This document shows positions 1 through 64,000 of a stretch of DNA of 64,000 nt, piece after piece. A program made the position numbers and the translations under genes. The notes under the pieces were generated by a model, which ran no database searches, had not been told where the DNA came from, and saw only the letters and a list, made by a program, of their open reading frames with translations. How positions within the stretch are numbered: position 1 is the first letter of the stretch; each line of letters starts with the position of its first letter. Origin of the DNA: an uncultured Acidobacteriota bacterium (GTDB lineage Bacteria > Acidobacteriota > UBA6911 > RPQK01 > JAPXNP01). Location of the stretch: contig CAVZRV010000035.1 of the NCBI GenBank assembly GCA_963777605.1, positions 32,001 to 96,000 on the forward strand. Direction: 5' to 3'.

Positions 1-122
1 ATGTTCTGAGGCCACAGGGTCTTCCAGGGCTTCCGCCAGGGCACGACACCCTGTTCCAGCTTCTCGAGGATCGCATCGGTGATTCGCTGATGGGCGGGTG
101 GGTTGGTTCGCTCGATCTTCAT
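1..122 (-). CDS. ardC: ArdC-family antirestriction/ssDNA-binding protein, N-terminal part (runs off window)
   Basis: Not in ORF track; manual translation MKIERTNPPAHQRITDAILEKLEQGVVPWRKPWKT matches the ArdC (DUF1738) N-terminal ITDxIxxxLExGxxPWxKPW signature; GGAGG RBS upstream. Confidence 0.8.
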   Translation of the reverse strand, partial: MKIERTNPPAHQRITDAILEKLEQGVVPWRKPWKTLWPQN

Positions 123-128
123 TGTTTT

Positions 129-270
129 GTCCTCCAGTGAAAGGGTTTTTCGGTTTCTTCACCCCGCCCTGAGAAACCAAAAACCTCGAACTGGAGGACC
201 CAGAGAAGGACCTGAAAGGCGACCGTCGAAGCGCCGGGCATCCAGAGTGACAGGCCCCGCCCTGGCGCGA
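129..270 (-). promoter_or_regulatory. Conserved upstream hairpin module, copy A (before ardC)
   Basis: IR gtcctccagt/actggaggac (129-138/190-199) enclosing a second stem; ctcgaa bulge; box tgacaggccccgccctggcgcga (248-270) shared with 2885-2907 and 22465-22487. Confidence 0.6.
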
Positions 271-578
271 GGGATGCTGCGCGAAGACGTAGCCTGGAGG
301 GTCCACGCAAACAAGATCGAGCAAGCGAGCCAACATCGCGACCAGAGCGAGAAAGAACATGAGACTGTCGGAAGCATGAGAATGCACGGCCGGAGATCCC
401 GTGTTCCGGCTACCCGCTACCGCGGTCTGCCTGCAGGAACGAGGCAGCACTGGCAGGATCCAGCCGGATGTCTGATGTGAGCGCACCCGGCTCTTCATTG
501 GCCGAGCCCTGACGGTCGTCAGCTCAGGCAGCGGCTTCGCACCATCGGCTCGACCTCAGTGAGTCGGACGAGCCGAGG

Positions 579-611
579 TTGCACGTCGGTATACTTTTGC
601 ACTATAGTGCA
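579..611 (+). promoter_or_regulatory. Sigma70-like promoter overlapped by probable TetR operator
   Basis: TTGCAC (579-584), 18 bp, TATAGT (603-608); perfect 14-bp palindrome tgcactatagtgca (598-611) just before the tetR ATG at 619. Confidence 0.65.
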
Positions 612-618
612 TGACCCA

Positions 619-1218
619 ATGAATCCGATTCCGACTCGGGCACCATCTTGGACGACGACATCAGATCGGATCTACAGGGCCGCGATCTCGTTGTTTCGGC
701 GGAGGGACTTCACTGAAGTGACGATCGAAGACATTACTTCTGCGGCCAAGACCTGTCGACGTACCTTCTTCAACCATTTCCCCACGAAGGAGCACGTTCT
801 CGCCCGACTCCACCAGGAACTGACGGCAGACTGTCTGGCACGGGCGGAGAAGGCCACACAACACGACGGCTGGGAACGCATCGATGCCGCCTTTGATGCC
901 TTTGCTGTCGCGGTCATGGCCGAACCCATCCTGGGCAGATCACTGCTTCGGTTGGTTTTCGTGAGTGATGTCCTGGCCAGCCAGGACCAGCAGGACGTTC
1001 TGATTCTCGGCGACTGGTTGAGACGCCAACTGCACGCCGCCATTGCCGCGGGCACGCTCGGGCACTGGATCGACCTCGAGACTGCTGGCTCACTGCTGAT
1101 GGGGATTCTCAGTTCCGGCACGACGCAGTGGCTGACCTCGTTTCCGAACGCACCGGTGCCACTCGATCGGGATTTTCGGTCGAAGCTGCAATTGGTCCGC
1201 AAAGGAATGGAGACCTAA
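619..1218 (+). CDS. TetR/AcrR family transcriptional regulator
   Basis: N-terminal HTH AAISLFRRRDFTEVTIEDITSAAKTCRRTFFNHFPTKEHVL. Confidence 0.9.
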   Translation: MNPIPTRAPSWTTTSDRIYRAAISLFRRRDFTEVTIEDITSAAKTCRRTFFNHFPTKEHVLARLHQELTADCLARAEKATQHDGWERIDAAFDAFAVAVMAEPILGRSLLRLVFVSDVLASQDQQDVLILGDWLRRQLHAAIAAGTLGHWIDLETAGSLLMGILSSGTTQWLTSFPNAPVPLDRDFRSKLQLVRKGMET

Positions 1219-2421
1219 GTGAGATTACTGTACCGACTCAGTTCGGCCCTCGCGATAGTAGTTCTGGTTCTTGGATGGGTCCTATACCTGGCGCGCAACT
1301 CGGCCGTGGCCGTCGTCATGGACCTGCTGCCCGTAGCCCTGACGCTCTTCGGCTTCAGCGTGTTGCTTTCGCTCGTGATCGTCCTGAGCTCGGCCCGAAT
1401 GCGTTGGCCAACCGTCGTCGTGGCCATCGCTGCGCTGGTTGGGCTGGGATTCTCGCTTTGGAGCCTCGTCACCAGAGTTCCCAGCGAGGACGTGGTCTTC
1501 ACGAGCGGATCCGTCGAACTCAGGGGCACGGTCTATTCTGCCCAGACGGAGAGTCATCCTCCGGGGGTTGTCCTCGTCCATGGTTCGGGCCGGGAAACCC
1601 GGTCGGAGCACCGGTTTTACGCCCGTTTTCTGGCCCAGAGAGGAATCACCACGCTGGCTTTCGACAAACGCGGAGCCGGGGCATCCGGTGGTAGCACCTA
1701 CGAAGCGGACTACCTTGACTATGCCGACGATGTCGTGGCGGCGGTCGAATGCCTTTCACGGATGCCTAATGTGGATCCAAACCGGATTGGGCTGGTCGGC
1801 TTCAGCGAAGCGGAGTGGGTTGCCCCGGTTGCGGAGAACCGCTCGGACTCGATCGCATTCATCGTGATCATTGGGGCATCAGGGTTGCGGCCTGTCGACC
1901 AAGTCGAGGAAGAAATCCGACTTCGACTCGACAGGAAGGGCTTTGCCGAAGCGGATGTGCAGAAGGCGGAAGCACTTTATCGCCTCTACGCAGACTATCT
2001 CCGCGGAAAGGCCGATGCCGCTCGAGTGCGGGCCGAGATTGAGAATGCCTCCCGAACCCCCTGGTTTGCGGCTGCAGAGGATCTCCCCGATCAGGTGTAT
2101 CCACGGGGGGAGTACGCCTGGTGGCGTCGAGTGATGGATTTTGACCCGTCACCGTACTGGCGCCGGGTTGACGTGCCCGTCCTGCTACTCAAAGGAATGG
2201 AGGACGATCGCTCCGCGGCCGCGCCCTCCGCCAAACGCCTCGAGGCCATGATTTCCGCTCCGTGCGATGTGCGCCTTTTCCAGGGAGCCGATCATATGCT
2301 GCTTCAGTGGCCCATCGCTCCAAGGCTTCCCCCTCCCGTTTTTGCCGACGGGTATCCCCAGATCGTAGCCGACTGGATCCTCAAGACCGTTCAGGGCTCG
2401 GAGGAGAATACTGGGCCATAG
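1219..2421 (+). CDS. Membrane-anchored alpha/beta hydrolase (S9/S15-like)
   Basis: Three N-terminal hydrophobic segments; VHGSG, FDKRGAGAS, nucleophile elbow GFSEA, GADH; abuts tetR stop. Confidence 0.88.
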   Translation: MRLLYRLSSALAIVVLVLGWVLYLARNSAVAVVMDLLPVALTLFGFSVLLSLVIVLSSARMRWPTVVVAIAALVGLGFSLWSLVTRVPSEDVVFTSGSVELRGTVYSAQTESHPPGVVLVHGSGRETRSEHRFYARFLAQRGITTLAFDKRGAGASGGSTYEADYLDYADDVVAAVECLSRMPNVDPNRIGLVGFSEAEWVAPVAENRSDSIAFIVIIGASGLRPVDQVEEEIRLRLDRKGFAEADVQKAEALYRLYADYLRGKADAARVRAEIENASRTPWFAAAEDLPDQVYPRGEYAWWRRVMDFDPSPYWRRVDVPVLLLKGMEDDRSAAAPSAKRLEAMISAPCDVRLFQGADHMLLQWPIAPRLPPPVFADGYPQIVADWILKTVQGSEENTGP

Positions 2422-2955
2422 CCCGCCTTGGCGCACAGGGTTCTTTCAAGGAGTCTTCCCGGACCAGATAGGAAGTGGAAGGAGGGCCGGCGGTGGCCGC
2501 CGGTCCGGAGGGAGGGCTCAAGGAAGACTCGGGCTGCTCCTGCAGCTCGAGGATCCGCGAGTAAGCGAGATCGGCGACCTTGGCGAGGACGAGCAGGTCG
2601 TCGCGGCTGAAGCTGCGGGTGGCCTTCCACGAGTCGCCATCCTTATAGAGGCGCTCGAAGGTGACCGAGTGTCGGATCCCTCCCGAGTTGTCGTTCGTCC
2701 AGATGGCGGCTTTGATGGAGCCGATTCGGACCGTCGCTGTGGGTTTTGTGTTTGCCATGATTCGTTTCTCCTTTTCTGTGTGATTTTTCTTTCGCCCCGA
2801 ACTTGAAGAAAAATCCACAGAACTCGAAGGGAGAAACCCGCACCCGGTCGGCGAGGGGCGAAAAGTCCGGACAGGCAACAGGAATGACAGGCTCGTCCCT
2901 GGCGTGACCGTTGCCCGGACCGCCCAACGCCGATCGGACAAAGCCTGGGCATGGC
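1736..2955. repeat. ~1.2-kb direct repeat, copy 1 (3' part of hydrolase + small gene + upstream module)
   Basis: Aligns by eye with 21319-22535 from tggcggcggtcgaatgcc to gggcatggc, with scattered substitutions. Confidence 0.92.
2381..2758 (-). CDS. Small conserved mobile-element protein, putative PC4/Whirly-like ssDNA binder, copy 1
   Basis: MANTKPTATVRIGSIKAAIWTN...SVTFERLYKDGDSWKATRSFSRDDLLVLAKVADLA; AAGGAG RBS; present in three copies; fold is inference. Confidence 0.75.
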   Translation of the reverse strand: MANTKPTATVRIGSIKAAIWTNDNSGGIRHSVTFERLYKDGDSWKATRSFSRDDLLVLAKVADLAYSRILELQEQPESSLSPPSGPAATAGPPSTSYLVREDSLKEPCAPRRAMAQYSPPSPERS

Positions 2956-3354
2956 CAACCACGAAACCCAGACGGGCCGATCGAGTCCTTGCGAAGCTGG
3001 ACTACTGATTGAACTCAAGAACGGGGGTGCACCAATCTGCCACCTCGGGCCTCTACGAGCGGTTGTTCAAACGGAGAACCGTGATCCGGAAGACAACCGG
3101 CGGGCGCAAGAACGTTGCCGACGTCCAACTCGCTCCGGCGCGAGGCCGTCCAATCAGAATCCCGTTGACGGAGTGTCGACCGGGGACTATCGTCGATCTG
3201 TCCTGGATGAGCCGCCCATCAGGGAAGTTGAAGTGAGTTTTCCAAGGAGGTTTCGTTACACTGCGGCTTTCGTGATACTCCTGGTGCTGGCTGTCTGGCT
3301 CGCACTGGATGACGAAGGGACGAGCCCCAACCCGTTCCAACAACCCAAAACCAA

Positions 3355-3385
3355 CAACGGGGTAGGGAAATGTCATCGTCGAGCA
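3355..3385 (-). mobile_element. Isolated terminal-repeat remnant related to the element at 18896-20909
   Basis: Minus strand tgctcgacgatgacatttccctaccccgttg resembles both ends of that element (tgctcagcgacaattacatctccct; actacatttccctaccccgttg). Confidence 0.6.
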
Positions 3386-3430
3386 AGTGTCCGTCGAAAC
3401 GACACAATGGAGTGCAGTATGCAGACTGAT

Positions 3431-4240
3431 CCTTCGTTTCCGGATCCGCCTTGCGGCAGATGTAGGGCTCAATGTGGTGCCACTGCACGTAGCTGTAGAA
3501 AGCCTGGTTGAACTCGACTTCTCCGTAATGCTCGGCCAGAACGGCCAGTTTCATCTGATCGTAGACGATCTCCTGCGGGATTCCTCCGAAGTAGCGAAAG
3601 GCCGCTTCATGAAACGACAGCAGCATCTGGGTATCGATCGGTCGATCGAACCACTCGACGTACTTGTGCCGGCTCGACGACAGCACCATCGCCACAAAGA
3701 AAACACTGCGCCGACGATCCCCGATCCGCACGCCCCGCTTCTCGGCCAGGTCCACCATGGCTTGTCGGCCGGGCGGTGTCTCGAACCGCCGGTAGACTCG
3801 GTTTGGTCGGAAGACCGGACGCAGGCTCTCGATGAAACGCCGCACGCTGCGGGTCGATCCCTCGTAGCCCAACTTCTTCAACTCGTGATAGATCGCTTCC
3901 GCGTTGACGACACCGTCCTCGGCCATCCGCTTGACCCGGGTCTGGATCCAATCCTTGTAATCGTCCAGTTTCCGGCGGCGTTTCTGCGGAGCTTCCCGTT
4001 CGCCGGCGATCTCCTCCATCGTCTGGTCCCGGTACTTGCGGACCGTCTTGCGGTCGATCTTCAACTCGCGCGCCACTTCCGACACCGTCCTCCCAGCTGC
4101 CAACTTCACCTTGATCTCGTTCACTGTTCCCCAACCTTTCAATCCGATGTCCTCCCTTTCGGGCGAACATCCTACGTTCCGGTCTTGAAGGTGGGGAATT
4201 TTATTGGCCAAAAAGTGGGGAATTTTGTTGGCCGGTCACA
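3431..4240 (-). mobile_element. istA: Truncated IS21-family element (left end plus 5' part of istA, TTG start ~4142)
   Basis: End TGTGACCGGCC with tandem ggccaa.aaaattccccac repeats; HTH, RFETPPGRQAMVD and IPQEIVYDQMK motifs; homology stops at KADPETK before the catalytic E; no istB. Confidence 0.88.
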
Positions 4241-4252
4241 GATGGGTTTCAC

Positions 4253-5455
4253 TCAGAAATCATTGTAGTGCTTGTCCTCACATTCCGGGCAGATCCCATG
4301 TGAGAACTCCGCATCAGAATGATCCCGAACAAACTCTTCGACTTCGTTCCAGTAGCCCCCGTCGTCGCGGATCCTTTTGCAGTGCATGCAGATCGGGATC
4401 AGTCCTTCAAGGGTCCGCACCTGTTTGATCTTTTCCTGCAACTGGCCGATCAGGTCATCCCGCTCCAGTTGGATCTTTTTGAGGTCAGTTACGTCCGATC
4501 CGACGCCGATCAGGCAGCGGTCGCGAAACTGTGAATTCTGCCACAGGATCGAATGCCGATTTCCCGAGATATCTCGGACGGTCTCTTCGTAGAGCGCCTG
4601 CCCGTCACCACTGAGGGCAAAGCCTGAAATCCGCTCCTTACGCTCATTCGGGCAATCCTCATCCGTTGACGAAAGCTGGTACCACCCGTCTCCAAGGACT
4701 TCTTCCTGCTTGAATCCGAATGTGCGCTCCACCGAAGGGCTTGCATAGATGACTTCCCCGTCGGAGTCCGCCACAAGGATGATGTTTGAAACGGACGACA
4801 GGATCTGGTTTGCGAAGTCTGCCTCCGCGCTTGCTTTCCGATGGGCTTCGGTTTCAAGTTCAAGAGCTGAATATGCTTCTTCCAACGCGCGGAAGTGGGC
4901 CTCATCCCTTATCCGAGTCCGTTCTTTCTCAATTTCGTTCTTGACGACAACATGCCGCAAAATATAGGCGATCAGGAGAGCAATAACGATCGGGAGTATC
5001 AGGTAACCCGCACCCCTGACAGAGGGGATTTGTGAGACGACGGCCACCCACGTGACAAGAGTGAGGAGATGGAGTCCGATCAAGTGGTGAAGGGGCAACA
5101 GGATAAAACCGGCACCCATGAGTAGCAAAAGGACATTCACCGAGTACCGCAGATCCACTGATAGGAGGAGGACGGCCTGCACGTTGATCAGGATCAGGAA
5201 TGCGGCACCCAGTGCGGTCCCCTTTGTTCGACTGTAGCGGGTATCGGGGTCGCGGATCAGAAGGTATCCACCGAAAAGCAGGAGCGCGGTGAGGAAGGCA
5301 AGCGCCGACAAGTACGTGGAAGCTGGGGCTTTGAATCGTGAGAAGTCCAACCCGATGGCGATAAGATAGATTCCTGCAAGGCTTGGAAGTGCAAGGCGGA
5401 GTGCCCGTCGTGTGACTTCAAGCAACACTTCATCGTGCAGGGGCTGATCAGTCAT
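4253..5455 (-). CDS. Membrane PAS-domain sensor with C-terminal CxxC...CxxC domain
   Basis: About six TM segments, PAS (IYASPSVERTFG), C-terminal LIPICMHCKRIRDDGGYW...SHGICPEC. Confidence 0.8.
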   Translation of the reverse strand: MTDQPLHDEVLLEVTRRALRLALPSLAGIYLIAIGLDFSRFKAPASTYLSALAFLTALLLFGGYLLIRDPDTRYSRTKGTALGAAFLILINVQAVLLLSVDLRYSVNVLLLLMGAGFILLPLHHLIGLHLLTLVTWVAVVSQIPSVRGAGYLILPIVIALLIAYILRHVVVKNEIEKERTRIRDEAHFRALEEAYSALELETEAHRKASAEADFANQILSSVSNIILVADSDGEVIYASPSVERTFGFKQEEVLGDGWYQLSSTDEDCPNERKERISGFALSGDGQALYEETVRDISGNRHSILWQNSQFRDRCLIGVGSDVTDLKKIQLERDDLIGQLQEKIKQVRTLEGLIPICMHCKRIRDDGGYWNEVEEFVRDHSDAEFSHGICPECEDKHYNDF

Positions 5456-5826
5456 CTTTTCGGCTCCTTGGCGCTCCGGGCGAAACACCGATGGCTCAAA
5501 CCATTGAGGCGGTCAATTATGCGGGATTCCCTATGCTGTATGAGAAGTGATGGCAGTGTTCAAAATGATCAGTTGGCGTTTATACCTCGCTCTTGGGCCG
5601 GTCAGGAAGCCTAGTATAGATATTTCGAGTAATTCAATGCCTCTCCGATACTTCCGGATCCAATCATTGAGGTGGATGGGGCGCTTTTGTTGACACCGGC
5701 GAGTTTGTCGTCCGGAATCGCCGGTTTGAGAGGGGACCAGGGGGATGACTGGACGCGGGGGGGCGATCGCCACCCGGTGACGCGGAGGTATCTGAGATGG
5801 AATCGGGGGTGGTGATCAAACCATGA

Positions 5827-6105
5827 TTACCTGCCTGCGCCGTCGAGAGGAAGCCGAGGGGTGGAAGCCGGAGTGTGCCGGGTGTCCGGTTTGACGGAGC
5901 GGATGACCAGGTAGAGCTGGTTCTGAGCGCTGTTGACGTATCCCGAGACGCAGTAGCCGCGGTCGGCGGCGATGATCTGGGATTTGGAGAAGTCGTACAG
6001 GCGATAGACCCGCTGGGTATCGCGGTCCTTCATGCGGAAGACGACACAGGAACGACATTCCGTCCGGGAAAGCAGCACGAGGTGATTGGCGCTGAAGTTG
6101 AACAT
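5827..6105 (-). CDS. Hypothetical protein inside IS21, downstream of istB
   Basis: Plausible beta-rich 92-aa ORF MFNFSANHLVLLSRTECRSCVVFRMKD... lying inside the IRs. Confidence 0.55.
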   Translation of the reverse strand: MFNFSANHLVLLSRTECRSCVVFRMKDRDTQRVYRLYDFSKSQIIAADRGYCVSGYVNSAQNQLYLVIRSVKPDTRHTPASTPRLPLDGAGR

Positions 6106-6180
6106 GGAGACGGCCGTTGGCGCAGAACCCGGGGGCGACCGCATGAAGCGAGCCGCCCCATCGGCAGCGCCGTTGAGGGG

Positions 6181-6993
6181 TTAGCCCGCCGGACTCCTCC
6201 GGTCAGGGTTATCATCACAGGGCGGCGCTTCTTCTGAACCGGCCTGGGGCTTGCGAGGCCGGGCCTTTTTCGCTTTGCGCAGCGACTCCCCTCCGAGCAG
6301 GAAGACTTCGGAGTTCTCCACCAACCGGTCGGCGATGGCGGTGGCGATGGTGGTGTTGTAGAGGATATTGCCCCAGTCGGAGAATGGAGTGTTCGTCGTG
6401 AGGACCGTGCTGCGGCGTTCGGCATGGCGGGTGGAGATGACCTGGTAGAAGAGGTTGGAGGTCTGCTGGTCGAGGGAGAGATAGCCCACTTCGTCACAAA
6501 CGAGAAGCGCAGGAGCGGTGTAGACCTTGAGCTTGCGGACGAGCGAGTGGTCGAGCTGGGAGGCCAACAGCTGATTGAGCATGTCCATGGCCGAGGTGAA
6601 CAGGACGCGATGGTTGGCCTGACAGGCCTTCCAGGCGATGATCTTGGCCAGGAAGGTCTTGCCGACCCCGGGGTTGCCGATGATCACCAGATTGGTGCCT
6701 TGGGCGATGAAGTCGAGATCGAGCAGTCGTAGAATGCGCGACTTCAGGCTCAGGCGGGACTTGTGATGCTGGAAATCGAAGTCCTCGATCCCGGAGCGGA
6801 CTTGCAGGCGGGACTGGCGAAAGCGTCGTTCGACCGAACGGCCGCGCCGCTCTTCCAGTTCGAGATCGGCCAGCCATTCGAGTGAGGCGGCCAGGCTGAG
6901 GTTGCGACGGGAGGCTTCGGTGAGCACCGTCTCGAGTCGACTCTGCATGCCGACGAGGCGCAACTCGTCGAGTTTGGATTCCAGGGAAGTCAT
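6181..6993 (-). CDS. istB: IS21 helper AAA+ ATPase
   Basis: Walker A GNPGVGKT, Walker B LLVCDEVGY, TTN and AIADRL motifs. Confidence 0.96.
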   Translation of the reverse strand: MTSLESKLDELRLVGMQSRLETVLTEASRRNLSLAASLEWLADLELEERRGRSVERRFRQSRLQVRSGIEDFDFQHHKSRLSLKSRILRLLDLDFIAQGTNLVIIGNPGVGKTFLAKIIAWKACQANHRVLFTSAMDMLNQLLASQLDHSLVRKLKVYTAPALLVCDEVGYLSLDQQTSNLFYQVISTRHAERRSTVLTTNTPFSDWGNILYNTTIATAIADRLVENSEVFLLGGESLRKAKKARPRKPQAGSEEAPPCDDNPDRRSPAG

Positions 6994-8468
6994 TCGTCGT
7001 CTCCTTCTTCGAAGATCAAGGCGTCATAATCCAGTAGGGACAGCGGATCGGTGGCGAGCTCGTTCAGGCGGGGATCCTTCAGGCGCAAAGGCGGTTCGGG
7101 GCGACGCAAGTGCTGTTCCTGGCTGAGGAGATTGGCGATGTAGTCGGCGCCGTAAGCGCCGGCCGCATGCGCTTTACCCAGCGCTTCGGAAACCGGTTCC
7201 GGCCCGTAGAGACGGACCAGCTCCAGCAACTCGGTGATCTGGCGGGAGAGCGAGCGGTCGGTCTCGGCCAGAGCCCGCAGGTAGGTCTCGACCGCCGGTC
7301 CGAGCAAAGCGATGAGGCGCGCCTGCGCCTGGGAGGTGCGGGCGGCCGGGCGGCTGTCGACGAGTTCCTCGCGGAAGCGGTCGGCCCCGATCACCTGACC
7401 GCGGCGCCACGAGCGGGCGTAGGAGGTGACCTCGCGGCGGCCATCGTAGAGGGTGACCGACTGGGCGTCGGCCTTGAGGGTCAGCAGACGGCCGACGTAA
7501 CGAGGGGGAGTGCAGTAGCGGTTGCCGTCGAAGTGGACCCGCAGATCCTTGTAGACGCGGACCTGGGCCGTGTCGCGATAATCGGGATCGAGCGGCGGCA
7601 AGGGCCGCAGAGCCTGGGGCTGGAAACGCTCGCGGGGCGTCTGTCGCGTTTCCCGATGGCGGCGCTGGTGCGCCACCTCCTCCAGCCACTGGCGGACCTG
7701 ACGATTGACGTCGACCAGATCGCGGAACGTCCGCAGCGGCCAGAAGCTCTGGCGCAGGTAGCGGATGCCGGCGCGCTCGACGGTCCCCTTTTCCCAGCCG
7801 GCGGCTGGATTGCAGGCCCGGGGATAGAAGCCGTACTCGCGCGCAAAAGTCAGGAAGCGCGGCTGGAAACGGACCAGGCGACCGTCCCGTTCCGCGACGG
7901 CAGTCAGCAGATTGTCATACCAAATCTCCCGACTGACACCCCCGAACGCCCGGAAGGCGTGGATATGACCGCGCACAAAAGTTTCGAAGCCCTGGCTGTG
8001 AGTGAACTCGACGTACAGGAGCCGGCTGTGGCAGTCGACTAGGACGAAGGCATAGAGCTTGCGGCGGTCTCCCTCGTATTCCAGTCCGCCGAAGTGGCCC
8101 CAGTCGACCTCGAAGCGCTCGCCGGGTTGCGGGTCCATGCGCAGAAAGGCTCGAGCCGGCCGACGGGGCCGCACCCGCGCCAGGTAGTCGCGCAGGATGC
8201 TGACCCCGCCCTGATAACCCAACCGGCGCAGGTGCTGAAGCAGGACCGAGCCTGGGGCCCGGGGGTCCCGTTCCAACAGATCGCGAAGGATCGGCTTGAA
8301 AGGGTCGAGCTTACTGGCTCGCGGCGGCATCGAAGCCCGGGCGACGGGGCCGTTGCGGTACTTGCGGACGGTCGTGCGGCTGACGCCGAGATGACCGGCG
8401 ATCTTGCGGATCGACCAGTGTTCGCCGTGATGGAGTCGATAGATGGCATCAAGGATGGCCGGGTCCAT
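6990..8468 (-). CDS. istA: IS21 DDE transposase
   Basis: HTH, SKLDPFKP, EVDWG, IWYDN, EKGTVER; AGGAG RBS before ATG 8468; ATGA overlap with istB. Confidence 0.95.
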   Translation of the reverse strand: MDPAILDAIYRLHHGEHWSIRKIAGHLGVSRTTVRKYRNGPVARASMPPRASKLDPFKPILRDLLERDPRAPGSVLLQHLRRLGYQGGVSILRDYLARVRPRRPARAFLRMDPQPGERFEVDWGHFGGLEYEGDRRKLYAFVLVDCHSRLLYVEFTHSQGFETFVRGHIHAFRAFGGVSREIWYDNLLTAVAERDGRLVRFQPRFLTFAREYGFYPRACNPAAGWEKGTVERAGIRYLRQSFWPLRTFRDLVDVNRQVRQWLEEVAHQRRHRETRQTPRERFQPQALRPLPPLDPDYRDTAQVRVYKDLRVHFDGNRYCTPPRYVGRLLTLKADAQSVTLYDGRREVTSYARSWRRGQVIGADRFREELVDSRPAARTSQAQARLIALLGPAVETYLRALAETDRSLSRQITELLELVRLYGPEPVSEALGKAHAAGAYGADYIANLLSQEQHLRRPEPPLRLKDPRLNELATDPLSLLDYDALIFEEGDDE

Positions 8469-8544
8469 AGCGAGGTCTCCTGAACTCAGGCTTCCTGATA
8501 CCCCGTTCGAGGTCGATCCGACCAGAGCGATGTTGTTTACAAGA

Positions 8545-9000
8545 TCACGCGGCCTCCTCTTGGTTTCCTTCAACCTTCTGGAAAATGAGGAGTTCGGAGA
8601 GAGCCACGTTGTTCTTTACAAGCTCGACCGCCTCACGTTGGATCAGCCAAACTTCTGAAGTCAAAGACTTTAGATCCAAAGCTACGTTGTTCTTTACAAG
8701 ACGATCGAGCCGGCGACGCCGATCGCGGAGGCGCTGTTTTCGACGGTTCTCCTCGGTGTACCGGGCATGGCTTTCCCGGTACCGGCGCTGGTAGTCGGGG
8801 TTGTGGGCGCGCCACTTCTGCCGGCTGTCCCGGCAGGTCTGCTGGTACTCGGGATCGGACTCCAGTTTCTTGCGGTGATACTCCCGGCGGCGCCGACGTT
8901 GGCAATCGGGGTCCGAGCAGATGCGCTGTTGCGGGCAATAGGGGGACGGGAGGAACTCCCGATGACAATAAGGGCAACGGTGGCCGGCACTCCTTCCCAT
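8545..9000 (-). CDS. Cys-rich basic accessory protein upstream of istA
   Basis: CPYCHREF...QRICSDPDCQRRRRREYHRKK; C-terminal LVKNNVAL repeats; inside the IS IRs. Confidence 0.7.
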   Translation of the reverse strand: MGRSAGHRCPYCHREFLPSPYCPQQRICSDPDCQRRRRREYHRKKLESDPEYQQTCRDSRQKWRAHNPDYQRRYRESHARYTEENRRKQRLRDRRRRLDRLVKNNVALDLKSLTSEVWLIQREAVELVKNNVALSELLIFQKVEGNQEEAA

Positions 9001-9457
9001 CCGCCGACTTTGCAACGAGTCCGTCTCGGAAGGAAAGCGCCTCGGCGCTCGCCCGAGTCTATACAACCTCTCTATAGAAATCTTCTATAGAGTTTCGTAC
9101 CGCCTCCTGGCCGATGGGGCGGCCTTCTTTCTTATCGGTGAAAACGGCCTACTTCGTAGCCGGTGTCTACAGCTTTCCGCAGCATTGGATGATCTCCTGC
9201 TCAGTCTCGACCGCGGAGAGGCCGACATCGGCTTGCCTAAAGAATTCCAGCACGAACTTCTGGAACTTGCGTCAATGGACCCGGTGGGGACCGCCCTGTC
9301 AACGGTATGGGCAAACGCTTCGAGCTCCTGAAGTGTGGCCGGGCCCATGGCAGAGAATATCACCTTTGCTTCACCAGTGCGCGCCTTTCAAGCTTCGCCT
9401 CGTTGCGCACGGAGATCGAGTTCTGCCTGTAGGCGATCGTCTCCTATTTCCCCTGAA

Positions 9458-9600
9458 CAAGCTTGTCTGTGATGAGCCTGTTGGGAAGTGCTCCCTGTCC
9501 CTTCAAGAGCATACGGAAGAAGCGCTTGGCGGCCTGCCGATCCCGTCTCTTCTGGAGGAGAATGTCGATGGTGTCCCCATCTTGGTCGACCGCCCTCCAG
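9458..9600 (-). pseudogene. IS6-family transposase fragment
   Basis: Manual translation WRAVDQDGDTIDILLQKRRDRQAAKRFFRMLLK...RLITDKL. Confidence 0.85.
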
Positions 9601-9922
9601 GTCCGATTGTTGAATGACCTGACCTGAACCCTAAAGAACCGTCAAGAGAGTTTCCCTGACCTGAACTTTATGCGTCAGGCCGATTCACTTTGGATAGGCA
9701 TTACTATCTTCAGATCGCTTGAACCGGATTCGGTTGAAACGATCAGGGAAATTTTCCCTGATTCCATTGATGGTCATATTATCTGATTTCCGCAACCTGC
9801 CTTGAACATTGGATTTTGTGTTTTGGAATGAGAATTGCGCTCACTCATGGGTACATAAGGTGGAATCTTCCCGACATGCTCTCTCCTCGAATGAGAGCAT
9901 TCAGAATATCAGGAGGTTTGAA

Positions 9923-10609
9923 ATGAATCTTTCAATTATACGATACTGGTTAGTGGTCTTGATACTGGGACTGGTCGCCGAAACAGGCTGTTCGACAGGC
10001 AATGTGAATGCTGATAAGTCGATGGAAGTTGCAGGAGACGGTGGATCGAGTTTCATTGAATCCGTGGCTTCCGCTGTGTTTCCGGAAACGGAAGTGGTCC
10101 CGAAAGGCACTCCCATACGCGTACGTCTGACACAAACAGTCTCAACAGATCGCGATCGCGCTGGTGACGAGTTCAGTGCAGTCTTGGACGGGGCCATTTC
10201 GGTCGACGGGCAGATCCTTGCCCCCGCCGGAACGAAGGTGATCGGAAAACTCCCATCAGTCGAAGGCTCCAAGAAGGTGAAGGGCCGCGCGGAAATGCAG
10301 TTGACCTTGGACCAGCTAATCATCGACGGCACAAAATATGGCATCGATACTCATCCCCTGACAATCCGGGCGGAGGGCTCTGAGAAGAAGGATGCAGCTG
10401 TCATTGCAGGCAGTGCGGCGGCCGGTGCAATCCTTGGTGCGCTTACTGGAGGAGGAAAGGGTGCCGCCATCGGCGCCGGTGTTGGTGGGGGTGCCGGGAC
10501 CGGGTTTGTCCTAGCAACGAAAGGTGAGGAAATCGAGTTCGGGCCTGAGACTCTCTTCGAATTCAAGCTCTCGCAGCCTTTGGAGTTGCCTGTCCCCAAC
10601 GGGCAATAG
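9923..10609 (+). CDS. Lipoprotein with TrbI-like beta domain and glycine zipper
   Basis: AGGAGG RBS, signal with ETGC lipobox-like motif, VPKGTPIRVRL, GAILGALTGGGKGAAIGAGVGG. Confidence 0.75.
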   Translation: MNLSIIRYWLVVLILGLVAETGCSTGNVNADKSMEVAGDGGSSFIESVASAVFPETEVVPKGTPIRVRLTQTVSTDRDRAGDEFSAVLDGAISVDGQILAPAGTKVIGKLPSVEGSKKVKGRAEMQLTLDQLIIDGTKYGIDTHPLTIRAEGSEKKDAAVIAGSAAAGAILGALTGGGKGAAIGAGVGGGAGTGFVLATKGEEIEFGPETLFEFKLSQPLELPVPNGQ

Positions 10610-10929
10610 ATTCTTAGCGGGCAATCCCCGAAACCGTCCGTTATCGCGGGGGGAGCCATTATAGATAGAAGCGGCCGCGTCCAACTGATGCGTGACCTTT
10701 CTTGCGGCCGCACGCGGGGAGCTTCGGGACGGCGGAGCTTCCACCGCTGACTACAGAGGCTCATCGCAGATTCTGCGGAGGAAATACTACGGGTAAAGCA
10801 CAACATTTCGGGTTACCGTTTTACCGTATTTCGTTCAGAGTATAGAGCAAGTCGATTTAGCATCAACAAGCGAATTCACGCAAGACCTAACAATCGATTT
10901 CCACCTGAGAGAGTGGAAGAGAGGATCTC

Positions 10930-11076
10930 ATGCTTCACTGGGCATTCATATTCTTGGTGCTGGCACTGATTGCGGCCATCTTCGGATTTCGTGGCGCTGC
11001 TTCAGCGTTTGCCGGAGTTGCAAAACTTCTGGTGGTCCTATTCCTAGTGCTGTTTCTGGTGGCGATCCTATTGTAG
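10930..11076 (+). CDS. DUF1328 (UPF0391/YtjA-like) small membrane protein
   Basis: Not in ORF track; [48 protein letters not shown]. Confidence 0.85.
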
Positions 11077-11094
11077 AGGATAAGGAGATTTGAA

Positions 11095-11262
11095 ATGCTT
11101 TACTGGGCCCTGGTTTTTTTATTGGTTGCATTCGTAGCAGCGTTGTTTGGGTTTGGCGGTGTTGCTTCTGCGGCGGCGGCGATTGCGAAGATACTGTTTT
11201 TCATCTTTGTAATCTTTTTTATCATCTTCTTGGTGAGTGGACTCCACCGACGAAGAATATGA
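11095..11262 (+). CDS. DUF1328 (UPF0391/YtjA-like) small membrane protein, tandem paralog
   Basis: Not in ORF track; MLYWALVFLLVAFVAALFGFGGVASAAAAIAKILFFIF...; AAGGAG RBS. Confidence 0.88.
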   Translation: MLYWALVFLLVAFVAALFGFGGVASAAAAIAKILFFIFVIFFIIFLVSGLHRRRI

Positions 11263-11317
11263 ACCGCCAGATCCAATCTTTAGTCAAACACTATTAATAA
11301 AGTAATAAGGGAATTGA

Positions 11318-12004
11318 ATGATGAGGAATATAATAGCGTTTTTCACAGTATTCATGCTGGTCCTGTCGTGGACGTGGGCCAAAGATACAACAGACGAAAA
11401 GGAACGAGCCCGAGACTCGGCGGCAGTGCTCAAAGAGATGCTCAATGCTCCAGATGCCGAAATCCCGGCGGAGCTTCTGGAAAAGGCGCAGGCGATCGCG
11501 GTGATCCCGCATGTAATCAAAGGTGCCTTTGGAGTGGGAGGCAGTTATGGCAAAGGTCTGGTTTCTCAGCGCAAGGCCGATGGAAGCTGGTCTCCCCCCT
11601 CGTTCATTGAAGTTGGAGGGGCGAGTTTCGGACTTCAGATCGGTGCAGAAGCGACCGATTACCTGCTCATCTTCACGAACAGGGAAGGGATGGAGCCACT
11701 CCTGAAGGGTAAGGTCAAGCTCGGAGGCGAAGCCTCTGTGGCGGCCGGTCCGGTGGGGAGAACGGCCAACGCGGCGACCGACGTGACTCTGGATGCCGCG
11801 GTTTACTCGTATTCGAGGAGTAAAGGGGCATTCGCGGGAGTCTCTCTCGACGGAACGGTGCTCTCAATCGATGACAGTGCCAATGAAAGCACATACGGTA
11901 AGCGAGTCAGCGCGCAGGACATCCTGATCAACGGCAAGGTTTCCTCGAACGCCGTGGTTGGTCCCTTTCTCCAGGTGTTGCGGGCAAATGTGCCGCCTGC
12001 GTAA
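11318..12004 (+). CDS. SYLF/YSC84-like lipid-binding secreted protein
   Basis: Signal peptide; KGAFGVGGSYGKG, GASFGLQIG, AAGPVGR, YSYSRSKGAFAGVSLDG. Confidence 0.9.
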   Translation: MMRNIIAFFTVFMLVLSWTWAKDTTDEKERARDSAAVLKEMLNAPDAEIPAELLEKAQAIAVIPHVIKGAFGVGGSYGKGLVSQRKADGSWSPPSFIEVGGASFGLQIGAEATDYLLIFTNREGMEPLLKGKVKLGGEASVAAGPVGRTANAATDVTLDAAVYSYSRSKGAFAGVSLDGTVLSIDDSANESTYGKRVSAQDILINGKVSSNAVVGPFLQVLRANVPPA

Positions 12005-12252
12005 TGGAATCTCTTGACGGTAAGCGAGTGGCAGGCTCAGGCCAATCGCAGAGCTTGCCACCCCGTCTGCCACCACTGGATTCGCTGGCAGAGAGACACT
12101 GTCGTCGTCAGTTTCCCGCTGTCGTAAGCCCGAGATTAGTTGGCCAAGGCTGGCAGTAGAAGAAGCCATCCAACTCCCAGTTGCAGCATCTCTCTTGCCC
12201 GCCCGACGAAGTTGAATTTCCCTCGGACGCTGCCGATTGCCAGAAAGACATC

Positions 12253-12399
12253 ATGCCGAACGTTTACTGTCGGATCTGTCAAAAATGGATGGGCACCTGC
12301 CAGTCCAAACTGAGTATAACCTGTCGCGAGTGCACGATGGCCAATTGTGTCTGCGGGAGAGGAAGCGGAAGGGCAACCGGACTTCAACTGCAAGGGTAG
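12253..12399 (+). CDS. Cys-rich microprotein (possible zinc ribbon)
   Basis: MPNVYCRICQKWMGTCQSKLSITCRECTMANCVC..., two CxxC pairs in 48 aa. Confidence 0.35.
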   Translation: MPNVYCRICQKWMGTCQSKLSITCRECTMANCVCGRGSGRATGLQLQG

Positions 12400-12783
12400 T
12401 TGGTCAGAGGAAGGCCCACGGCGGGAAGATCCCAATGGTCCTCAATCGGCGGGCCCACCTCGCTTAAGTGACGAGCAGTTAAATCGCGTGGCTCGTGTCG
12501 TCGGGGCGACTGTCTGGGATTCAATCCACGCTTCAACTGGTCCGAGAGGATGTTGAGATCCTGCTGGCTGAAGGGGTTCTGGTTCCGTCCGATTGCATGT
12601 CTATCTCTCAAGTCTGCGACTTGATTCTTAGCGGACTGGATGAGATACAAACGGAACCGTCATTGCAGGGCTTGTTCCGGCTCGTCGCCGGCCGACTGCG
12701 GCGCGCTAGCTTGCTCCATTCGAAGTAGGTTTCCTTTGTTCTTCGTCGGACTGGAGACTACTTCCGATAAGGGAAGGGGTGCC

Positions 12784-12996
12784 ATGTTGAAGTTAGCAGG
12801 AATCATCCTAATCATTCTCGGTACTGTCATATTGCTCTATCAGGGCATTACCTATACCACCAAGGAAGAGGTCGTCGATCTCGGTCCACTTCAGGTAAGT
12901 CAGGAACACACCCGGACGATTCCTTTGCCTCCGATCTTGGGTGGAATTAGTTTGGCTGCCGGGATTGTTCTGGTCTTTGCGGCTCGCCGACGTTGA
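12784..12996 (+). CDS. DUF3185-like small membrane protein
   Basis: GIILIILG...YQGITYTTKEEVVDLGPLQV...IPLPPILGG. Confidence 0.8.
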   Translation: MLKLAGIILIILGTVILLYQGITYTTKEEVVDLGPLQVSQEHTRTIPLPPILGGISLAAGIVLVFAARRR

Positions 12997-13017
12997 CCGC
13001 TTTTCCACGGATCAGCT

Positions 13018-13260
13018 TCATGCGGGCCAAGTAGATCCATTGTCCACCGTGATCAAGCGGTTTTCCGCGTCGTAAGCATCGGCGTGAGTGCCGTCGTTTG
13101 TGACATTGCCGGCGGCAGGGTATGTCCAGCCGCTCACCCGGTTTGTCGTCGTACTGGGCGTGGCGTTCTCGGCCGGCACGCCTCCCGATCCCGACTGGCT
13201 CAACCGGTTGCCGTAGCGGTCGTAGACCCAGGAGAGGCTCCAGACACTGGTCTCGGCCAA
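13018..13260 (-). pseudogene. RHS/YD-repeat protein fragment
   Basis: YDRYGNRLSQ, YPAAGNVTNDG, YDAENRLITV. Confidence 0.8.
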
Positions 13261-13331
13261 AGCAAGCCGGTAGAGCTCATCAGAAATAGCCGCAAACGCG
13301 AGCGAACATATTCAACCTCGACCGGACATAT

Positions 13332-13619
13332 GTGTATCAGCCCTTTCATATAGACCGAAGGATAACCGCCCAGTCGGCATGGTTTTCGATCCATCGGTAC
13401 ATCGAGGATAAGCGGGTTTTTGTGCCCTTAGAGAGGAATGTGGCATACAGAGACCGGCTCCAGAAGTTTCTGATTCCCAAAAAGTGTTTCCCCGCGATTG
13501 CCAAGGAGTTGCGGATGCTTGGCATAAATCGGGCGATAATGTTTCCTGACTTATCCGGATTATGTGCAGACATTGAGGCTGAAGTACTGGAAAGCCGACG
13601 AGCCATCCGCACAATTTGA
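13332..13619 (+). pseudogene. FRG-domain protein, C-terminal fragment
   Basis: RITAQSAWFSIH...ELRMLGINRAIMFPDLSGLC; N-terminal FRG motif absent. Confidence 0.75.
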
Positions 13620-13754
13620 GGGTGCGTAAGGAGGCGGCTACGTCAATGTGCCCACGGCCTCTCGCACAGCTGCAATGAGCCGCTCCTCCAAAGGCGAGAA
13701 TCGTCGCCACATCAGACTAAGGCGTTGCAGAATTGTCACGAGCTGTCGCGACAC

Positions 13755-13814
13755 GGCCAAGGCTCAGCGTCAGCGGCGGCGCGCAGTGTCGTCCACTGCA
13801 CGCTGTTGTTAGGC
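13755..13814 (-). other. Integron attC site (degenerate R')
   Basis: Minus strand GCCTAAC aacagcgtgcagtgg...ccgctgacgctgagc CTTGGCC; imperfect palindrome 28 bp after the methyltransferase stop. Confidence 0.7.
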
Positions 13815-13842
13815 GCTAAGCTCTCATTTCCACCGAAAGAGT

Positions 13843-14646
13843 TCACGGTTTGATTCCCGTGACGATGTGCGCGGGGGCATTGAACACGACGTCACCATCT
13901 CCAGTAACGTATTCCGCAAGGGCAGTCTCGGCCTCTGCCAAGATACTCTGGATTTGGTCGTCTTTTAAGAAGACTTCCATGACCGGCAACCACCCCTTCA
14001 GGTCCGCTTCGACCATCGCCTTTATACTCGGGAAGCGGGCTGTGCCATTCTCCGTCTCGATGCCCACCGACTCCACTCCCGATCCCTCGAACAGGCTGAT
14101 TAACTCATCTCTGTTTCCAAGCACAAAAGGGGCTCGCAATGCCTTGGCGGCAGCATCACCTGCCAGACGCTCGAGTATCTCCACCTCGATTGAATAGACG
14201 TCAGAATTTACCAAGCTATCCCAGACGGCCACGGCCATTCTTCCGCCCGGTTTCAGCACACGCATCATTTCCCTTAGCGCCCGCGAGCGATCGGAGAAGA
14301 ACATTAGGCCGAACTGACTTACAACAGCATCGAATGACTCCTCGGGAAAGGGTAGTGCCTCGGCGGCACCCTCCCGCCACTCCACATTCGGGGCCAGTTC
14401 GCTTGCCACGGCCAGCATGCCTCGCCCCGGATCAACTCCGGCTACACGCCCGGCAGATCCGACGCGCCCGGCTGCTGCTCGAGCCAGAATGCCCGTGCCG
14501 CACGCGACGTCCAGGACCCTGTGCCCGGGCTCTACCCCAGCAGCATCAAGCACGCGATGACACCACGGCTTGAACAACGCCGGCACATGCAGGTCTTCAT
14601 ATGCCCGCGCTCCTACTATCTGATCCTCGAGGCGTGGTTCACTCAC
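13843..14646 (-). CDS. Class I SAM-dependent methyltransferase (UbiE-like)
   Basis: VLDVACGTG, AEALPFPEESFDAVVSQFGLMF, RVLKPGG. Confidence 0.92.
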   Translation of the reverse strand: MSEPRLEDQIVGARAYEDLHVPALFKPWCHRVLDAAGVEPGHRVLDVACGTGILARAAAGRVGSAGRVAGVDPGRGMLAVASELAPNVEWREGAAEALPFPEESFDAVVSQFGLMFFSDRSRALREMMRVLKPGGRMAVAVWDSLVNSDVYSIEVEILERLAGDAAAKALRAPFVLGNRDELISLFEGSGVESVGIETENGTARFPSIKAMVEADLKGWLPVMEVFLKDDQIQSILAEAETALAEYVTGDGDVVFNAPAHIVTGIKP

Positions 14647-14870
14647 GATGAGCTTCTCCTCTGTCCGTGTTGAGAACAGGAGCGTAGATCATTATCCCCC
14701 TCACATCCTTGTGGCCGAACAGTCCCCGAACTTCCCGAGAAGATCGAGCTTGCCTTGGCGGAGGGCTTCGCCGTTGCCGAGCCCACTATCAGCCAGGTGC
14801 AGCCGGGAAGTCTTCGCGCTGCGGCCACACCGATCAGACACGATCGCACCAGGAAGAACTGAACGCGTCG

Positions 14871-15071
14871 TCATCGGGAAGTCTCGTGCGCGAGCTCTTG
14901 GGCGAGCCCGATGAGAATTCCTTCGGGGCCTCGGATGTAGCAGAGCCGATACGTGTCTTCGTACTGGACCACTTCGCCGACGAGCTCCGCGCCGCGTTTG
15001 CCGAGCCGGGCTACGGCGGCGTCGATGTCTTCGACCACGATGCCGACGTTGTCCATACGCTTGATTGTCAT
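14871..15071 (-). pseudogene. VOC/glyoxalase gene with internal in-frame deletion
   Basis: N-terminus MTIKRMDNVGIVVEDIDA joins directly to C-terminal ARLGKRGAELVGEVVQYEDTYRLCYIRGPEG; only 66 aa. Confidence 0.7.
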
Positions 15072-15085
15072 GATGTTTCCTTGGC

Positions 15086-15162
15086 GCCTCACGCTGGGGT
15101 TCAACTGCGGGCGGAAGGGGGCGAAGCCCCCGGGGCCCGTCGGGTGGAACGATGAGTTCGGC
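15086..15162 (-). other. Integron attC site
   Basis: Minus strand GCCGAAC...GTGAGGC with central hairpin gggggcttcgccccc, lying between two VOC genes. Confidence 0.7.
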
Positions 15163-15176
15163 CCCGCTACGCGCGG

Positions 15177-15587
15177 TCAGGCGCCCTCGGGCACCTGAGA
15201 CACATCCATGAAAAAGGCTTCCCAGATATGGCCGTCCAAGTCCTCAAAGCTTCGACCGTACATAAAGCCAAGATCCTGCTTCGGGTTGACATCCGCCTTG
15301 CCTCCCCGACTACCTGCGGTGTCTGTCATTTTGTCGACGGCATTTCGTCCGTCGCAAGAAATTGCCAGCATGACCTCACTCTGGCTGCGGTCTGCGATGG
15401 GCTTCCTGGTGAAAGTGGCCCACTTCTCGTGCGTCAGCAACATCACGAAAATGCTCTCTGAAAAGACCATGCATGCGGCAGTTTCGTCGGAGAATTGCGG
15501 GTTGTTGGTGGCACCGATCGCGGTGTAGAAGGCCTTCGCCTTCGGCAGGTCGTGAACGGGAAGATTGATGAAGACTTGCATACTCAT
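15177..15587 (-). CDS. VOC/glyoxalase family protein (attC-bounded cassette)
   Basis: FINLPVHDL, NPQFSDE, FMYGRSFEDLDGHIWE; AGGAG RBS. Confidence 0.92.
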   Translation of the reverse strand: MSMQVFINLPVHDLPKAKAFYTAIGATNNPQFSDETAACMVFSESIFVMLLTHEKWATFTRKPIADRSQSEVMLAISCDGRNAVDKMTDTAGSRGGKADVNPKQDLGFMYGRSFEDLDGHIWEAFFMDVSQVPEGA

Positions 15588-15619
15588 AGTGGTGTCTCCT
15601 AAATGTCGTGGTGTGTGCG

Positions 15620-15710
15620 GCTCAACGAAAAGCGTTGTATCCACAGCGACCTGCGCTGCCGATCACGAGGGTACCTGCTCCGAGTGGGCGTGGATACAGC
15701 GCTGTTGGAC
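15620..15710 (-). other. Integron attC site
   Basis: Minus strand GTCCAAC agcgctgtatccac...gtggatacaacgct tttc GTTGAGC; canonical RYYYAAC and GTTRRRY ends. Confidence 0.75.
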
Positions 15711-16041
15711 TGAGCCGCGTCCTATGGCTACGGGGATTGTATCAGGGCTCCAAGTTGACAGGCACCGCCAAACAGGGCGAAGAGACAGGCGAATGAGCTC
15801 GGTCTTTGTCCGGGCGCCAATATCGAGCGCGACGCGAGAGACGACGGCAACAGGATCCCTCACCTGGTGGTGCTACCTCAGGGAGTCAAACACGGGGCGG
15901 ATTTCAACTCTCCCCACTCTTAAAGGAGGAATCCTGTCGATATTGAGAGCCGCCGTTCGACTCAGGATTAGAGAATGCCGAAACGGTGTTCGGCCACGCT
16001 CCTTGAGGAGTGGCCGCTGCAACAACAAGAAAGGAAAAGAA

Positions 16042-16509
16042 ATGAATACAAAACCTACCCACGAACAGGCTCAACTCCAATTGCAGCTTTACGATCTGCG
16101 CCGGGAGGCGCGGCTCCGACAGGCTCGCGACTGGTTCGCCGCCCACTTCATTGCAGACACCTTCGAAGAGGCCATGCGTATTGCGGCGCCCGGCACCGAG
16201 ACGTGGGTCTCTGCGGGGATGGTTTTCGGCTATTGGGAGCAGGCCTGCGCGCTGCTCAACTATGGGCTCCTTCATGAAGACCTCTTCTTCGAGACCAGCG
16301 GAGAGTTCTTCGGCGTGTGGGAGAAGGTCAAGCCGGTTCTTCCGGAATTCCGCGAAAAATCTGCAAACAAGCAAATGCTCGCCCACCTCGAGCGGGCAGC
16401 CCAGCGATATGAGGAATGGTCGGCCGAGCGCAACCCTGGCCACATCGCCGCGATGAGGCAGTTCATGAAGCAAATGCGATCTGAATCCGCTGCGACGGCA
16501 GAAGCCTGA
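16042..16509 (+). CDS. DUF4760-like protein
   Basis: LQLYDLRREARLRQARDWF...MVFGYWEQACALLNYGLLHEDLFFETSGE; AAGGA RBS. Confidence 0.7.
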   Translation: MNTKPTHEQAQLQLQLYDLRREARLRQARDWFAAHFIADTFEEAMRIAAPGTETWVSAGMVFGYWEQACALLNYGLLHEDLFFETSGEFFGVWEKVKPVLPEFREKSANKQMLAHLERAAQRYEEWSAERNPGHIAAMRQFMKQMRSESAATAEA

Positions 16510-16987
16510 ACGGTCTGAAGTGTTTGTCTCAATGCGTCGTCCCGCGCATTTAATCGGGAGCTCCGTGCCCGGAGGCCGCGGCGAAGGATCGGCAAAAGCG
16601 TCAGATGGGCCGCGATGTCGCGTCCGCGGCCTTCGGGCGCCGAAATCCACAGTTGTCCGGAGAGTGTCTCTCTGGTCGTGACCGAACGGAGTATCGCCCG
16701 CGGATTCTGGAGCTCCTCGCGATCTGCTGTCTCGATTCTCCCGCGCAGGGGCAGAACCCGCGGGCTTTGACATGCCTGGAGGTTCACAGAGTCTAGAGAC
16801 TCTATGCTCTTGACCATAGGTACCTTGCAGTCGGTCAAACCGAGTCTGCGAACTGCCTCAGTTTTCCTTCAGCCCTTTCGAGCGACCACCGGTTGCCGTC
16901 AGAATCTTCCGAGCGTGCAGCCTCGAAACGCCGAAGGAGAATTCGATCGAATTGTGCTCGACGAGGTTCGAGATCCGATCTATCTGC

Positions 16988-17884
16988 CTATGCTTCGTCG
17001 AAGGCCGTCTGGAGTATGTCCATCTCGAGTTTCGTCATGGGCATCATGGCCTTCATCATGTTCTCGATCTTCCTTGCGTCGTTGCTGCTCATAAGTTCGG
17101 TGAATCTCGAGGGCACGATCTGCCAGGAGATACCGAAGCGGTCGGTCAGCCAACCACACTGGCCCTCCGCGCCGCCATCGGACAGGTCATCCCAGAATCG
17201 ATCGACCTCGGCTTGATCCTTGCAGATCACCATGTAGGAGACGGCAGGTGAGAAGGTAAAGCCGTGCTCGCCAGGTGCATCCATGGCGACAAACTCTTGG
17301 CCGTCCAGAACATAGCTGGAGAACTTCACCTTTCCCTGTTTGCCCGGCTCGCCCTCGGAGTACCGCTCGATGTGGACAATTCGCGAATCATCGAACTTCG
17401 AAAGGTAGAACTTGATCGCCTCCTCGGCCTTGCCGCTGAGATCGTCAGCGAAAAGCAGGGAGGGCACGATCTTCTTCTCGTTTTCGGCCAGGATCAACTG
17501 CCAAGTCAGTCCAAACCGGTCCCGGCACCAGCCGTAGCGCTCGGCCCACGGGTACTTGTCGATCGCTATGAGCACGGAACCGCCCTCGGAGAGCTTGTTC
17601 CAGAGTTCATCGATCTCACCGGAGGAGCTACATTTGACGAAGAAGGAGTTGGCTGGAGTGAATTTGAACTCCGGACCGCCGTTGAGTCCCAGGAAGTGAT
17701 GGTCGGCGAGCCGAAAGGTGATGGTCAGCACGCTTCCTTCCGGTAATCCCGCGGCCTTGGCGACCGACTCGGTGACACGGGCAGTCGTGTAGATTTTCGA
17801 ATCGGAAAAAACTGAGGTGTAGAATCTGCCAGCGTCTTCGGCATTGCCGTCGAACCAGAGACATGAAGTAATTCTCGGGATCAT
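16988..17884 (-). CDS. PhnB/3-demethylubiquinone-9 methyltransferase-like tandem VOC protein
   Basis: Two repeats: CLWFDGNAE, LNGGPEFKFTPA, YGWCRDRFGLTWQL; CGWLTDRFGISWQIVP. Confidence 0.9.
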   Translation of the reverse strand: MIPRITSCLWFDGNAEDAGRFYTSVFSDSKIYTTARVTESVAKAAGLPEGSVLTITFRLADHHFLGLNGGPEFKFTPANSFFVKCSSSGEIDELWNKLSEGGSVLIAIDKYPWAERYGWCRDRFGLTWQLILAENEKKIVPSLLFADDLSGKAEEAIKFYLSKFDDSRIVHIERYSEGEPGKQGKVKFSSYVLDGQEFVAMDAPGEHGFTFSPAVSYMVICKDQAEVDRFWDDLSDGGAEGQCGWLTDRFGISWQIVPSRFTELMSSNDARKIENMMKAMMPMTKLEMDILQTAFDEA

Positions 17885-18895
17885 GACATCTTCCTTTTCG
17901 CGTATGGGTGTGCAGGTTTCTTCTCCTGATCGGCTCCCATCTTCCGAAAGCGATCAATCACGTCGGTCTGTTCGAAGTCGTCGAGTTCGAACAGCCTTCT
18001 ATATGGTTAGTCGAACGAAACCCTGCGAATTCGACAGCCAGTGGCGTTGCCGGAATCATATCAGGGTCGAACCACGGGAGAATCACTCTCAGTCGACCGC
18101 CCGGATGGTGACCACATCGAGTCGGGCAACGAACGATAGGACAGACCAGCAAGGGAAACGTCGATTGATCAATCTCTCCGGTTCAGGTTTGAGACTGGAC
18201 CTCTTGCAGGCGCCGTTCGAGATAGCGCCGTTCACTGTCGTTAGTCCCCAGTTGGAGGGCTCGTCGGTAGCTCTTTGCCGCTTCGCCGAATGACCTGAGG
18301 CGACGCAGCAAATCGGCTTTTGCGGCATGGAAGAGATGATATCTTTCGAGCTCTCCATCGGCGGCAATCTCGTCGATGATCCGGAGCCCGGCCCGGGGAC
18401 CTTCGACCATGGCGACGGCCACCGCCCTATTCAACGAGACAATTGGAGAAGGCTGAGCTTCCAGCAGCAGATCGTAGAACCCCACGATCTGGGGCCAGTT
18501 CGTTTCCTCGGCCCGCGCGGCCCGGCAATGCAGCGATGCGATGGCACTTTGCAGAGCGTACGGCCCTGGCTCTCTCCGGAGGGTCTCCTCGACGAGAGGC
18601 GTCGCTTCAACGATCTGCGCTCGGTTCCATTTACCGCGGTCCTGCTCCTCGAGCACGATCAGATTCCCCGGGTCATCCTGTCTAGCTTCGCGCCGAGCAT
18701 CGTGCAGAAGCATGAGTGCGAGGAGCGCTGTCGCCTCCGCGGGCGGGTCCGGAGACATGAGATCCCTCACAAGTCGGCTGAGACGGATGGCCTCAGAGCA
18801 GAGATCTTCGCGGATCAGGGGCTCACCTCGAGTCGCTGCATAGCCCTCGTTGAAGATTAGATAAATCACTGCCAGGACGGCGTCGAGTCGCGACT

Positions 18896-20909
18896 CCCCG
18901 ACGTCAACTACATTTCCCTACCCCGTTGCCTCAAGCTGGAATCTTACCAGTGAGAAAGTTGAGTTTGCTCGAACTGGTTTGCTCTGATTTCAGCCTTTCG
19001 CATTGCCTGACCTGATGTTGTTGATTGAGGTGTTATGCCACCGAGGAGGCCCGGGCGGAACGGAGTCCGGAGCCGCCGGAGGCGGCGCAGGACGAAGTGC
19101 AGCCGGGCCTCCTCGGTGGGCGGCGAAGCACCCTTACTGTCACCTCCCAAGTCGGAACACCATCCGTCTGGGGTTCCGAGTCCAGGCGCTTTCCGCTCTC
19201 AGTCCCCGGTTGAGTCCCAGGGTGGCCCCGGAGCAGTGGGTTCTTTTCTGCCGTCGCCGACTACTCTGACCTCAGCGGCGTCCTGCTCCGGTGTGGGACC
19301 GTTCATGAAGGCATAGACGAGTTGCTTGGCCATCACCTGGCGCCATTCGCGAACACGGCGCTGGAGGGTCCTCAGTTGGCCATCTGTGAACCGACCGGGA
19401 TACTTGTCCAGCAAACGTTCGAACAGTCCCTTAGCGGTTTCGTCAGGATCACGCTGCAACCACTGAAGCACATCGAGCCAGACCGATTCGAAGGGGTCCG
19501 TTCTGGTTCGCCAGTGACGAGAGGTGTCCTGTCTGGTTTCTCTGTGTGTTGGACGGACTTCACCCCCTTTCCAGTAAGTCGGCAACTCTGCGAGAAACTG
19601 CTCAAGCGTCTTCTTTCCTGGCCCTTCCGTGGGATCAGTTCTTGAGGCCAGGTGAGCCAGGGCGGCCTGACCCTCACGGATTGCGTGGAGCAGTTCCAGA
19701 GGGTCCAATCGGTCGCGCACCGAACGAAGTCTCTTTTTGATCGCTTCTTCGACGTCTGGCCGGCGCAACACCCGTTCACATGGAGTCGCCGGACGGTCGT
19801 AGTTGCGTTTGAAGGTCGACCCAGTTCGAGACTTGTCTCGTAGTTTGAAGGAGGGTTGGAAGTAGTTCACGTGGAGGCGAGCCGACTGATACAAGTGCGC
19901 CAGGGTCTGAGCAGCGATGATACCGGAGAACCGATCGTGCCCAACCAATCGCCGGACAATAGAGCCGTTCTTCTGTTCCACCCATGCCTGATCGTTCTTC
20001 TTGTAAGCGCGGCAACGAGTGAATTCAATCCCGTGCATCTCGCAGAAACCCAACAAGGTATCGTTGATAAACGCTCCATCGTTGTCGGAGTCAATGCCCC
20101 GAATCGGGAAAGGGATCTGGCGGAAGAGCGCCTCCAATCCTTCAACCACCAGCGATTGTTCTCGGACCAGAAGCGGGACGCATTCCGTCCAGCCTGAGCA
20201 GACGTCTGTCGCTACCAATGTGTGAAGAAATGAACCGGCCATGCTGCCGCCACAGTGCACAACAAAGTCGATTTCGAGATAGCCTGGAGGAGGCTCATCC
20301 CAGTCTCCAAAGGTGCGTACTGGAATCTTCTTGCTGATCTTCCGAACCGCTCTCCGTCTCCTGCGGGACTTCGACTGCTTGCGGATCGGAGCCAGAAGGC
20401 GGTCGATCGTTGCGGGGCTGACCTCCAGTAAACGTCTCTTTACTTCCGGGTCGAGGGCCAGGTGGCCGTGGTGCTCCAAAGCTCTGACCAACTGGGGGAC
20501 GATGGCTTTCAGTCGTTTTCCACACATCCGGTCCCCGGCTTCCCAAAGCACGACCAACGCCTCCCTGACTGCTTCATCGTAGATCTGTCGGCCTTTAGTC
20601 CCTGCAGGTTTGAAGCCGTCTGCCACGTCACTCTCCCGAAATCGACTGGCACCCAGAAGCCGCGTTGCGTACTTTCGGTGGTAGCCGCTTACGGCCGAGA
20701 ACTCGTTCAATATGCGCGTCTTCTGCGCCTTCCCAGAGCTGCGATAACGTTCCCTCAATGCTTCCAGTAACTCGGCTCTTGCCTCTTTGCTGATCTGACG
20801 GTCCATCGTTGCCTCCCTATCTCGGTAACATTTTCTTGAGGCAACGGCCCGCTTTCAGTGACAAAAGTCATGAGTCAATGCGCCAGGGAGATGTAATTGT
20901 CGCTGAGCA
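18896..20909 (-). mobile_element. Single-ORF DDE insertion element with asymmetric ends and 7-bp TSD
   Basis: TSD cgcgact at 18889-18895 and 20910-20916; ends TGCTCAGCGACAATTACATCTCCCT and GGGAAATGTAGTTGACGTCGGGG; subterminal ccgttgcctcaag repeats at both ends. Confidence 0.88.
19199..20806 (-). CDS. Integrase-core (rve) DDE transposase, ISNCY-like
   Basis: YLEIDFV, IDSDNDGAF, NDQAWVEQKN; C-terminal RTRTDPF...GQLRTLQRRVREWR HTH. Confidence 0.88.
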   Translation of the reverse strand: MDRQISKEARAELLEALRERYRSSGKAQKTRILNEFSAVSGYHRKYATRLLGASRFRESDVADGFKPAGTKGRQIYDEAVREALVVLWEAGDRMCGKRLKAIVPQLVRALEHHGHLALDPEVKRRLLEVSPATIDRLLAPIRKQSKSRRRRRAVRKISKKIPVRTFGDWDEPPPGYLEIDFVVHCGGSMAGSFLHTLVATDVCSGWTECVPLLVREQSLVVEGLEALFRQIPFPIRGIDSDNDGAFINDTLLGFCEMHGIEFTRCRAYKKNDQAWVEQKNGSIVRRLVGHDRFSGIIAAQTLAHLYQSARLHVNYFQPSFKLRDKSRTGSTFKRNYDRPATPCERVLRRPDVEEAIKKRLRSVRDRLDPLELLHAIREGQAALAHLASRTDPTEGPGKKTLEQFLAELPTYWKGGEVRPTHRETRQDTSRHWRTRTDPFESVWLDVLQWLQRDPDETAKGLFERLLDKYPGRFTDGQLRTLQRRVREWRQVMAKQLVYAFMNGPTPEQDAAEVRVVGDGRKEPTAPGPPWDSTGD

Positions 20910-21318
20910 CGCGACTCCATGTCGCGTGTGATCGGGACTTCATACGGGATCCCGGCATCACGGATCTTGTGCTTCGCCCGAACCAGCCGCTGTGCCATGG
21001 TGGATGTAGACACGAGGAATGCTCGCGCAATTTCGTCCGTCTCAAGACCGCAAAGGGTTCGGAGCGTCAAAGCCACCTGAGCCTCCAGTGCCAGGGCAGG
21101 GTGGCAGCAGGTGAAGATCAGACGCAGGCGGTCGTCGGGAATCGCCTCGACATCGTAATCCGGGGCGTCGACGATAGGGACAATTCCCTCGGCCGCAATG
21201 GAGTCCAATTTCTCGCTGAATCTAGTTCGGCGACGGATGCGGTCAATGGCCTTATGGCGGGCAGTCTGGATGAGCCAGGCACGTGGCGAGTGGGGTATGC
21301 CCGATTCGGGCCATTGGT

Positions 21319-22535
21319 TGGCGGCGGTCGAATGCCTTTCACGGATGCCTAATGTGGATTCAAACCGGATTGGGCTGGTCGGCTTCAGCGAAGCGGAGTG
21401 GGTCGCCCCGGTCGCCGAAAACCGCTCGGATCTGATCTCGTTCATCGTGATTGTCGGGGCGTCGGGGTTGAGGCCTGTCGACCAGGTCGAGGAAGAAATC
21501 CGACTTCGACTCGAAAGGAAGGGCTTTGCCGAAGCGGATGTGCGGAGGGCGACGGCACTTCATCGCCTCTACTCCGATTATCTGCGCGGAAAGGCCGATG
21601 CTCCGCGAGTCCGGTCCGAGATTGAGAAGGACTCCCGGGCTCCCTGGTTTGCGGCCGCGGAAGATCTTCCCGATCAGGTGTATCCGCGGGAAGAGTACGG
21701 ATGGTGGCGCCGCGTGATGGATTTTGATCCGTCACCGTACTGGCGCCGGGTCGACGTGCCCGTCCTGCTACTCAAAGGAACGGAAGATGATCGCTCCGCG
21801 GCAGCGCCCTCCGCCCAACGCCTCGAGGCCATGATTTCCGCTCCGTGCGATGTGCGCCTGTTCCAGGGAGCCGATCACATGCTGCTTCAGTGGCCCATCG
21901 CTCCAAGGGTTCCCCCTCCCGTTTTTGCTGACGGATATCCCCAGATCGTAGCCGACTGGATCCTCAGGACCGTTCGGGGCCCGGAGGAGAATACTGGGCC
22001 ATAGCCCTCCTCGGCGGGCAGGGTTTCTTCCAGGAGTCTTCCAGAAGCGGAGAGGAACGGAAGAAGGGCCGGCAGTGGCCACCGGCCCGGAGGGACGACT
22101 CAGTCGGAAGCCGGGGGCTCCTGGAGTTCCAGGATTCGCGAGTAGGCGAGATCGGCGACCTTGGCGAGGACGAGCAGGTCGTCGCGGCTGAAGCTGCGGG
22201 TCGCCTTCCACGAGTCGCCATCCTTATAGAGGCGCTCGAAGGTGACCGAGTGCCGGATCCCTCCCGAGTTGTCGTTCGCCCAGATGGCGGCCTTGATGGA
22301 ACCGATTCGGACCGTCGCTGTGGGTTTTGTGTTTGCCATGATTCGTTTCTCCTTTCTGTGTGATTTTTCTTTCGCCCCGACCTTGAAGAAAAATCCACAG
22401 AACTCGAAGGGAGAAACCCGCACCCGGTCGGCGGTGGGCGAAAAGTCCGGACAGGCAACAGGAATGACAGGCTCGTCCCTGGCGTGACCGTTGCCCGGAC
22501 CGCCCAACGTCGATCGGACAAAGCGCGGGCATGGC
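21319..22535. repeat. ~1.2-kb direct repeat, copy 2 (contains 5'-truncated hydrolase 21319-22004)
   Basis: Near-identical to 1736-2955; hydrolase homology starts at AAVECLSR. Confidence 0.92.
22100..22339 (-). CDS. Small putative ssDNA-binding protein, copy 2 (79 aa)
   Basis: MANTKPTATVRIGSIKAAIWANDNSGG...RILELQEPPASD. Confidence 0.8.
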   Translation of the reverse strand: MANTKPTATVRIGSIKAAIWANDNSGGIRHSVTFERLYKDGDSWKATRSFSRDDLLVLAKVADLAYSRILELQEPPASD

Positions 22536-22680
22536 TGAAGCAACCAGCGGCGAAAGTCCGGAGAATTCCTTTGACAACCGCCAGCTGGACTCCAGGAGCC
22601 GGGAAGCCGACCTCGGTCTCCGGGCGCCCCGGGTGGCTGGGCGCGACTCAGTGGTCGAAACCCGCGCTAAAGAAGCGTGG

Positions 22681-23667
22681 CTAGGGTAGTCGATCGCTAT
22701 CGAAGCCGCGGTGCTTGCGCACATTCAAGGCTTTCCACTGGAGCCCGGGATGGGACTCGATCTTGGCCTGAAGGGCCGCGTCCTCGGTGAGGAGTTCCGG
22801 ATCAATTTGCCCTCGGTCGTTGAGGCGATCCAGGAACTCGATTTCGTTCACTGAGAATGGGAGCACCACGGAAAGAAGGCTCCGACAGTCTTCAATGAGC
22901 TGTCTGCTCCACTGGACAAGCTCTTTCCGATGCGGAACAACGGCCGGCCTCAACATTGGTACGAGTTGCCGATCCACGTCAACAGGGTCAATTTGGATGT
23001 CCTCAAGCGAGACAGTCCTCCAGTCTCGCCGGTTGAAGCCGCCATATACGACGAACGCGAGGCGGAGTCTCTCTCTGCCGATCGTGGCCGACCGGAGAAG
23101 CTCGCGGACGTCGAACAGGTCTCGACAAGCCGTTCGGCCGAACAGCGCCGCCAATTTCCCGGCGGCAAGCTCATGGAGGTCGAGCACCGGTACTAAGGTG
23201 GCAACGAAGGAGCCGATGGATCTCGAGTCCAGCAAGGACGGGGGCCAGAGGGGAGTCCGCAGCATGAAATTGACATCGAGCTCAAGCGTACCGCTTCCGC
23301 CCGCAACCCTATTGTAGGAAAGGCGCCACTTGCCCCCTGCGTGCTCGGTGGGAAGGCGTCTTATTTCGATTCTCGAACGTTCGCAGACAGCGCGAATCGC
23401 CTGCTCGACCCTGGGGCGTTCAGCCAGCATCGTTTCCCGATCGGCCGAGCCGATGTAATTCAGATCGATATCGATCGAAAGGCGAGGCAACTCAAACACG
23501 AACAGATTGAGGGCTGTACCACCTTTGAGGGCAATCCGCGTTTGTAGGTACGGATGACTGCGGAGCCCTTGCAGCAGTTCCGTCAGATGAAGGACCTTCT
23601 CGAGCGGTTCCGGTCGAAAACCTGTGCTCGCCGCTTCCCGCTGCAGATCGGCGTCACTAAACATCAC
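22681..23667 (-). CDS. abiEii: Type IV TA toxin, AbiEii nucleotidyltransferase
   Basis: LKGGTALNL...RLSIDIDL, KLAALFGR, RDLFD. Confidence 0.93.
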   Translation of the reverse strand: MMFSDADLQREAASTGFRPEPLEKVLHLTELLQGLRSHPYLQTRIALKGGTALNLFVFELPRLSIDIDLNYIGSADRETMLAERPRVEQAIRAVCERSRIEIRRLPTEHAGGKWRLSYNRVAGGSGTLELDVNFMLRTPLWPPSLLDSRSIGSFVATLVPVLDLHELAAGKLAALFGRTACRDLFDVRELLRSATIGRERLRLAFVVYGGFNRRDWRTVSLEDIQIDPVDVDRQLVPMLRPAVVPHRKELVQWSRQLIEDCRSLLSVVLPFSVNEIEFLDRLNDRGQIDPELLTEDAALQAKIESHPGLQWKALNVRKHRGFDSDRLP

Positions 23668-24467
23668 TGACCTTCCTCCCAGTTACGGGTAAGGAGGAAG
23701 AAAGGCACGATGAGGTTCCACTGGCGTACCAGCTTTCCGGACTGCCTCTTGGTATCGAAGTACCTGGGCTGAGCGGGCCCGAGAGCCTGTAACGCATTCA
23801 GGTAGTGGTCCTCAACCATAAGATCCTCCCGATGTTGCTCCAGGAAGAAGCCAAGGCGTGCAGCCGTAAGGCCTGATCCGAGCTTGGTTGCGTAGCCGAC
23901 AACCGCATCGAGATCGAAGAATTCGATCATCTCGAGAGAACGCCAGACTTCCTCCCAATCTCCACACCGATGCGGCGCATCGAGGACATCGACGAAAGTA
24001 CGCTCGAGGCTCGTGACCCGCACTACACCTCCGGCGTGGCGTCTTTCCTGGACGCCGCCGCCGAAATCTGGAAGGGAGCGTACAACAGCGGGCGCCTGCA
24101 CCCCGACGAACTCCATATCGCGAAAGGAGAATCGGCGCAAACGGCTGCGAGTCAGGAATTGGAAGCGATGCCAGTCGGAGTAGACCTTGCCGTGGAACTG
24201 CAGGGCCGCGTGGTAGGCCACGACCGCATCGACAGCCAACTTGGTCGCAAGCAAGTAGGGATCAACCGCGGTATCCGCGGGGTCCATCGATCTCGAGACA
24301 GTCGCATAAACACCGCGGCGAACATGAATCAGATTTCCCGCCGCGACGTGTTGTTTGAGGATTGTCGCACTGGTCTGCGGACTCCGATCTCCCGACGCGG
24401 TATGGGCCGCTACAAACTCTTCGGTCCGAAACACCGGATGTTGAGCGAAGAAATCAAGCGGCTTCAT
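23664..24467 (-). CDS. abiEi: Type IV TA antitoxin/regulator AbiEi
   Basis: wHTH (VRRGVY), VAYHAALQFHG, VTSLERTFVD; overlaps abiEii start. Confidence 0.9.
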   Translation of the reverse strand: MKPLDFFAQHPVFRTEEFVAAHTASGDRSPQTSATILKQHVAAGNLIHVRRGVYATVSRSMDPADTAVDPYLLATKLAVDAVVAYHAALQFHGKVYSDWHRFQFLTRSRLRRFSFRDMEFVGVQAPAVVRSLPDFGGGVQERRHAGGVVRVTSLERTFVDVLDAPHRCGDWEEVWRSLEMIEFFDLDAVVGYATKLGSGLTAARLGFFLEQHREDLMVEDHYLNALQALGPAQPRYFDTKRQSGKLVRQWNLIVPFFLLTRNWEEGQ

Positions 24468-24485
24468 CACTTTCCCTCTTGCACT

Positions 24486-24512
24486 GTTATAGGTATAAAT
24501 CATACCCATAAC
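24486..24512. promoter_or_regulatory. Probable AbiEi operator inverted repeat
   Basis: GTTATAGGTAT-aaatc-ATACCCATAAC (10/11 IR) about 19 bp upstream of abiEi, containing TATAAC on the coding strand. Confidence 0.65.
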
Positions 24513-24674
24513 GAAGCGTTTTGGAAAGATGCTCCGCTGAAATGTGTCCAAACTGGTAGATCTTGTACCTGTGTCGATGCAATTCAACAAACTCGCACAC
24601 AAACCGCTCTCAACCCGTAATGAACCGGGCGTTAGCGTAGGCCGACGACCGAAGCCGCCGGCCGGAAGGAGGCC

Positions 24675-24910
24675 TCAGTCGGAAGCCGGAGGCTCCTGGA
24701 GTTCCAGGATCCGCGTGTAGGTGAGATCGGCGACCTTGGCGAGGACGAGCAGGTCGTCGCGGCTGAAGCTCCGAGTCGACTTCCACCCGTTGTCGCCGTC
24801 CTTATACAGGCGCTCGAAGGTGACCGAGTGGCGGATACCTCCCGAGTTGCCGTTCGTCCAGATGGCGGCCTTGATGGAACCGATTCGGACCGTCACTGTG
24901 GGTTTTGTGT
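24675..24910 (-). pseudogene. Small putative ssDNA-binding gene, copy 3 (start codon and upstream module lost)
   Basis: TVRIGSIKAAIWTNGNSGG...; DNA similarity to copies 1 and 2 stops just short of the ATG. Confidence 0.75.
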
Positions 24911-25303
24911 GGGTCCGGATTCCTCACCAGACTCCTGCGGCGGCGGCGGATAGCCGGGAACTCTAGCTTTCTGGAGGGTTGACCCGGGATAACCGCGCGC
25001 GACAGCCAGATGCACTGAGACGTAGCGTGTAGCCAGCCTTGAGAAACTCGCAAGACCTCAGCCGACCTTATGAGTAGTGGGACCAGGTGTCGGCACGTCT
25101 CCTGGATCCTCTTCCTGGAGGCCGGTTTTGGGAACAAATCGTGCCGCTCAGAAGAGATGTTGAGTATCGACTCGAGGTAAACCCTTTTTCCAAGCTCTCG
25201 ACGAGAGCGGGAGGATCCAGCCCATTCGACGAACAATCGCTGTGCCATTCATACATCCGCCCCGAAACCGGAATGATGACAGCGCAAATCCGGAGGTGTG
25301 CGC

Positions 25304-25645
25304 TCAAACCGCCGCCTCCCCTCGCCCGCCGTTCCGAATCTTCACCACATCTTGAACCGATAAAATGAATATCTTCCCATCGCCCGGGTTGCCCGTGTGG
25401 GCCTTCTTTTGAATAATCCGGATGACTTCCTCGGCCAGGTGATCAGGAACGACAATCTCCAGCTTGGCCTTCTTCGAATAATCCACTTCCCCTTCGACAA
25501 CCTTGTCGTCTGCATCGACAGCACGACTGCGTCCAAAACCCTTGACTTCGGATACGGTCACTCCGGGAAGCCCATCCATCTGTTTCAGGGCGTCGATCAC
25601 ATGGGAAAGCATAAAGGGCTGAATAATGGCTTTGATTTCCTTCAT
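25304..25645 (-). CDS. P-II family protein in metal-efflux operon
   Basis: MKEIKAIIQPF, VSEVKGFGR, TGNPGDGKIF. Confidence 0.92.
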   Translation of the reverse strand: MKEIKAIIQPFMLSHVIDALKQMDGLPGVTVSEVKGFGRSRAVDADDKVVEGEVDYSKKAKLEIVVPDHLAEEVIRIIQKKAHTGNPGDGKIFILSVQDVVKIRNGGRGEAAV

Positions 25646-25684
25646 CTATCTCACCTCGGTTTCAAGACACGCCGCGACGCCGTT

Positions 25685-28600
25685 CTAAATCTCCACCTCT
25701 ACCTTTCGTTGCTCGAACCAGCGGTAGATCGCCGGGAGGACCAACAGCGTCAGCAGTGTCGACGTCAGTAGACCTCCGATGACGACCGTCGCCAGAGGCC
25801 GCTGAACCTCGGCTCCGGCGCTGGTTGAGAGTGCCATCGGAACAAAGCCCAAACTTGCCACCAATGCGGTCATGAGAACTGGACGCAATCGGACCAACGC
25901 TCCCTGAAAGGCCGCTTCGGCAACCGAAGCGCCCTCTCGGCGCATATGACTGACATAGCTGATCATCACGACGCCATTAAGCACCGCAACACCGAACAGA
26001 GCGATGAAGCCCACTCCGGCCGAGATGCTGAACGGCATACCCCGAAGGAAGAGCGCGTAAATACCCCCGGTGGCGGCGATCGGGACGTTGATGTAGATCA
26101 GAGCCGCCAGCCGAGCTGAGCCGAAGGTCGTGTAGAGCAGAACGAAAATCAGGAAGAGTGCCATCGGGACAACGATCGCCAGACGAGACGAGGCGCGCTC
26201 GAGATTCTCGAACTGCCCCCCCCACTCTATCCAGTACCCTGGTGGAAGCTCGACACGGGTCCTGACTACTTCCTTGGCATCAGCCACAAAACCGGCCAGG
26301 TCTCGACCCCGAACATTGGACTCCACCGCCAGGCGCCGGTGAATATTCTCCCGGCTGATCTGGGCCGGTCCCTCTTCCGTCGTCAGAACGGCAAGCTGAC
26401 TCACCGGAATCTGTCGTCCCCGGGAGTCTGTGACTTTGAGATTTGAAATGGTTTCAAGATCCTTCCGGTCCTGCTCCTGGAAGCGTACCTGGAAGAAGAA
26501 GCGCCGCTGACCTTCGAGGATCTGCCCGACGACTCGTCCCCCGATCGAACGAACGACGTCGAGTACCTGAGATGCGTTGATGCCGTATCGCGCGATGGCA
26601 TTGCGGTCGATCATGATCCTTAAGTACGGAAGCCCAGCGACTTGTTCGGCTTTCACGTCGGCTGCGCCTGGAATCCGACCTATCGCCTGCACCACGTCAT
26701 TACCCAACCACTCCAGTTTCTCCATATCCTCCCCGAAGATCTCGATGGCCACGTCGGATCGCACCCCGGCGATCAACTCCTGCACCCGGAGTTCGATCGG
26801 CTGCGAGTAACTGAAGATGTTCCCAGGGACGGACTCCTTGAGCGCCTCATCCATGGCTGCAATCAGATCCTCCTTGGTTTCCGCCGTTGTCCACTCCTCA
26901 TGCGGTCTAAGAATGATGTAGATGTCGCTCAGTTCCACCCCCATCGGATCGGTGGCAATTTCGGCTCGACCGGACCGGGAAACGACCGTCTTGACCTCGG
27001 GGAACTTCATCAGCACCGACTCCACCATCGTGGTGGACTGGATCGATTCCTCCAGCGAGACACTGGGCAGTCGCCAGGCCTGCAGAGCGATCGTTCCTTC
27101 ATCCAGCCGGGGGATGAACTCGGCACCCATGAACGGCACCAAGACCAGGCTTGAAGCGAAGACGGCAAGTGCTAGAGAAAGGGTCAGTTTCGGGAATCGG
27201 ATCGTTCGCTTCAGCACCGGCACGTAGAGTCTCTTCACCTGGCGAATGATCCAGGTTTCCTGTTCTTCAGGCCGGTGTTTCAGAAATATTGACGCCAGGA
27301 CGGGCATCAGGGTCAGGGCGAGGATCAGTGAACCGACCAAGGCCAAGACGACGGTCAACGCCATGGGACGAAACATCTTTCCTTCCACGCCGCGCAAGGT
27401 CAGGACCGGAAGATACACGATGATGATGATTCCCACCGCGAAGGTGATTGGCCGGGCGACCTCCGATGCCGCCTCCCGAACGATGGAAAGCTTGTCCTTG
27501 GTCCCCTCCGAGCGTTCCGAGAGGTGCCTGACAATGTTCTCGATCATTACTACGGAACCGTCGACAATCAGACCGAAATCGATGGCACCCAGGCTCATCA
27601 GGTTTCCGGAAAGGCCGAACTGGCGCATCCCGATAAATGCAAAGAGCATGGAGAGCGGGATGGCCGAGGCCACAAGCAAGCCGCCCCGCACACTGCCAAG
27701 AAGGAGCAAGAGGACGATGATCACCAACACGCCGCCCTCGCTGAGATTCTTGGTGACGGTTCGGATCGTGTTCCGAACCAACTCGGTGCGATCGTAATAA
27801 GTGTCGATCGTGACGCCCGGCGGAAGAGAATCTCTAATCTCCTCAATCTTCGCCTTGACTCGATCCACGACGACTCGAGGATTCTCACCAATCAGCATCA
27901 TGACCACGCCCGTGACCGCCTCTCCCTTACCATCACGGGTGACGGCACCTTGGCGCACCATCGGAGCCAGCTTCACGTCGGCTATGTTCCGGACGTAAAC
28001 GGGAGTGCCATCTTCAGCGGCCGACAAGACAATGTTCTCGATCTGTTCGATGTTATCGATGAGCCCTTCTCCACGAACCAGATACTGCTCCTGATTCTTG
28101 ACGATGTAGGCGCCGCCGGCATTTGCATTGTTACTCTCAAGGGCATGGAACAGCCGCTCCATGGGAATGTCGAAGCTGATCAGTTTGTCCGAATCAACTT
28201 GAACTTCGTAGGTCTTGAGTTCCCCTCCATAGGAGTTGACTTCAACCACTCCGGGCACGGATCGAAGCTTGAATGCGATATCCCAGTCGAGGATGCTGCG
28301 AAGCTCCATTAGAGAGTAGCCTTCGCCTTTGACCTCAAACTGGTAAATCTCTCCCAATCCGGTACTGATGGGACCCATTTCGGGTGACCCCATCCCCTCG
28401 GGAATCGAATCCCGGGCCTCAGGCATCCGTTCCATCACCAGGCGGCGGACAAAGTAGATGTCCATTCCCTCCTCGAAGTAGACCGTGACCGCGGATAGTC
28501 CGAACCGGGAAACCGACCGGATCCGCGTGATGCCGGGAAGCCCGCTCATCGCGGTCTCCACTGGAAAGGTGATGAACTGTTCGACTTCGAGCGGACTCAG

Positions 28601-28753
28601 CCCCGGGGCATTGGTGAGGATCTGAACTTGATTCGGGGTCACATCCGGCACCGCATCAATGGGCAGGTCCAAGAGGGCGTAGATCCCACCGCCGACAAGG
28701 AGAAGAACCAGAACGAGAACCAGAAAACGATTGTTGAGTGCAAGGTCAATCAC
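25685..28753 (-). CDS. czcA: CzcA/CusA heavy-metal RND permease
   Basis: LPIDAVPDVT, GAIDFGLIVDGSVVMIEN, RLRPVLMTA, GAEVQRPLATVVIGG. Confidence 0.95.
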   Translation of the reverse strand: MIDLALNNRFLVLVLVLLLVGGGIYALLDLPIDAVPDVTPNQVQILTNAPGLSPLEVEQFITFPVETAMSGLPGITRIRSVSRFGLSAVTVYFEEGMDIYFVRRLVMERMPEARDSIPEGMGSPEMGPISTGLGEIYQFEVKGEGYSLMELRSILDWDIAFKLRSVPGVVEVNSYGGELKTYEVQVDSDKLISFDIPMERLFHALESNNANAGGAYIVKNQEQYLVRGEGLIDNIEQIENIVLSAAEDGTPVYVRNIADVKLAPMVRQGAVTRDGKGEAVTGVVMMLIGENPRVVVDRVKAKIEEIRDSLPPGVTIDTYYDRTELVRNTIRTVTKNLSEGGVLVIIVLLLLLGSVRGGLLVASAIPLSMLFAFIGMRQFGLSGNLMSLGAIDFGLIVDGSVVMIENIVRHLSERSEGTKDKLSIVREAASEVARPITFAVGIIIIVYLPVLTLRGVEGKMFRPMALTVVLALVGSLILALTLMPVLASIFLKHRPEEQETWIIRQVKRLYVPVLKRTIRFPKLTLSLALAVFASSLVLVPFMGAEFIPRLDEGTIALQAWRLPSVSLEESIQSTTMVESVLMKFPEVKTVVSRSGRAEIATDPMGVELSDIYIILRPHEEWTTAETKEDLIAAMDEALKESVPGNIFSYSQPIELRVQELIAGVRSDVAIEIFGEDMEKLEWLGNDVVQAIGRIPGAADVKAEQVAGLPYLRIMIDRNAIARYGINASQVLDVVRSIGGRVVGQILEGQRRFFFQVRFQEQDRKDLETISNLKVTDSRGRQIPVSQLAVLTTEEGPAQISRENIHRRLAVESNVRGRDLAGFVADAKEVVRTRVELPPGYWIEWGGQFENLERASSRLAIVVPMALFLIFVLLYTTFGSARLAALIYINVPIAATGGIYALFLRGMPFSISAGVGFIALFGVAVLNGVVMISYVSHMRREGASVAEAAFQGALVRLRPVLMTALVASLGFVPMALSTSAGAEVQRPLATVVIGGLLTSTLLTLLVLPAIYRWFEQRKVEVEI

Positions 28754-28764
28754 TTGGTTTTCCT

Positions 28765-30033
28765 CTAATCCTCGTCCACCTGGATTTCCGAGCGTTTCAG
28801 TGTCGATTTCAGATAGAAGCTCCCTTTGGAGACCACCGGAGTTCCCTCAGCCAAGCCCTCCACTTCGATCCAGCCGTCTGCCTTCAGTCCAGTCGTCACC
28901 GGAACGCTCCGGAACTGGCCCGGGCTCTCCATCACAAACACCACATCCTGTTCGTCCAGGTTCTGAAGTGCCCCTTCCGGGACAGCCACACCCGTCTTCT
29001 CGTCAGTAGTGGGTATCCGAACCGAAACGAACATCTCCAGTTTCAGGAGGTTTAAGGGGTTGAAGACGACACAACGCACCTGCGCCGTCCGCGTCTCCTT
29101 TTCCAGAACATCGCTGATGTAGGTCAGCCGTCCCTGAAAATTCCGGCCGGGATAGGATTCGCTGACGATTTGTACATCCTGCCCCTCGCGGATCCGTGCC
29201 AGGTCCTTTTCGTAGACATCGGCCAGGACCCAGACCGTACCGACGTCGGCAAGAGTCATGAGTTCTCGAGAAGGCTCAACCAGTTCTCCCTCGGCGATGT
29301 TGTAGCCGATGATGACGCCAGAAAACGGGGCTCGGAGCGTGCTGTGAGTGGCTGTCCGATGCCCTCCTGAACCGCGAGGATCCTCCAGTGCAACGATCTC
29401 TTTCTCAGTGAGACCAAAGCGGTGCAGTTTCTCTTCAGACCGGGCGATTTCGCTCCGCTGACTTTCAACCATGGCTTTGGCGTTCCTGTATTGAGCCTCG
29501 CGAAGCTCGACTTCCTTCTTTGCGATCGCCTGCGCCTCGAGCAGTTCGACCCCTCGCTCCCAGAACTTGCGGGCAACTTCCTGTTCAGAAATGTACATTT
29601 GCAGTCGAGCTTGCTGGCTCAGATACTCGCCGATCAACTCGCCGAGTTCGATGTTGTCGTACAGGATCAGTGGGTCTCCCTCCCGTACACGATCACCGCG
29701 ACGAACAAACACTTTTTCGGCAACGCCGCGGGCCAGCGGTCGGATGTGGGCGACCCGCGCCTCATTGGGAGACACGGCCCCGGTGGCCGACAGATGCTCT
29801 TGGAGTCGGATCACCCTGCTGTCTTCAAGTTGAATCGCCCCCATTCGGATTTGATCCGGGCTCAGCTCCACAACATCCTCAGATGGTTCGTCGCGCGCCA
29901 TCGCATCATGACCCGCCTCACTCCGGACGATACCGATTTCCGCGGATCCGCCGGGACCGCAAGCGACCAGACCCAGGCCGATGAACATCAACAGCAGACG
30001 TTGCACGGTGCAGAAGTTTCTTTGCTTTCCCAT
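28765..30033 (-). CDS. czcB: RND periplasmic adaptor (CzcB-like)
   Basis: Lipoprotein-like signal; LRAPFSGVI, VWVLADVYEKDL, ETRTAQVR. Confidence 0.92.
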   Translation of the reverse strand: MGKQRNFCTVQRLLLMFIGLGLVACGPGGSAEIGIVRSEAGHDAMARDEPSEDVVELSPDQIRMGAIQLEDSRVIRLQEHLSATGAVSPNEARVAHIRPLARGVAEKVFVRRGDRVREGDPLILYDNIELGELIGEYLSQQARLQMYISEQEVARKFWERGVELLEAQAIAKKEVELREAQYRNAKAMVESQRSEIARSEEKLHRFGLTEKEIVALEDPRGSGGHRTATHSTLRAPFSGVIIGYNIAEGELVEPSRELMTLADVGTVWVLADVYEKDLARIREGQDVQIVSESYPGRNFQGRLTYISDVLEKETRTAQVRCVVFNPLNLLKLEMFVSVRIPTTDEKTGVAVPEGALQNLDEQDVVFVMESPGQFRSVPVTTGLKADGWIEVEGLAEGTPVVSKGSFYLKSTLKRSEIQVDED

Positions 30034-30035
30034 TT

Positions 30036-31292
30036 CTATAAGTCCTCGCCGATTGCCCGTTCGAGCCGAGCTCGACTGATTTCGAAATCGTACAGCGCCT
30101 GGTTGTAGAGCAGCATGGTTTCGCTGTAGGTCCGCTCCGCATCCAGAAACTCGATCAGGGAGGCTTCCCCAAGGCGGTATGAGGCCTCCGTGATGTCCCG
30201 GGCCTGCTCGGCCTTCTCGAGGTATTCGTTCTCCAGCGCCTGGATCCGCCGTCGGCCTCCCGCGAGCTGTTCGAGGGCGATGCTCACTTCCTTGAGAACC
30301 ATGATCTGTCCAAACAGCAGCTGGTTCTCCTGGCGTCGCCTCTCAGCCTGCGCCCGGTGAATCGGCCCTTCGTTTTGGTTGAAAACGAACAGCGGCAGTT
30401 CAATCCCGGCAATCGGACCGTTCGAGTCGATTTGCCGCTGATATCCGGCAAAGGCGGTCGGATTTGGCTTCGATCTCGCCTGCTCCAGTTCGATCGCCAG
30501 GTCGGCCCGGGTGACTCGGGCACGCTCTGCCGCAAGGTCCGGCCGCTGTCTCAGCGCGATCTCTCTCAGTTCTCCCTCCGACGGCGGCGAGAAGGAAGGG
30601 TTGAAGCTGTCGGCAGCCTGGAACTGTTGAGTGAAGTCACTGGATCCGACAAGCGCCAACAGGTCGACCTTTGCACTGTCCAGGCGGACTTCCGCGTCGA
30701 CGACGGCGGCCAAGAAGGGGTACTCTGCCGCCTCGGTGCGCCGAAGTTCACCTCCCGAGATTTCCCCGGACTCGAAGCGGGTCCGGTTCAGTTGAACGAT
30801 TTCCTTGAAGCGCTGAAGAATCCTACGAGCCAGCTCAAGGTCGCGCTCAGCCAGGACCACCTGGTAGTAGACCTGTTTGAGATCGTAGTTGAGCAGCCGG
30901 AGCAGGTCTTCCACTTGAATCGACGCGATCTCCGTGTCGGCCATTTCAACGCGGGTTCTTTTGTCTCTCTTTCCCCCGGTCAGGAACTCCTGACGCAGAG
31001 TCAGTAAGGGCTGAAGGCGGTCCACGAAGCTGCCTCTTTCCGAGTCAAACACCAACCCTTCTGAACCGAACGAAAACGTTGGATTCGGGTATCGCTTCAC
31101 ATCCAGGACATCGCCCTTTTCGGCGTCGATCTCCTGCTTTTTCGCTTGAAGGGCAGGATTGCTGTCCAGAAGCGACCGAGCCTCCTTCAGGGTGAGTCGC
31201 TCAGGAATTCTGACATCTGTTTGGGCCTGCAGCAGGCTGCAGACTGTCATCGATATCGCCGCCAGAGCGGCCAGGGTTCTATTGAGGAACAA
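30036..31292 (-). CDS. czcC: TolC-family outer membrane factor (CzcC-like)
   Basis: Signal peptide; YPNPTF, RPDL, SYRLGEASLIEFLDAER. Confidence 0.92.
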   Translation of the reverse strand: MFLNRTLAALAAISMTVCSLLQAQTDVRIPERLTLKEARSLLDSNPALQAKKQEIDAEKGDVLDVKRYPNPTFSFGSEGLVFDSERGSFVDRLQPLLTLRQEFLTGGKRDKRTRVEMADTEIASIQVEDLLRLLNYDLKQVYYQVVLAERDLELARRILQRFKEIVQLNRTRFESGEISGGELRRTEAAEYPFLAAVVDAEVRLDSAKVDLLALVGSSDFTQQFQAADSFNPSFSPPSEGELREIALRQRPDLAAERARVTRADLAIELEQARSKPNPTAFAGYQRQIDSNGPIAGIELPLFVFNQNEGPIHRAQAERRRQENQLLFGQIMVLKEVSIALEQLAGGRRRIQALENEYLEKAEQARDITEASYRLGEASLIEFLDAERTYSETMLLYNQALYDFEISRARLERAIGEDL

Positions 31293-31397
31293 CGCTTTTT
31301 CCCCTTGGTCTTGAGTAGTTGAGCATCTATCAACAGTTTCCCGGACAGACTAAGACCCGGGTTCCACTGATAAATCAGAGTTGGAGAAGGATTGCGA

Positions 31398-31748
31398 TCA
31401 GGCTGCTAATGGCGGGTGAAAAAAGTCGGAAGGGAGAGAATCTCTGATCAATTCCACATTGAATTCGAGTTCGTCGTACTGCGGCTGAAAGCCAAGAACG
31501 GTCCCCTGCGTCAACGATACACTCGTGGCGTGAAGCAAGCAAAAGTGAATGTGGATTGGCTCTTCATTGGGGAATGGGGACGACCGCTCAAACCCGTCCT
31601 GGAGAACGCAGTTGTCCTCTGTATGAGGCACCGGTTTCGCTGTCACAGTGGTTTCAGGAGACGGACCACAAAAGCCACAAGCCAACTGGTCCAAGGTCGG
31701 AGCCAGGAGGAAAATCAGCAAACTGAGAATCGTTGAGGCGCGAAGCAC
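31398..31748 (-). CDS. Secreted His/Cys-rich hypothetical protein (CzcI-like position)
   Basis: Signal peptide, CxxC, HIHFCLLH, C-terminal FFHPP; first gene before czcC. Confidence 0.55.
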   Translation of the reverse strand: MLRASTILSLLIFLLAPTLDQLACGFCGPSPETTVTAKPVPHTEDNCVLQDGFERSSPFPNEEPIHIHFCLLHATSVSLTQGTVLGFQPQYDELEFNVELIRDSLPSDFFHPPLAA

Positions 31749-31896
31749 GTCGGGGTAGTTTAGCAGGTGCTTCTTCCTCCGATCAAACAGGCGGGTGCTT
31801 CGGTTCTCACGATCTGGCCGATCTCCTTGGCAAACTGGCGTCCTTGCGACACGAGGTCTTTCAGCGGCAACATTCTTGGCCTGCTCTGGCCAATTT

Positions 31897-32254
31897 CTAG
31901 ACAGAAGGATTCGCCCTTCTCCAGTCCACCCACTCTTCCTTTCGAACGGAGTTGATGAACCCGCAGCTCAGATGCAGCGTCTTCCTCCGCTGCCAGAGTG
32001 ACCAGGTGTACTCCGGGAACTGGCTCTGGGCGATCTTAAACTTGAGCAGGCCGTCCTCCCAGATGTGCATCCCCTTCACCTCGATGGACTCCTGCCTTCC
32101 GCCCGGGTAGAGCACCTTGAAGTCGAGTGTACCAGGTCCGGTCTGCGGCGCTCGTCAGCCGGAACTTCTGGGCCTCGAAGCGCCAGCTGGCGATCTCGCC
32201 GGATTTGCGTTGCGCCTCCATCCGGTCGGCGAAGGCCCGCTCCGTCTTCGTCAT
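31897..32254 (-). pseudogene. Phage DUF1064-like PD-(D/E)xK nuclease, frameshifted
   Basis: MTKTERAFAD...GEIASWRFE...WYT then DFKVLY...IEVKG in another frame (shift ~32127). Confidence 0.65.
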
Positions 32255-32605
32255 CAGGGGAATGGTCGGTGTCGCGTTCGGCTCACTTCCCGGATCCAGG
32301 CGTGGCCGATCATCACAATGCGGCTGCACAAATTGACTGGGTCGGCGGCAAGAAGCTGAAAGAACTTGCTTTGCTGCACTTTCAGTGCGATATTCCGGGA
32401 AGTCTTATGCGGGCAGAAATCAAAAAGCCCGCATCTTCTCGGAATCAATCTGGTTCTGTTTGTGTCTTGGGAGACCTCACACGAAGGCAGGAATCAGCCT
32501 GATCACGCTTGGCGTTCTGGGGTGGCTCCGCAGTTTACTCTCAAGATTCGGATGGCCATTTGCGGGAAATCGCCTGGAATCCGCAATGGCCGATTCCAGA
32601 CTGAC

Positions 32606-32676
32606 GCATAACAAGTCATTCCAGCGAAAGGTCAGGAGCTGCGCTTCTTGTCATCCGCTGAGTTCCAACCTTAGGC
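32606..32676 (+). other. Integron attC site (degenerate R')
   Basis: GCATAAC aagtcattccagcg...cgctgagttccaac CTTAGGC. Confidence 0.7.
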
Positions 32677-32706
32677 GCGCTCGAGGTGCATGGGAGAGAA
32701 ACAGGT

Positions 32707-32841
32707 ATGAAGAGGAACGGATTGCAGGAGAGTGGGTCTCCTTCTCAGTTTATCGACGCGAGAATCGAGGAGCTTGGCGACTGGCGGGGCAAAATGCTCA
32801 GCCGGATCCGTACATTGATTAAAGAGGCATTGTCAACTTAA
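32707..32841 (+). pseudogene. DUF1801 protein, N-terminal fragment (truncated cassette gene)
   Basis: Manual translation SPSQFIDARIEELGDWRGKMLSRIRTLIKEA then early stop. Confidence 0.75.
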
Positions 32842-33092
32842 GGCGATAGCGGAAGGCAAGAGAAAGAAGACTCGAGGCGCGGAAAAGGACCCGACTCAGG
32901 GAGGCTTTGCGAGATCCGTGCCTCGATCGCACCTTACGCGCTGAAACTCGAAACCTCGGAACCCCGAAAATCTCGCGGAATCCGAAACCCGCCACCGGGG
33001 AGTTCCCGGCCGGTCCGGAGAACCTTCCGGGTACTGGATGCGTTCTCCTGCTGTGGCCTCTGCGCCAGATTCAGAGTGCCCGAGGAGTTCAC

Positions 33093-34454
33093 ATGCACTG
33101 CGACCGACACACAATTCTGTTTCCAGCCTTCACGATGCTGCTGTCCTCCTTCCTGGGGGCGGCTCTGGCGATGGACGATTGCCCTGCCCGGAAAGTAGAT
33201 TCCTTGTTTCAGACGATCGGCACGGCAGCGCCGGGAGCTGCGGTTCTGGTCACCGAGAACGGCCGGGTGTTGTACGAGCACGGATACGGCCTGGCAGACG
33301 TCGAGAAAGGGGTGCCCATGACCCCGACCACCCGAGTCTGCATCGCATCGGTGACAAAGCAGTTCACCGCTGCCGCCGTCCTGATTTTGACCGAGCGAGG
33401 TCGGATCAATCTCGATCAGCCGGTTCAGGCTTATCTGCCCGACTTCTCACACGGCGATATCACGGTCCGGCAGCTGCTCACCCACACCTCCGGCCTGCCA
33501 GACTTTGTCAATTATGATCAGGCGAATGCGATGCCTCTCGACGCGAGCCCGGGGGATCGCCTGAACTACAGCAATACGGGGTACATGGTGCTGGGCAAAC
33601 TCATAGAGAAAGTCTCCGGTCTCTCCTATGCCGCGTTTCTGGATGAGAACATCTTCAAGCCCCTGATGCTGGAAAACACGGGTCTCGACTCGGCGGCGTC
33701 GGTCTCCTCGCGAGCCCAGGGCTACCTGAACGAGGGCAATGGTTTTCGGGCGACGCCTCCCCATTCCGTGGAAGACGCCTATGCCGCAGGCGGACTGTAT
33801 TCTACGGTCGAGGATCTCTATCTGTGGGACCAGTCCTGGTATGACAATCGCCTACTTCGTCCCGCCAGTATCGAGGCCGCATTGACTCCGGTACAGTTAA
33901 ACGATGGCCGAAAGGCTCCCTATGGATTCGGCTGGATGATCACCGAGTTTCGCGGCGCGCGTGAAATCTCCCACGGAGGCGACATCACCGGTTTCAACTC
34001 GTTCATCGCCCGCTATCCGGACCTGCACTTCAGTGTTGTGGTGTTGAGCAATATCGGGATGCGTCCGCCCGGGCCCCTGCCCAGCGCCGCCGACCTGGCC
34101 CACACGATTGCAGCCATTTACCTGGGTGAGAAGCTGGCTCCCGAACAGGTTCCAGTTCCCGCTGAGGTCGATGCGTCCGTTCTGCGCTCCTACGTGGGGC
34201 GCTATCGCCTTGACGCCCCGGCACAGATCACCAGCGAGTCCGGCGAAATCTTTACCATCACCCTCGAAGACGGCCACCTCCTGGGAGAAAGCAAGAATGG
34301 GAAAGGCGAGCTGTTTGCGGACTCGGAGACAATGTTTCATCCGGTTGGATTTCCGGTCAAGATTACGTTCCTCCGCAGCCCGGGTGGAACGGTCGATGAA
34401 CTACTCTTCAGCCTGATGGGACTGCGCGAATTCGCGGCCCACCGTGTAGACTGA
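33093..34454 (+). CDS. Serine hydrolase, class C beta-lactamase/PBP-like, with C-terminal DUF3471-like domain
   Basis: SVTK, LLTHTSG, YSN, HGG. Confidence 0.9.
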   Translation: MHCDRHTILFPAFTMLLSSFLGAALAMDDCPARKVDSLFQTIGTAAPGAAVLVTENGRVLYEHGYGLADVEKGVPMTPTTRVCIASVTKQFTAAAVLILTERGRINLDQPVQAYLPDFSHGDITVRQLLTHTSGLPDFVNYDQANAMPLDASPGDRLNYSNTGYMVLGKLIEKVSGLSYAAFLDENIFKPLMLENTGLDSAASVSSRAQGYLNEGNGFRATPPHSVEDAYAAGGLYSTVEDLYLWDQSWYDNRLLRPASIEAALTPVQLNDGRKAPYGFGWMITEFRGAREISHGGDITGFNSFIARYPDLHFSVVVLSNIGMRPPGPLPSAADLAHTIAAIYLGEKLAPEQVPVPAEVDASVLRSYVGRYRLDAPAQITSESGEIFTITLEDGHLLGESKNGKGELFADSETMFHPVGFPVKITFLRSPGGTVDELLFSLMGLREFAAHRVD

Positions 34455-34526
34455 GGGGACCACAGCAACAGCCGAGGGGTTCTGGAAATCGGGCGGTTGA
34501 GTGCATTTCGCACTTTGCATTTCGGC

Positions 34527-34918
34527 TCACTCCTCGGCAATCTCTCTCTGGGGCGGGGCGTAGACCATCCTCCGTCCGCGGACATAGGATTCGTCGGCCA
34601 GAATGCCTGCAACCGCATGGGCGTGGCCAGCCTCCATGGGGGCGTTCGGCTCCTGGCGCGTCCTCAGACAGTCGAGCCAGTTCTTCATGTGGTGAACACT
34701 TTCAACCGTTGGCAGTCTCGAGCCGGATGTGATCCGGTCGAGCTCCCCCATCCCTTCGCAGCTGAGCGGCCATTCCCCGTTCGAGGACCAGTCGTTGCAA
34801 TCGATGGAACCCCGAGTCCCGTAGACCATGTTGAAATGGAATCCCCCATTGCATTGGCTCGAGCAGTAGGAAAGCTTCCATCAGGGACCGGGCGTCCATT
34901 TTTCAACTTGAGCATCAA
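34527..34918 (-). pseudogene. Gfo/Idh/MocA oxidoreductase C-terminal fragment
   Basis: HMKNWLDCLRTRQEPNAPMEAGHAHAVAGILADES. Confidence 0.7.
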
Positions 34919-34973
34919 GGTGCGACTTCAGGAACTTGGAATGAACCACGGTGACTAATAAAGAGAAGGTGAG

Positions 34974-36485
34974 GTGCCCGTGAAATCCGGAAGACTTCGT
35001 CCGTTGGGCCCGCTATCCATTGGTTTAGTCGCCATCATAGGACTGACCACAAGCAACAACATGCTGTCCAGTAGCGCAGGACTTTATGATCGCCTGCATC
35101 CCGTTCTGGAGCAGGCAGTCGCAGACCTCAAGGCGCCCGGGATGGTAGTCGCAGTCATTCGCGGCGGGAGGATAGACTACCTGGAGGCCTTTGGCGTTCG
35201 GGACCTCGAAGAACCGAATGCACTGGTGACGCCTGAGACACTCTTCCAAATGGCCTCGGTCACCAAGACCTTTTCGGCGACCGGCGTGCTGCAACTGGTT
35301 GAGCAGGGGAAACTGGATCTGGATGCCCCGGTGGCCCACTACCTGAACTATTTCCGGATGGCAGATCCCTGGTACGCCCAGATTACGGCGAGGCAATTGC
35401 TGAGCCACAGCTCCGGAATGCCGAATGTGGAGAATCCCGAATTCGAAAATGCCCAATTTGACAGCGGTGCCCTGGAACGGTTCGTCCGAAGCCTTGGAGC
35501 GCGGTCCCTTATCGCTTCTCCCGGAACCGAATTCCACTACAGCAATATCGGTTACGCTGTGCTTGGAGACCTCGTTGCCAAGATCAGCGGCGAAGTATTC
35601 GAAGAGTACGTTCAGAAGCACATTCTGCAACCACTCGCTATGAACCAGAGCACACTGCTGCTCGAGCGGGCTCGCAACAACGAACTGGCTGGCCCCCATA
35701 TTGTGAGTCTTGCCTACGAGATCACCTCAACTCGCTTGTTTCCGTATAACCGGGCGCTTTCTCCCGCTGCGACACTCTTCTCGAACGGCTCGGAAATGTG
35801 TCGTTGGGCATTAGCGAATCTCAATCGGGGTGCTTTGGACGGCGTGCGAATTCTGGCGGACTCCACCTACGAGCTCATGTGGCAGCCCACAGGTGAAGGG
35901 TTCTCGCATATGGGGTTGGGTTGGTTTCTTTGGACCTATCGAGGGCACAGAATGGTCGGGCATTCCGGCAGCGACCTGGGTTTCGTAACCGACCTGCAAT
36001 TGATGCCAGAACAGGGAATTGCCGTCGTCGTGATGATGAACCGCGACCGCGGATCGATTCGTCCCGTCGTAAGTGCCGCACTGGACGCCGCTCTGGGACT
36101 ATCCCCAGAACCCATTGTGGTCAAACCTTGGCTGGCCAAGCAAATCTATAGGATGATCAACAGCGAGGGTGTGGCATCGGCGATAAAAAGGTATCGGGAG
36201 CTCAAGAAGCAACCGTCCGAACAGCTCGACTTGAATGAATGGGTCCTGAACGACGTCGGCTACCACCTTTTGCGGCAGGGAAGAACGGATGAAGCAGTCC
36301 ATGTCTTCGAGGTCAACGTGGAAGACTACCCGGCATCATCCAATGCGCATGACAGTCTTGCCGACGGATACTGGAATTTGGGGGACCGCGATCAGGCGGT
36401 GTATCACTATCGAAAGTCGCTCGAATTGAATCCGAACAACCGGAAGGCAGAAGAGCGCATCAAGGCGAAATCAGAGATGCCCTGA
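34974..36485 (+). CDS. Serine hydrolase (class C beta-lactamase-like) with C-terminal TPR
   Basis: SVTK, LLSHSSG, YSN, HSG; NDVGYHLL...NAHDSLAD...KSLELNP. Confidence 0.92.
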   Translation: MPVKSGRLRPLGPLSIGLVAIIGLTTSNNMLSSSAGLYDRLHPVLEQAVADLKAPGMVVAVIRGGRIDYLEAFGVRDLEEPNALVTPETLFQMASVTKTFSATGVLQLVEQGKLDLDAPVAHYLNYFRMADPWYAQITARQLLSHSSGMPNVENPEFENAQFDSGALERFVRSLGARSLIASPGTEFHYSNIGYAVLGDLVAKISGEVFEEYVQKHILQPLAMNQSTLLLERARNNELAGPHIVSLAYEITSTRLFPYNRALSPAATLFSNGSEMCRWALANLNRGALDGVRILADSTYELMWQPTGEGFSHMGLGWFLWTYRGHRMVGHSGSDLGFVTDLQLMPEQGIAVVVMMNRDRGSIRPVVSAALDAALGLSPEPIVVKPWLAKQIYRMINSEGVASAIKRYRELKKQPSEQLDLNEWVLNDVGYHLLRQGRTDEAVHVFEVNVEDYPASSNAHDSLADGYWNLGDRDQAVYHYRKSLELNPNNRKAEERIKAKSEMP

Positions 36486-36534
36486 CTGCGGCGACTGTAC
36501 CCGCATTTGGGTTCGAAGTCGGACTGCACGAACC

Positions 36535-38181
36535 ATGGTTCAAAGACTGACATTATCACTGGTAACGGTGCTGACCCTGGCAGTGGCTATCGCCCCGCTC
36601 AGAAGCCGGAGACTCGAAGGGGCGGAGTGCCAGCCGACCCTGATCATCTGGAATGCCCGGGTGTGGACCGGCAATCCGAATCAACCGCGAGCGGAGGCAG
36701 TTGCATTTGTAGGTCATCGCATCCTCCTCGTTGGTACGAACGAGGAGGTGCTGTCTTCTCGCCAGCCTTCGACAAAGCTGGTTGATGCTGGAGGAAATTC
36801 GGTATTACCCGGGTTCATCGATGCCCATTTTCATCTTCTTGATCTCAAGCCGCCCAAGGAATCGATCAATCTGCGCTGGGCGTCAAGCAAGCGGGAGTTC
36901 ATCGAAACTGTCGCCGGATATACCCGATCGGTTCCGGAGGGAGAATGGATCCTGGGAGAGGGCTGGGACGAACGGAAGTGGGGCGGTGAGCTGCCCGAAA
37001 GGGGATGGATCGACTCCGTTACCGGACACAATCCGGTCTGGCTCGTAAGGAACCACGGAGGAGCCGGACTGGCCAATTCGCAGGCTCTGAAGGCAGCCGG
37101 AATAACTGTGAGTTCGAGCCGAAACCTTCAGGGAGTTGCCCTCGATCCGAATGGAATACCCACCGGGCTGATTCGCGGAGGGCCTATGTGGCTCATCGAC
37201 GCCGCCCAGGTTGAAAGACACTTGGGGACTGCAGGTGATGAGGCCGAAGCCCTCATGCACCGTCTCGCTGCCCTTGGGGTCACCTCGGTACACCACACCG
37301 GGAACTGGCAGGAACTACTCGTCTTCCAGATGCTGGATCGAGAGCACAGGCTTCCCATTCGGATCTACGCCGGGGTCCCGTTTCTGGGCTGGGAGAGGCT
37401 GCGCGACTATATTGCTGCTAACGGCAGGGGGGATCGCCTTCTCCATTGGGGCGGTCTGAAGCTTTTCAGGGATATCCCCTGGATCGAGGGAGATACGTCA
37501 ATTCCGACAAGGCTGGACCGCTGGGCAATTCTCCCGACTGAGGGCGAGGTAAGAGAATGGATTCTGGAGGCATCGAAGGCGCGACTGCAGATCATGGTCC
37601 ACGCCGGCGGGCTGCGCTTTCTGAAGCTCTTCAATCAGGTCCACGAGGCTCTGGGTTCTCCGGATCTCAGATTCCGGATCGAACACGCCCACGACATTCC
37701 ATCCGACTGGATTCCTTTATACGCGCGCGCCGGCGTGATCGCGAGTATCCAACCTCCTCTTCTGGCACACTTCGACATTAGAACGAAGCTGGGGCAGGCC
37801 AAGCCGATAAACCTCTTTCCGTGTCGAGCGTTGCTCGAGTCGGGAGTCACCATTGCATTTGGCACCGATGCAATCACGGCCAGTTCCCTGCTCTCGCCCT
37901 TTGAGGTGATAAGGATGGCTGTCGAACGCCCCGGTCCTGATGGACGGAGGTTAAGTCTTGAGCAGTGTCTGCAGGCTTATACCATCTCCGCGGCATATGC
38001 GGAGTTCGAAGAGAAGGAGAAAGGCACCATCGAACCGGGCAAATGGGCAGACACCATCCTGCTCGACCGTGACCTGTTCGCACAGCCAATCTCAGACCTC
38101 GGAGAGATTCGGGTCGTTCTCACTGTCATGGACGGAGAGATCGTCCATGGAGGTGCTTTGTATTCTGCGGGGGCCAACTAA
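36535..38181 (+). CDS. Amidohydrolase family 3 (YtcJ-like)
   Basis: LPGFIDAHFH, RFRIEHAH, AFGTD, GTIEPGKWAD. Confidence 0.92.
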   Translation: MVQRLTLSLVTVLTLAVAIAPLRSRRLEGAECQPTLIIWNARVWTGNPNQPRAEAVAFVGHRILLVGTNEEVLSSRQPSTKLVDAGGNSVLPGFIDAHFHLLDLKPPKESINLRWASSKREFIETVAGYTRSVPEGEWILGEGWDERKWGGELPERGWIDSVTGHNPVWLVRNHGGAGLANSQALKAAGITVSSSRNLQGVALDPNGIPTGLIRGGPMWLIDAAQVERHLGTAGDEAEALMHRLAALGVTSVHHTGNWQELLVFQMLDREHRLPIRIYAGVPFLGWERLRDYIAANGRGDRLLHWGGLKLFRDIPWIEGDTSIPTRLDRWAILPTEGEVREWILEASKARLQIMVHAGGLRFLKLFNQVHEALGSPDLRFRIEHAHDIPSDWIPLYARAGVIASIQPPLLAHFDIRTKLGQAKPINLFPCRALLESGVTIAFGTDAITASSLLSPFEVIRMAVERPGPDGRRLSLEQCLQAYTISAAYAEFEEKEKGTIEPGKWADTILLDRDLFAQPISDLGEIRVVLTVMDGEIVHGGALYSAGAN

Positions 38182-38230
38182 TCTCATATCACTCGTGACA
38201 TAACCATCACTGGAATCTGATAGGCCCATT

Positions 38231-38491
38231 TCAGGGATCACTGCGGCTTGCAACTGATTGGAATTTGAACAACTCGGCGACGTCGACTCCAAAAGCATTC
38301 GACAGTCGATTCAAGGTCTTAAGCGACAAGTTCCGCTGGCCATATTCAATGCGCTGGTAGTACTTGTATTCGAACCCAGACCGGCACATATCCTTCTGCC
38401 GAGGTCCTCCCTGGAGGGGGAACTGGCGAACTCCGCTATCCACTCCTCCTTTGGGCTTGTAATTTCCTGTGCACTTTCTGCCAGAATTCAT
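38231..38491 (-). pseudogene. XRE-family HTH regulator with disrupted N-terminus
   Basis: QKDM...YKYYQRIEYGQRNLSLKTLNRLSNAFGVDVAELF; the plausible N-terminal helix lies in another frame. Confidence 0.6.
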
Positions 38492-38556
38492 AAGGCCGGA
38501 TCTGGTCTACCTCGCTTCCCTCATAAACAGCCCTGCTTCACCGACTCCGATTCTCC

Positions 38557-38697
38557 TGTGTGAGACCCTGTGTGAGAGAATCTGGCCAAAACGTGGAAAA
38601 TCGTCCAAAATCGGCAAAACGGCGATTCCTCTAACTTCAGCAAGTTATTGAAAATGAGTAGGTTGTGAAGATCGTCAGGTTCTGCTTTGGGAGCAGG
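38557..38697 (+). other. att-like junction: arm repeats plus tRNA-Pro(UGG) anticodon-arm fragment
   Basis: tgtgtgaga x2; ~10-bp phased aaaa(t)cg repeats; ctgctttgggagcagg (38682-38697). Confidence 0.5.
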
Positions 38698-38865
38698 TCA
38701 TCGCTGAACGCGCCCTTGCTTTCGCGGCCAGGCTCTGGGGTTGTATTTTTCTCGTTGTGCAGTCCAAGGATTTTTGCGCAAGTGAGGTGGGCCAGTTTGG
38801 GGAAGAGTGGAAGAGCGTCGCCCCAGCCGCGCGGCGGAGCTTCCGCTCGCCGCTATCCAGCCGAA

Positions 38866-39755
38866 TCAACGGTCGCGCTCGATTGCTGCGGGCCCGGCGC
38901 GGGAGTGGGTTCGTTGTCGGAAGGCGGCTGCGGCTTTTTTGACGGTGTGTCTTGCGTAATACCGAGGATCGTCTTGTCGGAGCGGAATTCGGCCATGGCG
39001 GTGATGATCTTTTCCTCGGGGACTCCTCGGGCCAGGGCTCGCATGGCGTAGGCCCAGTCTTTTTCGGATTGGGAGCGGTGGCCGTCGGGGAGTTGGCGTT
39101 CTCCGGAGATTGGGGAGAGCTGTTCGGGGGTGAAGCGAGGGAACTGGTCGGGGCGGTAGATTTCGTCGGAGAGTTTCTCGGCGGTGACCGGATGGGGCGG
39201 GTCGTATTTGTGGTTGAGGAAGCCGGGGATTCGGAGGACCCGGGAGGAGTCGGTTGCGGCGGGGTCGGCGCCGGTTTCCCGGACGAGGGCTCGCTGGATT
39301 CCTTCGGCCTGGTCTTGCTCGAAGCCTTCCGCCTTCCAGATGATCTGGTACTTTCCGGCCGAGCTCTGGACGACATAGTTCGGGGTCGGAATGTCGGTTC
39401 GTTCGAGGAGACGATTCAGCGCTTCGGGGCCTCCGTGGTCGAGATCGAGATAGATGTGGCGGATGGTGCCGATGTCCTCCTTGGTCCGGCCGGTTGCCTG
39501 GGGTCGGAGGGCATTCATGGAGAGATAGACTTCGTAACGGCGGGAGTTCATGAAGCGAAGCCAGCGCTGGAAGTCTTCGGCGGCGATTCGCTCGGCCGAG
39601 GCGATCCGCTGAACCACGCCGCCATGTCTTCGGTTGACGAGGACGAGCGCGACTCGGTCTTTGGGTTCGAAGTTGTCGCGGATATAGGCGGCGGCCGTTT
39701 CCGAGTCGGTGCTCTGGTCTTTCAAGGTGTCGGTTCTTGATGCTGGGTCAATCAT
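38866..39755 (-). CDS. RepB-type (RSF1010 RepB'-like) DNA primase; frameshift near C-terminus
   Basis: VYLSMN, IYLDLD, VVQSSAGKYQIIW, ADPAATDSSRVLRIPGFLNHK, SQSEKDW; shift ~38973 restores DDPRYYARHTV. Confidence 0.8.
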
Positions 39756-40719
39756 GGTCTGCTCCATTTCGGCGGTACAGGACTTGGAGTTCATACCGGT
39801 CCCGTCCCGGATCGTAGTGTTGGATTTCGAGGACCTCCGCGACCTGGCGCCTGCCCTTTCGTCGCTCGATGTGCAGAAGGAGATGGATCGAGTCGGCGAT
39901 GCTGCTTCGCACGGCCGTGTAGGGCAGTTCGACACCGCTTTGAAGGACACAGCTCGTAAAGCGAGCAACGGCTTGCTCGGCCGAGTTGGCGTGGATCGTG
40001 GAGAGCGTTCCGGAATGGCCGGTATTGAGCGCCTGGAGGAGATCGAAGGCTTCCCCGCCCCGCACTTCGCCGAGGATGATCCGATCGGGCCGGTGGCGAA
40101 GGGCCGCCCGCAAGAGATCCCGGATCGTGACGGCCGGCAGTCCCGGATGATCGCGACGGGCCTCGAGGCGCACCAGGTTGGCCTTATCGATCTGGATCTC
40201 GGCCGTATCCTCGATCAGAATCAATCGACACGATGCGGGGACGAAGGCCGTCAGTGCGTTGAGCAGCGTCGTCTTGCCGCTGGCCGTACCGCCACTGATC
40301 AGGATGTTCTTCTCCGATTCGATGGCCTTCTGCAGCGTATTGACGAGATCGGTGGTCAGCGTGCCGATCCGGATCAGCTCTTCGGCGGTAAAGCGCTTGT
40401 TGTGGAACTTCCGGATGGTCAAGGTGGTTCCGCCGACAGAACACGGAGGAAAGACCGCGGCGACCCGCGAGCCGTCCGGAAGCCGCGAGTCGAGGATCGG
40501 CTTTTCCTCGGAGATCTCGTCGTCAAGTGCCCGGGCGATGTTTCGGGCGGCAATCTGCAGGCTCTTCTCCGAGATCTCGACCCCACGAACCGGCTCCACC
40601 AGGCCGTGTCGTTCGATGAAGACGCGGGAAGGGGCATTGATCATGATTTCGCTGACTTCCGGGTCCCGGATGAGGTTTTCGATCGGTCGAAGAAAGGGCA
40701 GGATCACGTCGAAGCTCAT
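39748..40719 (-). CDS. virB11: VirB11/CpaF ATPase
   Basis: SGGTASGKTT, IEDTAE, LRHRPDRIILGEVRG, NTGH, STIHA. Confidence 0.93.
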   Translation of the reverse strand: MSFDVILPFLRPIENLIRDPEVSEIMINAPSRVFIERHGLVEPVRGVEISEKSLQIAARNIARALDDEISEEKPILDSRLPDGSRVAAVFPPCSVGGTTLTIRKFHNKRFTAEELIRIGTLTTDLVNTLQKAIESEKNILISGGTASGKTTLLNALTAFVPASCRLILIEDTAEIQIDKANLVRLEARRDHPGLPAVTIRDLLRAALRHRPDRIILGEVRGGEAFDLLQALNTGHSGTLSTIHANSAEQAVARFTSCVLQSGVELPYTAVRSSIADSIHLLLHIERRKGRRQVAEVLEIQHYDPGRDRYELQVLYRRNGADHD

Positions 40720-42719
40720 CCGATTTCTCCTTGATCGAGCTGTTCGAAGTAGCTCAAGTTTCGATCCCGAAAGTAGGGCTTCAGGTAGCAGTAAGACGGC
40801 GGATGGGGATTGAACCCGTCGTAGGCCAGGACGATCGACTGGGCGTTTCGGAGTTCGGCGAAGATCTTGGGTTCGAAGACGGCGTCCCGGACGACGCTGT
40901 AACTCTTACTGGCGCTGACACTCGACTTGTGGGCCGTGGTGCGGCCGGTGAGCACACTGACCCGGGCGTCCTGGCCGTGCTCGGAGAGGTTGTAGTGAAG
41001 CCGCAGCTGTTCTTCTTTTCCGCACAGTTCGCTGGCCACCCGAGTGCTGAAGTCGTCGGAAAGGGCCAGGAAGATCTTGGTGCGAAAGGTCTGAAGCAGC
41101 GTCCGCCAGGATTCCCCGGGCAGGGTGGATCGAAGCGAACTGATGCTCTGCGTGGCGACGATCGGAATGCAGCGGGCCTGCCGGGAGAGGCTGAAAAACT
41201 TCTCGTCGCCGGTCGGATCGCTCTCACCGACAGTGGCAAAGGAATGGTACTCGTCGCAGAGGAACAACACTTCCCGCCAGTACCGGTCATCCTGGGATTC
41301 GATCCTGGGGATCCGGTCCAACATGGCCCGCTGGAAGTCCTGTTTCAAGAAAGTGCCGATCGCTCGGGCCAGGCCCGGATTGGCCGAGACGGGGAAGTTC
41401 AGAGCGCAGACCTTGCCCTGTTCGATCAGCTCGGAGAAAGGAGGCAGCGGCTTGCCGTATCGGCCGTCGCGGTTCATCTCCGGGTCGTAGCATTCCTTCG
41501 GAGGGCAGAACGTGCGTCTTGACGGCCGGGTTGTCGTCGAAAAGCGAAAGAAAGACGGAGATTCCTTCGACGATCGAGGTTCGGAGCTTGGGCTCGATCC
41601 GCATCCAGTCGTGAAAGAACCATCGCTCGACGGCTTCGAACTGAGCCTGCTTATCCTCCCTGGCTGCTTCGGACGCCCCGGCGGTCTCGGTCTGGATTTC
41701 ATACTGGATGCCGCGACGCTCGAGTTGATCGACGAGGTCTTCGGTCAAGACCGCCTTGAGCCGGTTCGTCTCCGGATCCATTTCGAAGGGGAGATCTTCC
41801 AGATGCTCGTGATCGAGAAACGCGTCCGGGTGGATCATCAGGGTGGTCGTCTCGCGAAAGCGGTGTCGTCCCTCTTCGATGCGCTTTTCGAGAAGATCGG
41901 GATTGATGGCGCATTCGTAGACGTCGAAGAGCGTGACGTAGTCGTAGACGACCTTGTGGAGCAGGATGATGAACTTGACGAGGTTCGTGTAGGCCTGCTG
42001 CCAGAAGGGCTCCTTGCCTTTGCCGAAGAGGTTGTTCAACAAGTGACGCGATCCCGTAAGCCAGGGCGTAGGCTTCGAGATCGTTGTGAAGCGGGTTGTA
42101 GCGATACTCGGAAGCGAGGCTCATTTCGACGTAGTCGTCGGCCCGGCCGTGTCGCGTCAGGATCTCGTTCACCTTGTGGCAGAAGTCCCCTTTGACTTCG
42201 AGTACCAGGCCGCTCGGCCGCCGATCGGGATCGCTTGCCCGGTAGGCCAGGATCTGCTCGGCGAAGGGAACCATGCAGCAGCTCGTCTTGCCCGTACCGG
42301 TCGCACCGAAAATGGCCAGGCCGGTAAAGAGTCCCCGACGGGGGATCGTCAGCCAACGGGGACGCTCGGCCGGTACGGGCTTTTTGGGATGGTGGACTTC
42401 GCCGAGGACGAGGTAGAGCTCGTCGCGTTCTGTGGGTTCGACATAGCGGGGCAGGCGTCCATGGAGGGTGCCGCTGTTTCTTCGGACGAGGAAGATGTAG
42501 GCCAGTGAAAGCGTGGCCGAGGTCACGATGTAGGGCGAAGTGAAGGAGAGCGCGACATAGATCAGTTTGAAGGCCAGAAAGAGTGCGCGGGCGTTCTGCG
42601 CCGATGAGTTCGAGGACCGGGTTGTCCTTGGGAAAGGGGAGCCAGTACTGGACCAGGACCGTCGTTGCGGCGGCAACGAGGAAGCTCACGAATGGTTTGT
42701 TTTCGTAGAGTCGTTTCAT
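40716..42719 (-). pseudogene. virD4: Type IV coupling protein (VirD4/TraD-like), split by about three frameshifts
   Basis: N-terminal TM, GATGTGKT, LEVKGDF, FLCDEYH, VATQS spread over ORFs 42036-42719, 41699-42676, 41287-42042, 40716-41702. Confidence 0.85.
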
Positions 42720-42785
42720 GGCCTGCAGAAGACACGTTCGAGGGTTGCCGGTTCATGAACTCGGTGTGAGTCGTGAACCTCAGGA

Positions 42786-42926
42786 GGCAAGCAGGGATGC
42801 TTGCCCTACGCTGTAGTGAGTTGTGGGGTGGGCGGGAGCGACCCTGGCCGAACCTTCGGGGGAGGAGTTAAGGTCTGGGCGCCTCAGGCGCCCAATGACC
42901 GGGGTCGCTCCCGCCCACCCCACGAC
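42786..42926. other. Candidate oriT/ssi: 28-bp inverted repeat plus flanking hairpins
   Basis: Arms 42820-42847 and 42899-42926 (22-bp perfect core); inner tgggcgcctcaggcgccca; ggcaagca-ggga-tgcttgcc hairpin; largest intergenic gap in the tra cluster. Confidence 0.55.
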
Positions 42927-43080
42927 CCCGCGAAGCGCCCAAAGGGACGCGACGCGGTTTCGCAATGTATTGATAATTCTTGGCTTTGGCCTTATCGAGC
43001 GGGTGAAGCTGCGGTGAAATCTACGGTCGAAACCCTGATGCAGACAAGTCGTCGATCGTCTTGGCGGCGCAAGAAGTGAT

Positions 43081-44106
43081 TCAGCGCCTGTTAAAGCTGT
43101 CGAGAAAGTCATAGTTGTGCTCCAGGCGAGCAGGTTTGAAAGTCCACAGAAATCGGAAACGGTAAGCTCCGCGATCCTGGATCCTTTCGGTGACCGCACG
43201 ATCGCCATCCTCTTTCCAGAGTCGAAGAGGGATTGGGTGTCCGGGCTGTTGAAGAGTCGGCGAGCTCTCTTCAGACGGATCAATCTGTCCCGGCTCAGGG
43301 ATTGAAACTGTTTGGTTTCGTAGAGGTGCTCCAGACGGAAGTACTCGAGAAGGCCGGCAGCATAGGTCTCGTTTGCTCGCCTCGGAGTCGAGCAACGCGA
43401 CAAGGGATTTCACTCTGCGTCTTGCCGCCTGAAAGTGTCGTTCCGTGTCCGCGATGTAGAAGAGCCGAAGCGTGCCCAACTGCTGAACAGTCGGCTGTAC
43501 TGGTTGAGAAACGTGTCGAAGCCCGCCAGCGATCGAGCCCCCGAGTCGACGTAGCAGAAGGAGACCACAGGCGAAGAGTCTGCGTCGTCAGACGAGACAA
43601 AGAGGGGAAACTTATCGACGAAGTAGCGGATGGTTTCGTCATCCGATTGCTTCGAGGAGTAGAGCTTTCCTCGGTAGGAGATCCGGACGAGAGTTTCCTC
43701 GTGATTGGTGAAGTAATCGACCTTCTCGCGTTCGGTGGCCAGGTAGGTTCGCTCCGGATCAGTCAGCACAAAATCGAGGGCCATCAGTTTGGTCTTGATG
43801 GCGGAGGGAGCATCGCTGGCGGCGGTTGCGGTTGTTCGGATCGCCCAGAGCCTCGAAGAACGGACGGGACGAGAGGTGAAAGACCCCGGTGTTGTTCGGA
43901 AAGACCGTGGCGCGGCGAGTGGCGATTGGCCGCCGATCCTCCACGAGTTGGATCACGGTCGTACCGTTACGGCAACCCACGAACGGTCTGTACTGGCGGC
44001 GCACAAAGTAACCGCCATGAAGGGCTGCGAGTACGAGAAAGGCGGCTTCCCGTTCGTTGTACCCGAATTCCTGGAGTGCTTCGATCCGCTGTTGCTGGGT
44101 CATCAC
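43081..44106 (-). pseudogene. Conserved tra-associated hypothetical protein (wHTH-like N-terminus), frameshifted
   Basis: FGYNEREAAFLVLAALHGGYFVRRQY / KLMALDFVL...YFVDKFP / LRLFYIAD in successive frames. Confidence 0.65.
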
Positions 44107-45019
44107 CTGAGGATCTCCGCAGTGAGTTCCCGTTCCTCTTTGACGGTGGAACCGGAAGACCGGGAGGTGCCGGCGAAGTAGATCTTGAATCCGGCCTGCC
44201 GCTTTTGAGCGAGTTGGCCGGGACGGTAGTGCTCGGTTGCCAGTTCCAGATCCCGATGGTCCAGTTCACCGTCCCGCGTCTCGTATTCGATCCGAAGATC
44301 CGGGAAGGCGACCCGGCCTCGAACGATCGGCAGATCGTGGCGGCTGGCGACCTCCTTCTGCTTTTCTCGGAGTGCCGCGTTCGTCTCCGCGTTGTCGCAG
44401 TTTCGAAAGCGGGCGAAAGACTTTCTCTTTAAGCTCGTAGTCCAAGACGACCCGGCGGATCTTTCCTCCCTCGAGTCGGATCTTTTCGGCCTCGAGCTGA
44501 TACATGCGGTAGATGGCGGCGTCATGGCGCGCTTCAGCCGGTTTGACGAAGCCGGAGTAAAGCTTCTGATTTCCGAGGCGATCCCGGGTCTCGGGGTGAC
44601 GGTTCAGGAAGCGTGCGCCTTGACGGGTCAGGACAACGACGTGGGTGCGATTTCCTGTCGGCAAGACAAGCCGAATCCGGCGGGCGAGCCGCTGACGGAT
44701 GAGGTTTCGAAGATCCTGTTCGGCCCGGGATCGGTTTCCCTCGTAGCGAGAAGTCGACCAGGTCCCGGACGTCGATCATTCGAAACCGCCCGATTTCCGT
44801 CATCGTCTCGAGTTCGGATTCCCGCAACTCGAAGCTTCGATTCCGCGACCAGCGGCGCTCGCGAGCGTTTGTCCGCGGATCGTCTTGAACCGGTCGTTCA
44901 GTTGAGGGCGTGCGCGGAAGGTCTTTACTGTCGACTGAGCCGCCGGCACGCGACAGGGATCGGTGGTTGGGCTCGTCGCGAAGATCCGGGTGAGGCTCGC
45001 GCTCCAGTCGTCCCCTCAT
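44103..45019 (-). pseudogene. Replic_Relax/MOBC-like relaxase candidate, frameshifted
   Basis: Reconstructed wHTH (EIGRFRMI...VVLTRQG), HDAAIYRMY, FPDLRIEYE...DLELAT PD-(D/E)xK-like core. Confidence 0.6.
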
Positions 45020-45312
45020 GGTTCCTCCCGCAGACGCTCGCTGAGTTCCTCGGAGATGCTCTGCCCAGATCTCAACTGTTTCTCGAGGTGAGCCAGCTTC
45101 TCTCCGGTGTTCTTCAGAAAGAGCCTTCGGCTGAGGACAAAGACTCCGGCGAGCAGGTTGAAAAAGAACCAGGCGGAGACACCCAGAATCGTCCATCCGT
45201 AGTCGGAGACTAAGAGGTGCCGGTAGGGGATCAGGAAGCGGAGTTCCTGCATCAGGTAGAAGAGTGCCGCCAGAAAGAGAATGCTCGTCACAAAGAAAGC
45301 GTTTTTGATCAT
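45016..45312 (-). CDS. Small two-TM hypothetical protein in tra operon
   Basis: Two hydrophobic segments, LKNTGEKLAHLEKQL; coupled to the next gene. Confidence 0.7.
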   Translation of the reverse strand: MIKNAFFVTSILFLAALFYLMQELRFLIPYRHLLVSDYGWTILGVSAWFFFNLLAGVFVLSRRLFLKNTGEKLAHLEKQLRSGQSISEELSERLREEP

Positions 45313-45316
45313 CGCG

Positions 45317-46006
45317 TTACTGAAAGGCCTGGTCTTCCCGGAAGTAGGTGATGGTCAGACCCAGCGGATTGATCGGTACCAGGGTGTTGGGGACCTGGTC
45401 TTTGACGACGAAGACGAAGTGGGCGACCCAGAGGTCGCGCCGGATCTCGAGATGATCCTGGGCCGTGTAGTAGATCTTTTCGAAGTCGACCGATGCCTTG
45501 TAGGGCGGCGAGCGAAGGTCCTCGATCGAGACGTTACGGACGTTGATCTCGATCTCCTCACCGTTTCCCGCCAGAAACTCTTCGATCGTCTGGTTCTTCC
45601 GGTTGGCTTCGATCGTCGCATCGGCCAGGCGCCCGTCGAGAAAGTAGAGCGAGGAGGAGTAGTTCTCGCGAACCGTGGCCCTAACCCGCCCGTAGTGGCG
45701 GGTGACGAACTGGATCAGGAAGTACTTGATCTCGGGGGCCTGCGGTTTGTATCGGAGGGCATCGTATTTGACGGCCTCGGCCCGCCCCACGTCGTCGATG
45801 CGGATCACGAGCGGCTTGAGGTCGGCGAAGGCCCGATAGGTCTTGAAATTCAGGAGGATCAACCCGACCAGCACCACCGAGAGGCTCAGCAAGGCGATCT
45901 TCAAGTAGGTGTTCGTCACCAGAGCCGAGCCGAACTGCTCCATGTAGAGCCGCTTGGCCTGGCTGAACTCTTTCGGGGGCGGCGGTAACAGGGGTGTCTT
46001 ATCCAT
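45317..46006 (-). CDS. virB8: VirB8/TrbF
   Basis: Single TM, PLVIRIDDVGRA, C-terminal INPLGLTITYF. Confidence 0.88.
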   Translation of the reverse strand: MDKTPLLPPPPKEFSQAKRLYMEQFGSALVTNTYLKIALLSLSVVLVGLILLNFKTYRAFADLKPLVIRIDDVGRAEAVKYDALRYKPQAPEIKYFLIQFVTRHYGRVRATVRENYSSSLYFLDGRLADATIEANRKNQTIEEFLAGNGEEIEINVRNVSIEDLRSPPYKASVDFEKIYYTAQDHLEIRRDLWVAHFVFVVKDQVPNTLVPINPLGLTITYFREDQAFQ

Positions 46007-46015
46007 AATCTTCGC

Positions 46016-46843
46016 TTAGCTGAACTGGCGCGGCAGAGCGGTTTCGCCCGCCCGGCCGGTAAAGATGCCGTTGACGAGACTCGGGACTTTCAGGAGGCCA
46101 TAGATAAACGCCACAAGCAGAAAGAGAAACGGGACGAACAGGATGGCCAGTCGCGCTCCGTCAAAGGGTGGCGGATGGGCGTCGAGAAAGCGGATCAAGA
46201 GGTTTCCGAAGATGAAGACGAAGGCGTGCGCGATCACCTGGTAGAAGGCGTACTGAATGAAGGCCCGAAACCATCCCCAAAAGAGCCATTCGAAATGGGG
46301 AACGATGAAAAACGGAATGAAGATCGGACCCACCAGGACGATGACGCCCAGCGCCGCCCAGCCGAACGAGATGACTCCCAATACGGCCACCTGGGCGAGA
46401 ATGACGGCCAGCATCACCACGACGTATCGGATGATCGAGAGGACGTCCAGAAAGTAGGGCCACTCCATCGTGTAGACGACTTCGTAAAGGCGCAGCTGCA
46501 CTTCGCTTGCCGTCGCCAGCTCGATTCGATTGGACAGGAAGATCCCCTGCTGAATGATGACGTCCTTAAAGCTCAGGCCGAGTGCCGGCAGGGGCCGATC
46601 GTAATAGGTGATCATGGCCTGACAGAACGCGATCGTCAGAATCAGGCTGGCGAGTCTCGACATTCGGAAACCGCCCTCGTGATCCGAAGCGGAGAGAGCG
46701 GCGCGGATTCCAAACCACGAGATGAGGATGATCGCGAAACCGGTAAAGAGATTCCGACCCATGATCAGAAACAGGTTCGTGTGGCGGGTCAGCAAATCGA
46801 TGATGGCTTGCTGAATCGCGGTGAAGTAGTTCAGGTCGGGCAT
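46016..46843 (-). CDS. virB6: VirB6/TrbL
   Basis: Polytopic membrane protein, VGPIFIPFFIVP..WLFWGW. Confidence 0.85.
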   Translation of the reverse strand: MPDLNYFTAIQQAIIDLLTRHTNLFLIMGRNLFTGFAIILISWFGIRAALSASDHEGGFRMSRLASLILTIAFCQAMITYYDRPLPALGLSFKDVIIQQGIFLSNRIELATASEVQLRLYEVVYTMEWPYFLDVLSIIRYVVVMLAVILAQVAVLGVISFGWAALGVIVLVGPIFIPFFIVPHFEWLFWGWFRAFIQYAFYQVIAHAFVFIFGNLLIRFLDAHPPPFDGARLAILFVPFLFLLVAFIYGLLKVPSLVNGIFTGRAGETALPRQFS

Positions 46844-46860
46844 TTCGCCAATCCCTCTCC

Positions 46861-47696
46861 TCAGGGCAATCGAAAGTTCTGAAGCACTTCGGTCGTCCCC
46901 CGGATCCCGGCCATTCCGATATCCAGGGCTTCCCGCTCGAAGGCGATATGGGTGTTGATGGCTGCGGCATCCGCATCTCGCCGCCGTTTCGAATCGGTGA
47001 TCTCGTGCTCGAGGAGCGAGACGAGTAATTGGTTGGTGTCCTGCGTCGTTCGAAGTGCGATCGTTCCGGCGGCGTTGATCTGGTTCAGAACGGCAATCTG
47101 GGAGTTGTCGTCCTCATTGTCCGAAAGGGAGTCGTTTTCGAGAGACGAATGGCCCGTTCGACGGCGTCTGCATGGTCGCGGAGGCTGCCGACAAGTTCGA
47201 TCCCGTGGAGATTGGCGGCATCGGCCAACTCCACGGTCCCGTAACGGGTCATCACCCGTCGAAGCTGAGCTTCGGGAATCTCGGCAATCGCCCGGCCGTA
47301 ATCGGAGAGTTCCTCGATGGCCTGCCGGTAGCCTTCCAGAACGGATCGTCCCCGGTTGATGGCTTTACTCCAGGGACCGGTCGTTCCATACCGGTCGGCG
47401 GCCTCGGATCTCCGCCAGGGGGTCAAGGCAGCCCGGTAGCGTTCCTTATCGGCCATCTGTTGCGCCATAAACAGGAGATGGTCGTACTCCTGCTGCAATG
47501 CCCGGACGGTATAGACCACCTGCCAGAAGGTCTGAACCTGCCAGCTCCGCATCGACTGCATTTCGCCGTAACGAAGGACGGCGTTCGCATAGTTGGTCGG
47601 ATCGTAGACGAGGGTCGGAAAGAAGAGCTGGGCATTGGCGGACGATGCCAGCACCGTAACGATCAGGATGAAAACCGCGATCTTCTGGAGCTTCAT
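46861..47696 (-). pseudogene. virB5: VirB5/TrbJ-like protein, one frameshift ~47148
   Basis: Signal peptide, VYDPTNYAN; continues SLENDSLSD...NQLLVSLLE...NFRLP in another frame. Confidence 0.7.
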
Positions 47697-47833
47697 CAGT
47701 GCCCTCCCCGCCCGGCGAACATAAAGATGATCGCCAGCAGATAGAACACCGAGACAAAGACCAGGAATCCTCCGATGAGGATCCGGTACAAACAGGGTGA
47801 AAGCAGACGAAGTAAAAGCAATCGGAAAATCAT
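47696..47833 (-). CDS. Small hydrophobic protein
   Basis: GGAGG RBS; 45-aa hydrophobic ORF whose stop overlaps the virB5 start. Confidence 0.45.
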   Translation of the reverse strand: MIFRLLLLRLLSPCLYRILIGGFLVFVSVFYLLAIIFMFAGRGGH

Positions 47834-47846
47834 GGTTCCTCCTCCC

Positions 47847-49188
47847 TCAAAAGTCCGCCGGCTCGGGATGGTCCGCATAGGCCGGAACCAGGAGGTCCCC
47901 GGCCAGAAGGATCTTGATTCGGTGACCTTCGCGGACCGTAAAGGTCGGCAGCACGTTCAGATATCGATTGAGGATCTGAAGCGACGAGGCGGATACGCTT
48001 CGTGAGACGCCTTGGCGGTAGGCATCACCGGCCGAGTAGTCATTTCCGTAACGGGTCCCGGCCTGGGCCAGACCGGCAATGGCGCCGATGGCCAACGACA
48101 CTCCGAAGAGTCTCAGGTAGTGGCGATCCACCTTGTCCTTGAGACCGGTTTCTCCGATTTGATTGAGGCCCTGAAACTGGTCGAGATCGAGCGAGAATCC
48201 GTCCGGCATGATGATCCGATGAAAGACGACCGCGAGGCGTTCCTGGCCCAGTTGATCGACTTGTGCGGACCTCACCCAGGATCCGGCTTCCTTTGGGGAT
48301 CAGCAGTCGCTGACGGTCGCGGGAGTAGACGTCCTCGGTGAGCATGCAGTTGACCGGCCCGGCAAAGGATCCGGTCAGACGGTTGGTCAGGACCGACTCC
48401 AGGACGGTGCCTTCGAAGAGGCGATACTGTTTCCTGTCGGCTTCGCTCGTATCCTTCAGGACAGGAGGCCGGCGCCGCTTCGTTGCGGTCGGCTCAGCAT
48501 TCGGCTCGGCGATCGGCTCCTGCGCGGCCGCCACTTCTTCCGCAGGAGATGCCGGATTCGGTACTTGCGGTGAAGGCGGGACCGGGCCAGACGCCGGCAC
48601 ATAGAAGGGGAGAGGCGACTGGCGATAATCTGGCCCGGCGGTGGGAGGGATCAAAGCGGATAGGGAAGGCGGGTTCTGGGTCGCAAACAGCGTGTCCTTT
48701 TGTTCGGGTTTCGGTCGATAGCTTTGCGCGACATTCGAGGCGAAAAGCGCCTGGTAGGCTCGCTCCTCCTTGTCGCGCTCGACGGAGCTTCGTTCACGGC
48801 TGACGCGTTCCGGACGATACTGAGGCGGCGGGTAGGAGTTCGCCGGATCCGCGAGTGGTTCCGGCTGAGCGCCCAGGGACTGCTGCGCCTGCTCGAGGCG
48901 TGCTCGTTCGGCGGCAAGTCTTTGGGCCCGTTCTTCGATCCTTCGCCGATACTCCTGGATCCGGCTTTCGTTGGGATCGATGACCGACTTCACCTCGGCG
49001 GGCCCTTCGGCTGGAGGCGCCGTCCGCTGGGGAGTGTCGATGGCCAGTACGACGATCATCAGGAGCGCCACACCGAGGATCACCCAGGTCTGGATATTCT
49101 TCGGCAGGACCCCGGCGGGTTTTGTCACTCGATCGAGAACTGCCGGGGGCCGGGGGTTCTCCTGGTTGGTTTGCGGCTTTTCCGTCAT
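47847..49188 (-). pseudogene. virB10: VirB10/TrbI, one frameshift ~48268
   Basis: TM, Pro-rich linker, LFEGTVLESVL, IPKGSRILG / GLKDKVDRHY, PTFTVREG. Confidence 0.88.
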
Positions 49189-49192
49189 GGGC

Positions 49193-50062
49193 TTAGTCCT
49201 CGTGACTGAATTTCAGCTTCTTCTTGCCGATGGCGAGATACCCTCGATCAAGCACCTTCGAAACAACATAGGTACCGTCGTGGTAATCGAACTGGATGAG
49301 GTTGGGCTTTCCGTCCTTGATCTCGTAAAGCGCCGGCACCTCTTGCGGATTTGCCCGAATGAAGGTGAACTTGCCGTCGTTATAGATCGAGGTGACGTTA
49401 AAGGGCTTCTTTGCGGCCTTGAAGCGATACCCGAATTGGAGCTTCAGCGGATAGGTGGACCGAAACTGTGTGGTCTCCTCTTCGATCCGGGCTTTGGCTT
49501 TCTCTCGGGTCTTTCGCGTCTCTTCTTTGGCGATCTCGACTTGGCGGCGAAAGTCATCGATCTGATAGGCGGGAACGAAGCGTGGATCGGACTTCATGGC
49601 CGAGAGCATTGCGGTGTCTTTGAGTTCGACGAAGAGCTTCAGATCGGGTTGGGCTCCGGCCTGTTTGGAGACTTCCGTGAGGACGAAGGAGTAGACGTTG
49701 CCGCTTGCCGTAATCAGATTGAGATTCGTCTCGGCGCCGAGCTTCGAGGGTTTGACGTAAGCGAAGTTCTCGACGCCTTCGACGACCCAGTATTCCTTGT
49801 CGCCGCAGACGAAATCGAGAATCCGTTCGTCTTCAGGCAAAACGATCAGGGTCGTATAGCGAAGCTTCGCCTGGACGTCGATGACGTCGCGACGGCCATA
49901 GTGAACCAGGCGTGAGGACTGCTGCCCGGGTTCCGGCAGCATCACCTCTGTATTCGGTGAGTCCAGTGCGACCAGACTTCTCCCCGAGGCAAAAAGCGAT
50001 CCGCCGAGGAGGATCAGGCAGGACATGGCGGACGCAATCAGACAAATGGAGGGTCGTTTCAT
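49193..50062 (-). CDS. virB9: VirB9/TrbG
   Basis: Signal peptide, YTTLIVLP, VKP, TNLNLIT, YNDGKFTFI, PALYE. Confidence 0.88.
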   Translation of the reverse strand: MKRPSICLIASAMSCLILLGGSLFASGRSLVALDSPNTEVMLPEPGQQSSRLVHYGRRDVIDVQAKLRYTTLIVLPEDERILDFVCGDKEYWVVEGVENFAYVKPSKLGAETNLNLITASGNVYSFVLTEVSKQAGAQPDLKLFVELKDTAMLSAMKSDPRFVPAYQIDDFRRQVEIAKEETRKTREKAKARIEEETTQFRSTYPLKLQFGYRFKAAKKPFNVTSIYNDGKFTFIRANPQEVPALYEIKDGKPNLIQFDYHDGTYVVSKVLDRGYLAIGKKKLKFSHED

Positions 50063-52535
50063 GGGTTGCTCCTTTGGGAAGGGCGGCGAGTGCCGCGAGC
50101 CAGTTCTTCGAGGCCCGGCCCGAAGCCCAACTGTTCGAAGATCTTGCTTCGGCGATGGTCGTCGTAGGGATCGCTCGTATAGAGCCAGTAGCCCTTCTCT
50201 TCGATATTGAGATTGACGACTTTCGAGAGATCCGGGCGTTTGATCAGGATCTGGCGCTTGGGGATCAGCTGCGCAATCCGATCCGCCTCGGTTTCGTTCA
50301 GGTGGAAGATGCGCCGGTAGGTCTCGCGATCCATGCCGGGATTGGCCAGAAACAGGGTGGTCGCGCAGCTTTCGAGCACGATCTGTAACATCTCGTTCTG
50401 ATCCAGATCGGCACTCGACTGAGTCGACAGGATCATGGCCGCATTGCGCTTGCGCCAGGTCTTCAACGCCTCGGTGATGTAAAGGCGAATCGTGGGATCG
50501 CGCATGAATCGCCACGCTTCATCCATCACGAAGACCTTGAACGTGGTGGCCAGGCTCGGATCCTGAATCGAAGCCGAAGCCCGGTGGAGGATATAGAAGA
50601 CGAGCGGCTCCAGGACCTGCGGATAGCGGTCCATACCCTCGAAATCGAAGCACTGAAAGCGCGAGAAGGACAGGTTGTCCTGGACGTTATCGAACAGCGC
50701 CGCATAGGGCCCGCCCCGGACCCAGCGATAGAGATGCTGGCGCAGGTCGCGTCGGAGGATATTGGAGAGGGTGAAGAGCCGTCGCTGTTCCGGTTCGACC
50801 TCGTAGAGGTTTTCGATCTGCTCGAAGAGGTCCCGCTCGTCGTTTTCGTCTAAGCGGTAGCCGCCCGACTGGATCAGCACCTTGATGAAGGAGAACAGGA
50901 ACTGAAAGTTCTCCTTCGTCGGCGGCAGGCTGAACGGGTTGATGACAAACGACTGCCGTTCGAGTCCGACCGGCAGGTAGCTCCCCGAAAAAAGATGCGC
51001 CAGGTGGCGATAGCTTCCGCCCAGATCGAAGATGAACGTGTGAGGGTCATATTTCTGGAGGTGGGTGATCAGGAAGTTCAAGAGGAACGATTTGCCGGTT
51101 CCCGTCGCCCCGAGGACGAGCGTGTGAGCGACGTCCCGATAGTGGAGATTGAGGAAATAGGGCTGGTTGTGTTCGGTCTCGAGGACGGCGAGGTGCTCGG
51201 CACCGAGATGTGCGTTCCACATCTCTCCGGTCTCGAGCGTAAACAGGAACGACAGGTCGGCGTAGTTCGTGTTGAGCAGGTAGAGATGGCGAAGGTTATG
51301 GAGGGTGTTTCCGGGGATCGTCGCCAGAAACGCGTTCAGCAGGTTGTAGCGCTCCTCGATCGAGGACCGCATCGAAGGCCGAAAAGACCTTGAAGAACTC
51401 GGCGGCATCCTTCTCCAACTGGACCCGGTCCGCGTCCGTGAAGTACGACCGTCAAGGAGAAGCGGCCGAAATAACGGCCTTCGATCTCCATCTCGCTCAG
51501 GCAGTGTCCGAGATCGACGACCAGGCCGACTGCGGCATCGTCGGTCAGCATCTCGCCGGGCGCCGGCGGCGCTCCGTTCTGATTCTGCTGGAAGAGGTAG
51601 CTTGCGAGGCTGTGCTTGGCATTGTGAAAGTGCCGGCGCTTACGCCGGATCAGCCGCCGCATCCGGGAACTGTCTTCCCGTTTGAATTCGCTCGTGAGAA
51701 TGAAGTTGGTGGGGATTTCCAGAAGCCCCCGCAGAAGATGCGTGATGGTGTGTGACGGCGGATCCTTGAGCGTCAGGACCTTCACGTACCGATCGCCCAG
51801 ACGCAGGTGGTCGCGGTGACATTCGAGCGGTTCGTCCGAGACGAAGTAGTCGAGAAAGAGATCGTGTTTCAGTGAGACCGCATCCGCCTTGTCGGGCGTC
51901 AGGTTGACCAGATGCCGGAAGAACCGGAAACACTCGTCCTTGGGAAGAAGCGTGAAGTCGGCGACTTCGCGCAACTGAATCAGAAAGCTGTTCACGCGGT
52001 TCGTGAGCACTTCGCGATGCCGATCCAGTTCCGCCTCGAGAAGACCGACCTGCTGCTCTCCCGAAAGCATCTCCATAAATCCAAGCTTCGGATTGGAGAG
52101 GAGGCGCGAGAGCCGCTCCAGCCGGCTTCGACGATGTCGCCACCCTTCGTAGAGGACCGTGAAGTAGATTTCGAAGGAGTAGAGTTCGTTCGCCTTCGAC
52201 TCCAGGTAGTCGACTCGTCCCTTGATGGCTTCATCGACGACCGGGTTTTCGAAGGTCTGCCTCGGAATCGGGGCGTGGCTTCGCTTGAGAAGGTGCTGGT
52301 AGATGCGGAACTTCTCGTCGAGGATCTTCAGGGAAGCCTCGAAACGGCGGGCGATCCGGTCGAGCTGGTCCGGATCGAGGCACTCGTAGTCGACTCCCCG
52401 AACCCGGATCACCACACCGAGATCCCCGCTTTTGGTCAGGAAGGTGTGCGGATCGACGAACCCGTAGAGGTTGATCAGCTCACTCAGGGCGCCGGTCTGT
52501 CGGTAGTCCTTAAGAATTCGGCTGAGCTTGACCAC
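50059..52535 (-). pseudogene. virB4: VirB4/TrbE ATPase, frameshifts ~51441 and ~51362
   Basis: FLTKSGDLG..GVDYE, GATGTGKS, FVMDEAWRF, KTWRKRN, STQS; GTG start with AGGAG. Confidence 0.92.
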
Positions 52536-52826
52536 GAGGTCTCCTTTCGAGTTCGAAGCGGGGCAGCTTCGCCGGATCGTATTGAGCCCGAAACCGTGAA
52601 GATTCAGCAGGATGCGAAGCATCTGCGGATCGCTTGCCGTCATCCAGCGCGCCACCGCGTAGAGGACCGCGAACATGAGCAATCCGGTCACGAGGCTTCC
52701 GAAGAAATTGAACGCAGCCGCTCCCACGACCAGGGCGAGAAAGAACAGCCTTCGTTCGGCGCCGAGCACCGTCAAAGGCTTATTCACCGACTTGTAGACT
52801 GGATGGGTTGTAGACTGCTTCGACAA
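52510..52826 (-). pseudogene. virB3: VirB3, one frameshift ~52602
   Basis: VYKSVNKPLTVLGAERRLF...DPQML; native C-terminus RFRAQYDPAK lies in another frame. Confidence 0.85.
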
Positions 52827-52856
52827 CGGGCTTCCTCCCTTCTGCGTATCCCGGTT

Positions 52857-53183
52857 CTAGGGGAACAGCCAGGCCATGAAGTTGACGGCGCCGATCGCCA
52901 TTCCGATGCCGAAGAGGATCCCGGCAAAGACCCGTTTGCTCTGCCCCTCTCCGTAGGCGAACATCAGCCCGCCGACGACGATGGCGACCAGACTCAGGCC
53001 TCGAGCGATGGGTCCGGTAAAGGCAATCTGCAGGACGTTGACGGCGTTCTCCCAAGGGGAAGCCTGGGCCAGTACGGGAGTCGTGAAGATCAAGGACAGG
53101 GCCCAGAAGACCCAGGCCCGGCTGAGTCGCCTCGCCTTCGGCTCCCTTTGTAGAGACTGCGATTTGAACCTATCGTGTTGCAT
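52857..53183 (-). CDS. virB2: VirB2/TrbC pilin
   Basis: SPWENAVNVLQIAFTGPIARGLSLVAIVVGGLMFAYGE. Confidence 0.92.
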   Translation of the reverse strand: MQHDRFKSQSLQREPKARRLSRAWVFWALSLIFTTPVLAQASPWENAVNVLQIAFTGPIARGLSLVAIVVGGLMFAYGEGQSKRVFAGILFGIGMAIGAVNFMAWLFP

Positions 53184-54774
53184 CTTGGTTTCCTCCATTG
53201 AAGAGTTGGGGTTGTGGACTGGTATTGCTGAGTGATTCGCCGAGATCCCGGCAGTCTTCGAGTTCCAGAAACTCCTGCTCCGAGACCAGTTCAGGACACG
53301 TTCGGGCGATCTCGTCTTCGACGGCAGATCGGGCCAGGCGGGTCAACTCGTCCTCGCCTCGATCGCCCAGAAGTCGCCTGTAGGAGACTTTCCGGCTTTC
53401 GATGCGGGCCTCGAAATCGGCTTCGAGCCCCTCGTCCCGGATGTACTGCTGGATGCGGCAAGACTTAAAGGACTGAAAACGCGCGTGGCGTTCGGCGTCT
53501 CGTCTGCGATCCTCTTCGTCGCGGTCGTCCCAAAACAACGGCGCATGGCAGCCGAATGACGGCGGCACGGGCCGGTTTTCCTTGAGGAATGCGACGAGAA
53601 ATCCGACCGGGTTCTCAAGAGCCCCCTGGGCTGCGACCGAGTCGATGTACTCCAGTTGATCGAAGACGGGCTGGTTGGGATCTAAAGACCTTGCAAGGCT
53701 TCGCGCATCCCGTTTGGAGAGTCCACGCTTCGAGAGCTCGGCGACGAGGCCTTCAAAGGGCTGCCGTGATTCGTGCTCCGGTTCCTCTTCGGGCTTCCCG
53801 CTTGTCGGCGGGGCGGCTGATGGCCCGACCTCACCCTGGCTGCGATCCTCGTCCCTGCGAAACTTCGGGCCATGATGCAGGACGAGCTTGAATCCCTGTC
53901 CATCGCTGGTCTTGGCGATCTTCCAGTCGGCGAGATAGCCGTGCTCCGTCAGTTCGTCAAGCGAAGGCCCCAGCTTTTCCCGAATCTTCGAGGCGTAGCG
54001 ATACTCGGTCACGCTCAGAAGCCGAGCCAGCTCGTCATAGCGCTTCTCGAACGAGCCCTGGTTCTTCGTCGCGTAGAGCACGACCTGCAGCGGGAAGATC
54101 AGGGCTTTGGCGATCGGGTTCTTGAGCCGGTAGTAGGTCGGCCAGTCGATCGGCAGGGAGTGATTGCAGTTGAGGTTCCGCAGTTGCCAGTCGGAGAGGT
54201 AGACATAGTGTTTCTCGGCAATCGTTCCGTCTTCGAGTCGTTCTCCCCGCGAGGTGAAACGTTCGAAAACGTGAAATGCAGCGCTTCGCCATTCCTTGCG
54301 ATCGGCCAGAAAGACCGCCTGATCGGAGAGGATCAGGGTCCCCGTAATCCGCTCGAGCCATTCCCGGATGTCGCGGTAGTTCTTGCCGGCATCGGTCTGC
54401 CCCAGGAGTTTGAGGATCTCGGAACTCGAGAAGGTGATCGGGTTCGTGACTCGTCCCTTTCTGAACTTGATCCCCTGGATGATCCACATCAGGGCCAGGT
54501 ACTTGTCCTGATCGGCGGTTGTCGGCAGGCCATGAACGGCCGTCGGAATGATCGTGACCCGTTTCTCTTCGCGCTGACCGTTGACCAGCTTCGTGATCTT
54601 GACGGTCTTCTTCCGGGTGTTCCGGATCGTTCGAGACGAGGGCGTAAAGAACCCCAGTGAGGCCAGGTTCGCCTCCACGTTGACGAAATCGGGGATCTGG
54701 AGTTCCGCAGCATCGGCTCGCTCCGACTCCAGGATCTGCTGCAATTCGACGGCGGACAGGGCTTCGGGTTGCAT
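53170..54774 (-). CDS. repA: Plasmid replication initiator RepA (wHTH, RPA-like)
   Basis: GLPTTADQDKYLAL, FSSSEILKLL..GKNY, YYRLKNPIAKAL, LDELTEHGYL; adjacent iterons. Confidence 0.8.
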   Translation of the reverse strand: MQPEALSAVELQQILESERADAAELQIPDFVNVEANLASLGFFTPSSRTIRNTRKKTVKITKLVNGQREEKRVTIIPTAVHGLPTTADQDKYLALMWIIQGIKFRKGRVTNPITFSSSEILKLLGQTDAGKNYRDIREWLERITGTLILSDQAVFLADRKEWRSAAFHVFERFTSRGERLEDGTIAEKHYVYLSDWQLRNLNCNHSLPIDWPTYYRLKNPIAKALIFPLQVVLYATKNQGSFEKRYDELARLLSVTEYRYASKIREKLGPSLDELTEHGYLADWKIAKTSDGQGFKLVLHHGPKFRRDEDRSQGEVGPSAAPPTSGKPEEEPEHESRQPFEGLVAELSKRGLSKRDARSLARSLDPNQPVFDQLEYIDSVAAQGALENPVGFLVAFLKENRPVPPSFGCHAPLFWDDRDEEDRRRDAERHARFQSFKSCRIQQYIRDEGLEADFEARIESRKVSYRRLLGDRGEDELTRLARSAVEDEIARTCPELVSEQEFLELEDCRDLGESLSNTSPQPQLFNGGNQDATR

Positions 54775-54802
54775 TCAGACCTCTCCCCATCCGGTCGAAG
54801 TG

Positions 54803-54860
54803 AACAACAACAACTGTTTGTTGAAACAGTTTTGAAATTGTTTTGAAGATGTTTTGTATT
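54803..54860. other. AT-rich unwinding element of oriV
   Basis: aacaacaacaac and gttttg(aa) x3 between the iterons and repA. Confidence 0.65.
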
Positions 54861-54900
54861 CCGAAGAGGCAGTCAGGGTGCGGGTTTCCGGCCGGTTCTC

Positions 54901-55045
54901 TTCCCTTGAAGTACGGAGATTCTTCCCTTGAGGTACGGTATTCCTTCCCTCGAGGTACGGGAATCCTTCCCTCGAAGTACGGTTCTTCCCCCGGAGTACG
55001 GTCCGATTTCCCTCGAGGTACGGAGGGATTTCCCTTGAGGTACGG
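54901..55045. repeat. Seven iterons, consensus TTCCCTYGARGTACGG
   Basis: Starts 54901, 54923, 54945, 54967, 54986, 55008, 55030 (22-bp period, one 19-bp step). Confidence 0.92.
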
Positions 55046-55313
55046 CAAGCGTGGGATGAATGGGGTGAGGAGAGGAATCCGGAATGCTGAATGCCGAGAT
55101 CGCGAATGGCGATTGTCGGACGGAGAGGAGCCGCCCGGCGGCGTTCGACGGTCCGTAAAATGTGTCTGCGCAACCATGTGTCCTGTTTCTTTCCTGCGGT
55201 CCGTAACTGGAGCGCCGAATTCAACTTAGGACACAATCAGGAAAGACCCGGCTAGACTGGTTATTAGTGGTTAGTGACCCAAACGGACCACTTCGTAAAA
55301 GGTCGTCCCCGTT

Positions 55314-55358
55314 CTTCTAATCCGTAGGTCGCGCGTTCGAATCGCGCCGGGCGCGCCA
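55314..55358 (+). other. 3' half of tRNA-Arg(UCU): att core
   Basis: cttctaatccgtaggtcgcgcgttcgaatcgcgccgggcgcgcca; no 5' half; flanked by arm-like ggacacaatc (55229) and gattgtgcccg x2 (55427, 55439). Confidence 0.85.
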
Positions 55359-55472
55359 CCCCCAACCCGCGTCGGACGGGGCTTTCCGGCTATTTGGCTA
55401 TCTCACCAAACACCCTCGATAAGGGGGATTGTGCCCGTGATTGTGCCCGCGCCGATCCAACTCCAACTCACT

Positions 55473-55520
55473 TGCTCAGCGACAATGACATTTCCCTGGG
55501 AAATGTAGTTGACGTCGGGG
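55473..55520 (+). mobile_element. 48-bp ends-only derivative of the 18896-20909 element
   Basis: tgctcagcgacaatgacatttccct + gggaaatgtagttgacgtcgggg; TSD actcact at 55466-55472 and 55521-55527. Confidence 0.88.
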
Positions 55521-55660
55521 ACTCACTGGAACCAAGAGAGAGCGCTATTCTGATCTACCGCAAGAACGCCCAGATGTTTCTGAGGGTCAAAATGGCGTCG
55601 CCGGGAAACGAGACTGGCCGATGGAAATTCCAACAGAAAGATCTTGGCTACCTGCGCCCA

Positions 55661-57610
55661 CTACCTCAGCTTTTCAAAGGTCACACTTTGGACGACAAAA
55701 CTGCAAACCTTCGCGTCGTCACCTCGCTTGAACCGATAATCTCCCAGCCAAGGGCCGACAAACGCATCCTGCTCCTTTGGTGTCAGCACCAACTCCATAA
55801 AGGGATGCCTGAGTTTGAGTTTCTTGTTGTCGACGACAATTGGGTAAACCATTCCCAGTTCCTCACTGTAATAGAGCCCTGCATAGGAGCGGAGTTCTTG
55901 ATCGGAGGGTTCCCAAGCGGGTAAGCGCTGAAGTGTAGAATCCTCACCACCCCACCTAAACGTGACCAGCGGGGCCTTTCCTTCAATGGCACTCTCGAAT
56001 ACCACCTCGATATCGATGTCTTCGTTGACAAAAGTCGTATCAGAGACCGGCTGCAGAGGAAAGGAAGTCGGAAGGTTTGGATTCTCCACCTTTGCGCGCA
56101 TATGCGAGCCTTCTACCTCGAAGGTCAGGACCAGAGGCTGCTCAACTCCTCCTCCATACCGGCCGGCGTAACTTGCCAGCAAGGCTGAATCCACCTCTTT
56201 GGTCCTGGGATCTCCTGGCGTTTCAGGTGTCTCCTGTTCGGTCATAGGAGGGCCGATGAACTCCTCGACGAGACCATCAATAACGGCTGGAAAGATCCGC
56301 GTGTTGAACAGCAAGATCAGCCCCCCGTTAATCTCCGGATAGTAAGCTATCTCCGCGTTGATGCCGCCATCATAGCCACTATGGCTATAGCGAAGAAGTC
56401 CACGGCGCCTCTCGATTTCGAGGCCAAAGGAATACCGGCTTCCACCCCTTTCATCGGACGGAGTCGACTCGGTTAATCGCGAGATGAGTTCTTTCCCCCC
56501 GAGGCGGGCATCATGGAAGTTGTCCAGCCAGCATCTGAGATCGTCCACCGTGGAATAGATGCTGCTGGCTCCGTACAAGGCTTGAGTGTCGTACTTCTCA
56601 ACGAACTCGTTCCCCTGCCTGCGGTAGCCCTGAGCACTTCCCGGTATCACCTGCCCAGGAGTGATCTTGACCACTGTGTTGTCCATGCCAAGCGGATTGA
56701 AAACATTCGACTTCATCCAGTTCGAGAATGACGTGTGCGTGGCACGCTCGATGACTTCCGCAAGCAGGATGTAACCGGTGTTGCTGTATCGATACTCCAA
56801 ACCCGGAGCATTTTGGAGCTCTCGCTGTCGCTGTGCCGACTCAATGAGTTCCTTCCTCTGCCAGGCCCCTCGAACTCCCTTCATTGGAAACGTCCTAAAA
56901 ATGTCCCTGTATCCGCCGGTATGGTTCAAGAGGTGAAGAAGCGTGACCGGTGTCCCGTAGTCGCGAAGCTCCGGAATGTAACTCCGAACCTCGTCGTGGC
57001 AGGAAACTTTGCCCTGCTGTTCGAGCAGGGCAATGGCAAAGGCAGTAAACTGCTTGGAAATCGAGCCGATGTTTGCGGCGGTATGCGTCGTGAACGGGAT
57101 CTCGTGCGTCAGATTGGCAAGACCAACGGACCTGGAATATTCAACACCGCCATCAACAACGACGATTAACGCCCCGCCAGGCTCCTTCGCTCGGTAGTAC
57201 GCCTTCAACAGCTGGTCGGCTCGCTCTTGGGGAGTCGTTCCCAGTTGCTCGCGCGACATTATTTGCAGCGTATATCTACCGCCACTGCCTCGGGCGATCG
57301 ACACCCTGATCCGGTAGGCTCCTGCAACTGCAGACGAGAAGTGGAAGCGCTCCAAAAGGCCGTAGTTGTCGTAACGCCCTATCCGGTTCCCTGCGGGGCC
57401 GAAAATCGTGATGGCGGAATCGACTTCGTCCGAATTCAGTTCACCGTAGATGAACTGGTTGGCGGGCAACTCAAGACCGTAGACTTGTGGCGCTTCTGCG
57501 TCGATGCTCCCTTCAACCTGGCCTAGCCCGAGTCGTACGGGTTGCTCCTCCTGAATCGCGGTTGCACTGCCGAAAGACAGAAGGAAGAGGGTGGCGATTC
57601 GCACGATCAT
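55661..57610 (-). CDS. Secreted serine hydrolase (class C beta-lactamase-like) with N-terminal PPC-like domain
   Basis: Signal peptide, SISK, LLNHTGG, YSN, HSG. Confidence 0.9.
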   Translation of the reverse strand: MIVRIATLFLLSFGSATAIQEEQPVRLGLGQVEGSIDAEAPQVYGLELPANQFIYGELNSDEVDSAITIFGPAGNRIGRYDNYGLLERFHFSSAVAGAYRIRVSIARGSGGRYTLQIMSREQLGTTPQERADQLLKAYYRAKEPGGALIVVVDGGVEYSRSVGLANLTHEIPFTTHTAANIGSISKQFTAFAIALLEQQGKVSCHDEVRSYIPELRDYGTPVTLLHLLNHTGGYRDIFRTFPMKGVRGAWQRKELIESAQRQRELQNAPGLEYRYSNTGYILLAEVIERATHTSFSNWMKSNVFNPLGMDNTVVKITPGQVIPGSAQGYRRQGNEFVEKYDTQALYGASSIYSTVDDLRCWLDNFHDARLGGKELISRLTESTPSDERGGSRYSFGLEIERRRGLLRYSHSGYDGGINAEIAYYPEINGGLILLFNTRIFPAVIDGLVEEFIGPPMTEQETPETPGDPRTKEVDSALLASYAGRYGGGVEQPLVLTFEVEGSHMRAKVENPNLPTSFPLQPVSDTTFVNEDIDIEVVFESAIEGKAPLVTFRWGGEDSTLQRLPAWEPSDQELRSYAGLYYSEELGMVYPIVVDNKKLKLRHPFMELVLTPKEQDAFVGPWLGDYRFKRGDDAKVCSFVVQSVTFEKLR

Positions 57611-57890
57611 CTGAACCTCCCTCAAGGCCTTGTTAAGGGCCTCGTTGTTGGAGATTGAATTGTGAGCAGTAGTAGAAGCTCAGGGCACCACCGCCTGACT
57701 GATCGGATTTTCCGCGGAACGCAGCTCCGAAATCAGGAAGACCTTCCGTTTCGAGTACGGGCTGGGAATGATTCTCGACATTGGACCGGTTTGGATTGAG
57801 GTTGACCAACACGACCCGCCTCTCCGTGGCCTGACAGCGGTCCTTTCCAGAGTCTAACTCACCCCGGGAGACCCCACAAGCGCCCCCAAG

Positions 57891-58049
57891 GTTCTTCTAA
57901 TCCAAATGAGTCACGGCGGGCGCGCCACCTCAAACCCGCGTCGGACGGGGCTTTCCGGCAGGTTGGCTTTCTCTCCAAACACCCTCGAAAGGGGGGGGGT
58001 GCTCGAGATTGTGCCACCGGCAATCCAACTCCTACTCACTCAAACCAAG
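57891..58049 (+). repeat. Degenerate second copy of the tRNA-Arg att region (empty site for the 48-bp element)
   Basis: gttcttctaatcc...gggcgcgcca..aacccgcgtcggacggggctttccggc...atccaactcctactcact caaaccaaga matches 55311-55538 minus the insert. Confidence 0.85.
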
Positions 58050-58356
58050 ATGAAGATGAGTTTTCCCTCACGCGGACGAAGAAGTTTGCTCGTCGGAGAA
58101 TTATCAAGGCACAATTCGCCAAAGTCAGGTATGACATGAAGCGTCTCTTAAATCCGAGGCCTGACCGACTCAATCTCGCTGAAGACCCACAACTTGAACT
58201 ACTTATGGGTTTGAAAATTCCCGGGGTTGGACGTCTTCACCTGCAAACCGCTGGTCGGGTCAACCAGGATCACCGCTGACTACTGACCGGGAGCAATTAT
58301 CGAGATTCTGTGAGGTCAGGCTTCTCAATACCGGGAGGAAGCACACCTCTTCTGTT

Positions 58357-60622
58357 CTACAAGCCAAGAATAATTGAAGCACCAAGTCCGAGCAAATCAC
58401 TAGCAGACCTTAGTCTTCGCACTAGCAGCTCCCAACTCACCGATCTTAGGAAGTTGGGGTCCATAATCTTCTCAGCAATGAAGTTTAACAATTGCGTCGC
58501 CTCCGAAGTACTTATACGGCCGAACTCGATAACTATTTTTCGATTCCCTTTTATCCAACTCTCAGGGTGTACATCAGTGATTAACATGGAAGGATTTGCC
58601 GCTGGAGAGAGAAAATCTTTCAATCAAGTCAATCCTGCTCTCCTCACTTAAAGGAACCGCGATCACAGCCTTGTTGCCTCCACGCACAGCGATGTCCCTC
58701 ATTGAATTAAAGATCAGTTCTTCGATAGGCATACGACTTACTGCTCCAAGAACAACTGTCAAATAGAGGTCGACACCTGGCGAGATCTCACACGTATATC
58801 TCACTAATTCTCCCATCTACTAATTCCTTCCGAGAGAAGTTCCACTTCGACTGGAACTGCCTTTACAATTCCAGCTGTCAAATTATATTCTGGATACTTG
58901 CAGGATAGATAAAGGTGCATTCCATCATTGCAGTGCTGAAGGACATCTATCTCAATGTAGTCTCCTGCAATCTTCTTCATCGTCGTCGTATAATCGCTTG
59001 GCCAACTCACTATTCTGTAATCTTCAGCTATCTTTCGATGAAAATCACGCCAAACCTCATTATAAAGCCGAGGGTATTCTCAGTTCAGATGAAATTCATC
59101 TCCCAACCGAAGCTTTTTACAGAGAATTTGCTCCGTTTTCACACTACAGAGGTTTTTGACAAAATCGACAAATTTCCCCGCCACGCTACTTGTGACACAA
59201 CTGTTTACAAGAATCCATTCGAATTCACGTTCGCTATCGAAAAAGAGATTGTAAAGTTCAACAAGCGCCCTAGACATTAGCAGGTTGGCTTCATCCATAC
59301 TGTCTGTTATTTGTCTCAAACCTGACTCGAAAGAATCAACTAAGAGAGCTCGACATTGCTGTCCTCGAATCGAAGCATCCGTGAGGAAATACGTGAGAAC
59401 ACCCACCGGAATTCTCATACCAAAAGAAGTTATTCCTTCCAGAAATAGGTAGCCTGATGCCTCGTCCGCTAAAATTGCAATAGAAGATCGCTTCTCAGAC
59501 CCATAGGGCCCAAAGTTGCATGACAAAAGTGTACGATTGTCAAGGAGGTTCCTTCCTAGGCACAGAGATTCGGTTCGAACCTCAAGCTTTTTGATTCCAT
59601 AGGCCTGCATTGCGAGGAGCCGGACGAGTCCAGGATATGATCTGAGAGTCGCCTTCTCGTCTTCAACGTGTGCCTGTACCAGCTTGTCGACAAAGCGAGA
59701 AACCACTTTGCAGCTGTGACATCCGAGCAACGCCTCAAAGAACCTGTCCCATGATTTTGTATCGTCCGAAGTGAAGCCTATAGAATTCGCAATCTCGGAC
59801 CAAATTCTAAGGTCTTCAGCTTCAAGGTCGGCTTTCGGCATATCTTCATCTCTTGCCACCATTTGCCTCCACCCTGGCTTGGCCATTTCGCGTTGGAAGG
59901 ACTCCTTCTTGCGCGCTACGACCTCTCTCACTCGGCGAAGTGCCGTTTCGGCGTTACCGTTGTTGGAACTGGCAAATTCGGAAGACGCAAGGCATATGTC
60001 AAAAGTCGTCTTGGAACCATGAGCCTTTACGGAGTTCGCACGGTCCATCAGTCGACTCATGCAGGGCAGAGTCACGAGACTTGGAGGATCCCACATACCG
60101 AACGAGGCAAAGGGCATCAACCTCGACTGGATCGTGCACTTCGGAACCCCAAACGCCATCAGCCTCAAGACCTCTTTGATCTGGGCTCTTTCGTCTCCTG
60201 CGTAAGTGGGGGTTGGGAAGAGCCGATCTCGCCCGGCGTTCTCCCACAGAAGGCCTCTGGATGGAAATCGCCGCTATGAGTTGGGCTCTACTGTCAAATT
60301 TCTCGGGCTTCCAGGCTACGAAAAGATCCGCAACGATCAGGCTCATCACCATTGCCTGTAGGTACCCTTCCAATACATCTTGGGAAGAGAATCGTTCTTG
60401 AATGAGGTCCATCTTCCTCGGATCGAGCAGGTTGGACACATACTCCCGGTCTTCCGCCACCATGATCATCGAATCCGGCCAGATTCGCCGAGAGACTGGA
60501 TGCAGATGGTGGCTCCATCCAAGCGCAAGCCGCCGGGCAGAGTCGGTGAATGTCCTCGAAAGTGACCTAGCCGAGTCGGCGCGAGACCTGAGGCCAGTCC
60601 CTTGCGTCACGATGGGGTACAT
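58357..60622 (-). pseudogene. AT-richer block of overlapping unknown ORFs (possibly one frameshifted gene or a small operon)
   Basis: ORFs 59999-60622, 59080-60168, 58804-59010, 58574-58816 and 58357-58623 tile the minus strand; no recognised motif. Confidence 0.45.
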
Positions 60623-60866
60623 CCGCTTGCAGCTGGGCCGGGTTGGACTGGTACGCGGGAAGTAGCCAGCCGCACAGCGGGGGTGGTGCCGGCTCCCCGA
60701 GATGATGGAAGGAATCCGTCTCGCTGGAGTCTCCCCTGTTGGGCTTCCCTATGATACCTCGGGAAGTGTACCTGAATGTGTTATTACGATATTGATTGAC
60801 GGAAATGCAAAGTTGGAGCAGACTACCTTCTACACGGAACACCCAATCCAGCGAGGGAGATCGGAC

Positions 60867-62366
60867 ATGTCTTCACGGATTCGACTCGTACTTCTAATTT
60901 TAATTCTGGTTGTTTTCTTGAGTCCGGCATGGGGGCAGGGTCAGGCTCCTTTCGTGCCGGGGGAGGTTGCGGTTTACGCCACTCCCGACGAACTGCCCGG
61001 TCAGACCGTCGCGAAGTTCCTCCCTGCCGGTCGGATCACGGTCTTGAAGACGCAACCGGGACGGGAGTTCGGGCTGGCTCAACGCCTGCGAGAGAGCGGG
61101 TTCGTGGCCGGAGTCAATCTCCGAGCACAGGCGTTTCAGACAGCAGGTGCCGTTAACGACCCTCTCTATTCTCCTTACCAGTGGCATCTGGCTCACGTTC
61201 AGAGTGAGCAGGTCTGGCCGACAGCAATAGGTTCGGGCGCTAAGGTCGCGGTCTTGGATACCGGGTTGGCAACCAACGGTTCGAGAGATGGTATCGGCTG
61301 CGTTGTTGCGGGGTACGATTTCGTCAACGGCGATAATGATCCGGTGGATGGCGACGGTCACGGAACCCATGTTTCGGGAACGATTGCTCAAGCGACCAAC
61401 AACCATACGGGTGTGGCCGGGCTGGCCTACGGTTCTTGTATCATGCCGGTCAAAGTCCTCGACGATTCCGGATCCGGGTCGTTCTCCGACATCGCAGCTG
61501 GGATCTACTGGGCGGTTGACGCCGGTGCCAACGTCATCAACATGAGCCTCGGGATCAATGCCCGATTTGGCATCACCAGCGATCCCATCATGAACCCGGC
61601 TCTGGACTATGCATACGCGCATGATGTCACCGTGGTCTGCGCCTCAGGTAATGACGGAAGCCGCAAGAACGTGAGCTATCCTGCTAGTTACAATACGACG
61701 ATCGCGGTGGGAGCCACGGACTATGCCAATCAGGTGACCCGTTATTCCAACAAGGGTACTGGACTCGATCTGGTTGCTCCCGGAGGAGACAGTGCCGACC
61801 TAAACGGTGACGGTTACATGGATGGAGTCCTTCAGGAGACTTTCGGGACCGGAGGTTGGGGGTACTACTTCTTCACTGGAACTTCGATGGCGTCTCCCCA
61901 TGTCGCAGCGGCGGCGGCGATTCTAATCGGTGCAGGAAGTGCAACCACTCCGGACGAGGTCTACTCGGCCCTGACCGGCAGTGCTCTCGACCTCGGTGTT
62001 CCCGGTTACGATTCCACTTCCGGCTACGGACTCTTGCAGGTTTTCGACGCTCTTGGAGGAGTCGGTCCAATCGACGCAGATGGCGACGGCTTCATCCCGC
62101 CTGACGACTGCAATGAGGGCGATCCATCCATCAATCCCGGTGCGTCGGAGATCTGTGGCGATTTCGTGGACAATAACTGCGACGGGGTGATCGACGAAGG
62201 CTGCGCTGTCGGGGGCTGTACCGATCAGGACGGAGACGGCTGGTGTGTCGAGGATGGAGACTGCAATGACGCCGACCCACAAGTCTATCCCGGTCATCAG
62301 GACTCGAAGGGGCGCTGGGGCAGAGACGGCGTTGACAACGACTGCAACGGAATCATCGACGGATAG
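60867..62366 (+). CDS. S8 subtilisin-like protease with two C-terminal Cys/Asp-rich (MopE-like) motifs
   Basis: Signal peptide; VLDTG, HGTHVSG, SGNDG, GTSMASPHVA; DADGDG..DC..D..I.PGA.E.C...DNNCDG.IDE. Confidence 0.93.
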   Translation: MSSRIRLVLLILILVVFLSPAWGQGQAPFVPGEVAVYATPDELPGQTVAKFLPAGRITVLKTQPGREFGLAQRLRESGFVAGVNLRAQAFQTAGAVNDPLYSPYQWHLAHVQSEQVWPTAIGSGAKVAVLDTGLATNGSRDGIGCVVAGYDFVNGDNDPVDGDGHGTHVSGTIAQATNNHTGVAGLAYGSCIMPVKVLDDSGSGSFSDIAAGIYWAVDAGANVINMSLGINARFGITSDPIMNPALDYAYAHDVTVVCASGNDGSRKNVSYPASYNTTIAVGATDYANQVTRYSNKGTGLDLVAPGGDSADLNGDGYMDGVLQETFGTGGWGYYFFTGTSMASPHVAAAAAILIGAGSATTPDEVYSALTGSALDLGVPGYDSTSGYGLLQVFDALGGVGPIDADGDGFIPPDDCNEGDPSINPGASEICGDFVDNNCDGVIDEGCAVGGCTDQDGDGWCVEDGDCNDADPQVYPGHQDSKGRWGRDGVDNDCNGIIDG

Positions 62367-62568
62367 CGATGGGCTGGGCGTCTTCGAAGGTAAAGCCGGC
62401 TGTAGTTAGCGGCAGTGCCTTCCAGTAAAAGGGTTCCGAGTTAGTTCCGTTCGAGATGGTAAGAAGTGGTAAATTCTGGTAATCCGACCTGTCCGCGGTT
62501 TCCCGATAAATCATTGTTTTGTTGAGCTTTGTTAAGTTTTGGTAACCCTCCGAGCTTGAACTTACAAA

Positions 62569-62605
62569 CCGGAGGTCGCGAGTTCGAGTCTCGTCGGCCC
62601 CGCCA
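62569..62605 (+). other. 3' fragment of tRNA-Asp-like gene: att core
   Basis: ccggaggtcgcgagttcgagtctcgtcggccccgcca (T-arm, acceptor strand, G discriminator, CCA); preceded by gttccg x2 and 10-bp phased tggtaa repeats. Confidence 0.75.
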
Positions 62606-62677
62606 ACGGCGGTAGAGTTCAGTTTGTCTGGGGAAGCAGCAAAAACCGAATACATCCGGATCTACAGACAGCAAGTT

Positions 62678-63190
62678 CTACAGGTTCAAACTGAATTCCG
62701 TCAACTGGACACTGCTTTTATCAAGATACATTCTCGTGTAAGCCCTCTTGATCACCAACTTTGCCTGCACAATTCCTTTCGCCCTCATTCCTCCGACAAC
62801 CTTCTTCTCCGGTAGGAGAGCCTCGATTGACTTCTTACCCGCATCACAGCACAGGGTAACGACGGTTTGGAAGTCGCGGCACTTGTCCCTGATTCTTTGC
62901 CGATTGCGCTCATCCAGAATGCACAAGTTCACCATTGGGTACTTGCCGACCCATGAGTCTGCGGTGATCTCCTTCTCGCGAAGCAGGCTCTTCAACCGCT
63001 CAATTTCTTCACCCATCGCAACGGCCCTGAAACCCGTCGGAGCCAGCTTGAGTGCAGGCGCACCCTGAGGTGATTTCTGAAGATGAAGACTCATGTTCGC
63101 ACAGACCGGACAGCCGAGCAGGAAGACATGGCTTTCTCCTCGAAGGTCATTGAGGACGTCTGAGTCGGAGCGTGATTCACAATAGATCAT
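62678..63190 (-). CDS. Cys-rich protein resembling the MetV/MTHFR-associated subunit N-terminal region
   Basis: VFLLGCPVCAN, NLC, VVTLCCDAG spacing. Confidence 0.45.
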   Translation of the reverse strand: MIYCESRSDSDVLNDLRGESHVFLLGCPVCANMSLHLQKSPQGAPALKLAPTGFRAVAMGEEIERLKSLLREKEITADSWVGKYPMVNLCILDERNRQRIRDKCRDFQTVVTLCCDAGKKSIEALLPEKKVVGGMRAKGIVQAKLVIKRAYTRMYLDKSSVQLTEFSLNL

Positions 63191-63286
63191 ATGGCCCTCT
63201 TTCGCGGTGACCGCCTTATACAGTTAGGAACACGATCCCGTGCCGAACCACACCGCCTTTATCCGGGCGGGAGGTGATTCATCGCG

Positions 63287-63676
63287 TCACGCGGTGGCCG
63301 GGGGCTTCCCGACGAGCGAGTAGCCGTAGCCGGTCACGAACCCGACGTGCAGAGCGTAAATCAGTGCGAGCATTACGGTGAACGGAATCCCGTACACGAG
63401 ATTCAGAGCCAACTTGTACAGGATCAACAGGATGTAGAGAGTCACCAAGGAAACAACCACGGCCCTTCTGGCCTCAGATTCCTCGGCATTTCTGACCAAG
63501 AGTGTGAGCAGGGCTTTGAATAGGACGAATATGCCCAAAGCCCGGGCGATCAAGAAGGAATCGCCGGCTGACTCAAAACCGATCAGTGAACTGCAGAGAT
63601 TCGGGAAGAATACAAAGCCAGCCCCAAACAAGAACGCATACACAGAGTTGACGGTAAAGACTGTCTTCAACCGCAT
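63287..63676 (-). CDS. Four-TM hypothetical membrane protein
   Basis: GGAGG RBS, four hydrophobic segments. Confidence 0.7.
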   Translation of the reverse strand: MRLKTVFTVNSVYAFLFGAGFVFFPNLCSSLIGFESAGDSFLIARALGIFVLFKALLTLLVRNAEESEARRAVVVSLVTLYILLILYKLALNLVYGIPFTVMLALIYALHVGFVTGYGYSLVGKPPATA

Positions 63677-64000
63677 CTGGACACCTCCTCGACGGCCGGA
63701 ACGAACAGTCTGATCAATAACCTGCGGCTACCTGCCGTCGTGGTCTTCAACCGATCTGGCGGGAGGTGCCGCCGGCACCCAACCTTAGCGCAGCCCTTGA
63801 TCTAATTACCATGCTATGCCGTCCCATCGGGAGTGGCAACCCGGAGCCCTCTTGCAGGAACTCCCGATATACGCGAGCGCTGCGCTCGAACTTGTTGCTG
63901 TTCGGGTCCGCATCCATCGCGAAGTGCGGCCGGAGCTCCTCGCGAGTGAAGGGGAGGTAGTTCGGGTCGATCATGGCAGGAAGCCTAATTGGGAGGCTGC

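Follow-up and report, generated by a model that had tools for sequence, protein, structure and literature searches.

Results

A folded two-domain module before ardC and an unrelated small gene

In the window (the whole stretch of 64,000 nucleotides that was analysed, from an uncultured Acidobacteriota bacterium), ardC and an unrelated small gene of a conjugative element are preceded by one conserved, covarying cis-element, a structured two-domain cassette of about 170-200 nt. Its 5' domain is a rod around CGCGCCAG...CUGUCA, and its 3' domain is a hairpin of three tiers whose outer helix base-pairs with the Shine-Dalgarno (SD) sequence. A preliminary description of this DNA had noted a folded leader shared by the two genes; that observation is confirmed, and was understated. 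The three copies all lie on the minus strand, at 120-290 (ardC) and at 2756-2927 and 22337-22507 (small gene), and since the two small-gene copies are 96-97% identical and reflect a recent duplication, the window holds two independent examples of the module rather than three. We used two covariance models built only from other genomes: R1, for the hairpin, made from 37 hairpins with no window sequence among them, and R2, for the 5' domain. R1 finds exactly these three sites (E 9e-06 to 2e-04), after which come in the window the first site again on its opposite strand (E 0.036) and then sites at E >= 3.2, and with R2 the three sites 5' of the R1 matches rank first, so that the architecture ascribed earlier to both genes is recovered by independent models.

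The ardC gene, whose first 40 codons occupy 3-122 on the minus strand (Pfam ArdcN, E 4.1e-07) and which continues beyond the left end of the window, encodes an N-terminus that is 87.5% identical to that of ArdC at locus L004. Its three-tier hairpin (120-199; R1 30.6 bits, E 9e-06) has the outer anti-SD:SD helix and GGGGUGA in the apical loop, followed by the SD and the ATG, while the 5' domain, a short form with linker (203-290; R2 19.4 bits, E 0.049), is the third-best R2 match in the window, lies directly 5' of the R1 match and, aligned with the small-gene leaders, has P1 and P2 stems that close TCGCGCCAG-GGCGGGGC-CUGUCACUC. Copy 1 of the small gene (2381-2758, minus strand, start at 2758; an ORF of 125 aa whose conserved part is residues 1-78) has its SD hairpin at 2756-2835 (R1 29.9 bits, E 1.3e-05) and a short-form 5' domain with linker at 2831-2927 (R2 28.7 bits, E 7.1e-04, the best in the window). 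For copy 2 (22101-22340, minus strand, start at 22340; 79 aa, identical to P0002) the hairpin lies at 22337-22415 (R1 25.7 bits, E 2.1e-04) and the 5' domain, likewise short form plus linker, at 22411-22507 (R2 28.5 bits, E 7.9e-04).

As had been proposed, the outer stem pairs with the gene's own SD, by CCTCCAG/CTGGAGG at 191-197/131-137 before ardC and by TTTCTCC/GGAGAAA before the small gene. In fold predictions the SD is unpaired with a probability of 0.000 in the full ardC leader and 0.001 in that of small-gene copy 1 (0.000-0.001 across the window leaders), and the SD is predicted to be accessible (0.61-0.76 unpaired) when the 5' arm of the hairpin is missing. RNA folding gave z-scores of -3.88 (the ardC 3' domain, at -37.6 kcal/mol), -3.02 (the 3' domain of small-gene copy 1) and -2.76 for the three modules, with 0, 3 and 3 of 200 shuffles equally stable; folding of the plus strand as DNA gave -4.78 and -5.88, and 0/200 shuffles were as good. 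The pattern TTCGAG-N(8-30)-CGGGGNGA occurs four times in the window versus 0.21 expected, a number reached in 0/100 shuffles, and three of the four matches are modules; the fourth (36590-36618, minus strand) is unrelated and lies inside an amidohydrolase ORF. The distal box singled out in the preliminary description is real, being the core of the 5' domain. The TTCGAG bulge and the TCA..CGGGG.GAA cap hold for the sub-lineage of the window (also L002, L004 and L006) and not for the family as a whole, in which the conserved features are the three helices, the apical-loop GGUGA (71 of 81 distinct hairpins; GUGA in 79) and the CGCGCCAG/CUGUCA core.

Distribution of the module

Further homologues, which had been predicted, were sought in the window and 80 of 452 confirmed related Acidobacteriota loci (1.54 Mb, both strands). 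R1 gave 96 matches at E <= 0.01 and R2 gave 80, every one of them on the gene strand, and an R1 match lies within 15 nt on the 3' side of 74 of the 80 R2 matches. In 69 of 80 small-gene loci (the 37 seed hairpins counted in) the R1 match ends at the small gene's own ATG, and there are 24 further R1 matches. At gathering thresholds Rfam 15 has no match in the whole window and, in seven loci, only a tRNA; an E-value search of window positions 1-3100 and L012 9550-10050 gave only miRNA and snoRNA matches at chance level (E 0.9-9). A blastn search (word 11) with a canonical module (L012:9801-10003) and the ardC module against 72,556 plasmids, F-like and IncN plasmids included, returned nothing at E <= 1e-3. 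We found no published description of the module in Rfam 15 or in literature searches with subscription journals outside their coverage.

Covariation

Automatic consensus folding recovered little: RNAalifold returned only 6 inner-helix pairs from the raw 64-sequence MAFFT alignment, because the window rows are misaligned there, and zero pairs from a gappy 84-sequence alignment of the 5' domain. The structures were therefore written by hand from single-sequence folds and tested by pair counts. In the hairpin 91.6% of cells are paired, versus 74.6% after shuffling (the observed value was reached in 0/500) and 42-59% when partners are slid, and both-sided, compensatory changes are present in 21 of 22 pairs; the covariation suspected earlier from three copies is thus strong. 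Helix 1 (anti-SD:SD) has changed on both sides in 6/6 pairs, with 88.5% of its cells paired, and it is imperfect in many Bryobacterales copies (5-13 of 81 cells unpaired per position). Its 3' arm is the SD in every family, followed by a short spacer and the ATG, and the SD-pairing helix is conserved by compensatory change, the property by which SD-sequestering leaders are recognised. The 5' domain has 85.9% of cells paired in a plain MAFFT alignment (78.9% shuffled, 31-51% slid; 11 of 22 pairs compensatory) and 88.1% in a model-fitted one (versus 79.8%; 13 of 22).

Genes that follow the module

At least five unrelated proteins are encoded directly 3' of the module, namely the small beta-protein, ArdC, a membrane protein, a 92-aa protein and a Cys/His protein. 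Behind the 24 further R1 matches stand the membrane protein (13), a short ORF plus the 92-aa protein (5), ArdC (2), the Cys/His protein (1), a second small gene (1) and a rearranged small gene (1), the last match being a weak one without ATG. The expected association with ardC-type genes is borne out in that three of the six ardC genes in the material have the module; the other three lack it. An anti-defence or ssb function had also been suggested for the partners, yet apart from ArdC none could be placed in a family by Pfam, NCBIfam, PDB sequence or PDB fold searches.

The small proteins are usually 79-85 aa long, and an AlphaFold model of the family has four strands and a helix (pLDDT 88.1). 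A Foldseek search of the PDB found nothing at E <= 0.001; a PC4 homologue and a Pur-alpha repeat are among the best matches (E 0.36-0.8) and might, as no more than a lead, hint at binding of ssDNA or RNA. A degenerate third copy of the small gene in the window (24675-24896, minus strand) has no module. Distant homologues of the small protein are found on four Planctomycetota plasmids, and in the one examined, pSINAC03, there is no module, the best R1 match (E 0.68) being at another gene. In five Bryobacterales loci the initial codons of the small gene travel with the 3' edge of the module, and in L003-L006 the region is rearranged. The conjugation and replication genes of the ICE in the window, to which the modules belong, lie at 38853-54774 on the minus strand (Pfam: RepB-type primase, T4CP, TrbL, TrbI, CagX, VirB3/4, TrbC pilin, RPA initiator), the protein with the RepB_primase domain being encoded at 38853-39968 (E 6.8e-23).

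Strand asymmetry and promoter scans

The two domains differ in their wobble pairs. In the SD hairpin, C.A mismatches on the sense strand, which are G.T wobbles on the template strand, occupy 86 cells versus 35 for G.U (46-58 versus 22-30 after clustering), the opposite of the normal pattern of a sense RNA. In the 5' domain G.U outnumbers A.C by 66 cells to 25, and by 58 to 10 in the P1 and P2 stems, as expected for sense RNA. Shuffle-corrected z-scores of the two domains are lower on the antisense strand in 21/26 and 19/21 sampled sequences with RNA parameters, and in 22/26 and 20/21 with DNA parameters. The long form of the 5' domain has, on the antisense strand, two mini-hairpins with three-nucleotide loops of GAA, GGA or GCA; among 73 distinct sequences we counted GC-GAA-GC 13 times, GG-GGA-CC 17 times, CGCC-GAA-GGCG 15 times and CGCT-GAA-AGCG 9 times. 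One of them, Hb, contains CCGAAGG in its commonest antisense forms. The window's own modules have no Hb and no GAA/GGA mini-hairpins.

Consensus scans for sigma-70 promoters (window 1-3300 and L062 9400-13300) found no gene-strand site in the modules, and inspection of the arms of the two domains showed no TTGACA/TATAAT-like pair at a spacing of 16-18 nt. No sigma-70-like promoter or terminator separates the genes of the L062 array; one weak terminator-like match in this locus is not conserved. No conserved pairing that would form a hairpin or terminator was found in the linker. A sigma-54 reading was discarded, as TGGCAC-N6-TTGC is present in some Terriglobia copies with the spacing one off and most copies read TGTCAC. 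Kissing between the apical GGGUGA and the UCACUC of the 5' domain could form 6 bp in most copies and was also rejected, the variants UCAG (L036, L054, L071) and GCGA (small-gene copies of the window) being uncompensated. An alternative hairpin, GUGAGCG-GAAA-CGCUCAC, would compete with the inner helix; it is present in Terriglobia and Bryobacterales and missing from the window copies, L008, L029 and L054.

Discussion

How the module may act

The reading that we prefer, while giving it slightly less than an even chance, is that the module is transcribed as a 5' leader or intercistronic spacer and gates translation of its genes. We infer this action in RNA, and likewise the trigger, from a cassette that has a conserved and covarying structure, a fixed position relative to SD and ATG, one orientation and unrelated genes behind it. 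Once the module is transcribed, its 3' hairpin would lock the SD in a helix, and the gene would therefore be translated only once the hairpin has been opened or cut. A common factor that recognises the apical-loop GGUGA and the core of the 5' domain may be the trigger, as may ribosome standby binding or processing, and a shared trigger would place all module-bearing genes under a single control. The absence of promoters and terminators between the genes of the L062 array fits intercistronic RNA elements. On the other side, the excess of C.A, the antisense z-scores, the antisense mini-hairpins, the imperfect outer helix in Bryobacterales and the three of six ardC genes without module all speak against an mRNA leader.

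For these strand data one may consider an alternative explanation, somewhat unlikely in our view, in which the module acts as ssDNA of the template (antisense) strand during entry of the ICE into a recipient, and the pairing of the SD is secondary. It might then be an Frpo- or ssp-like promoter, an ssi priming signal for the RepB-type primase of the ICE or for a host primase, or a roadblock that delays synthesis of the complementary strand. The wobble counts of the SD hairpin and the z-scores of both domains lean antisense and, together with the GAA/GGA mini-hairpins, make a template-strand role possible; the ICE of the window does have a protein with a RepB_primase domain, the loops belong to a class found at ssDNA initiation sites (available part of PMC13037366), and the setting resembles that of the repeated GC-rich hairpins found in F and other plasmids 5' of ard and further genes of the leading region, as described in the accessible portions of PMC11541004 and PMC13478746. 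However, neither arm shows -35, -10 or UP elements, no gene-strand site near the modules came out of the sigma-70 scans, and an arm of about 32 nt is too short, by the consensus, for a promoter with its start upstream of the SD. Moreover, the mini-hairpins are missing in the window, P1 and P2 favour the sense strand, and the relaxase or oriT that would define the transferred strand was not found in the window, L004, L010 or L062. A role in ssDNA only would also leave unexplained why the outer helix always pairs with the SD and covaries. An antisense RNA could also have left signs of selection on the antisense strand, the module being its target or its source; in FinP/traJ, control is by an antisense RNA that covers the ribosome-binding site. 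The antisense lean of the SD hairpin's wobble counts and of the z-scores, and a conserved apical loop of the kind expected for loop-loop recognition, would agree with this, but we regard it as very unlikely, as the differing coding regions 3' of the module cannot hold a conserved antisense promoter, neither window 1-3300 nor L062 9400-13300 yielded such a promoter when scanned, and the antisense strand has no terminator-like run behind the hairpin.

A special case of action in RNA is that the modules are sites at which a long early transcript is processed between its cistrons, comparable to the RNase III sites that separate the early genes of phage T7; cleavage would part the anti-SD arm from the SD and so activate translation. 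In favour of this, every gene of a co-oriented array has a module of its own in front and no promoters or terminators lie between these genes, the helix of the hairpin is long and imperfect and its internal loops are conserved, and the SD is predicted to be accessible once the 5' arm is gone. The strand asymmetry is left unexplained, and we consider processing quite unlikely. Imperfect hairpins between unrelated co-oriented small genes, with signs of shuffling at the module's 3' edge in the five Bryobacterales loci and the rearrangements in L003-L006, also recall recombination or cassette-boundary sites that fold as ssDNA, such as integron attC. Such a role is extremely unlikely, given that the gene sets are conserved rather than variable, that the sequence itself is conserved with SD and ATG included, that no GTTRRRY-type core is visible by eye in the consensus, and that no integron integrase lies beside the arrays according to Pfam, the only recombinase there being the ICE-type tyrosine recombinase of L004. 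Finally, the module may be a two-state switch that senses whether the ICE DNA is single- or double-stranded, which we hold to be unlikely, if less so than processing. On the incoming single strand, hairpins of the template strand, made more stable by GNA mini-hairpins and G.T wobbles, would serve to bring in a polymerase or primase, and RNA would begin inside or just beyond the apex of the hairpin; transcripts started there would have no anti-SD arm, and hence a free SD, so that ArdC and its partners would be produced immediately. Once the DNA is double-stranded and integrated, there would be only read-through transcripts with the whole hairpin, in which the SD would be shut. One sequence could thus provide zygotic induction by transcription and silencing by translation, and selection on both strands would explain the conflicting strand tests.

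Comparison with known systems

Overall, the preliminary interpretation, a lineage-specific ssDNA promoter or cis-regulatory RNA likened to F Frpo and IncN CUP repeats, is partly supported. Frpo, ssi and ssp elements of F and ColIb-P9 share with the module that they are repeated, GC-rich, long imperfect hairpins in one orientation, 5' of several unrelated genes of a conjugative element (ard, ssb and psiB in the case of Frpo), and part of the strand evidence for the module also favours the template strand. Frpo-type elements are defined by -35, -10 and UP elements within the stem (PMC11541004 and PMC13478746, in the parts available), whereas the module has none in or near its stems, and it is therefore not a member of the Frpo family. 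It has no sequence similarity to Frpo either, as judged on the set of 72,556 plasmids that includes F-like ones rather than on reference Frpo sequences; the base of its hairpin is the gene's own SD, a feature undescribed for Frpo, and its host phylum is Acidobacteriota. One leading-region hairpin acts as a replication roadblock, according to the available part of bioRxiv 10.64898/2026.01.09.698686.

The CUP repeats of the IncN plasmid pKM101 and the repeats of pLS20, like the module, place one conserved sequence before several establishment units including an ard gene, and CUP-type repeats have been suggested to co-ordinate the regulation of such transcription units (PMC6294495, accessible part). 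CUPs are longer than 400 bp and are regarded as sites where ArdK/ArdR bind dsDNA, whereas the module is about 180 nt long, is defined by covarying helices, abuts the start codon, has no promoter consensus and is unmatched in the plasmid set. With SD-sequestering leaders (riboswitch platforms, RNA thermometers, traJ/FinP) the module shares an SD-pairing helix, a structured upstream domain and a predicted occlusion of the SD that is complete. It differs from them in that no junction resembling a ligand pocket and no known family was recognised (Rfam 15), in that at least five unrelated genes, all of a mobile element, share one leader, and in wobble statistics of the SD hairpin that are atypical for a sense RNA.

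C-G-closed three-base loops of GAA or GGA are common to RSF1010 ssiA, the phage G4 origin, the phage N4 early promoters and the antisense strand of the module's long-form 5' domain. The ssDNA promoters of the N4 virion RNA polymerase are hairpins with GGA/GAA triloops, and RSF1010 ssiA, which is recognised by the RepB' primase, contains CCGAAGG (both from the available text of PMC13037366); the same heptamer in the antisense reading of the long-form 5' domain is likened to ssiA on the strength of that description. Each of these signals is one hairpin of about 40 nt located at an origin, whereas the mini-hairpins of the module are an optional insert in a larger, two-domain element. RSF1010 and the ICE of the window each have a RepB-type primase.

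Significance

To our knowledge, it is only for a few proteobacterial and Bacillus plasmids that the early, co-ordinated expression of genes for establishment and anti-defence is understood in detail; it relies there on ssDNA promoters and on repressor-based zygotic induction. Here we define a module unrelated to these in sequence, defined by structure and strongly covarying, in ICEs of a major soil phylum. With the two covariance models such regions can be annotated in genomes of Acidobacteriota, and the module offers a small system in which to ask whether the hairpins of leading regions act at the level of DNA, of RNA or of both. Since it marks a putatively co-regulated set of genes, the small beta-protein, the membrane protein and the other proteins encoded 3' of it are nominated as candidates for a role in establishment or anti-defence.

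Genomic setting of the module

The window is an integrative conjugative element (ICE), in which Pfam searches recognise a T4SS, a coupling protein, a RepB-type primase and an RPA initiator at 38.8-54.8 kb, and whose cargo beyond the conjugation and replication genes comprises RND efflux, beta-lactamase-fold proteins, AbiEii and IS21. The 5' end of ardC lies at its left edge (3-122, minus strand) and encodes the ArdC N-terminus (Pfam ArdcN, E 4.1e-07). The small gene has two copies preceded by the module, both on the minus strand, starting at 2758 (region 2.4-2.8 kb) and at 22340 (region 22.1-22.3 kb). Both belong to a 1.2-kb segmental duplication (1736-2955 and 21319-22535, 89-97% identity, repeat families D1, D2 and D4) that takes in the small gene with its module as well as the 3' part of an alpha/beta-hydrolase gene; copy 1 is without its normal stop and reads 125 aa versus 79 aa. 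Since the two copies share one duplication, the window provides only two independent examples of the module. A third, diverged small-gene copy (24675-24896, minus strand; P0014, 73 aa, GTG start) has no module upstream, and the same rearranged 5' region is seen in the related loci L003-L006.

Two other repeat families occur in the window. At 54876-55067 a 22-nt unit (family D3, core TTCCCTCGAGGTACGG) is repeated about eight times in tandem; the array adjoins the upstream side of the RPA replication-initiator gene (53170-54774, minus strand) and resembles replication-origin iterons. The second family (D5) is a direct repeat of 89 nt with 87% identity between its copies at 55339-55427 and 57908-57996; the first copy overlaps a stretch resembling the 3' half of a tRNA, where ARAGORN finds no whole tRNA. 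These repeats are probable att-type ends, delimiting the ICE on its right side and perhaps a second inserted element too.

Architecture of the module

The three genes share one minus-strand layout, namely a box, some 50 nt with partial similarity, a long imperfect hairpin and the ATG. The box, at the 5' side, reads TC(G/A)CGCCAGG-N6-GCCUGUCA. The outer helix of each window hairpin is an anti-SD:SD pairing, which a short spacer separates from the ATG. The window hairpins are more stable than dinucleotide-shuffled sequence, at z -3.88, -3.02 and -2.76 as RNA, and z -4.78 and -5.88 were obtained for hairpins as opposite-strand DNA. In the whole window leaders the partition function gives the SD a probability of being unpaired of 0.000-0.001.

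Most related loci keep the upstream 200 nt, which exposes the full module as a 5' domain and an SD hairpin (3' domain) joined by a linker of about 30 nt. The 5' domain has an internal loop bounded by stems P1 (CCGAC/GUCGG) and P2 (GCAAG/CUUGC), and then a short helix, P3 (GCCAG/CUG(U/G)C); a CGCGCCAG/CUGUCA core is conserved. A "long form" bears two variable mini-hairpins, Ha and Hb, on top, and these are missing from a "short form" that is found in the window copies and in loci L002, L004, L006, L007, L008, L016, L018, L029 and L036. The 3' domain consists of the outer helix, an internal loop, the middle helix (mostly GGGUUUG/CAAACCC), the inner helix and an apical loop, about 13 nt long, with GGUGA at its end, a motif present in 71 of 81 hairpins. 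In every sub-family the SD is the 3' arm of the outer helix, with a short spacer and then the ATG.

Homology searches and distribution

Of 658 candidate homologues of the small protein, 626 pass E <= 1e-3, and most of these are 79-85 aa long. Screening a single genome for each species gave 452 confirmed small-gene loci, and we compared the best 80 of these with 10-kb flanks. Those 80 are mostly from Acidobacteriota (Terriglobia, Bryobacterales, Acidiferrales, Versatilivoraceae), with a few from Verrucomicrobiota and Planctomycetota; the closest small-protein relatives among them are in Acidobacteriota MAGs (82-87% protein identity), which makes an acidobacterial origin of the window very probable.

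A covariance model of the 3' domain (R1), trained on 37 locus sequences with the window left out, recovered the three window hairpins at 120-199, 2756-2835 and 22337-22415, all on the minus strand (E 9e-06, 1.3e-05 and 2.1e-04 in the 64-kb window with filters off); the next best match was the reverse strand of the 120-199 site (E 0.036), and all others had E >= 3.2. A model of the long-form 5' domain (R2) placed 2831-2927, 22411-22507 and 203-290 at ranks one to three in the window (E 7.1e-04, 7.9e-04 and 0.049), the best match beyond the three modules having E 0.21. Because R2 ranks these 5' domains first, what the preliminary description had called a "distal box" is the core of a second conserved domain. 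When both strands of the window and the 80 loci (1,539,743 bases) were searched, R1 gave 96 and R2 80 matches at E <= 0.01, all on the gene strand, and an R1 match lay within 15 nt after 74 of the 80 R2 matches. At 69 of the 80 loci an R1 match ends at the small-gene ATG, a count in which the 37 seed sequences match by design; the other 11 loci are L001 and L003-L006, which are acidobacterial and all rearranged, and six from other phyla.

The module fits no Rfam 15 family and has no match among 72,556 plasmids, and we found no published description of it in open-access papers or bioRxiv. A distant small-protein homologue is encoded by pSINAC03, a conjugative MOBF plasmid of Singulisphaera (L081, NC_019895.1), where R1 finds no module at the gene; a long inverted repeat of another kind, AT-rich in its loop (about 11808-11878), precedes it, and a hypothetical gene and a large ParB-family gene follow.

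Covariation

Across 81 distinct sequences of the 3' domain, standard pairs fill 91.6% of cells versus 74.6 +/- 0.5% after shuffling, a level equalled by none of 500 shuffles, and sliding the partners by 1-3 columns lowers pairing to 42.4-58.7%. Both sides have changed in 21 of 22 pairs, including all six of the anti-SD:SD helix. This alignment was fitted to the model and is biased towards structure; folds of single sequences and the slid controls both speak for a genuine signal. Aligned plainly with MAFFT, 37 sequences of the 5' domain are 85.9% paired (78.9% shuffled, 31-51% slid) with 11 of 22 pairs compensatory, and a model-fitted alignment of 73 distinct sequences is 88.1% paired versus 79.8% shuffled, with 13 of 22 compensatory. 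P3 is invariant and hence gives no covariation signal; at one of its five positions a C.U mismatch is conserved (60 of 73 sequences).

The hairpin architecture proposed in the preliminary description as common to ardC and the small gene is thus borne out, and extends to a family with strong covariation. The sequence pattern taken from that description occurs four times versus 0.21 expected, three occurrences being the modules and the fourth an unrelated one inside an ORF.

Genes downstream of the module

Away from the query small gene there are 24 R1 matches. Thirteen precede a 161-aa membrane protein, whose gene carries the module in 12 of its 13 copies. Two precede ArdC (L004 and L006); counting the window, three of the six ardC genes whose N-terminus is in our material have the module, and those of L001, L010 and L022 are without it. 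Single matches precede an 84-aa Cys/His-rich protein, a second small gene and a 10-codon ORF before a rearranged small gene, and one weak match in a Gemmataceae locus (L069) has no ATG. The remaining five precede a 14-17-codon ORF followed by a second SD and ATG (L039 6036-6121, L040 10598-10683, L048 10551-10636, L062 10556-10641 and L070 10547-10635). The short ORF, opened by the module's ATG, starts MA(N/T)S or MTNS, near the MAN start of the small gene, and the second SD and ATG, 48 nt downstream, begin a 92-aa protein (MSSHVHIGLYDALREAGAS...). Judging from these starts, the module seems to have been copied along with the first small-gene codons.

In Bryobacterales, an array of co-oriented modules, one per gene, directly follows T4SS, coupling-protein, VirB11 and nuclease genes. 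Some 190-400 nt upstream of the small-gene ATG there is further conservation (L010, L012, L013, L046, L058, L061, L062 and L070), with blocks such as GGTTGCGCCATGTT and CACCGTTCACTTTGGCAAG found only before the first gene of the array. In L062 and L070 a non-coding stretch of about 450 nt with these blocks comes immediately after the T4SS, T4CP, VirB11 and nuclease genes, and is a candidate promoter or oriT. In L010, OLD-family ATPase/TOPRIM, SMC-like ATPase and metallophosphatase genes (2971-8779, minus strand) lie directly upstream of a small-gene module; they are defence-system-like and belong to the same mobile region.

Apart from ArdC, the partner proteins matched no known family in Pfam and further family searches. 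The small protein is predicted with confidence to form four strands and a helix (pLDDT 88.1), and Foldseek found no significant structural neighbour (best E 0.36); its top, non-significant matches include a PC4 homologue (E 0.40) and a Pur-alpha repeat, which serve only as a lead.

Possible action as an RNA leader or as single-stranded DNA

The simplest mechanism is a transcribed leader or intercistronic element that would keep each gene's SD closed, because the SD always lies in the outer helix, its probability of being unpaired is near zero, and neither a sigma-70-like promoter nor a terminator was found between the genes of the L062 array. We regard such a gate on translation as a real possibility, somewhat short of an even chance. 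Release could come from a factor reading the conserved GGUGA loop and the CGCGCCAG/CUGUCA core, or from standby binding of ribosomes. The GGUGA motif complements the UCACC found just before CCUCC (the anti-SD) in the 3' tail of 16S rRNA, as well as UCAC(UC) in box B of the 5' domain of the module itself; from complementarity, the loop may dock with the 5' domain or with ribosomes. Nucleolytic processing would be another way of release, and we consider this RNase-dependent variant improbable. An antisense RNA is more doubtful still, and a recombination site would be very surprising. These explanations are not all mutually exclusive.

Alternatively, the element could function as single-stranded DNA on the template strand, which seems rather unlikely although several observations point to it. 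In the SD hairpin, C.A mismatches, which are G.T wobbles on the template strand, fill 86 cells versus 35 for G.U (46-58 versus 22-30 after clustering at 80-95% identity) and occur at 19 of 22 pair positions versus 12. Shuffle-corrected z is also lower on the antisense than on the sense strand, for the 3' domain (RNA -4.59 versus -3.52, lower in 21 of 26 sequences; DNA -4.11 versus -3.31, 22 of 26) and for the 5' domain (RNA -1.89 versus -1.24, 19 of 21; DNA -1.78 versus -0.68, 20 of 21), these counts being non-independent as the sequences are related. On that strand Ha and Hb read GC-GAA-GC, GC-AAA-GC, GG-GGA-CC, CGCC-GAA-GGCG and CGCT-GAA-AGCG. A "mini-hairpin DNA" review (PMC13037366) describes GCGAAGC-type hairpins as exceptionally stable DNA, places a CCGAAGG within ssiA, the RepB' primase signal of RSF1010, and identifies the ssDNA promoters used by the virion polymerase of phage N4 as GGA/GAA triloop hairpins. 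A RepB_primase-domain protein is encoded in the window ICE itself (38853-39968). However, the window's own modules are without mini-hairpins, and P1 and P2 favour the sense strand (G.U 58 versus A.C 10; whole 5' domain 66 versus 25). Sigma-70 scans and consensus reading place no -35/-10 pair in either arm, the 32-nt arm of the SD hairpin is too short for a promoter that starts upstream of the SD, and a role in ssDNA only leaves the constant SD at the helix base unexplained. No relaxase or oriT, from which the transferred strand could be read, was recognised in the window or the relatives checked. The conflict between the strand tests would disappear if the element were a dual DNA/RNA switch, which we think unlikely.

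Comparison with known establishment systems

As described in PMC11541004 and PMC13478746, the Frpo/ssi/ssp ssDNA promoters are long template-strand hairpins with -35, -10 and UP elements that precede ssb, psiB, ard and other leading-region genes; a further report has one hairpin of this type also stalling complementary-strand synthesis (bioRxiv 10.64898/2026.01.09.698686). PMC6294495 describes seven establishment units in pKM101, with a conserved stretch exceeding 400 bp in front of each, a repressor acting through repeated operators in p576, and, in pLS20, a sequence upstream of ardC that recurs before other operons. The module has in common with all of these one repeat before each establishment gene, but not their defining sequence features. 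The CUP/Frpo-like regulon suggested in the preliminary description is borne out in part: the module is a co-ordinating cis-element of establishment-type genes of ICEs, which, by analogy, may work like Frpo or CUP though it lies outside both families.

Follow-up and report, generated by a model that had tools for sequence, protein, structure and literature searches.

A conjugative element, degraded as assembled, from an Acidobacteriota ICE family with a candidate MOBC-like transfer-initiation module

Within the window analysed here, a stretch of 64,000 nt from an uncultured Acidobacteriota bacterium, a minus-strand unit (38853-55045) places iterons and a replication initiator ahead of a T4SS gene cluster in which no conventional relaxase is recognised. 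This arrangement raises the question of what kind of element the unit represents and which of its proteins could initiate DNA transfer. The initial annotation proposed a minimal self-contained replicon that couples replication to transfer and uses a two-protein non-HUH relaxosome. Of that interpretation, the under-described system and the non-HUH module, formed by two candidate proteins termed A and B, are retained, whereas the self-contained replicon is not.

The unit reads iterons, RepA, VirB2, VirB3/VirB4, VirB9, VirB10, a VirB5-like protein, VirB6, VirB8, a small protein (x98), A, B, an inverted repeat, T4CP, VirB11 and a RepB-type primase, and Pfam and repeat searches located every feature of the initial annotation at its position on the minus strand. 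Six to seven copies, approximately, of a 22-nt unit (54899-55045), detected by Tandem Repeats Finder and a repeat search, lie upstream of repA (53170-54774; PF10134, E 2.6e-13), an intact ORF of 534 aa whose stop overlaps the start of virB2 by 29 nt. The VirB2/TrbC pilin (52857-53198; PF04956, E 4e-16) is intact and full length compared with its relatives, and VirB3 (Pfam E 3.1e-9) is joined to the VirB4 ATPase (50059-52826) with one frame break near 51360-51405, VirB3 and the N-terminal part of VirB4 occupying 51336-52826 and the C-terminal part 50059-51408. VirB9 (CagX, 49193-50062; PF03524, E 6.7e-33) and VirB6 (TrbL, 46016-46843; PF04610, E 1.2e-8) are each intact in a single frame, and VirB8 (45317-46006; PF04335, E 5.3e-15) and the VirB11 ATPase (39748-40719; PF00437 (T2SSE), E 4.4e-52) are intact as well. 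VirB10 (TrbI, 47847-49188) matches Pfam in two pieces (E 2e-10 and 1.5e-27) with a frame break near 48247-48275. A VirB5-like protein had been rightly listed, although the two genes annotated at this place are one VirB5/TrbJ-like gene (x203, 46864-47696; NCBIfam TrbJ, E 8.8e-4), split by a frame break near 47148 and lying in two frames relative to the 296-aa homologue of the intact relative L057. The VirD4-type T4CP (40716-42719; TraG-D_C, E 2.1e-9) is broken near 42600, 42040 and 41515. Directly 5' of A lies x98 (45016-45312), a conserved small predicted membrane protein without a family match in Pfam, NCBIfam or PHROGs that is present at 55 of 80 related loci. By Pfam, the unit thus holds in one cluster the set of an MPF-T (VirB/Trb-type) T4SS, that is, VirB4 with VirB2, 3, 6, 8, 9, 10 and 11 and a VirD4-type T4CP, in an order that recurs in 31 relatives; VirB1 and VirB7 were not recognised in these general family searches.

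A total of 554 related stretches were found, in agreement with the earlier suggestion of an under-described Acidobacterial conjugation system, and the family is common in soil Acidobacteriota and not previously described. A single MPF-T conjugative system from Acidobacteria, basal in the MPF-T tree, is noted in a passage of Guglielmini (2012). In a synteny survey of 80 loci, 31 showed the full gene set, 23 of these with an integrase cluster, 24 with the primase and five with ArdC, and in 23 of the 31 a tRNA gene lies downstream. The intact element L057 (~17.6 kb) is one co-oriented operon that opens with a sigma-like regulator and a small Cys-rich protein and continues with VirB2, VirB3, VirB4, VirB9, VirB10, the VirB5-like protein, VirB6, VirB8, x98, A and B, and elements of this type proceed after B through the structured inverted repeat, a small ORF, T4CP, VirB11 and the RepB-type primase (or ArdC) to a tyrosine integrase and a tRNA gene. 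Since the cluster of intact relatives ends in a tyrosine integrase gene (Phage_integrase), mostly beside a tRNA gene, as in tRNA-integrating tyrosine-recombinase ICEs, the family is assigned to the ICEs, even if a direct repeat of the tRNA was not found within 10 kb upstream. The family differs from MPF-T systems and ICEs in having no recognisable HUH relaxase and in carrying the A-B-repeat module between VirB8 and T4CP.

The window copy departs from this plan in having no integrase and in bearing RepA in place of the regulators. The earlier remark that integrase and partition genes are missing held for the whole 333-kb contig in which the unit is embedded (C35), where neither Phage_integrase nor ParB_N was matched; ARAGORN predicted no tRNA gene in the window or elsewhere on that contig. 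Of an integrase with an attachment site, the window copy retains only a 46-nt fragment resembling a tRNA 3' end (55313-55359, plus strand), read in the sequence, which may be an att remnant at the RepA-side boundary. Copies of this fragment occur at C35:96343, at C31:138780 and at three sites on C30, two of them adjoining integrase genes.

The window copy is a degraded member of this ICE/IME family that has lost the integrase end and in which six genes (VirB4, VirB10, the VirB5-like gene, A, B and T4CP) are broken as assembled, with at least ten frame breaks. These were mapped against the intact L057 homologues, relative to which VirB4 lies in two frames and T4CP in four; the family HMM of A matches in three different frames, and the pieces of B are likewise spread over three. 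Intact paralogues of B and of the T4CP (666 aa) exist on contigs C6 and C31, respectively. Related contigs are one base shorter at 51360 (VirB4), 48263 (VirB10), 44749 and 44378 (A), and 42585, 42041 and 41516/7 (T4CP), which means that at each of the seven frame-breaking sites spanned by related contigs the window has a +1 insertion, and at none a deletion, a pattern that could reflect consensus error instead of decay. That the breaks are consensus errors of assembly, made in a region that is repeated and varies between strains, so that the actual element would be intact apart from the integrase it lacks, is a serious possibility, rated somewhat below even. In its favour, none of the extra bases lies in a homopolymer, the C31 paralogue also carries a +2/+1 pair inside 67 nt that garbles the wing of A and keeps the frame, and the window and C31 copies diverged under strong purifying selection, VirB11 showing 58 synonymous and six nonsynonymous codon differences; contigs reaching 1.15 Mb would point to long reads. 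Conversely, the genome at large is open, with 125 ORFs that reach 1000 aa or more, which indicates that the breaks are local, the flanking genes have full-length Pfam matches, and a second mobile gene (Replic_Relax on C6) is split too, as expected for real decay of mobile DNA. The same strain was found in no sequencing run (best word share 0.17), which leaves the reads non-decisive.

With a PF10134 initiator and adjoining 22-nt repeats, the RepA region has the make-up of a putative iteron plasmid replicon. RepA is single-copy in the genome, and its nearest plasmid homologues belong to Acidobacteria megaplasmids (32-36% identity), including the Acidisarcina plasmids and pACIX901 of Granulicella tundricola (475 kb), to which it is 35.6% identical across 73% of its length; as an iteron-type RepA it resembles these initiators also in the iterons directly upstream. 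The two loci differ in that repA of pACIX901 is preceded by parA and a small gene and has no adjoining T4SS, while in the window repA abuts virB2 and no partition genes were found. The coupling of replication to transfer advanced earlier is not supported by the relatives: RepA adjoins the T4SS in the window copy only, being found beside none of the 80 related loci and in none of five host genomes of relatives, and VirB2 or VirB4 occurred within 1.5 kb of RepA at none of the 17 loci matched by local tblastn (19 fetched, 13 other genomes). Judging from these comparisons, the substitution of RepA and iterons for the usual regulators appears to be a local juxtaposition and not a family trait. RepA and the iterons could instead be the origin of a large replicon, contig C35 (at least 333 kb) then being a megaplasmid or chromid with the ICE remnant merely alongside. 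This is possible, though on the doubtful side: besides the megaplasmid affinity of RepA, a serine hydrolase gene follows it on pACIX901 and likewise in the surroundings of the window, and the contig, free of tRNA genes and integrase, carries the only RepA of the genome, but its ends do not overlap, ParB_N is absent from it, no homologue of the pACIX901 ParA was found genome-wide and, were the tRNA-like fragment on the far side of RepA an att site, RepA would fall inside the element boundary. Such an origin is compatible with the ICE-family explanation for the rest of the unit.

The relaxase was sought with six Pfam families, PF03432, PF03389, PF08751, PF07514, PF01076 and PF02486 (MOBP, Q, F, H, V and T). 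The genome of the window had no match to any of them, in accordance with the absence of a recognisable HUH relaxase from the elements noted in the initial annotation. PF03432 had none in genomes G000-G005, PF03389, PF01076 and PF02486 had none in G000-G004, where PF07514 gave none over the cut-off, and the sole PF08751 matches, in G002 and G004, lie over 1.4 Mb away from the element. A separate HUH relaxase of intact relatives, looked for in G001-G004, did not come to light; G001 and G003 carry intact elements and none of the six families anywhere in the genome. Among the ORF clusters conserved in most intact elements all could be assigned, and none was left over that would suit a nickase.

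Attention is thereby directed to protein A (44103-45019; frame breaks near 44745 and 44380), which combines a predicted winged helix with a domain bearing H, PD, acid-x-acid and Y, and which is a candidate MOBC-like relaxase with a putative nuclease-like domain. Across 86 diverse members H166, P240-D241, E259 and Y265 are invariant and D257 and K273 nearly so; in Replic_Relax (PF13814) H, PD and E-x-D are invariant, and the spacing from PD to the acidic residues equals that in A. The resemblance to Replic_Relax/MOBC is weak and collinear. In hhalign comparisons A aligned with Replic_Relax at 30% probability over 204 columns, at 50% over 196 columns with the PD and LE...K region aligned, and, for the winged helix alone, at 70% (E 3.9e-5, 81 columns), so that of the two wHTH proteins annotated earlier A is tentatively supported, while the call for B was only a guess. 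PF13814 is also the closest named Atlas family to A (score 0.89). A did not reach the curated PF13814 cut-off, its local copies giving no hit, family members matched it weakly in two of 51 and four of 86 cases in two alignments (best E 1.6e-5), and a whole-genome scan at E<=10 returned only a different gene, on C6. Searches of PDB sequences and of the Atlas for a structural model were empty, no homologue of A occurred among 72,556 PLSDB plasmids, and the family HMM found nothing significant when run on the ORFs of CloDF13 with 100 aa or more, a weak test because MobC is unidentifiable in that fragmentarily annotated record.

PF13814 is equated with MOBC in a section of Coluzzi (2017), where MobC IMEs are also described as encoding the relaxase beside a VirD4-type T4CP; part of Steczkiewicz (2012) places the family in the PD-(D/E)XK superfamily and calls it a predicted transcriptional regulator. 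Like the MOBC relaxases TraX of pAD1 and MobC of CloDF13, A has about 300 aa and a probable N-terminal winged helix, its PD is followed ~16-18 residues later by an acid-x-acid strand and then by T-E and K, and its gene lies near that of a VirD4-type T4CP. It differs from them in the conserved His of its HD motif, which does not align with Replic_Relax, in an invariant Tyr that immediately follows the acidic strand, in a long, basic and probably disordered N-terminus, in its Acidobacteriota host with an MPF-T-like T4SS, and in its constant association with a second protein of 340 aa. For TraX, a passage of a 2025 T4SS review reports that it binds repeats away from nic and that a covalent intermediate was not seen.

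This second protein is B (43081-44106), whose reading frame is broken two or more times, near 43800 and 43400. It matches no known family, shows no credible similarity (2.7-12%) and is without a nameable catalytic signature. The pairing of A with a partner, already proposed in the initial annotation, was borne out by the survey, A adjoining B at 80 of 80 related loci whether a T4SS is present or not. Seventeen A-B loci lack the T4SS; an integrase occurs in 12 of them, an HTH_17 gene follows B in 10, and a tRNA gene was found in 10 of the 13 scanned. The recurrence of A, B and the repeat with an excisionase-like HTH protein and an integrase in islands devoid of T4SS suggests a portable mobilisation module.

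Downstream of B lies the structured inverted repeat (42780-42960), a candidate oriT with arms of 28 nt each (42820-42847 and 42899-42926) that are 93% complementary. The arm core GG(G/A)A(G/A)CGACC is common to 52 of 53 relatives and both local copies, and a strict motif pair was found at 43 of 54 loci bearing a T4CP and at 17 of 19 without a T4CP match; the 6.73-Mb genome contains only three such pairs, each adjoining a B gene. The structure is maintained by compensatory changes at 18 of 35 pairs, with 95.9% paired cells vs 84.1% in shuffles and a covariation score of 0.271 vs 0.070 (none of 500 shuffles reaching 0.271; slid controls at most 0.048). Pairs of G-U type are rare (~15 of 1080 cells), which fits DNA better than RNA. 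The repeat immediately precedes the ribosome-binding site of the ORF that follows and could for this reason be a transcriptional element.

Based on the genes of the element, A and B are predicted to be its only plausible DNA-processing module and a candidate new module of transfer initiation. After excision, A would bind the conserved repeat downstream of A-B and nick nearby, B would assist in binding or nicking, the adjoining T4CP would pass the DNA to the MPF-T-like channel and priming of the complementary strand may fall to the primase. It is considered probable that the window holds a copy, degraded as assembled, of a widespread Acidobacteriota ICE family whose A-B-repeat module acts in this manner. 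Unlikely, by comparison, is a reading in which A and B are regulators or the replication-initiation pair of the excised circle, the repeat is an origin, terminator or RNA leader, and nicking falls to an unrecognised protein or occurs in trans. The Pfam name of PF13814 ('replication-relaxation') and the regulator role predicted in Steczkiewicz (2012) would suit it, as would the weak matches of a few A-family members to PadR or MarR, the position of the repeat ahead of a ribosome-binding site and the missing catalytic signature of B. Against it stand the lack of a leftover nickase and of the six relaxase families in G001 and G003, the invariant H, PD, E and Y of A, the association of the module with Xis-Int in islands without T4SS and, as regards an RNA leader, the scarcity of G-U pairs.

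Least credible, and rather improbable, is that the 16-kb unit is a present or recent self-contained conjugative plasmid, replicated from RepA and iterons at the head of its transfer operon and now co-integrated in a larger replicon: the intact RepA, the iterons, the overlap with virB2, the lack of an integrase in the unit and the known interconversion of ICEs and plasmids speak for it, but RepA is missing from all 80 related loci and all five host genomes, the tblastn-matched RepA loci lack neighbouring VirB2/VirB4, A is absent from PLSDB, partition genes were not found by ParB_N on C35 or the pACIX901 ParA genome-wide, and the unit, broken as assembled, sits inside a 333-kb contig while its intact relatives are ICEs that carry a tyrosine integrase and are associated with tRNA genes.

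The primase that closes the unit (38853-39794) is in a single frame and apparently intact. It shares the N-terminal RepB_primase domain (PF16793, E 6.8e-23) with RSF1010 RepB' and MobA-RepB and differs from MobA-RepB in standing alone, without fusion to a relaxase. The C-terminal helical domain is weak: the window copy scores E 0.0073, which is below the cut-off, and the copy on C31 scores 5.6e-5. Its replacement by ArdC in five of the 31 elements and its absence from islands without T4SS indicate that the primase is dispensable for the A-B-repeat module. The L057 homologue is matched by the PHROG 'DNA primase'.

The unit lies on the minus strand from 38853 to ~55236 of the window, within a 333-kb contig (C35) of a 6.73-Mb genome in 53 contigs, and, as assembled, is a broken, integrase-less copy of a conjugative element fused to a plasmid-type RepA. 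The initial annotation had proposed a self-contained conjugative replicon with a two-protein non-HUH relaxosome, and its gene list was borne out by Pfam for RepA (PF10134), TrbC/VirB2, VirB3 joined to VirB4, CagX/VirB9, TrbI/VirB10, TrbL/VirB6, VirB8, a VirD4-type coupling protein (T4CP), VirB11 and a RepB-type primase; the ORF between VirB10 and VirB6 displays a weak likeness to TrbJ/VirB5. Upstream of repA there are about 6-7 iterons of 22 nt, and repA runs 29 nt into the start of virB2, whose product is full length. The candidate relaxase gene, A (44103-45019), is preceded by a gene for a small putative membrane protein, x98, and followed by the partner gene B (43081-44106); an inverted repeat, its arms 28 nt long (42820-42847 and 42899-42926), separates B from the T4CP gene. 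The genes on either side of the unit are intact; they code for hydrolases of the beta-lactamase fold, for an amidohydrolase and for a subtilase.

Using protein A of a second copy of the unit in the same genome (contig C31) as family query, a word-indexed search returned at least 290 homologues, and a HMMER scan of 1.84 billion representatives assigned 2176 representative clusters to the family at E<=1e-3, nearly all of them without a name. In species-representative genomes, 554 stretches encode an A relative, and the best 80 of these were retained. The loci come mostly from metagenome-assembled genomes (MAGs) of Acidobacteriota, often with several copies per chromosome. Seven A-B loci (L010, L021, L026, L033, L040, L045 and L059) occur in MAGs labelled as Actinomycetota, Solirubrobacteraceae, Competibacteraceae, Dormiibacterota, Limnocylindrales, Eisenbacteria and Patescibacteria, which may reflect either transfer between phyla or binning error.

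The full gene set, consisting of VirB2, VirB3/4, VirB9, VirB10, the VirB5-like protein, VirB6, VirB8, x98, A, B, T4CP and VirB11, is found in 31 of the 80 loci, and the further genes of these were grouped by all-against-all ORF clustering. A small ORF follows B in 30 of the 31; in relatives it comes after the repeat, but neither the window nor the C31 copy has a detectable homologue of it. A RepB-type primase is encoded in 24/31 and ArdC in 5/31, where an ArdC-like gene (ArdcN with a metalloprotease motif; L012 15351-16322 and four other loci) takes the place of the primase. The genes upstream of VirB2 include one for a sigma-70-region-4-like protein, joined in some loci by one for a small Cys-rich protein, each cluster being found in only a minority of the full loci. 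A tyrosine integrase gene is present in 23 of the 31 and a downstream tRNA gene also in 23, mostly directly after the integrase, evidencing that the family consists of compact integrative and conjugative elements (ICEs) of ~17.6 kb, plus any cargo located beyond the loci. Direct repeats of the tRNA of at least 14 nt were not found within 10 kb upstream in the loci of the relatives. No description of this element family, or of an Acidobacteriota relaxase, was found in the literature searched; Guglielmini 2012 includes one Acidobacteria system, and the family might already have been given a MOB type there.

The linkage of A and B extends beyond the conjugative elements. B follows A in all of the best 80 of the 554 stretches, including 17 loci longer than 11 kb which have no match to a type IV secretion system (T4SS) or a T4CP. 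In these T4SS-less loci an integrase gene comes after B in 12/17 and an HTH_17 excisionase-like gene is present in 10/17, while 10 of the 13 that were scanned contain a tRNA gene. Two islands with A-B but without a T4SS have a tRNA-SeC gene as neighbour (L045 7160-7258 and L046 4400-4498). A relaxase-excisionase-integrase layout is described for integrative and mobilizable elements in Coluzzi 2017, and the T4SS-less islands share the layout given there, with A-B in the place of the relaxase. B has ~345 aa and an invariant DNRNRR motif, read as an arginine-rich motif. Neither A nor B was assigned to a family in Pfam, NCBIfam or PHROGs, and A had no match among PLSDB plasmids. For B no credible relative was found, its comparison with A by hhalign gave nothing, and the idea that it is a Replic_Relax paralogue was dropped (probability 12%, then 2.7% with a larger profile).

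The repeat between B and T4CP, already noted in the initial annotation, is conserved together with the two genes. The best inverted repeat of this interval contains the core GG(G/A)A(G/A)CGACC in both local copies as well as in 52 of 53 relatives, and the strict motif pair follows B in 43/54 T4CP-bearing loci and in 17/19 loci without a T4CP match; in the whole 6.73-Mb genome the pair occurs three times, each adjoining a B gene. The pair forms the inner stem of a ~150-nt multi-stem element. Among 31 sequences of the commonest type, compensatory changes were observed in 18 of 35 predicted pairs, paired cells amounted to 95.9% (84.1% in shuffles), and the covariation score of 0.271 (0.070 shuffled) was reached by 0/500 shuffles, slid partners giving at most 0.048. 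These sequences were picked by the motif pattern, which makes the invariance of the core circular; the covariation is found mostly in the outer stem, which played no part in the selection. G-U type pairs are rare, and thus a DNA structure would fit better than an RNA. No Rfam family matches the repeat, the only hits being sub-threshold miRNA hairpins, which were rejected.

Protein A comprises ~300 residues, with a basic variable N-terminus followed by a winged-helix region and a conserved domain. In 86 diverse members (P0003 numbering) H166, P240, D241, E259 and Y265 are invariant, and E163, D167, D257 and K273 nearly so. In Replic_Relax proteins (PF13814), represented by a canonical set drawn from Acidobacteriota genomes and the protein database, H, PD and E-x-D are likewise invariant, and PD stands at the same distance from the acidic strand as in A. 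PF13814 is the nearest named Atlas family to A (0.89), its Pfam matches within the A family are weak (2/51 and 4/86 members), and one entry in the homologue list bears a precomputed PF13814 label. By hhalign the two profiles align with a probability of 30% over 204 columns and, in another comparison, of 50% over 196 columns in which PD and the LE...K after it are matched; for the winged helix by itself the probability is 70%. Altogether, these sequence comparisons point consistently, but weakly, to a kinship between A and Replic_Relax. Since PF13814 corresponds to MOBC in CONJscan terms, as stated in Coluzzi 2017, and is placed in the PD-(D/E)XK superfamily by Steczkiewicz 2012, A is filed here as MOBC-like, that is, as a protein that may work like a MOBC relaxase rather than as a demonstrated member of MOBC. 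The best PDB match obtained with single sequences and the A profile, the DnaG C-terminal domain (E 0.056), was rejected as chance. The A-family HMM detected nothing significant among the CloDF13 ORFs of at least 100 aa, a weak test given the fragmentary annotation of that record.

Known relaxases were sought in the source genome of the window (G000) and in five genomes hosting intact relatives (G001-G005). PF03432 had no match in any of them; PF03389, PF01076 and PF02486 had none in G000-G004, and PF07514 none over the cut-off. PF08751 (TrwC) matched in G002 and G004 only, among G000-G004, and these matches lie over 1.4 Mb away from the elements. G003 has no match to any of the six families throughout its genome, nor does G001, whose complete 5.27-Mb chromosome carries two intact elements; all other conserved ORFs of the intact elements were assigned. 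The initial annotation was prepared to give up its relaxase proposal if intact relatives always carried a separate HUH relaxase; no match lies near the elements and none in G001 and G003, so the proposal survives this test.

Based on this evidence, we give an about even chance to the hypothesis that A, B and the ~150-nt repeat constitute an untyped relaxosome-oriT module driving apparently "relaxase-less" ICEs and T4SS-less islands across Acidobacteriota. A would then be a MOBC-like PD-(D/E)xK nickase that has diverged far and has an invariant tyrosine, and B its obligate partner, from a new family. A would bind the repeat and nick nearby with the help of B, the adjacent T4CP would recruit the A-B complex, and an MPF-T-like channel would export the strand; the primase, where present, would prime the complementary strand and the integrase would insert the element at a tRNA gene. 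Few groups of soil bacteria are as abundant as Acidobacteriota, yet to our knowledge almost nothing is known about their DNA exchange. If A-B is a relaxase module, a large set of elements, which would probably be scored as MOB-less in standard MOB typing, could be explained as ICEs and mobilizable islands. The poorly understood MOBC-type relaxases, a non-HUH group, would then be extended by a large and diverse branch with an obligate partner protein. Thanks to the covarying oriT candidate, the mechanism can be tested directly in vitro.

RepA does not share this conservation. It is absent from all of the best 80 loci and from the five genomes holding intact elements, and homologues were found in 13 of 400 other Acidobacteriota genomes; at none of the 17 RepA loci re-matched by local tblastn (of 19 fetched) does VirB2 or VirB4 lie within 1.5 kb. 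RepA is therefore no part of the element family, and the statement that it heads the tra operon holds as a local juxtaposition but not as a family trait. Its closest plasmid homologues are RepA proteins of Acidobacteria megaplasmids. In one of these, the Granulicella megaplasmid pACIX901, repA comes after parA with no T4SS nearby, whereas in the window it overlaps virB2; a serine hydrolase gene also follows RepA in pACIX901, and three PF00144 (beta-lactamase-fold serine hydrolase) genes with the amidohydrolase gene flank the window unit (32907-38181 and 55661-57625). No tRNA gene, ParB_N or tyrosine integrase was detected on C35, a genome-wide search with ParA of pACIX901 yielded no homologue, and a test for end overlap of C35 was negative. 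RepA may be the origin of a large plasmid-like replicon, which C35 would represent, or cargo of the window element.

Just beyond the iterons, at 55313-55359, a fragment of 46 nt looks like the 3' end of a tRNA. Further copies of this fragment occur next to the C31 unit and three times on contig C30, two of them adjoining integrase genes, and a direct second copy on C35 (G000:C35:96343-96388), 9 kb further, brackets with the first the hydrolase, low-G+C and subtilase region right of the unit. These copies hint at an integrative past of the unit, and they may mark islands that integrated in tandem, with no intact tRNA gene among them. When the two flanks of the unit were compared, they shared no direct or inverted repeat of 10 nt or more. 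The position of the integrase in relatives corresponds here to a 670-nt spacer from the primase stop to the amidohydrolase gene, with short tandem repeats of 12-nt and 10-nt units (38555-38623). At 58000-60000 the G+C content is 0.47 (~0.58 elsewhere), and a 362-aa ORF without Pfam family (59080-60168, minus strand) is located there.

When the window DNA was compared with proteins encoded by L057, an intact relative, one frame break each appeared in VirB4, VirB10 and the VirB5-like gene, at least two in B and three in T4CP; in A this comparison, with further frame analysis, gave two. Related contigs from four metagenome runs of three studies, which are relatives of another strain than the window, have one base fewer at seven breaks (41516/7, 42041, 42585, 44378, 44749, 48263 and 51360), indicating that the window carries +1 insertions there. 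The breaks reflect either recent decay or a local consensus error. An insertion-only pattern is unusual for natural decay; errors are not rife across the genome, as evidenced by its 125 ORFs of at least 1000 aa. The same strain was not found in sequencing runs (the best shared 0.17 of words), and none of the runs listed for the window sequence was an RNA run. With no integrase and six broken genes, the window copy can probably not move, provided that the breaks are real and not errors of the assembly.

The paralogous copy on C31 has 91.5% DNA identity to the window and an intact T4CP of 666 aa. Between the VirB11 genes of C31 and the window, 58 codons differ synonymously and 6 nonsynonymously, so that both copies diverged while functional. 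The C31 copy comprises the A-B-repeat-T4CP-VirB11-primase half (L002, G000:C31:126000-145999, at 4801-11094) and is cut off upstream of A by an IS6/IS240-family transposase (IS at 11054-11776 of L002); in its A gene a +2/+1 indel pair garbles the winged-helix wing, with the frame kept. A third partial copy, with the VirB11 C-terminus and the primase (G000:C31:18558-19843), lies beside a tyrosine integrase gene cluster (C31:15948-18327). On contig C6 an intact B without A (L004, G000:C6:160000-171647, at 7863-8912), accompanied by the conserved repeat at ~9082-9149, has kinase/RDD genes on one side and a Fic-domain gene on the other and appears to be a remnant of the A-B-repeat module. The same contig has a canonical Replic_Relax (PF13814) gene (G000:C6:49350-49815; L086/L087), split in two overlapping frames and at a position unrelated to the element.
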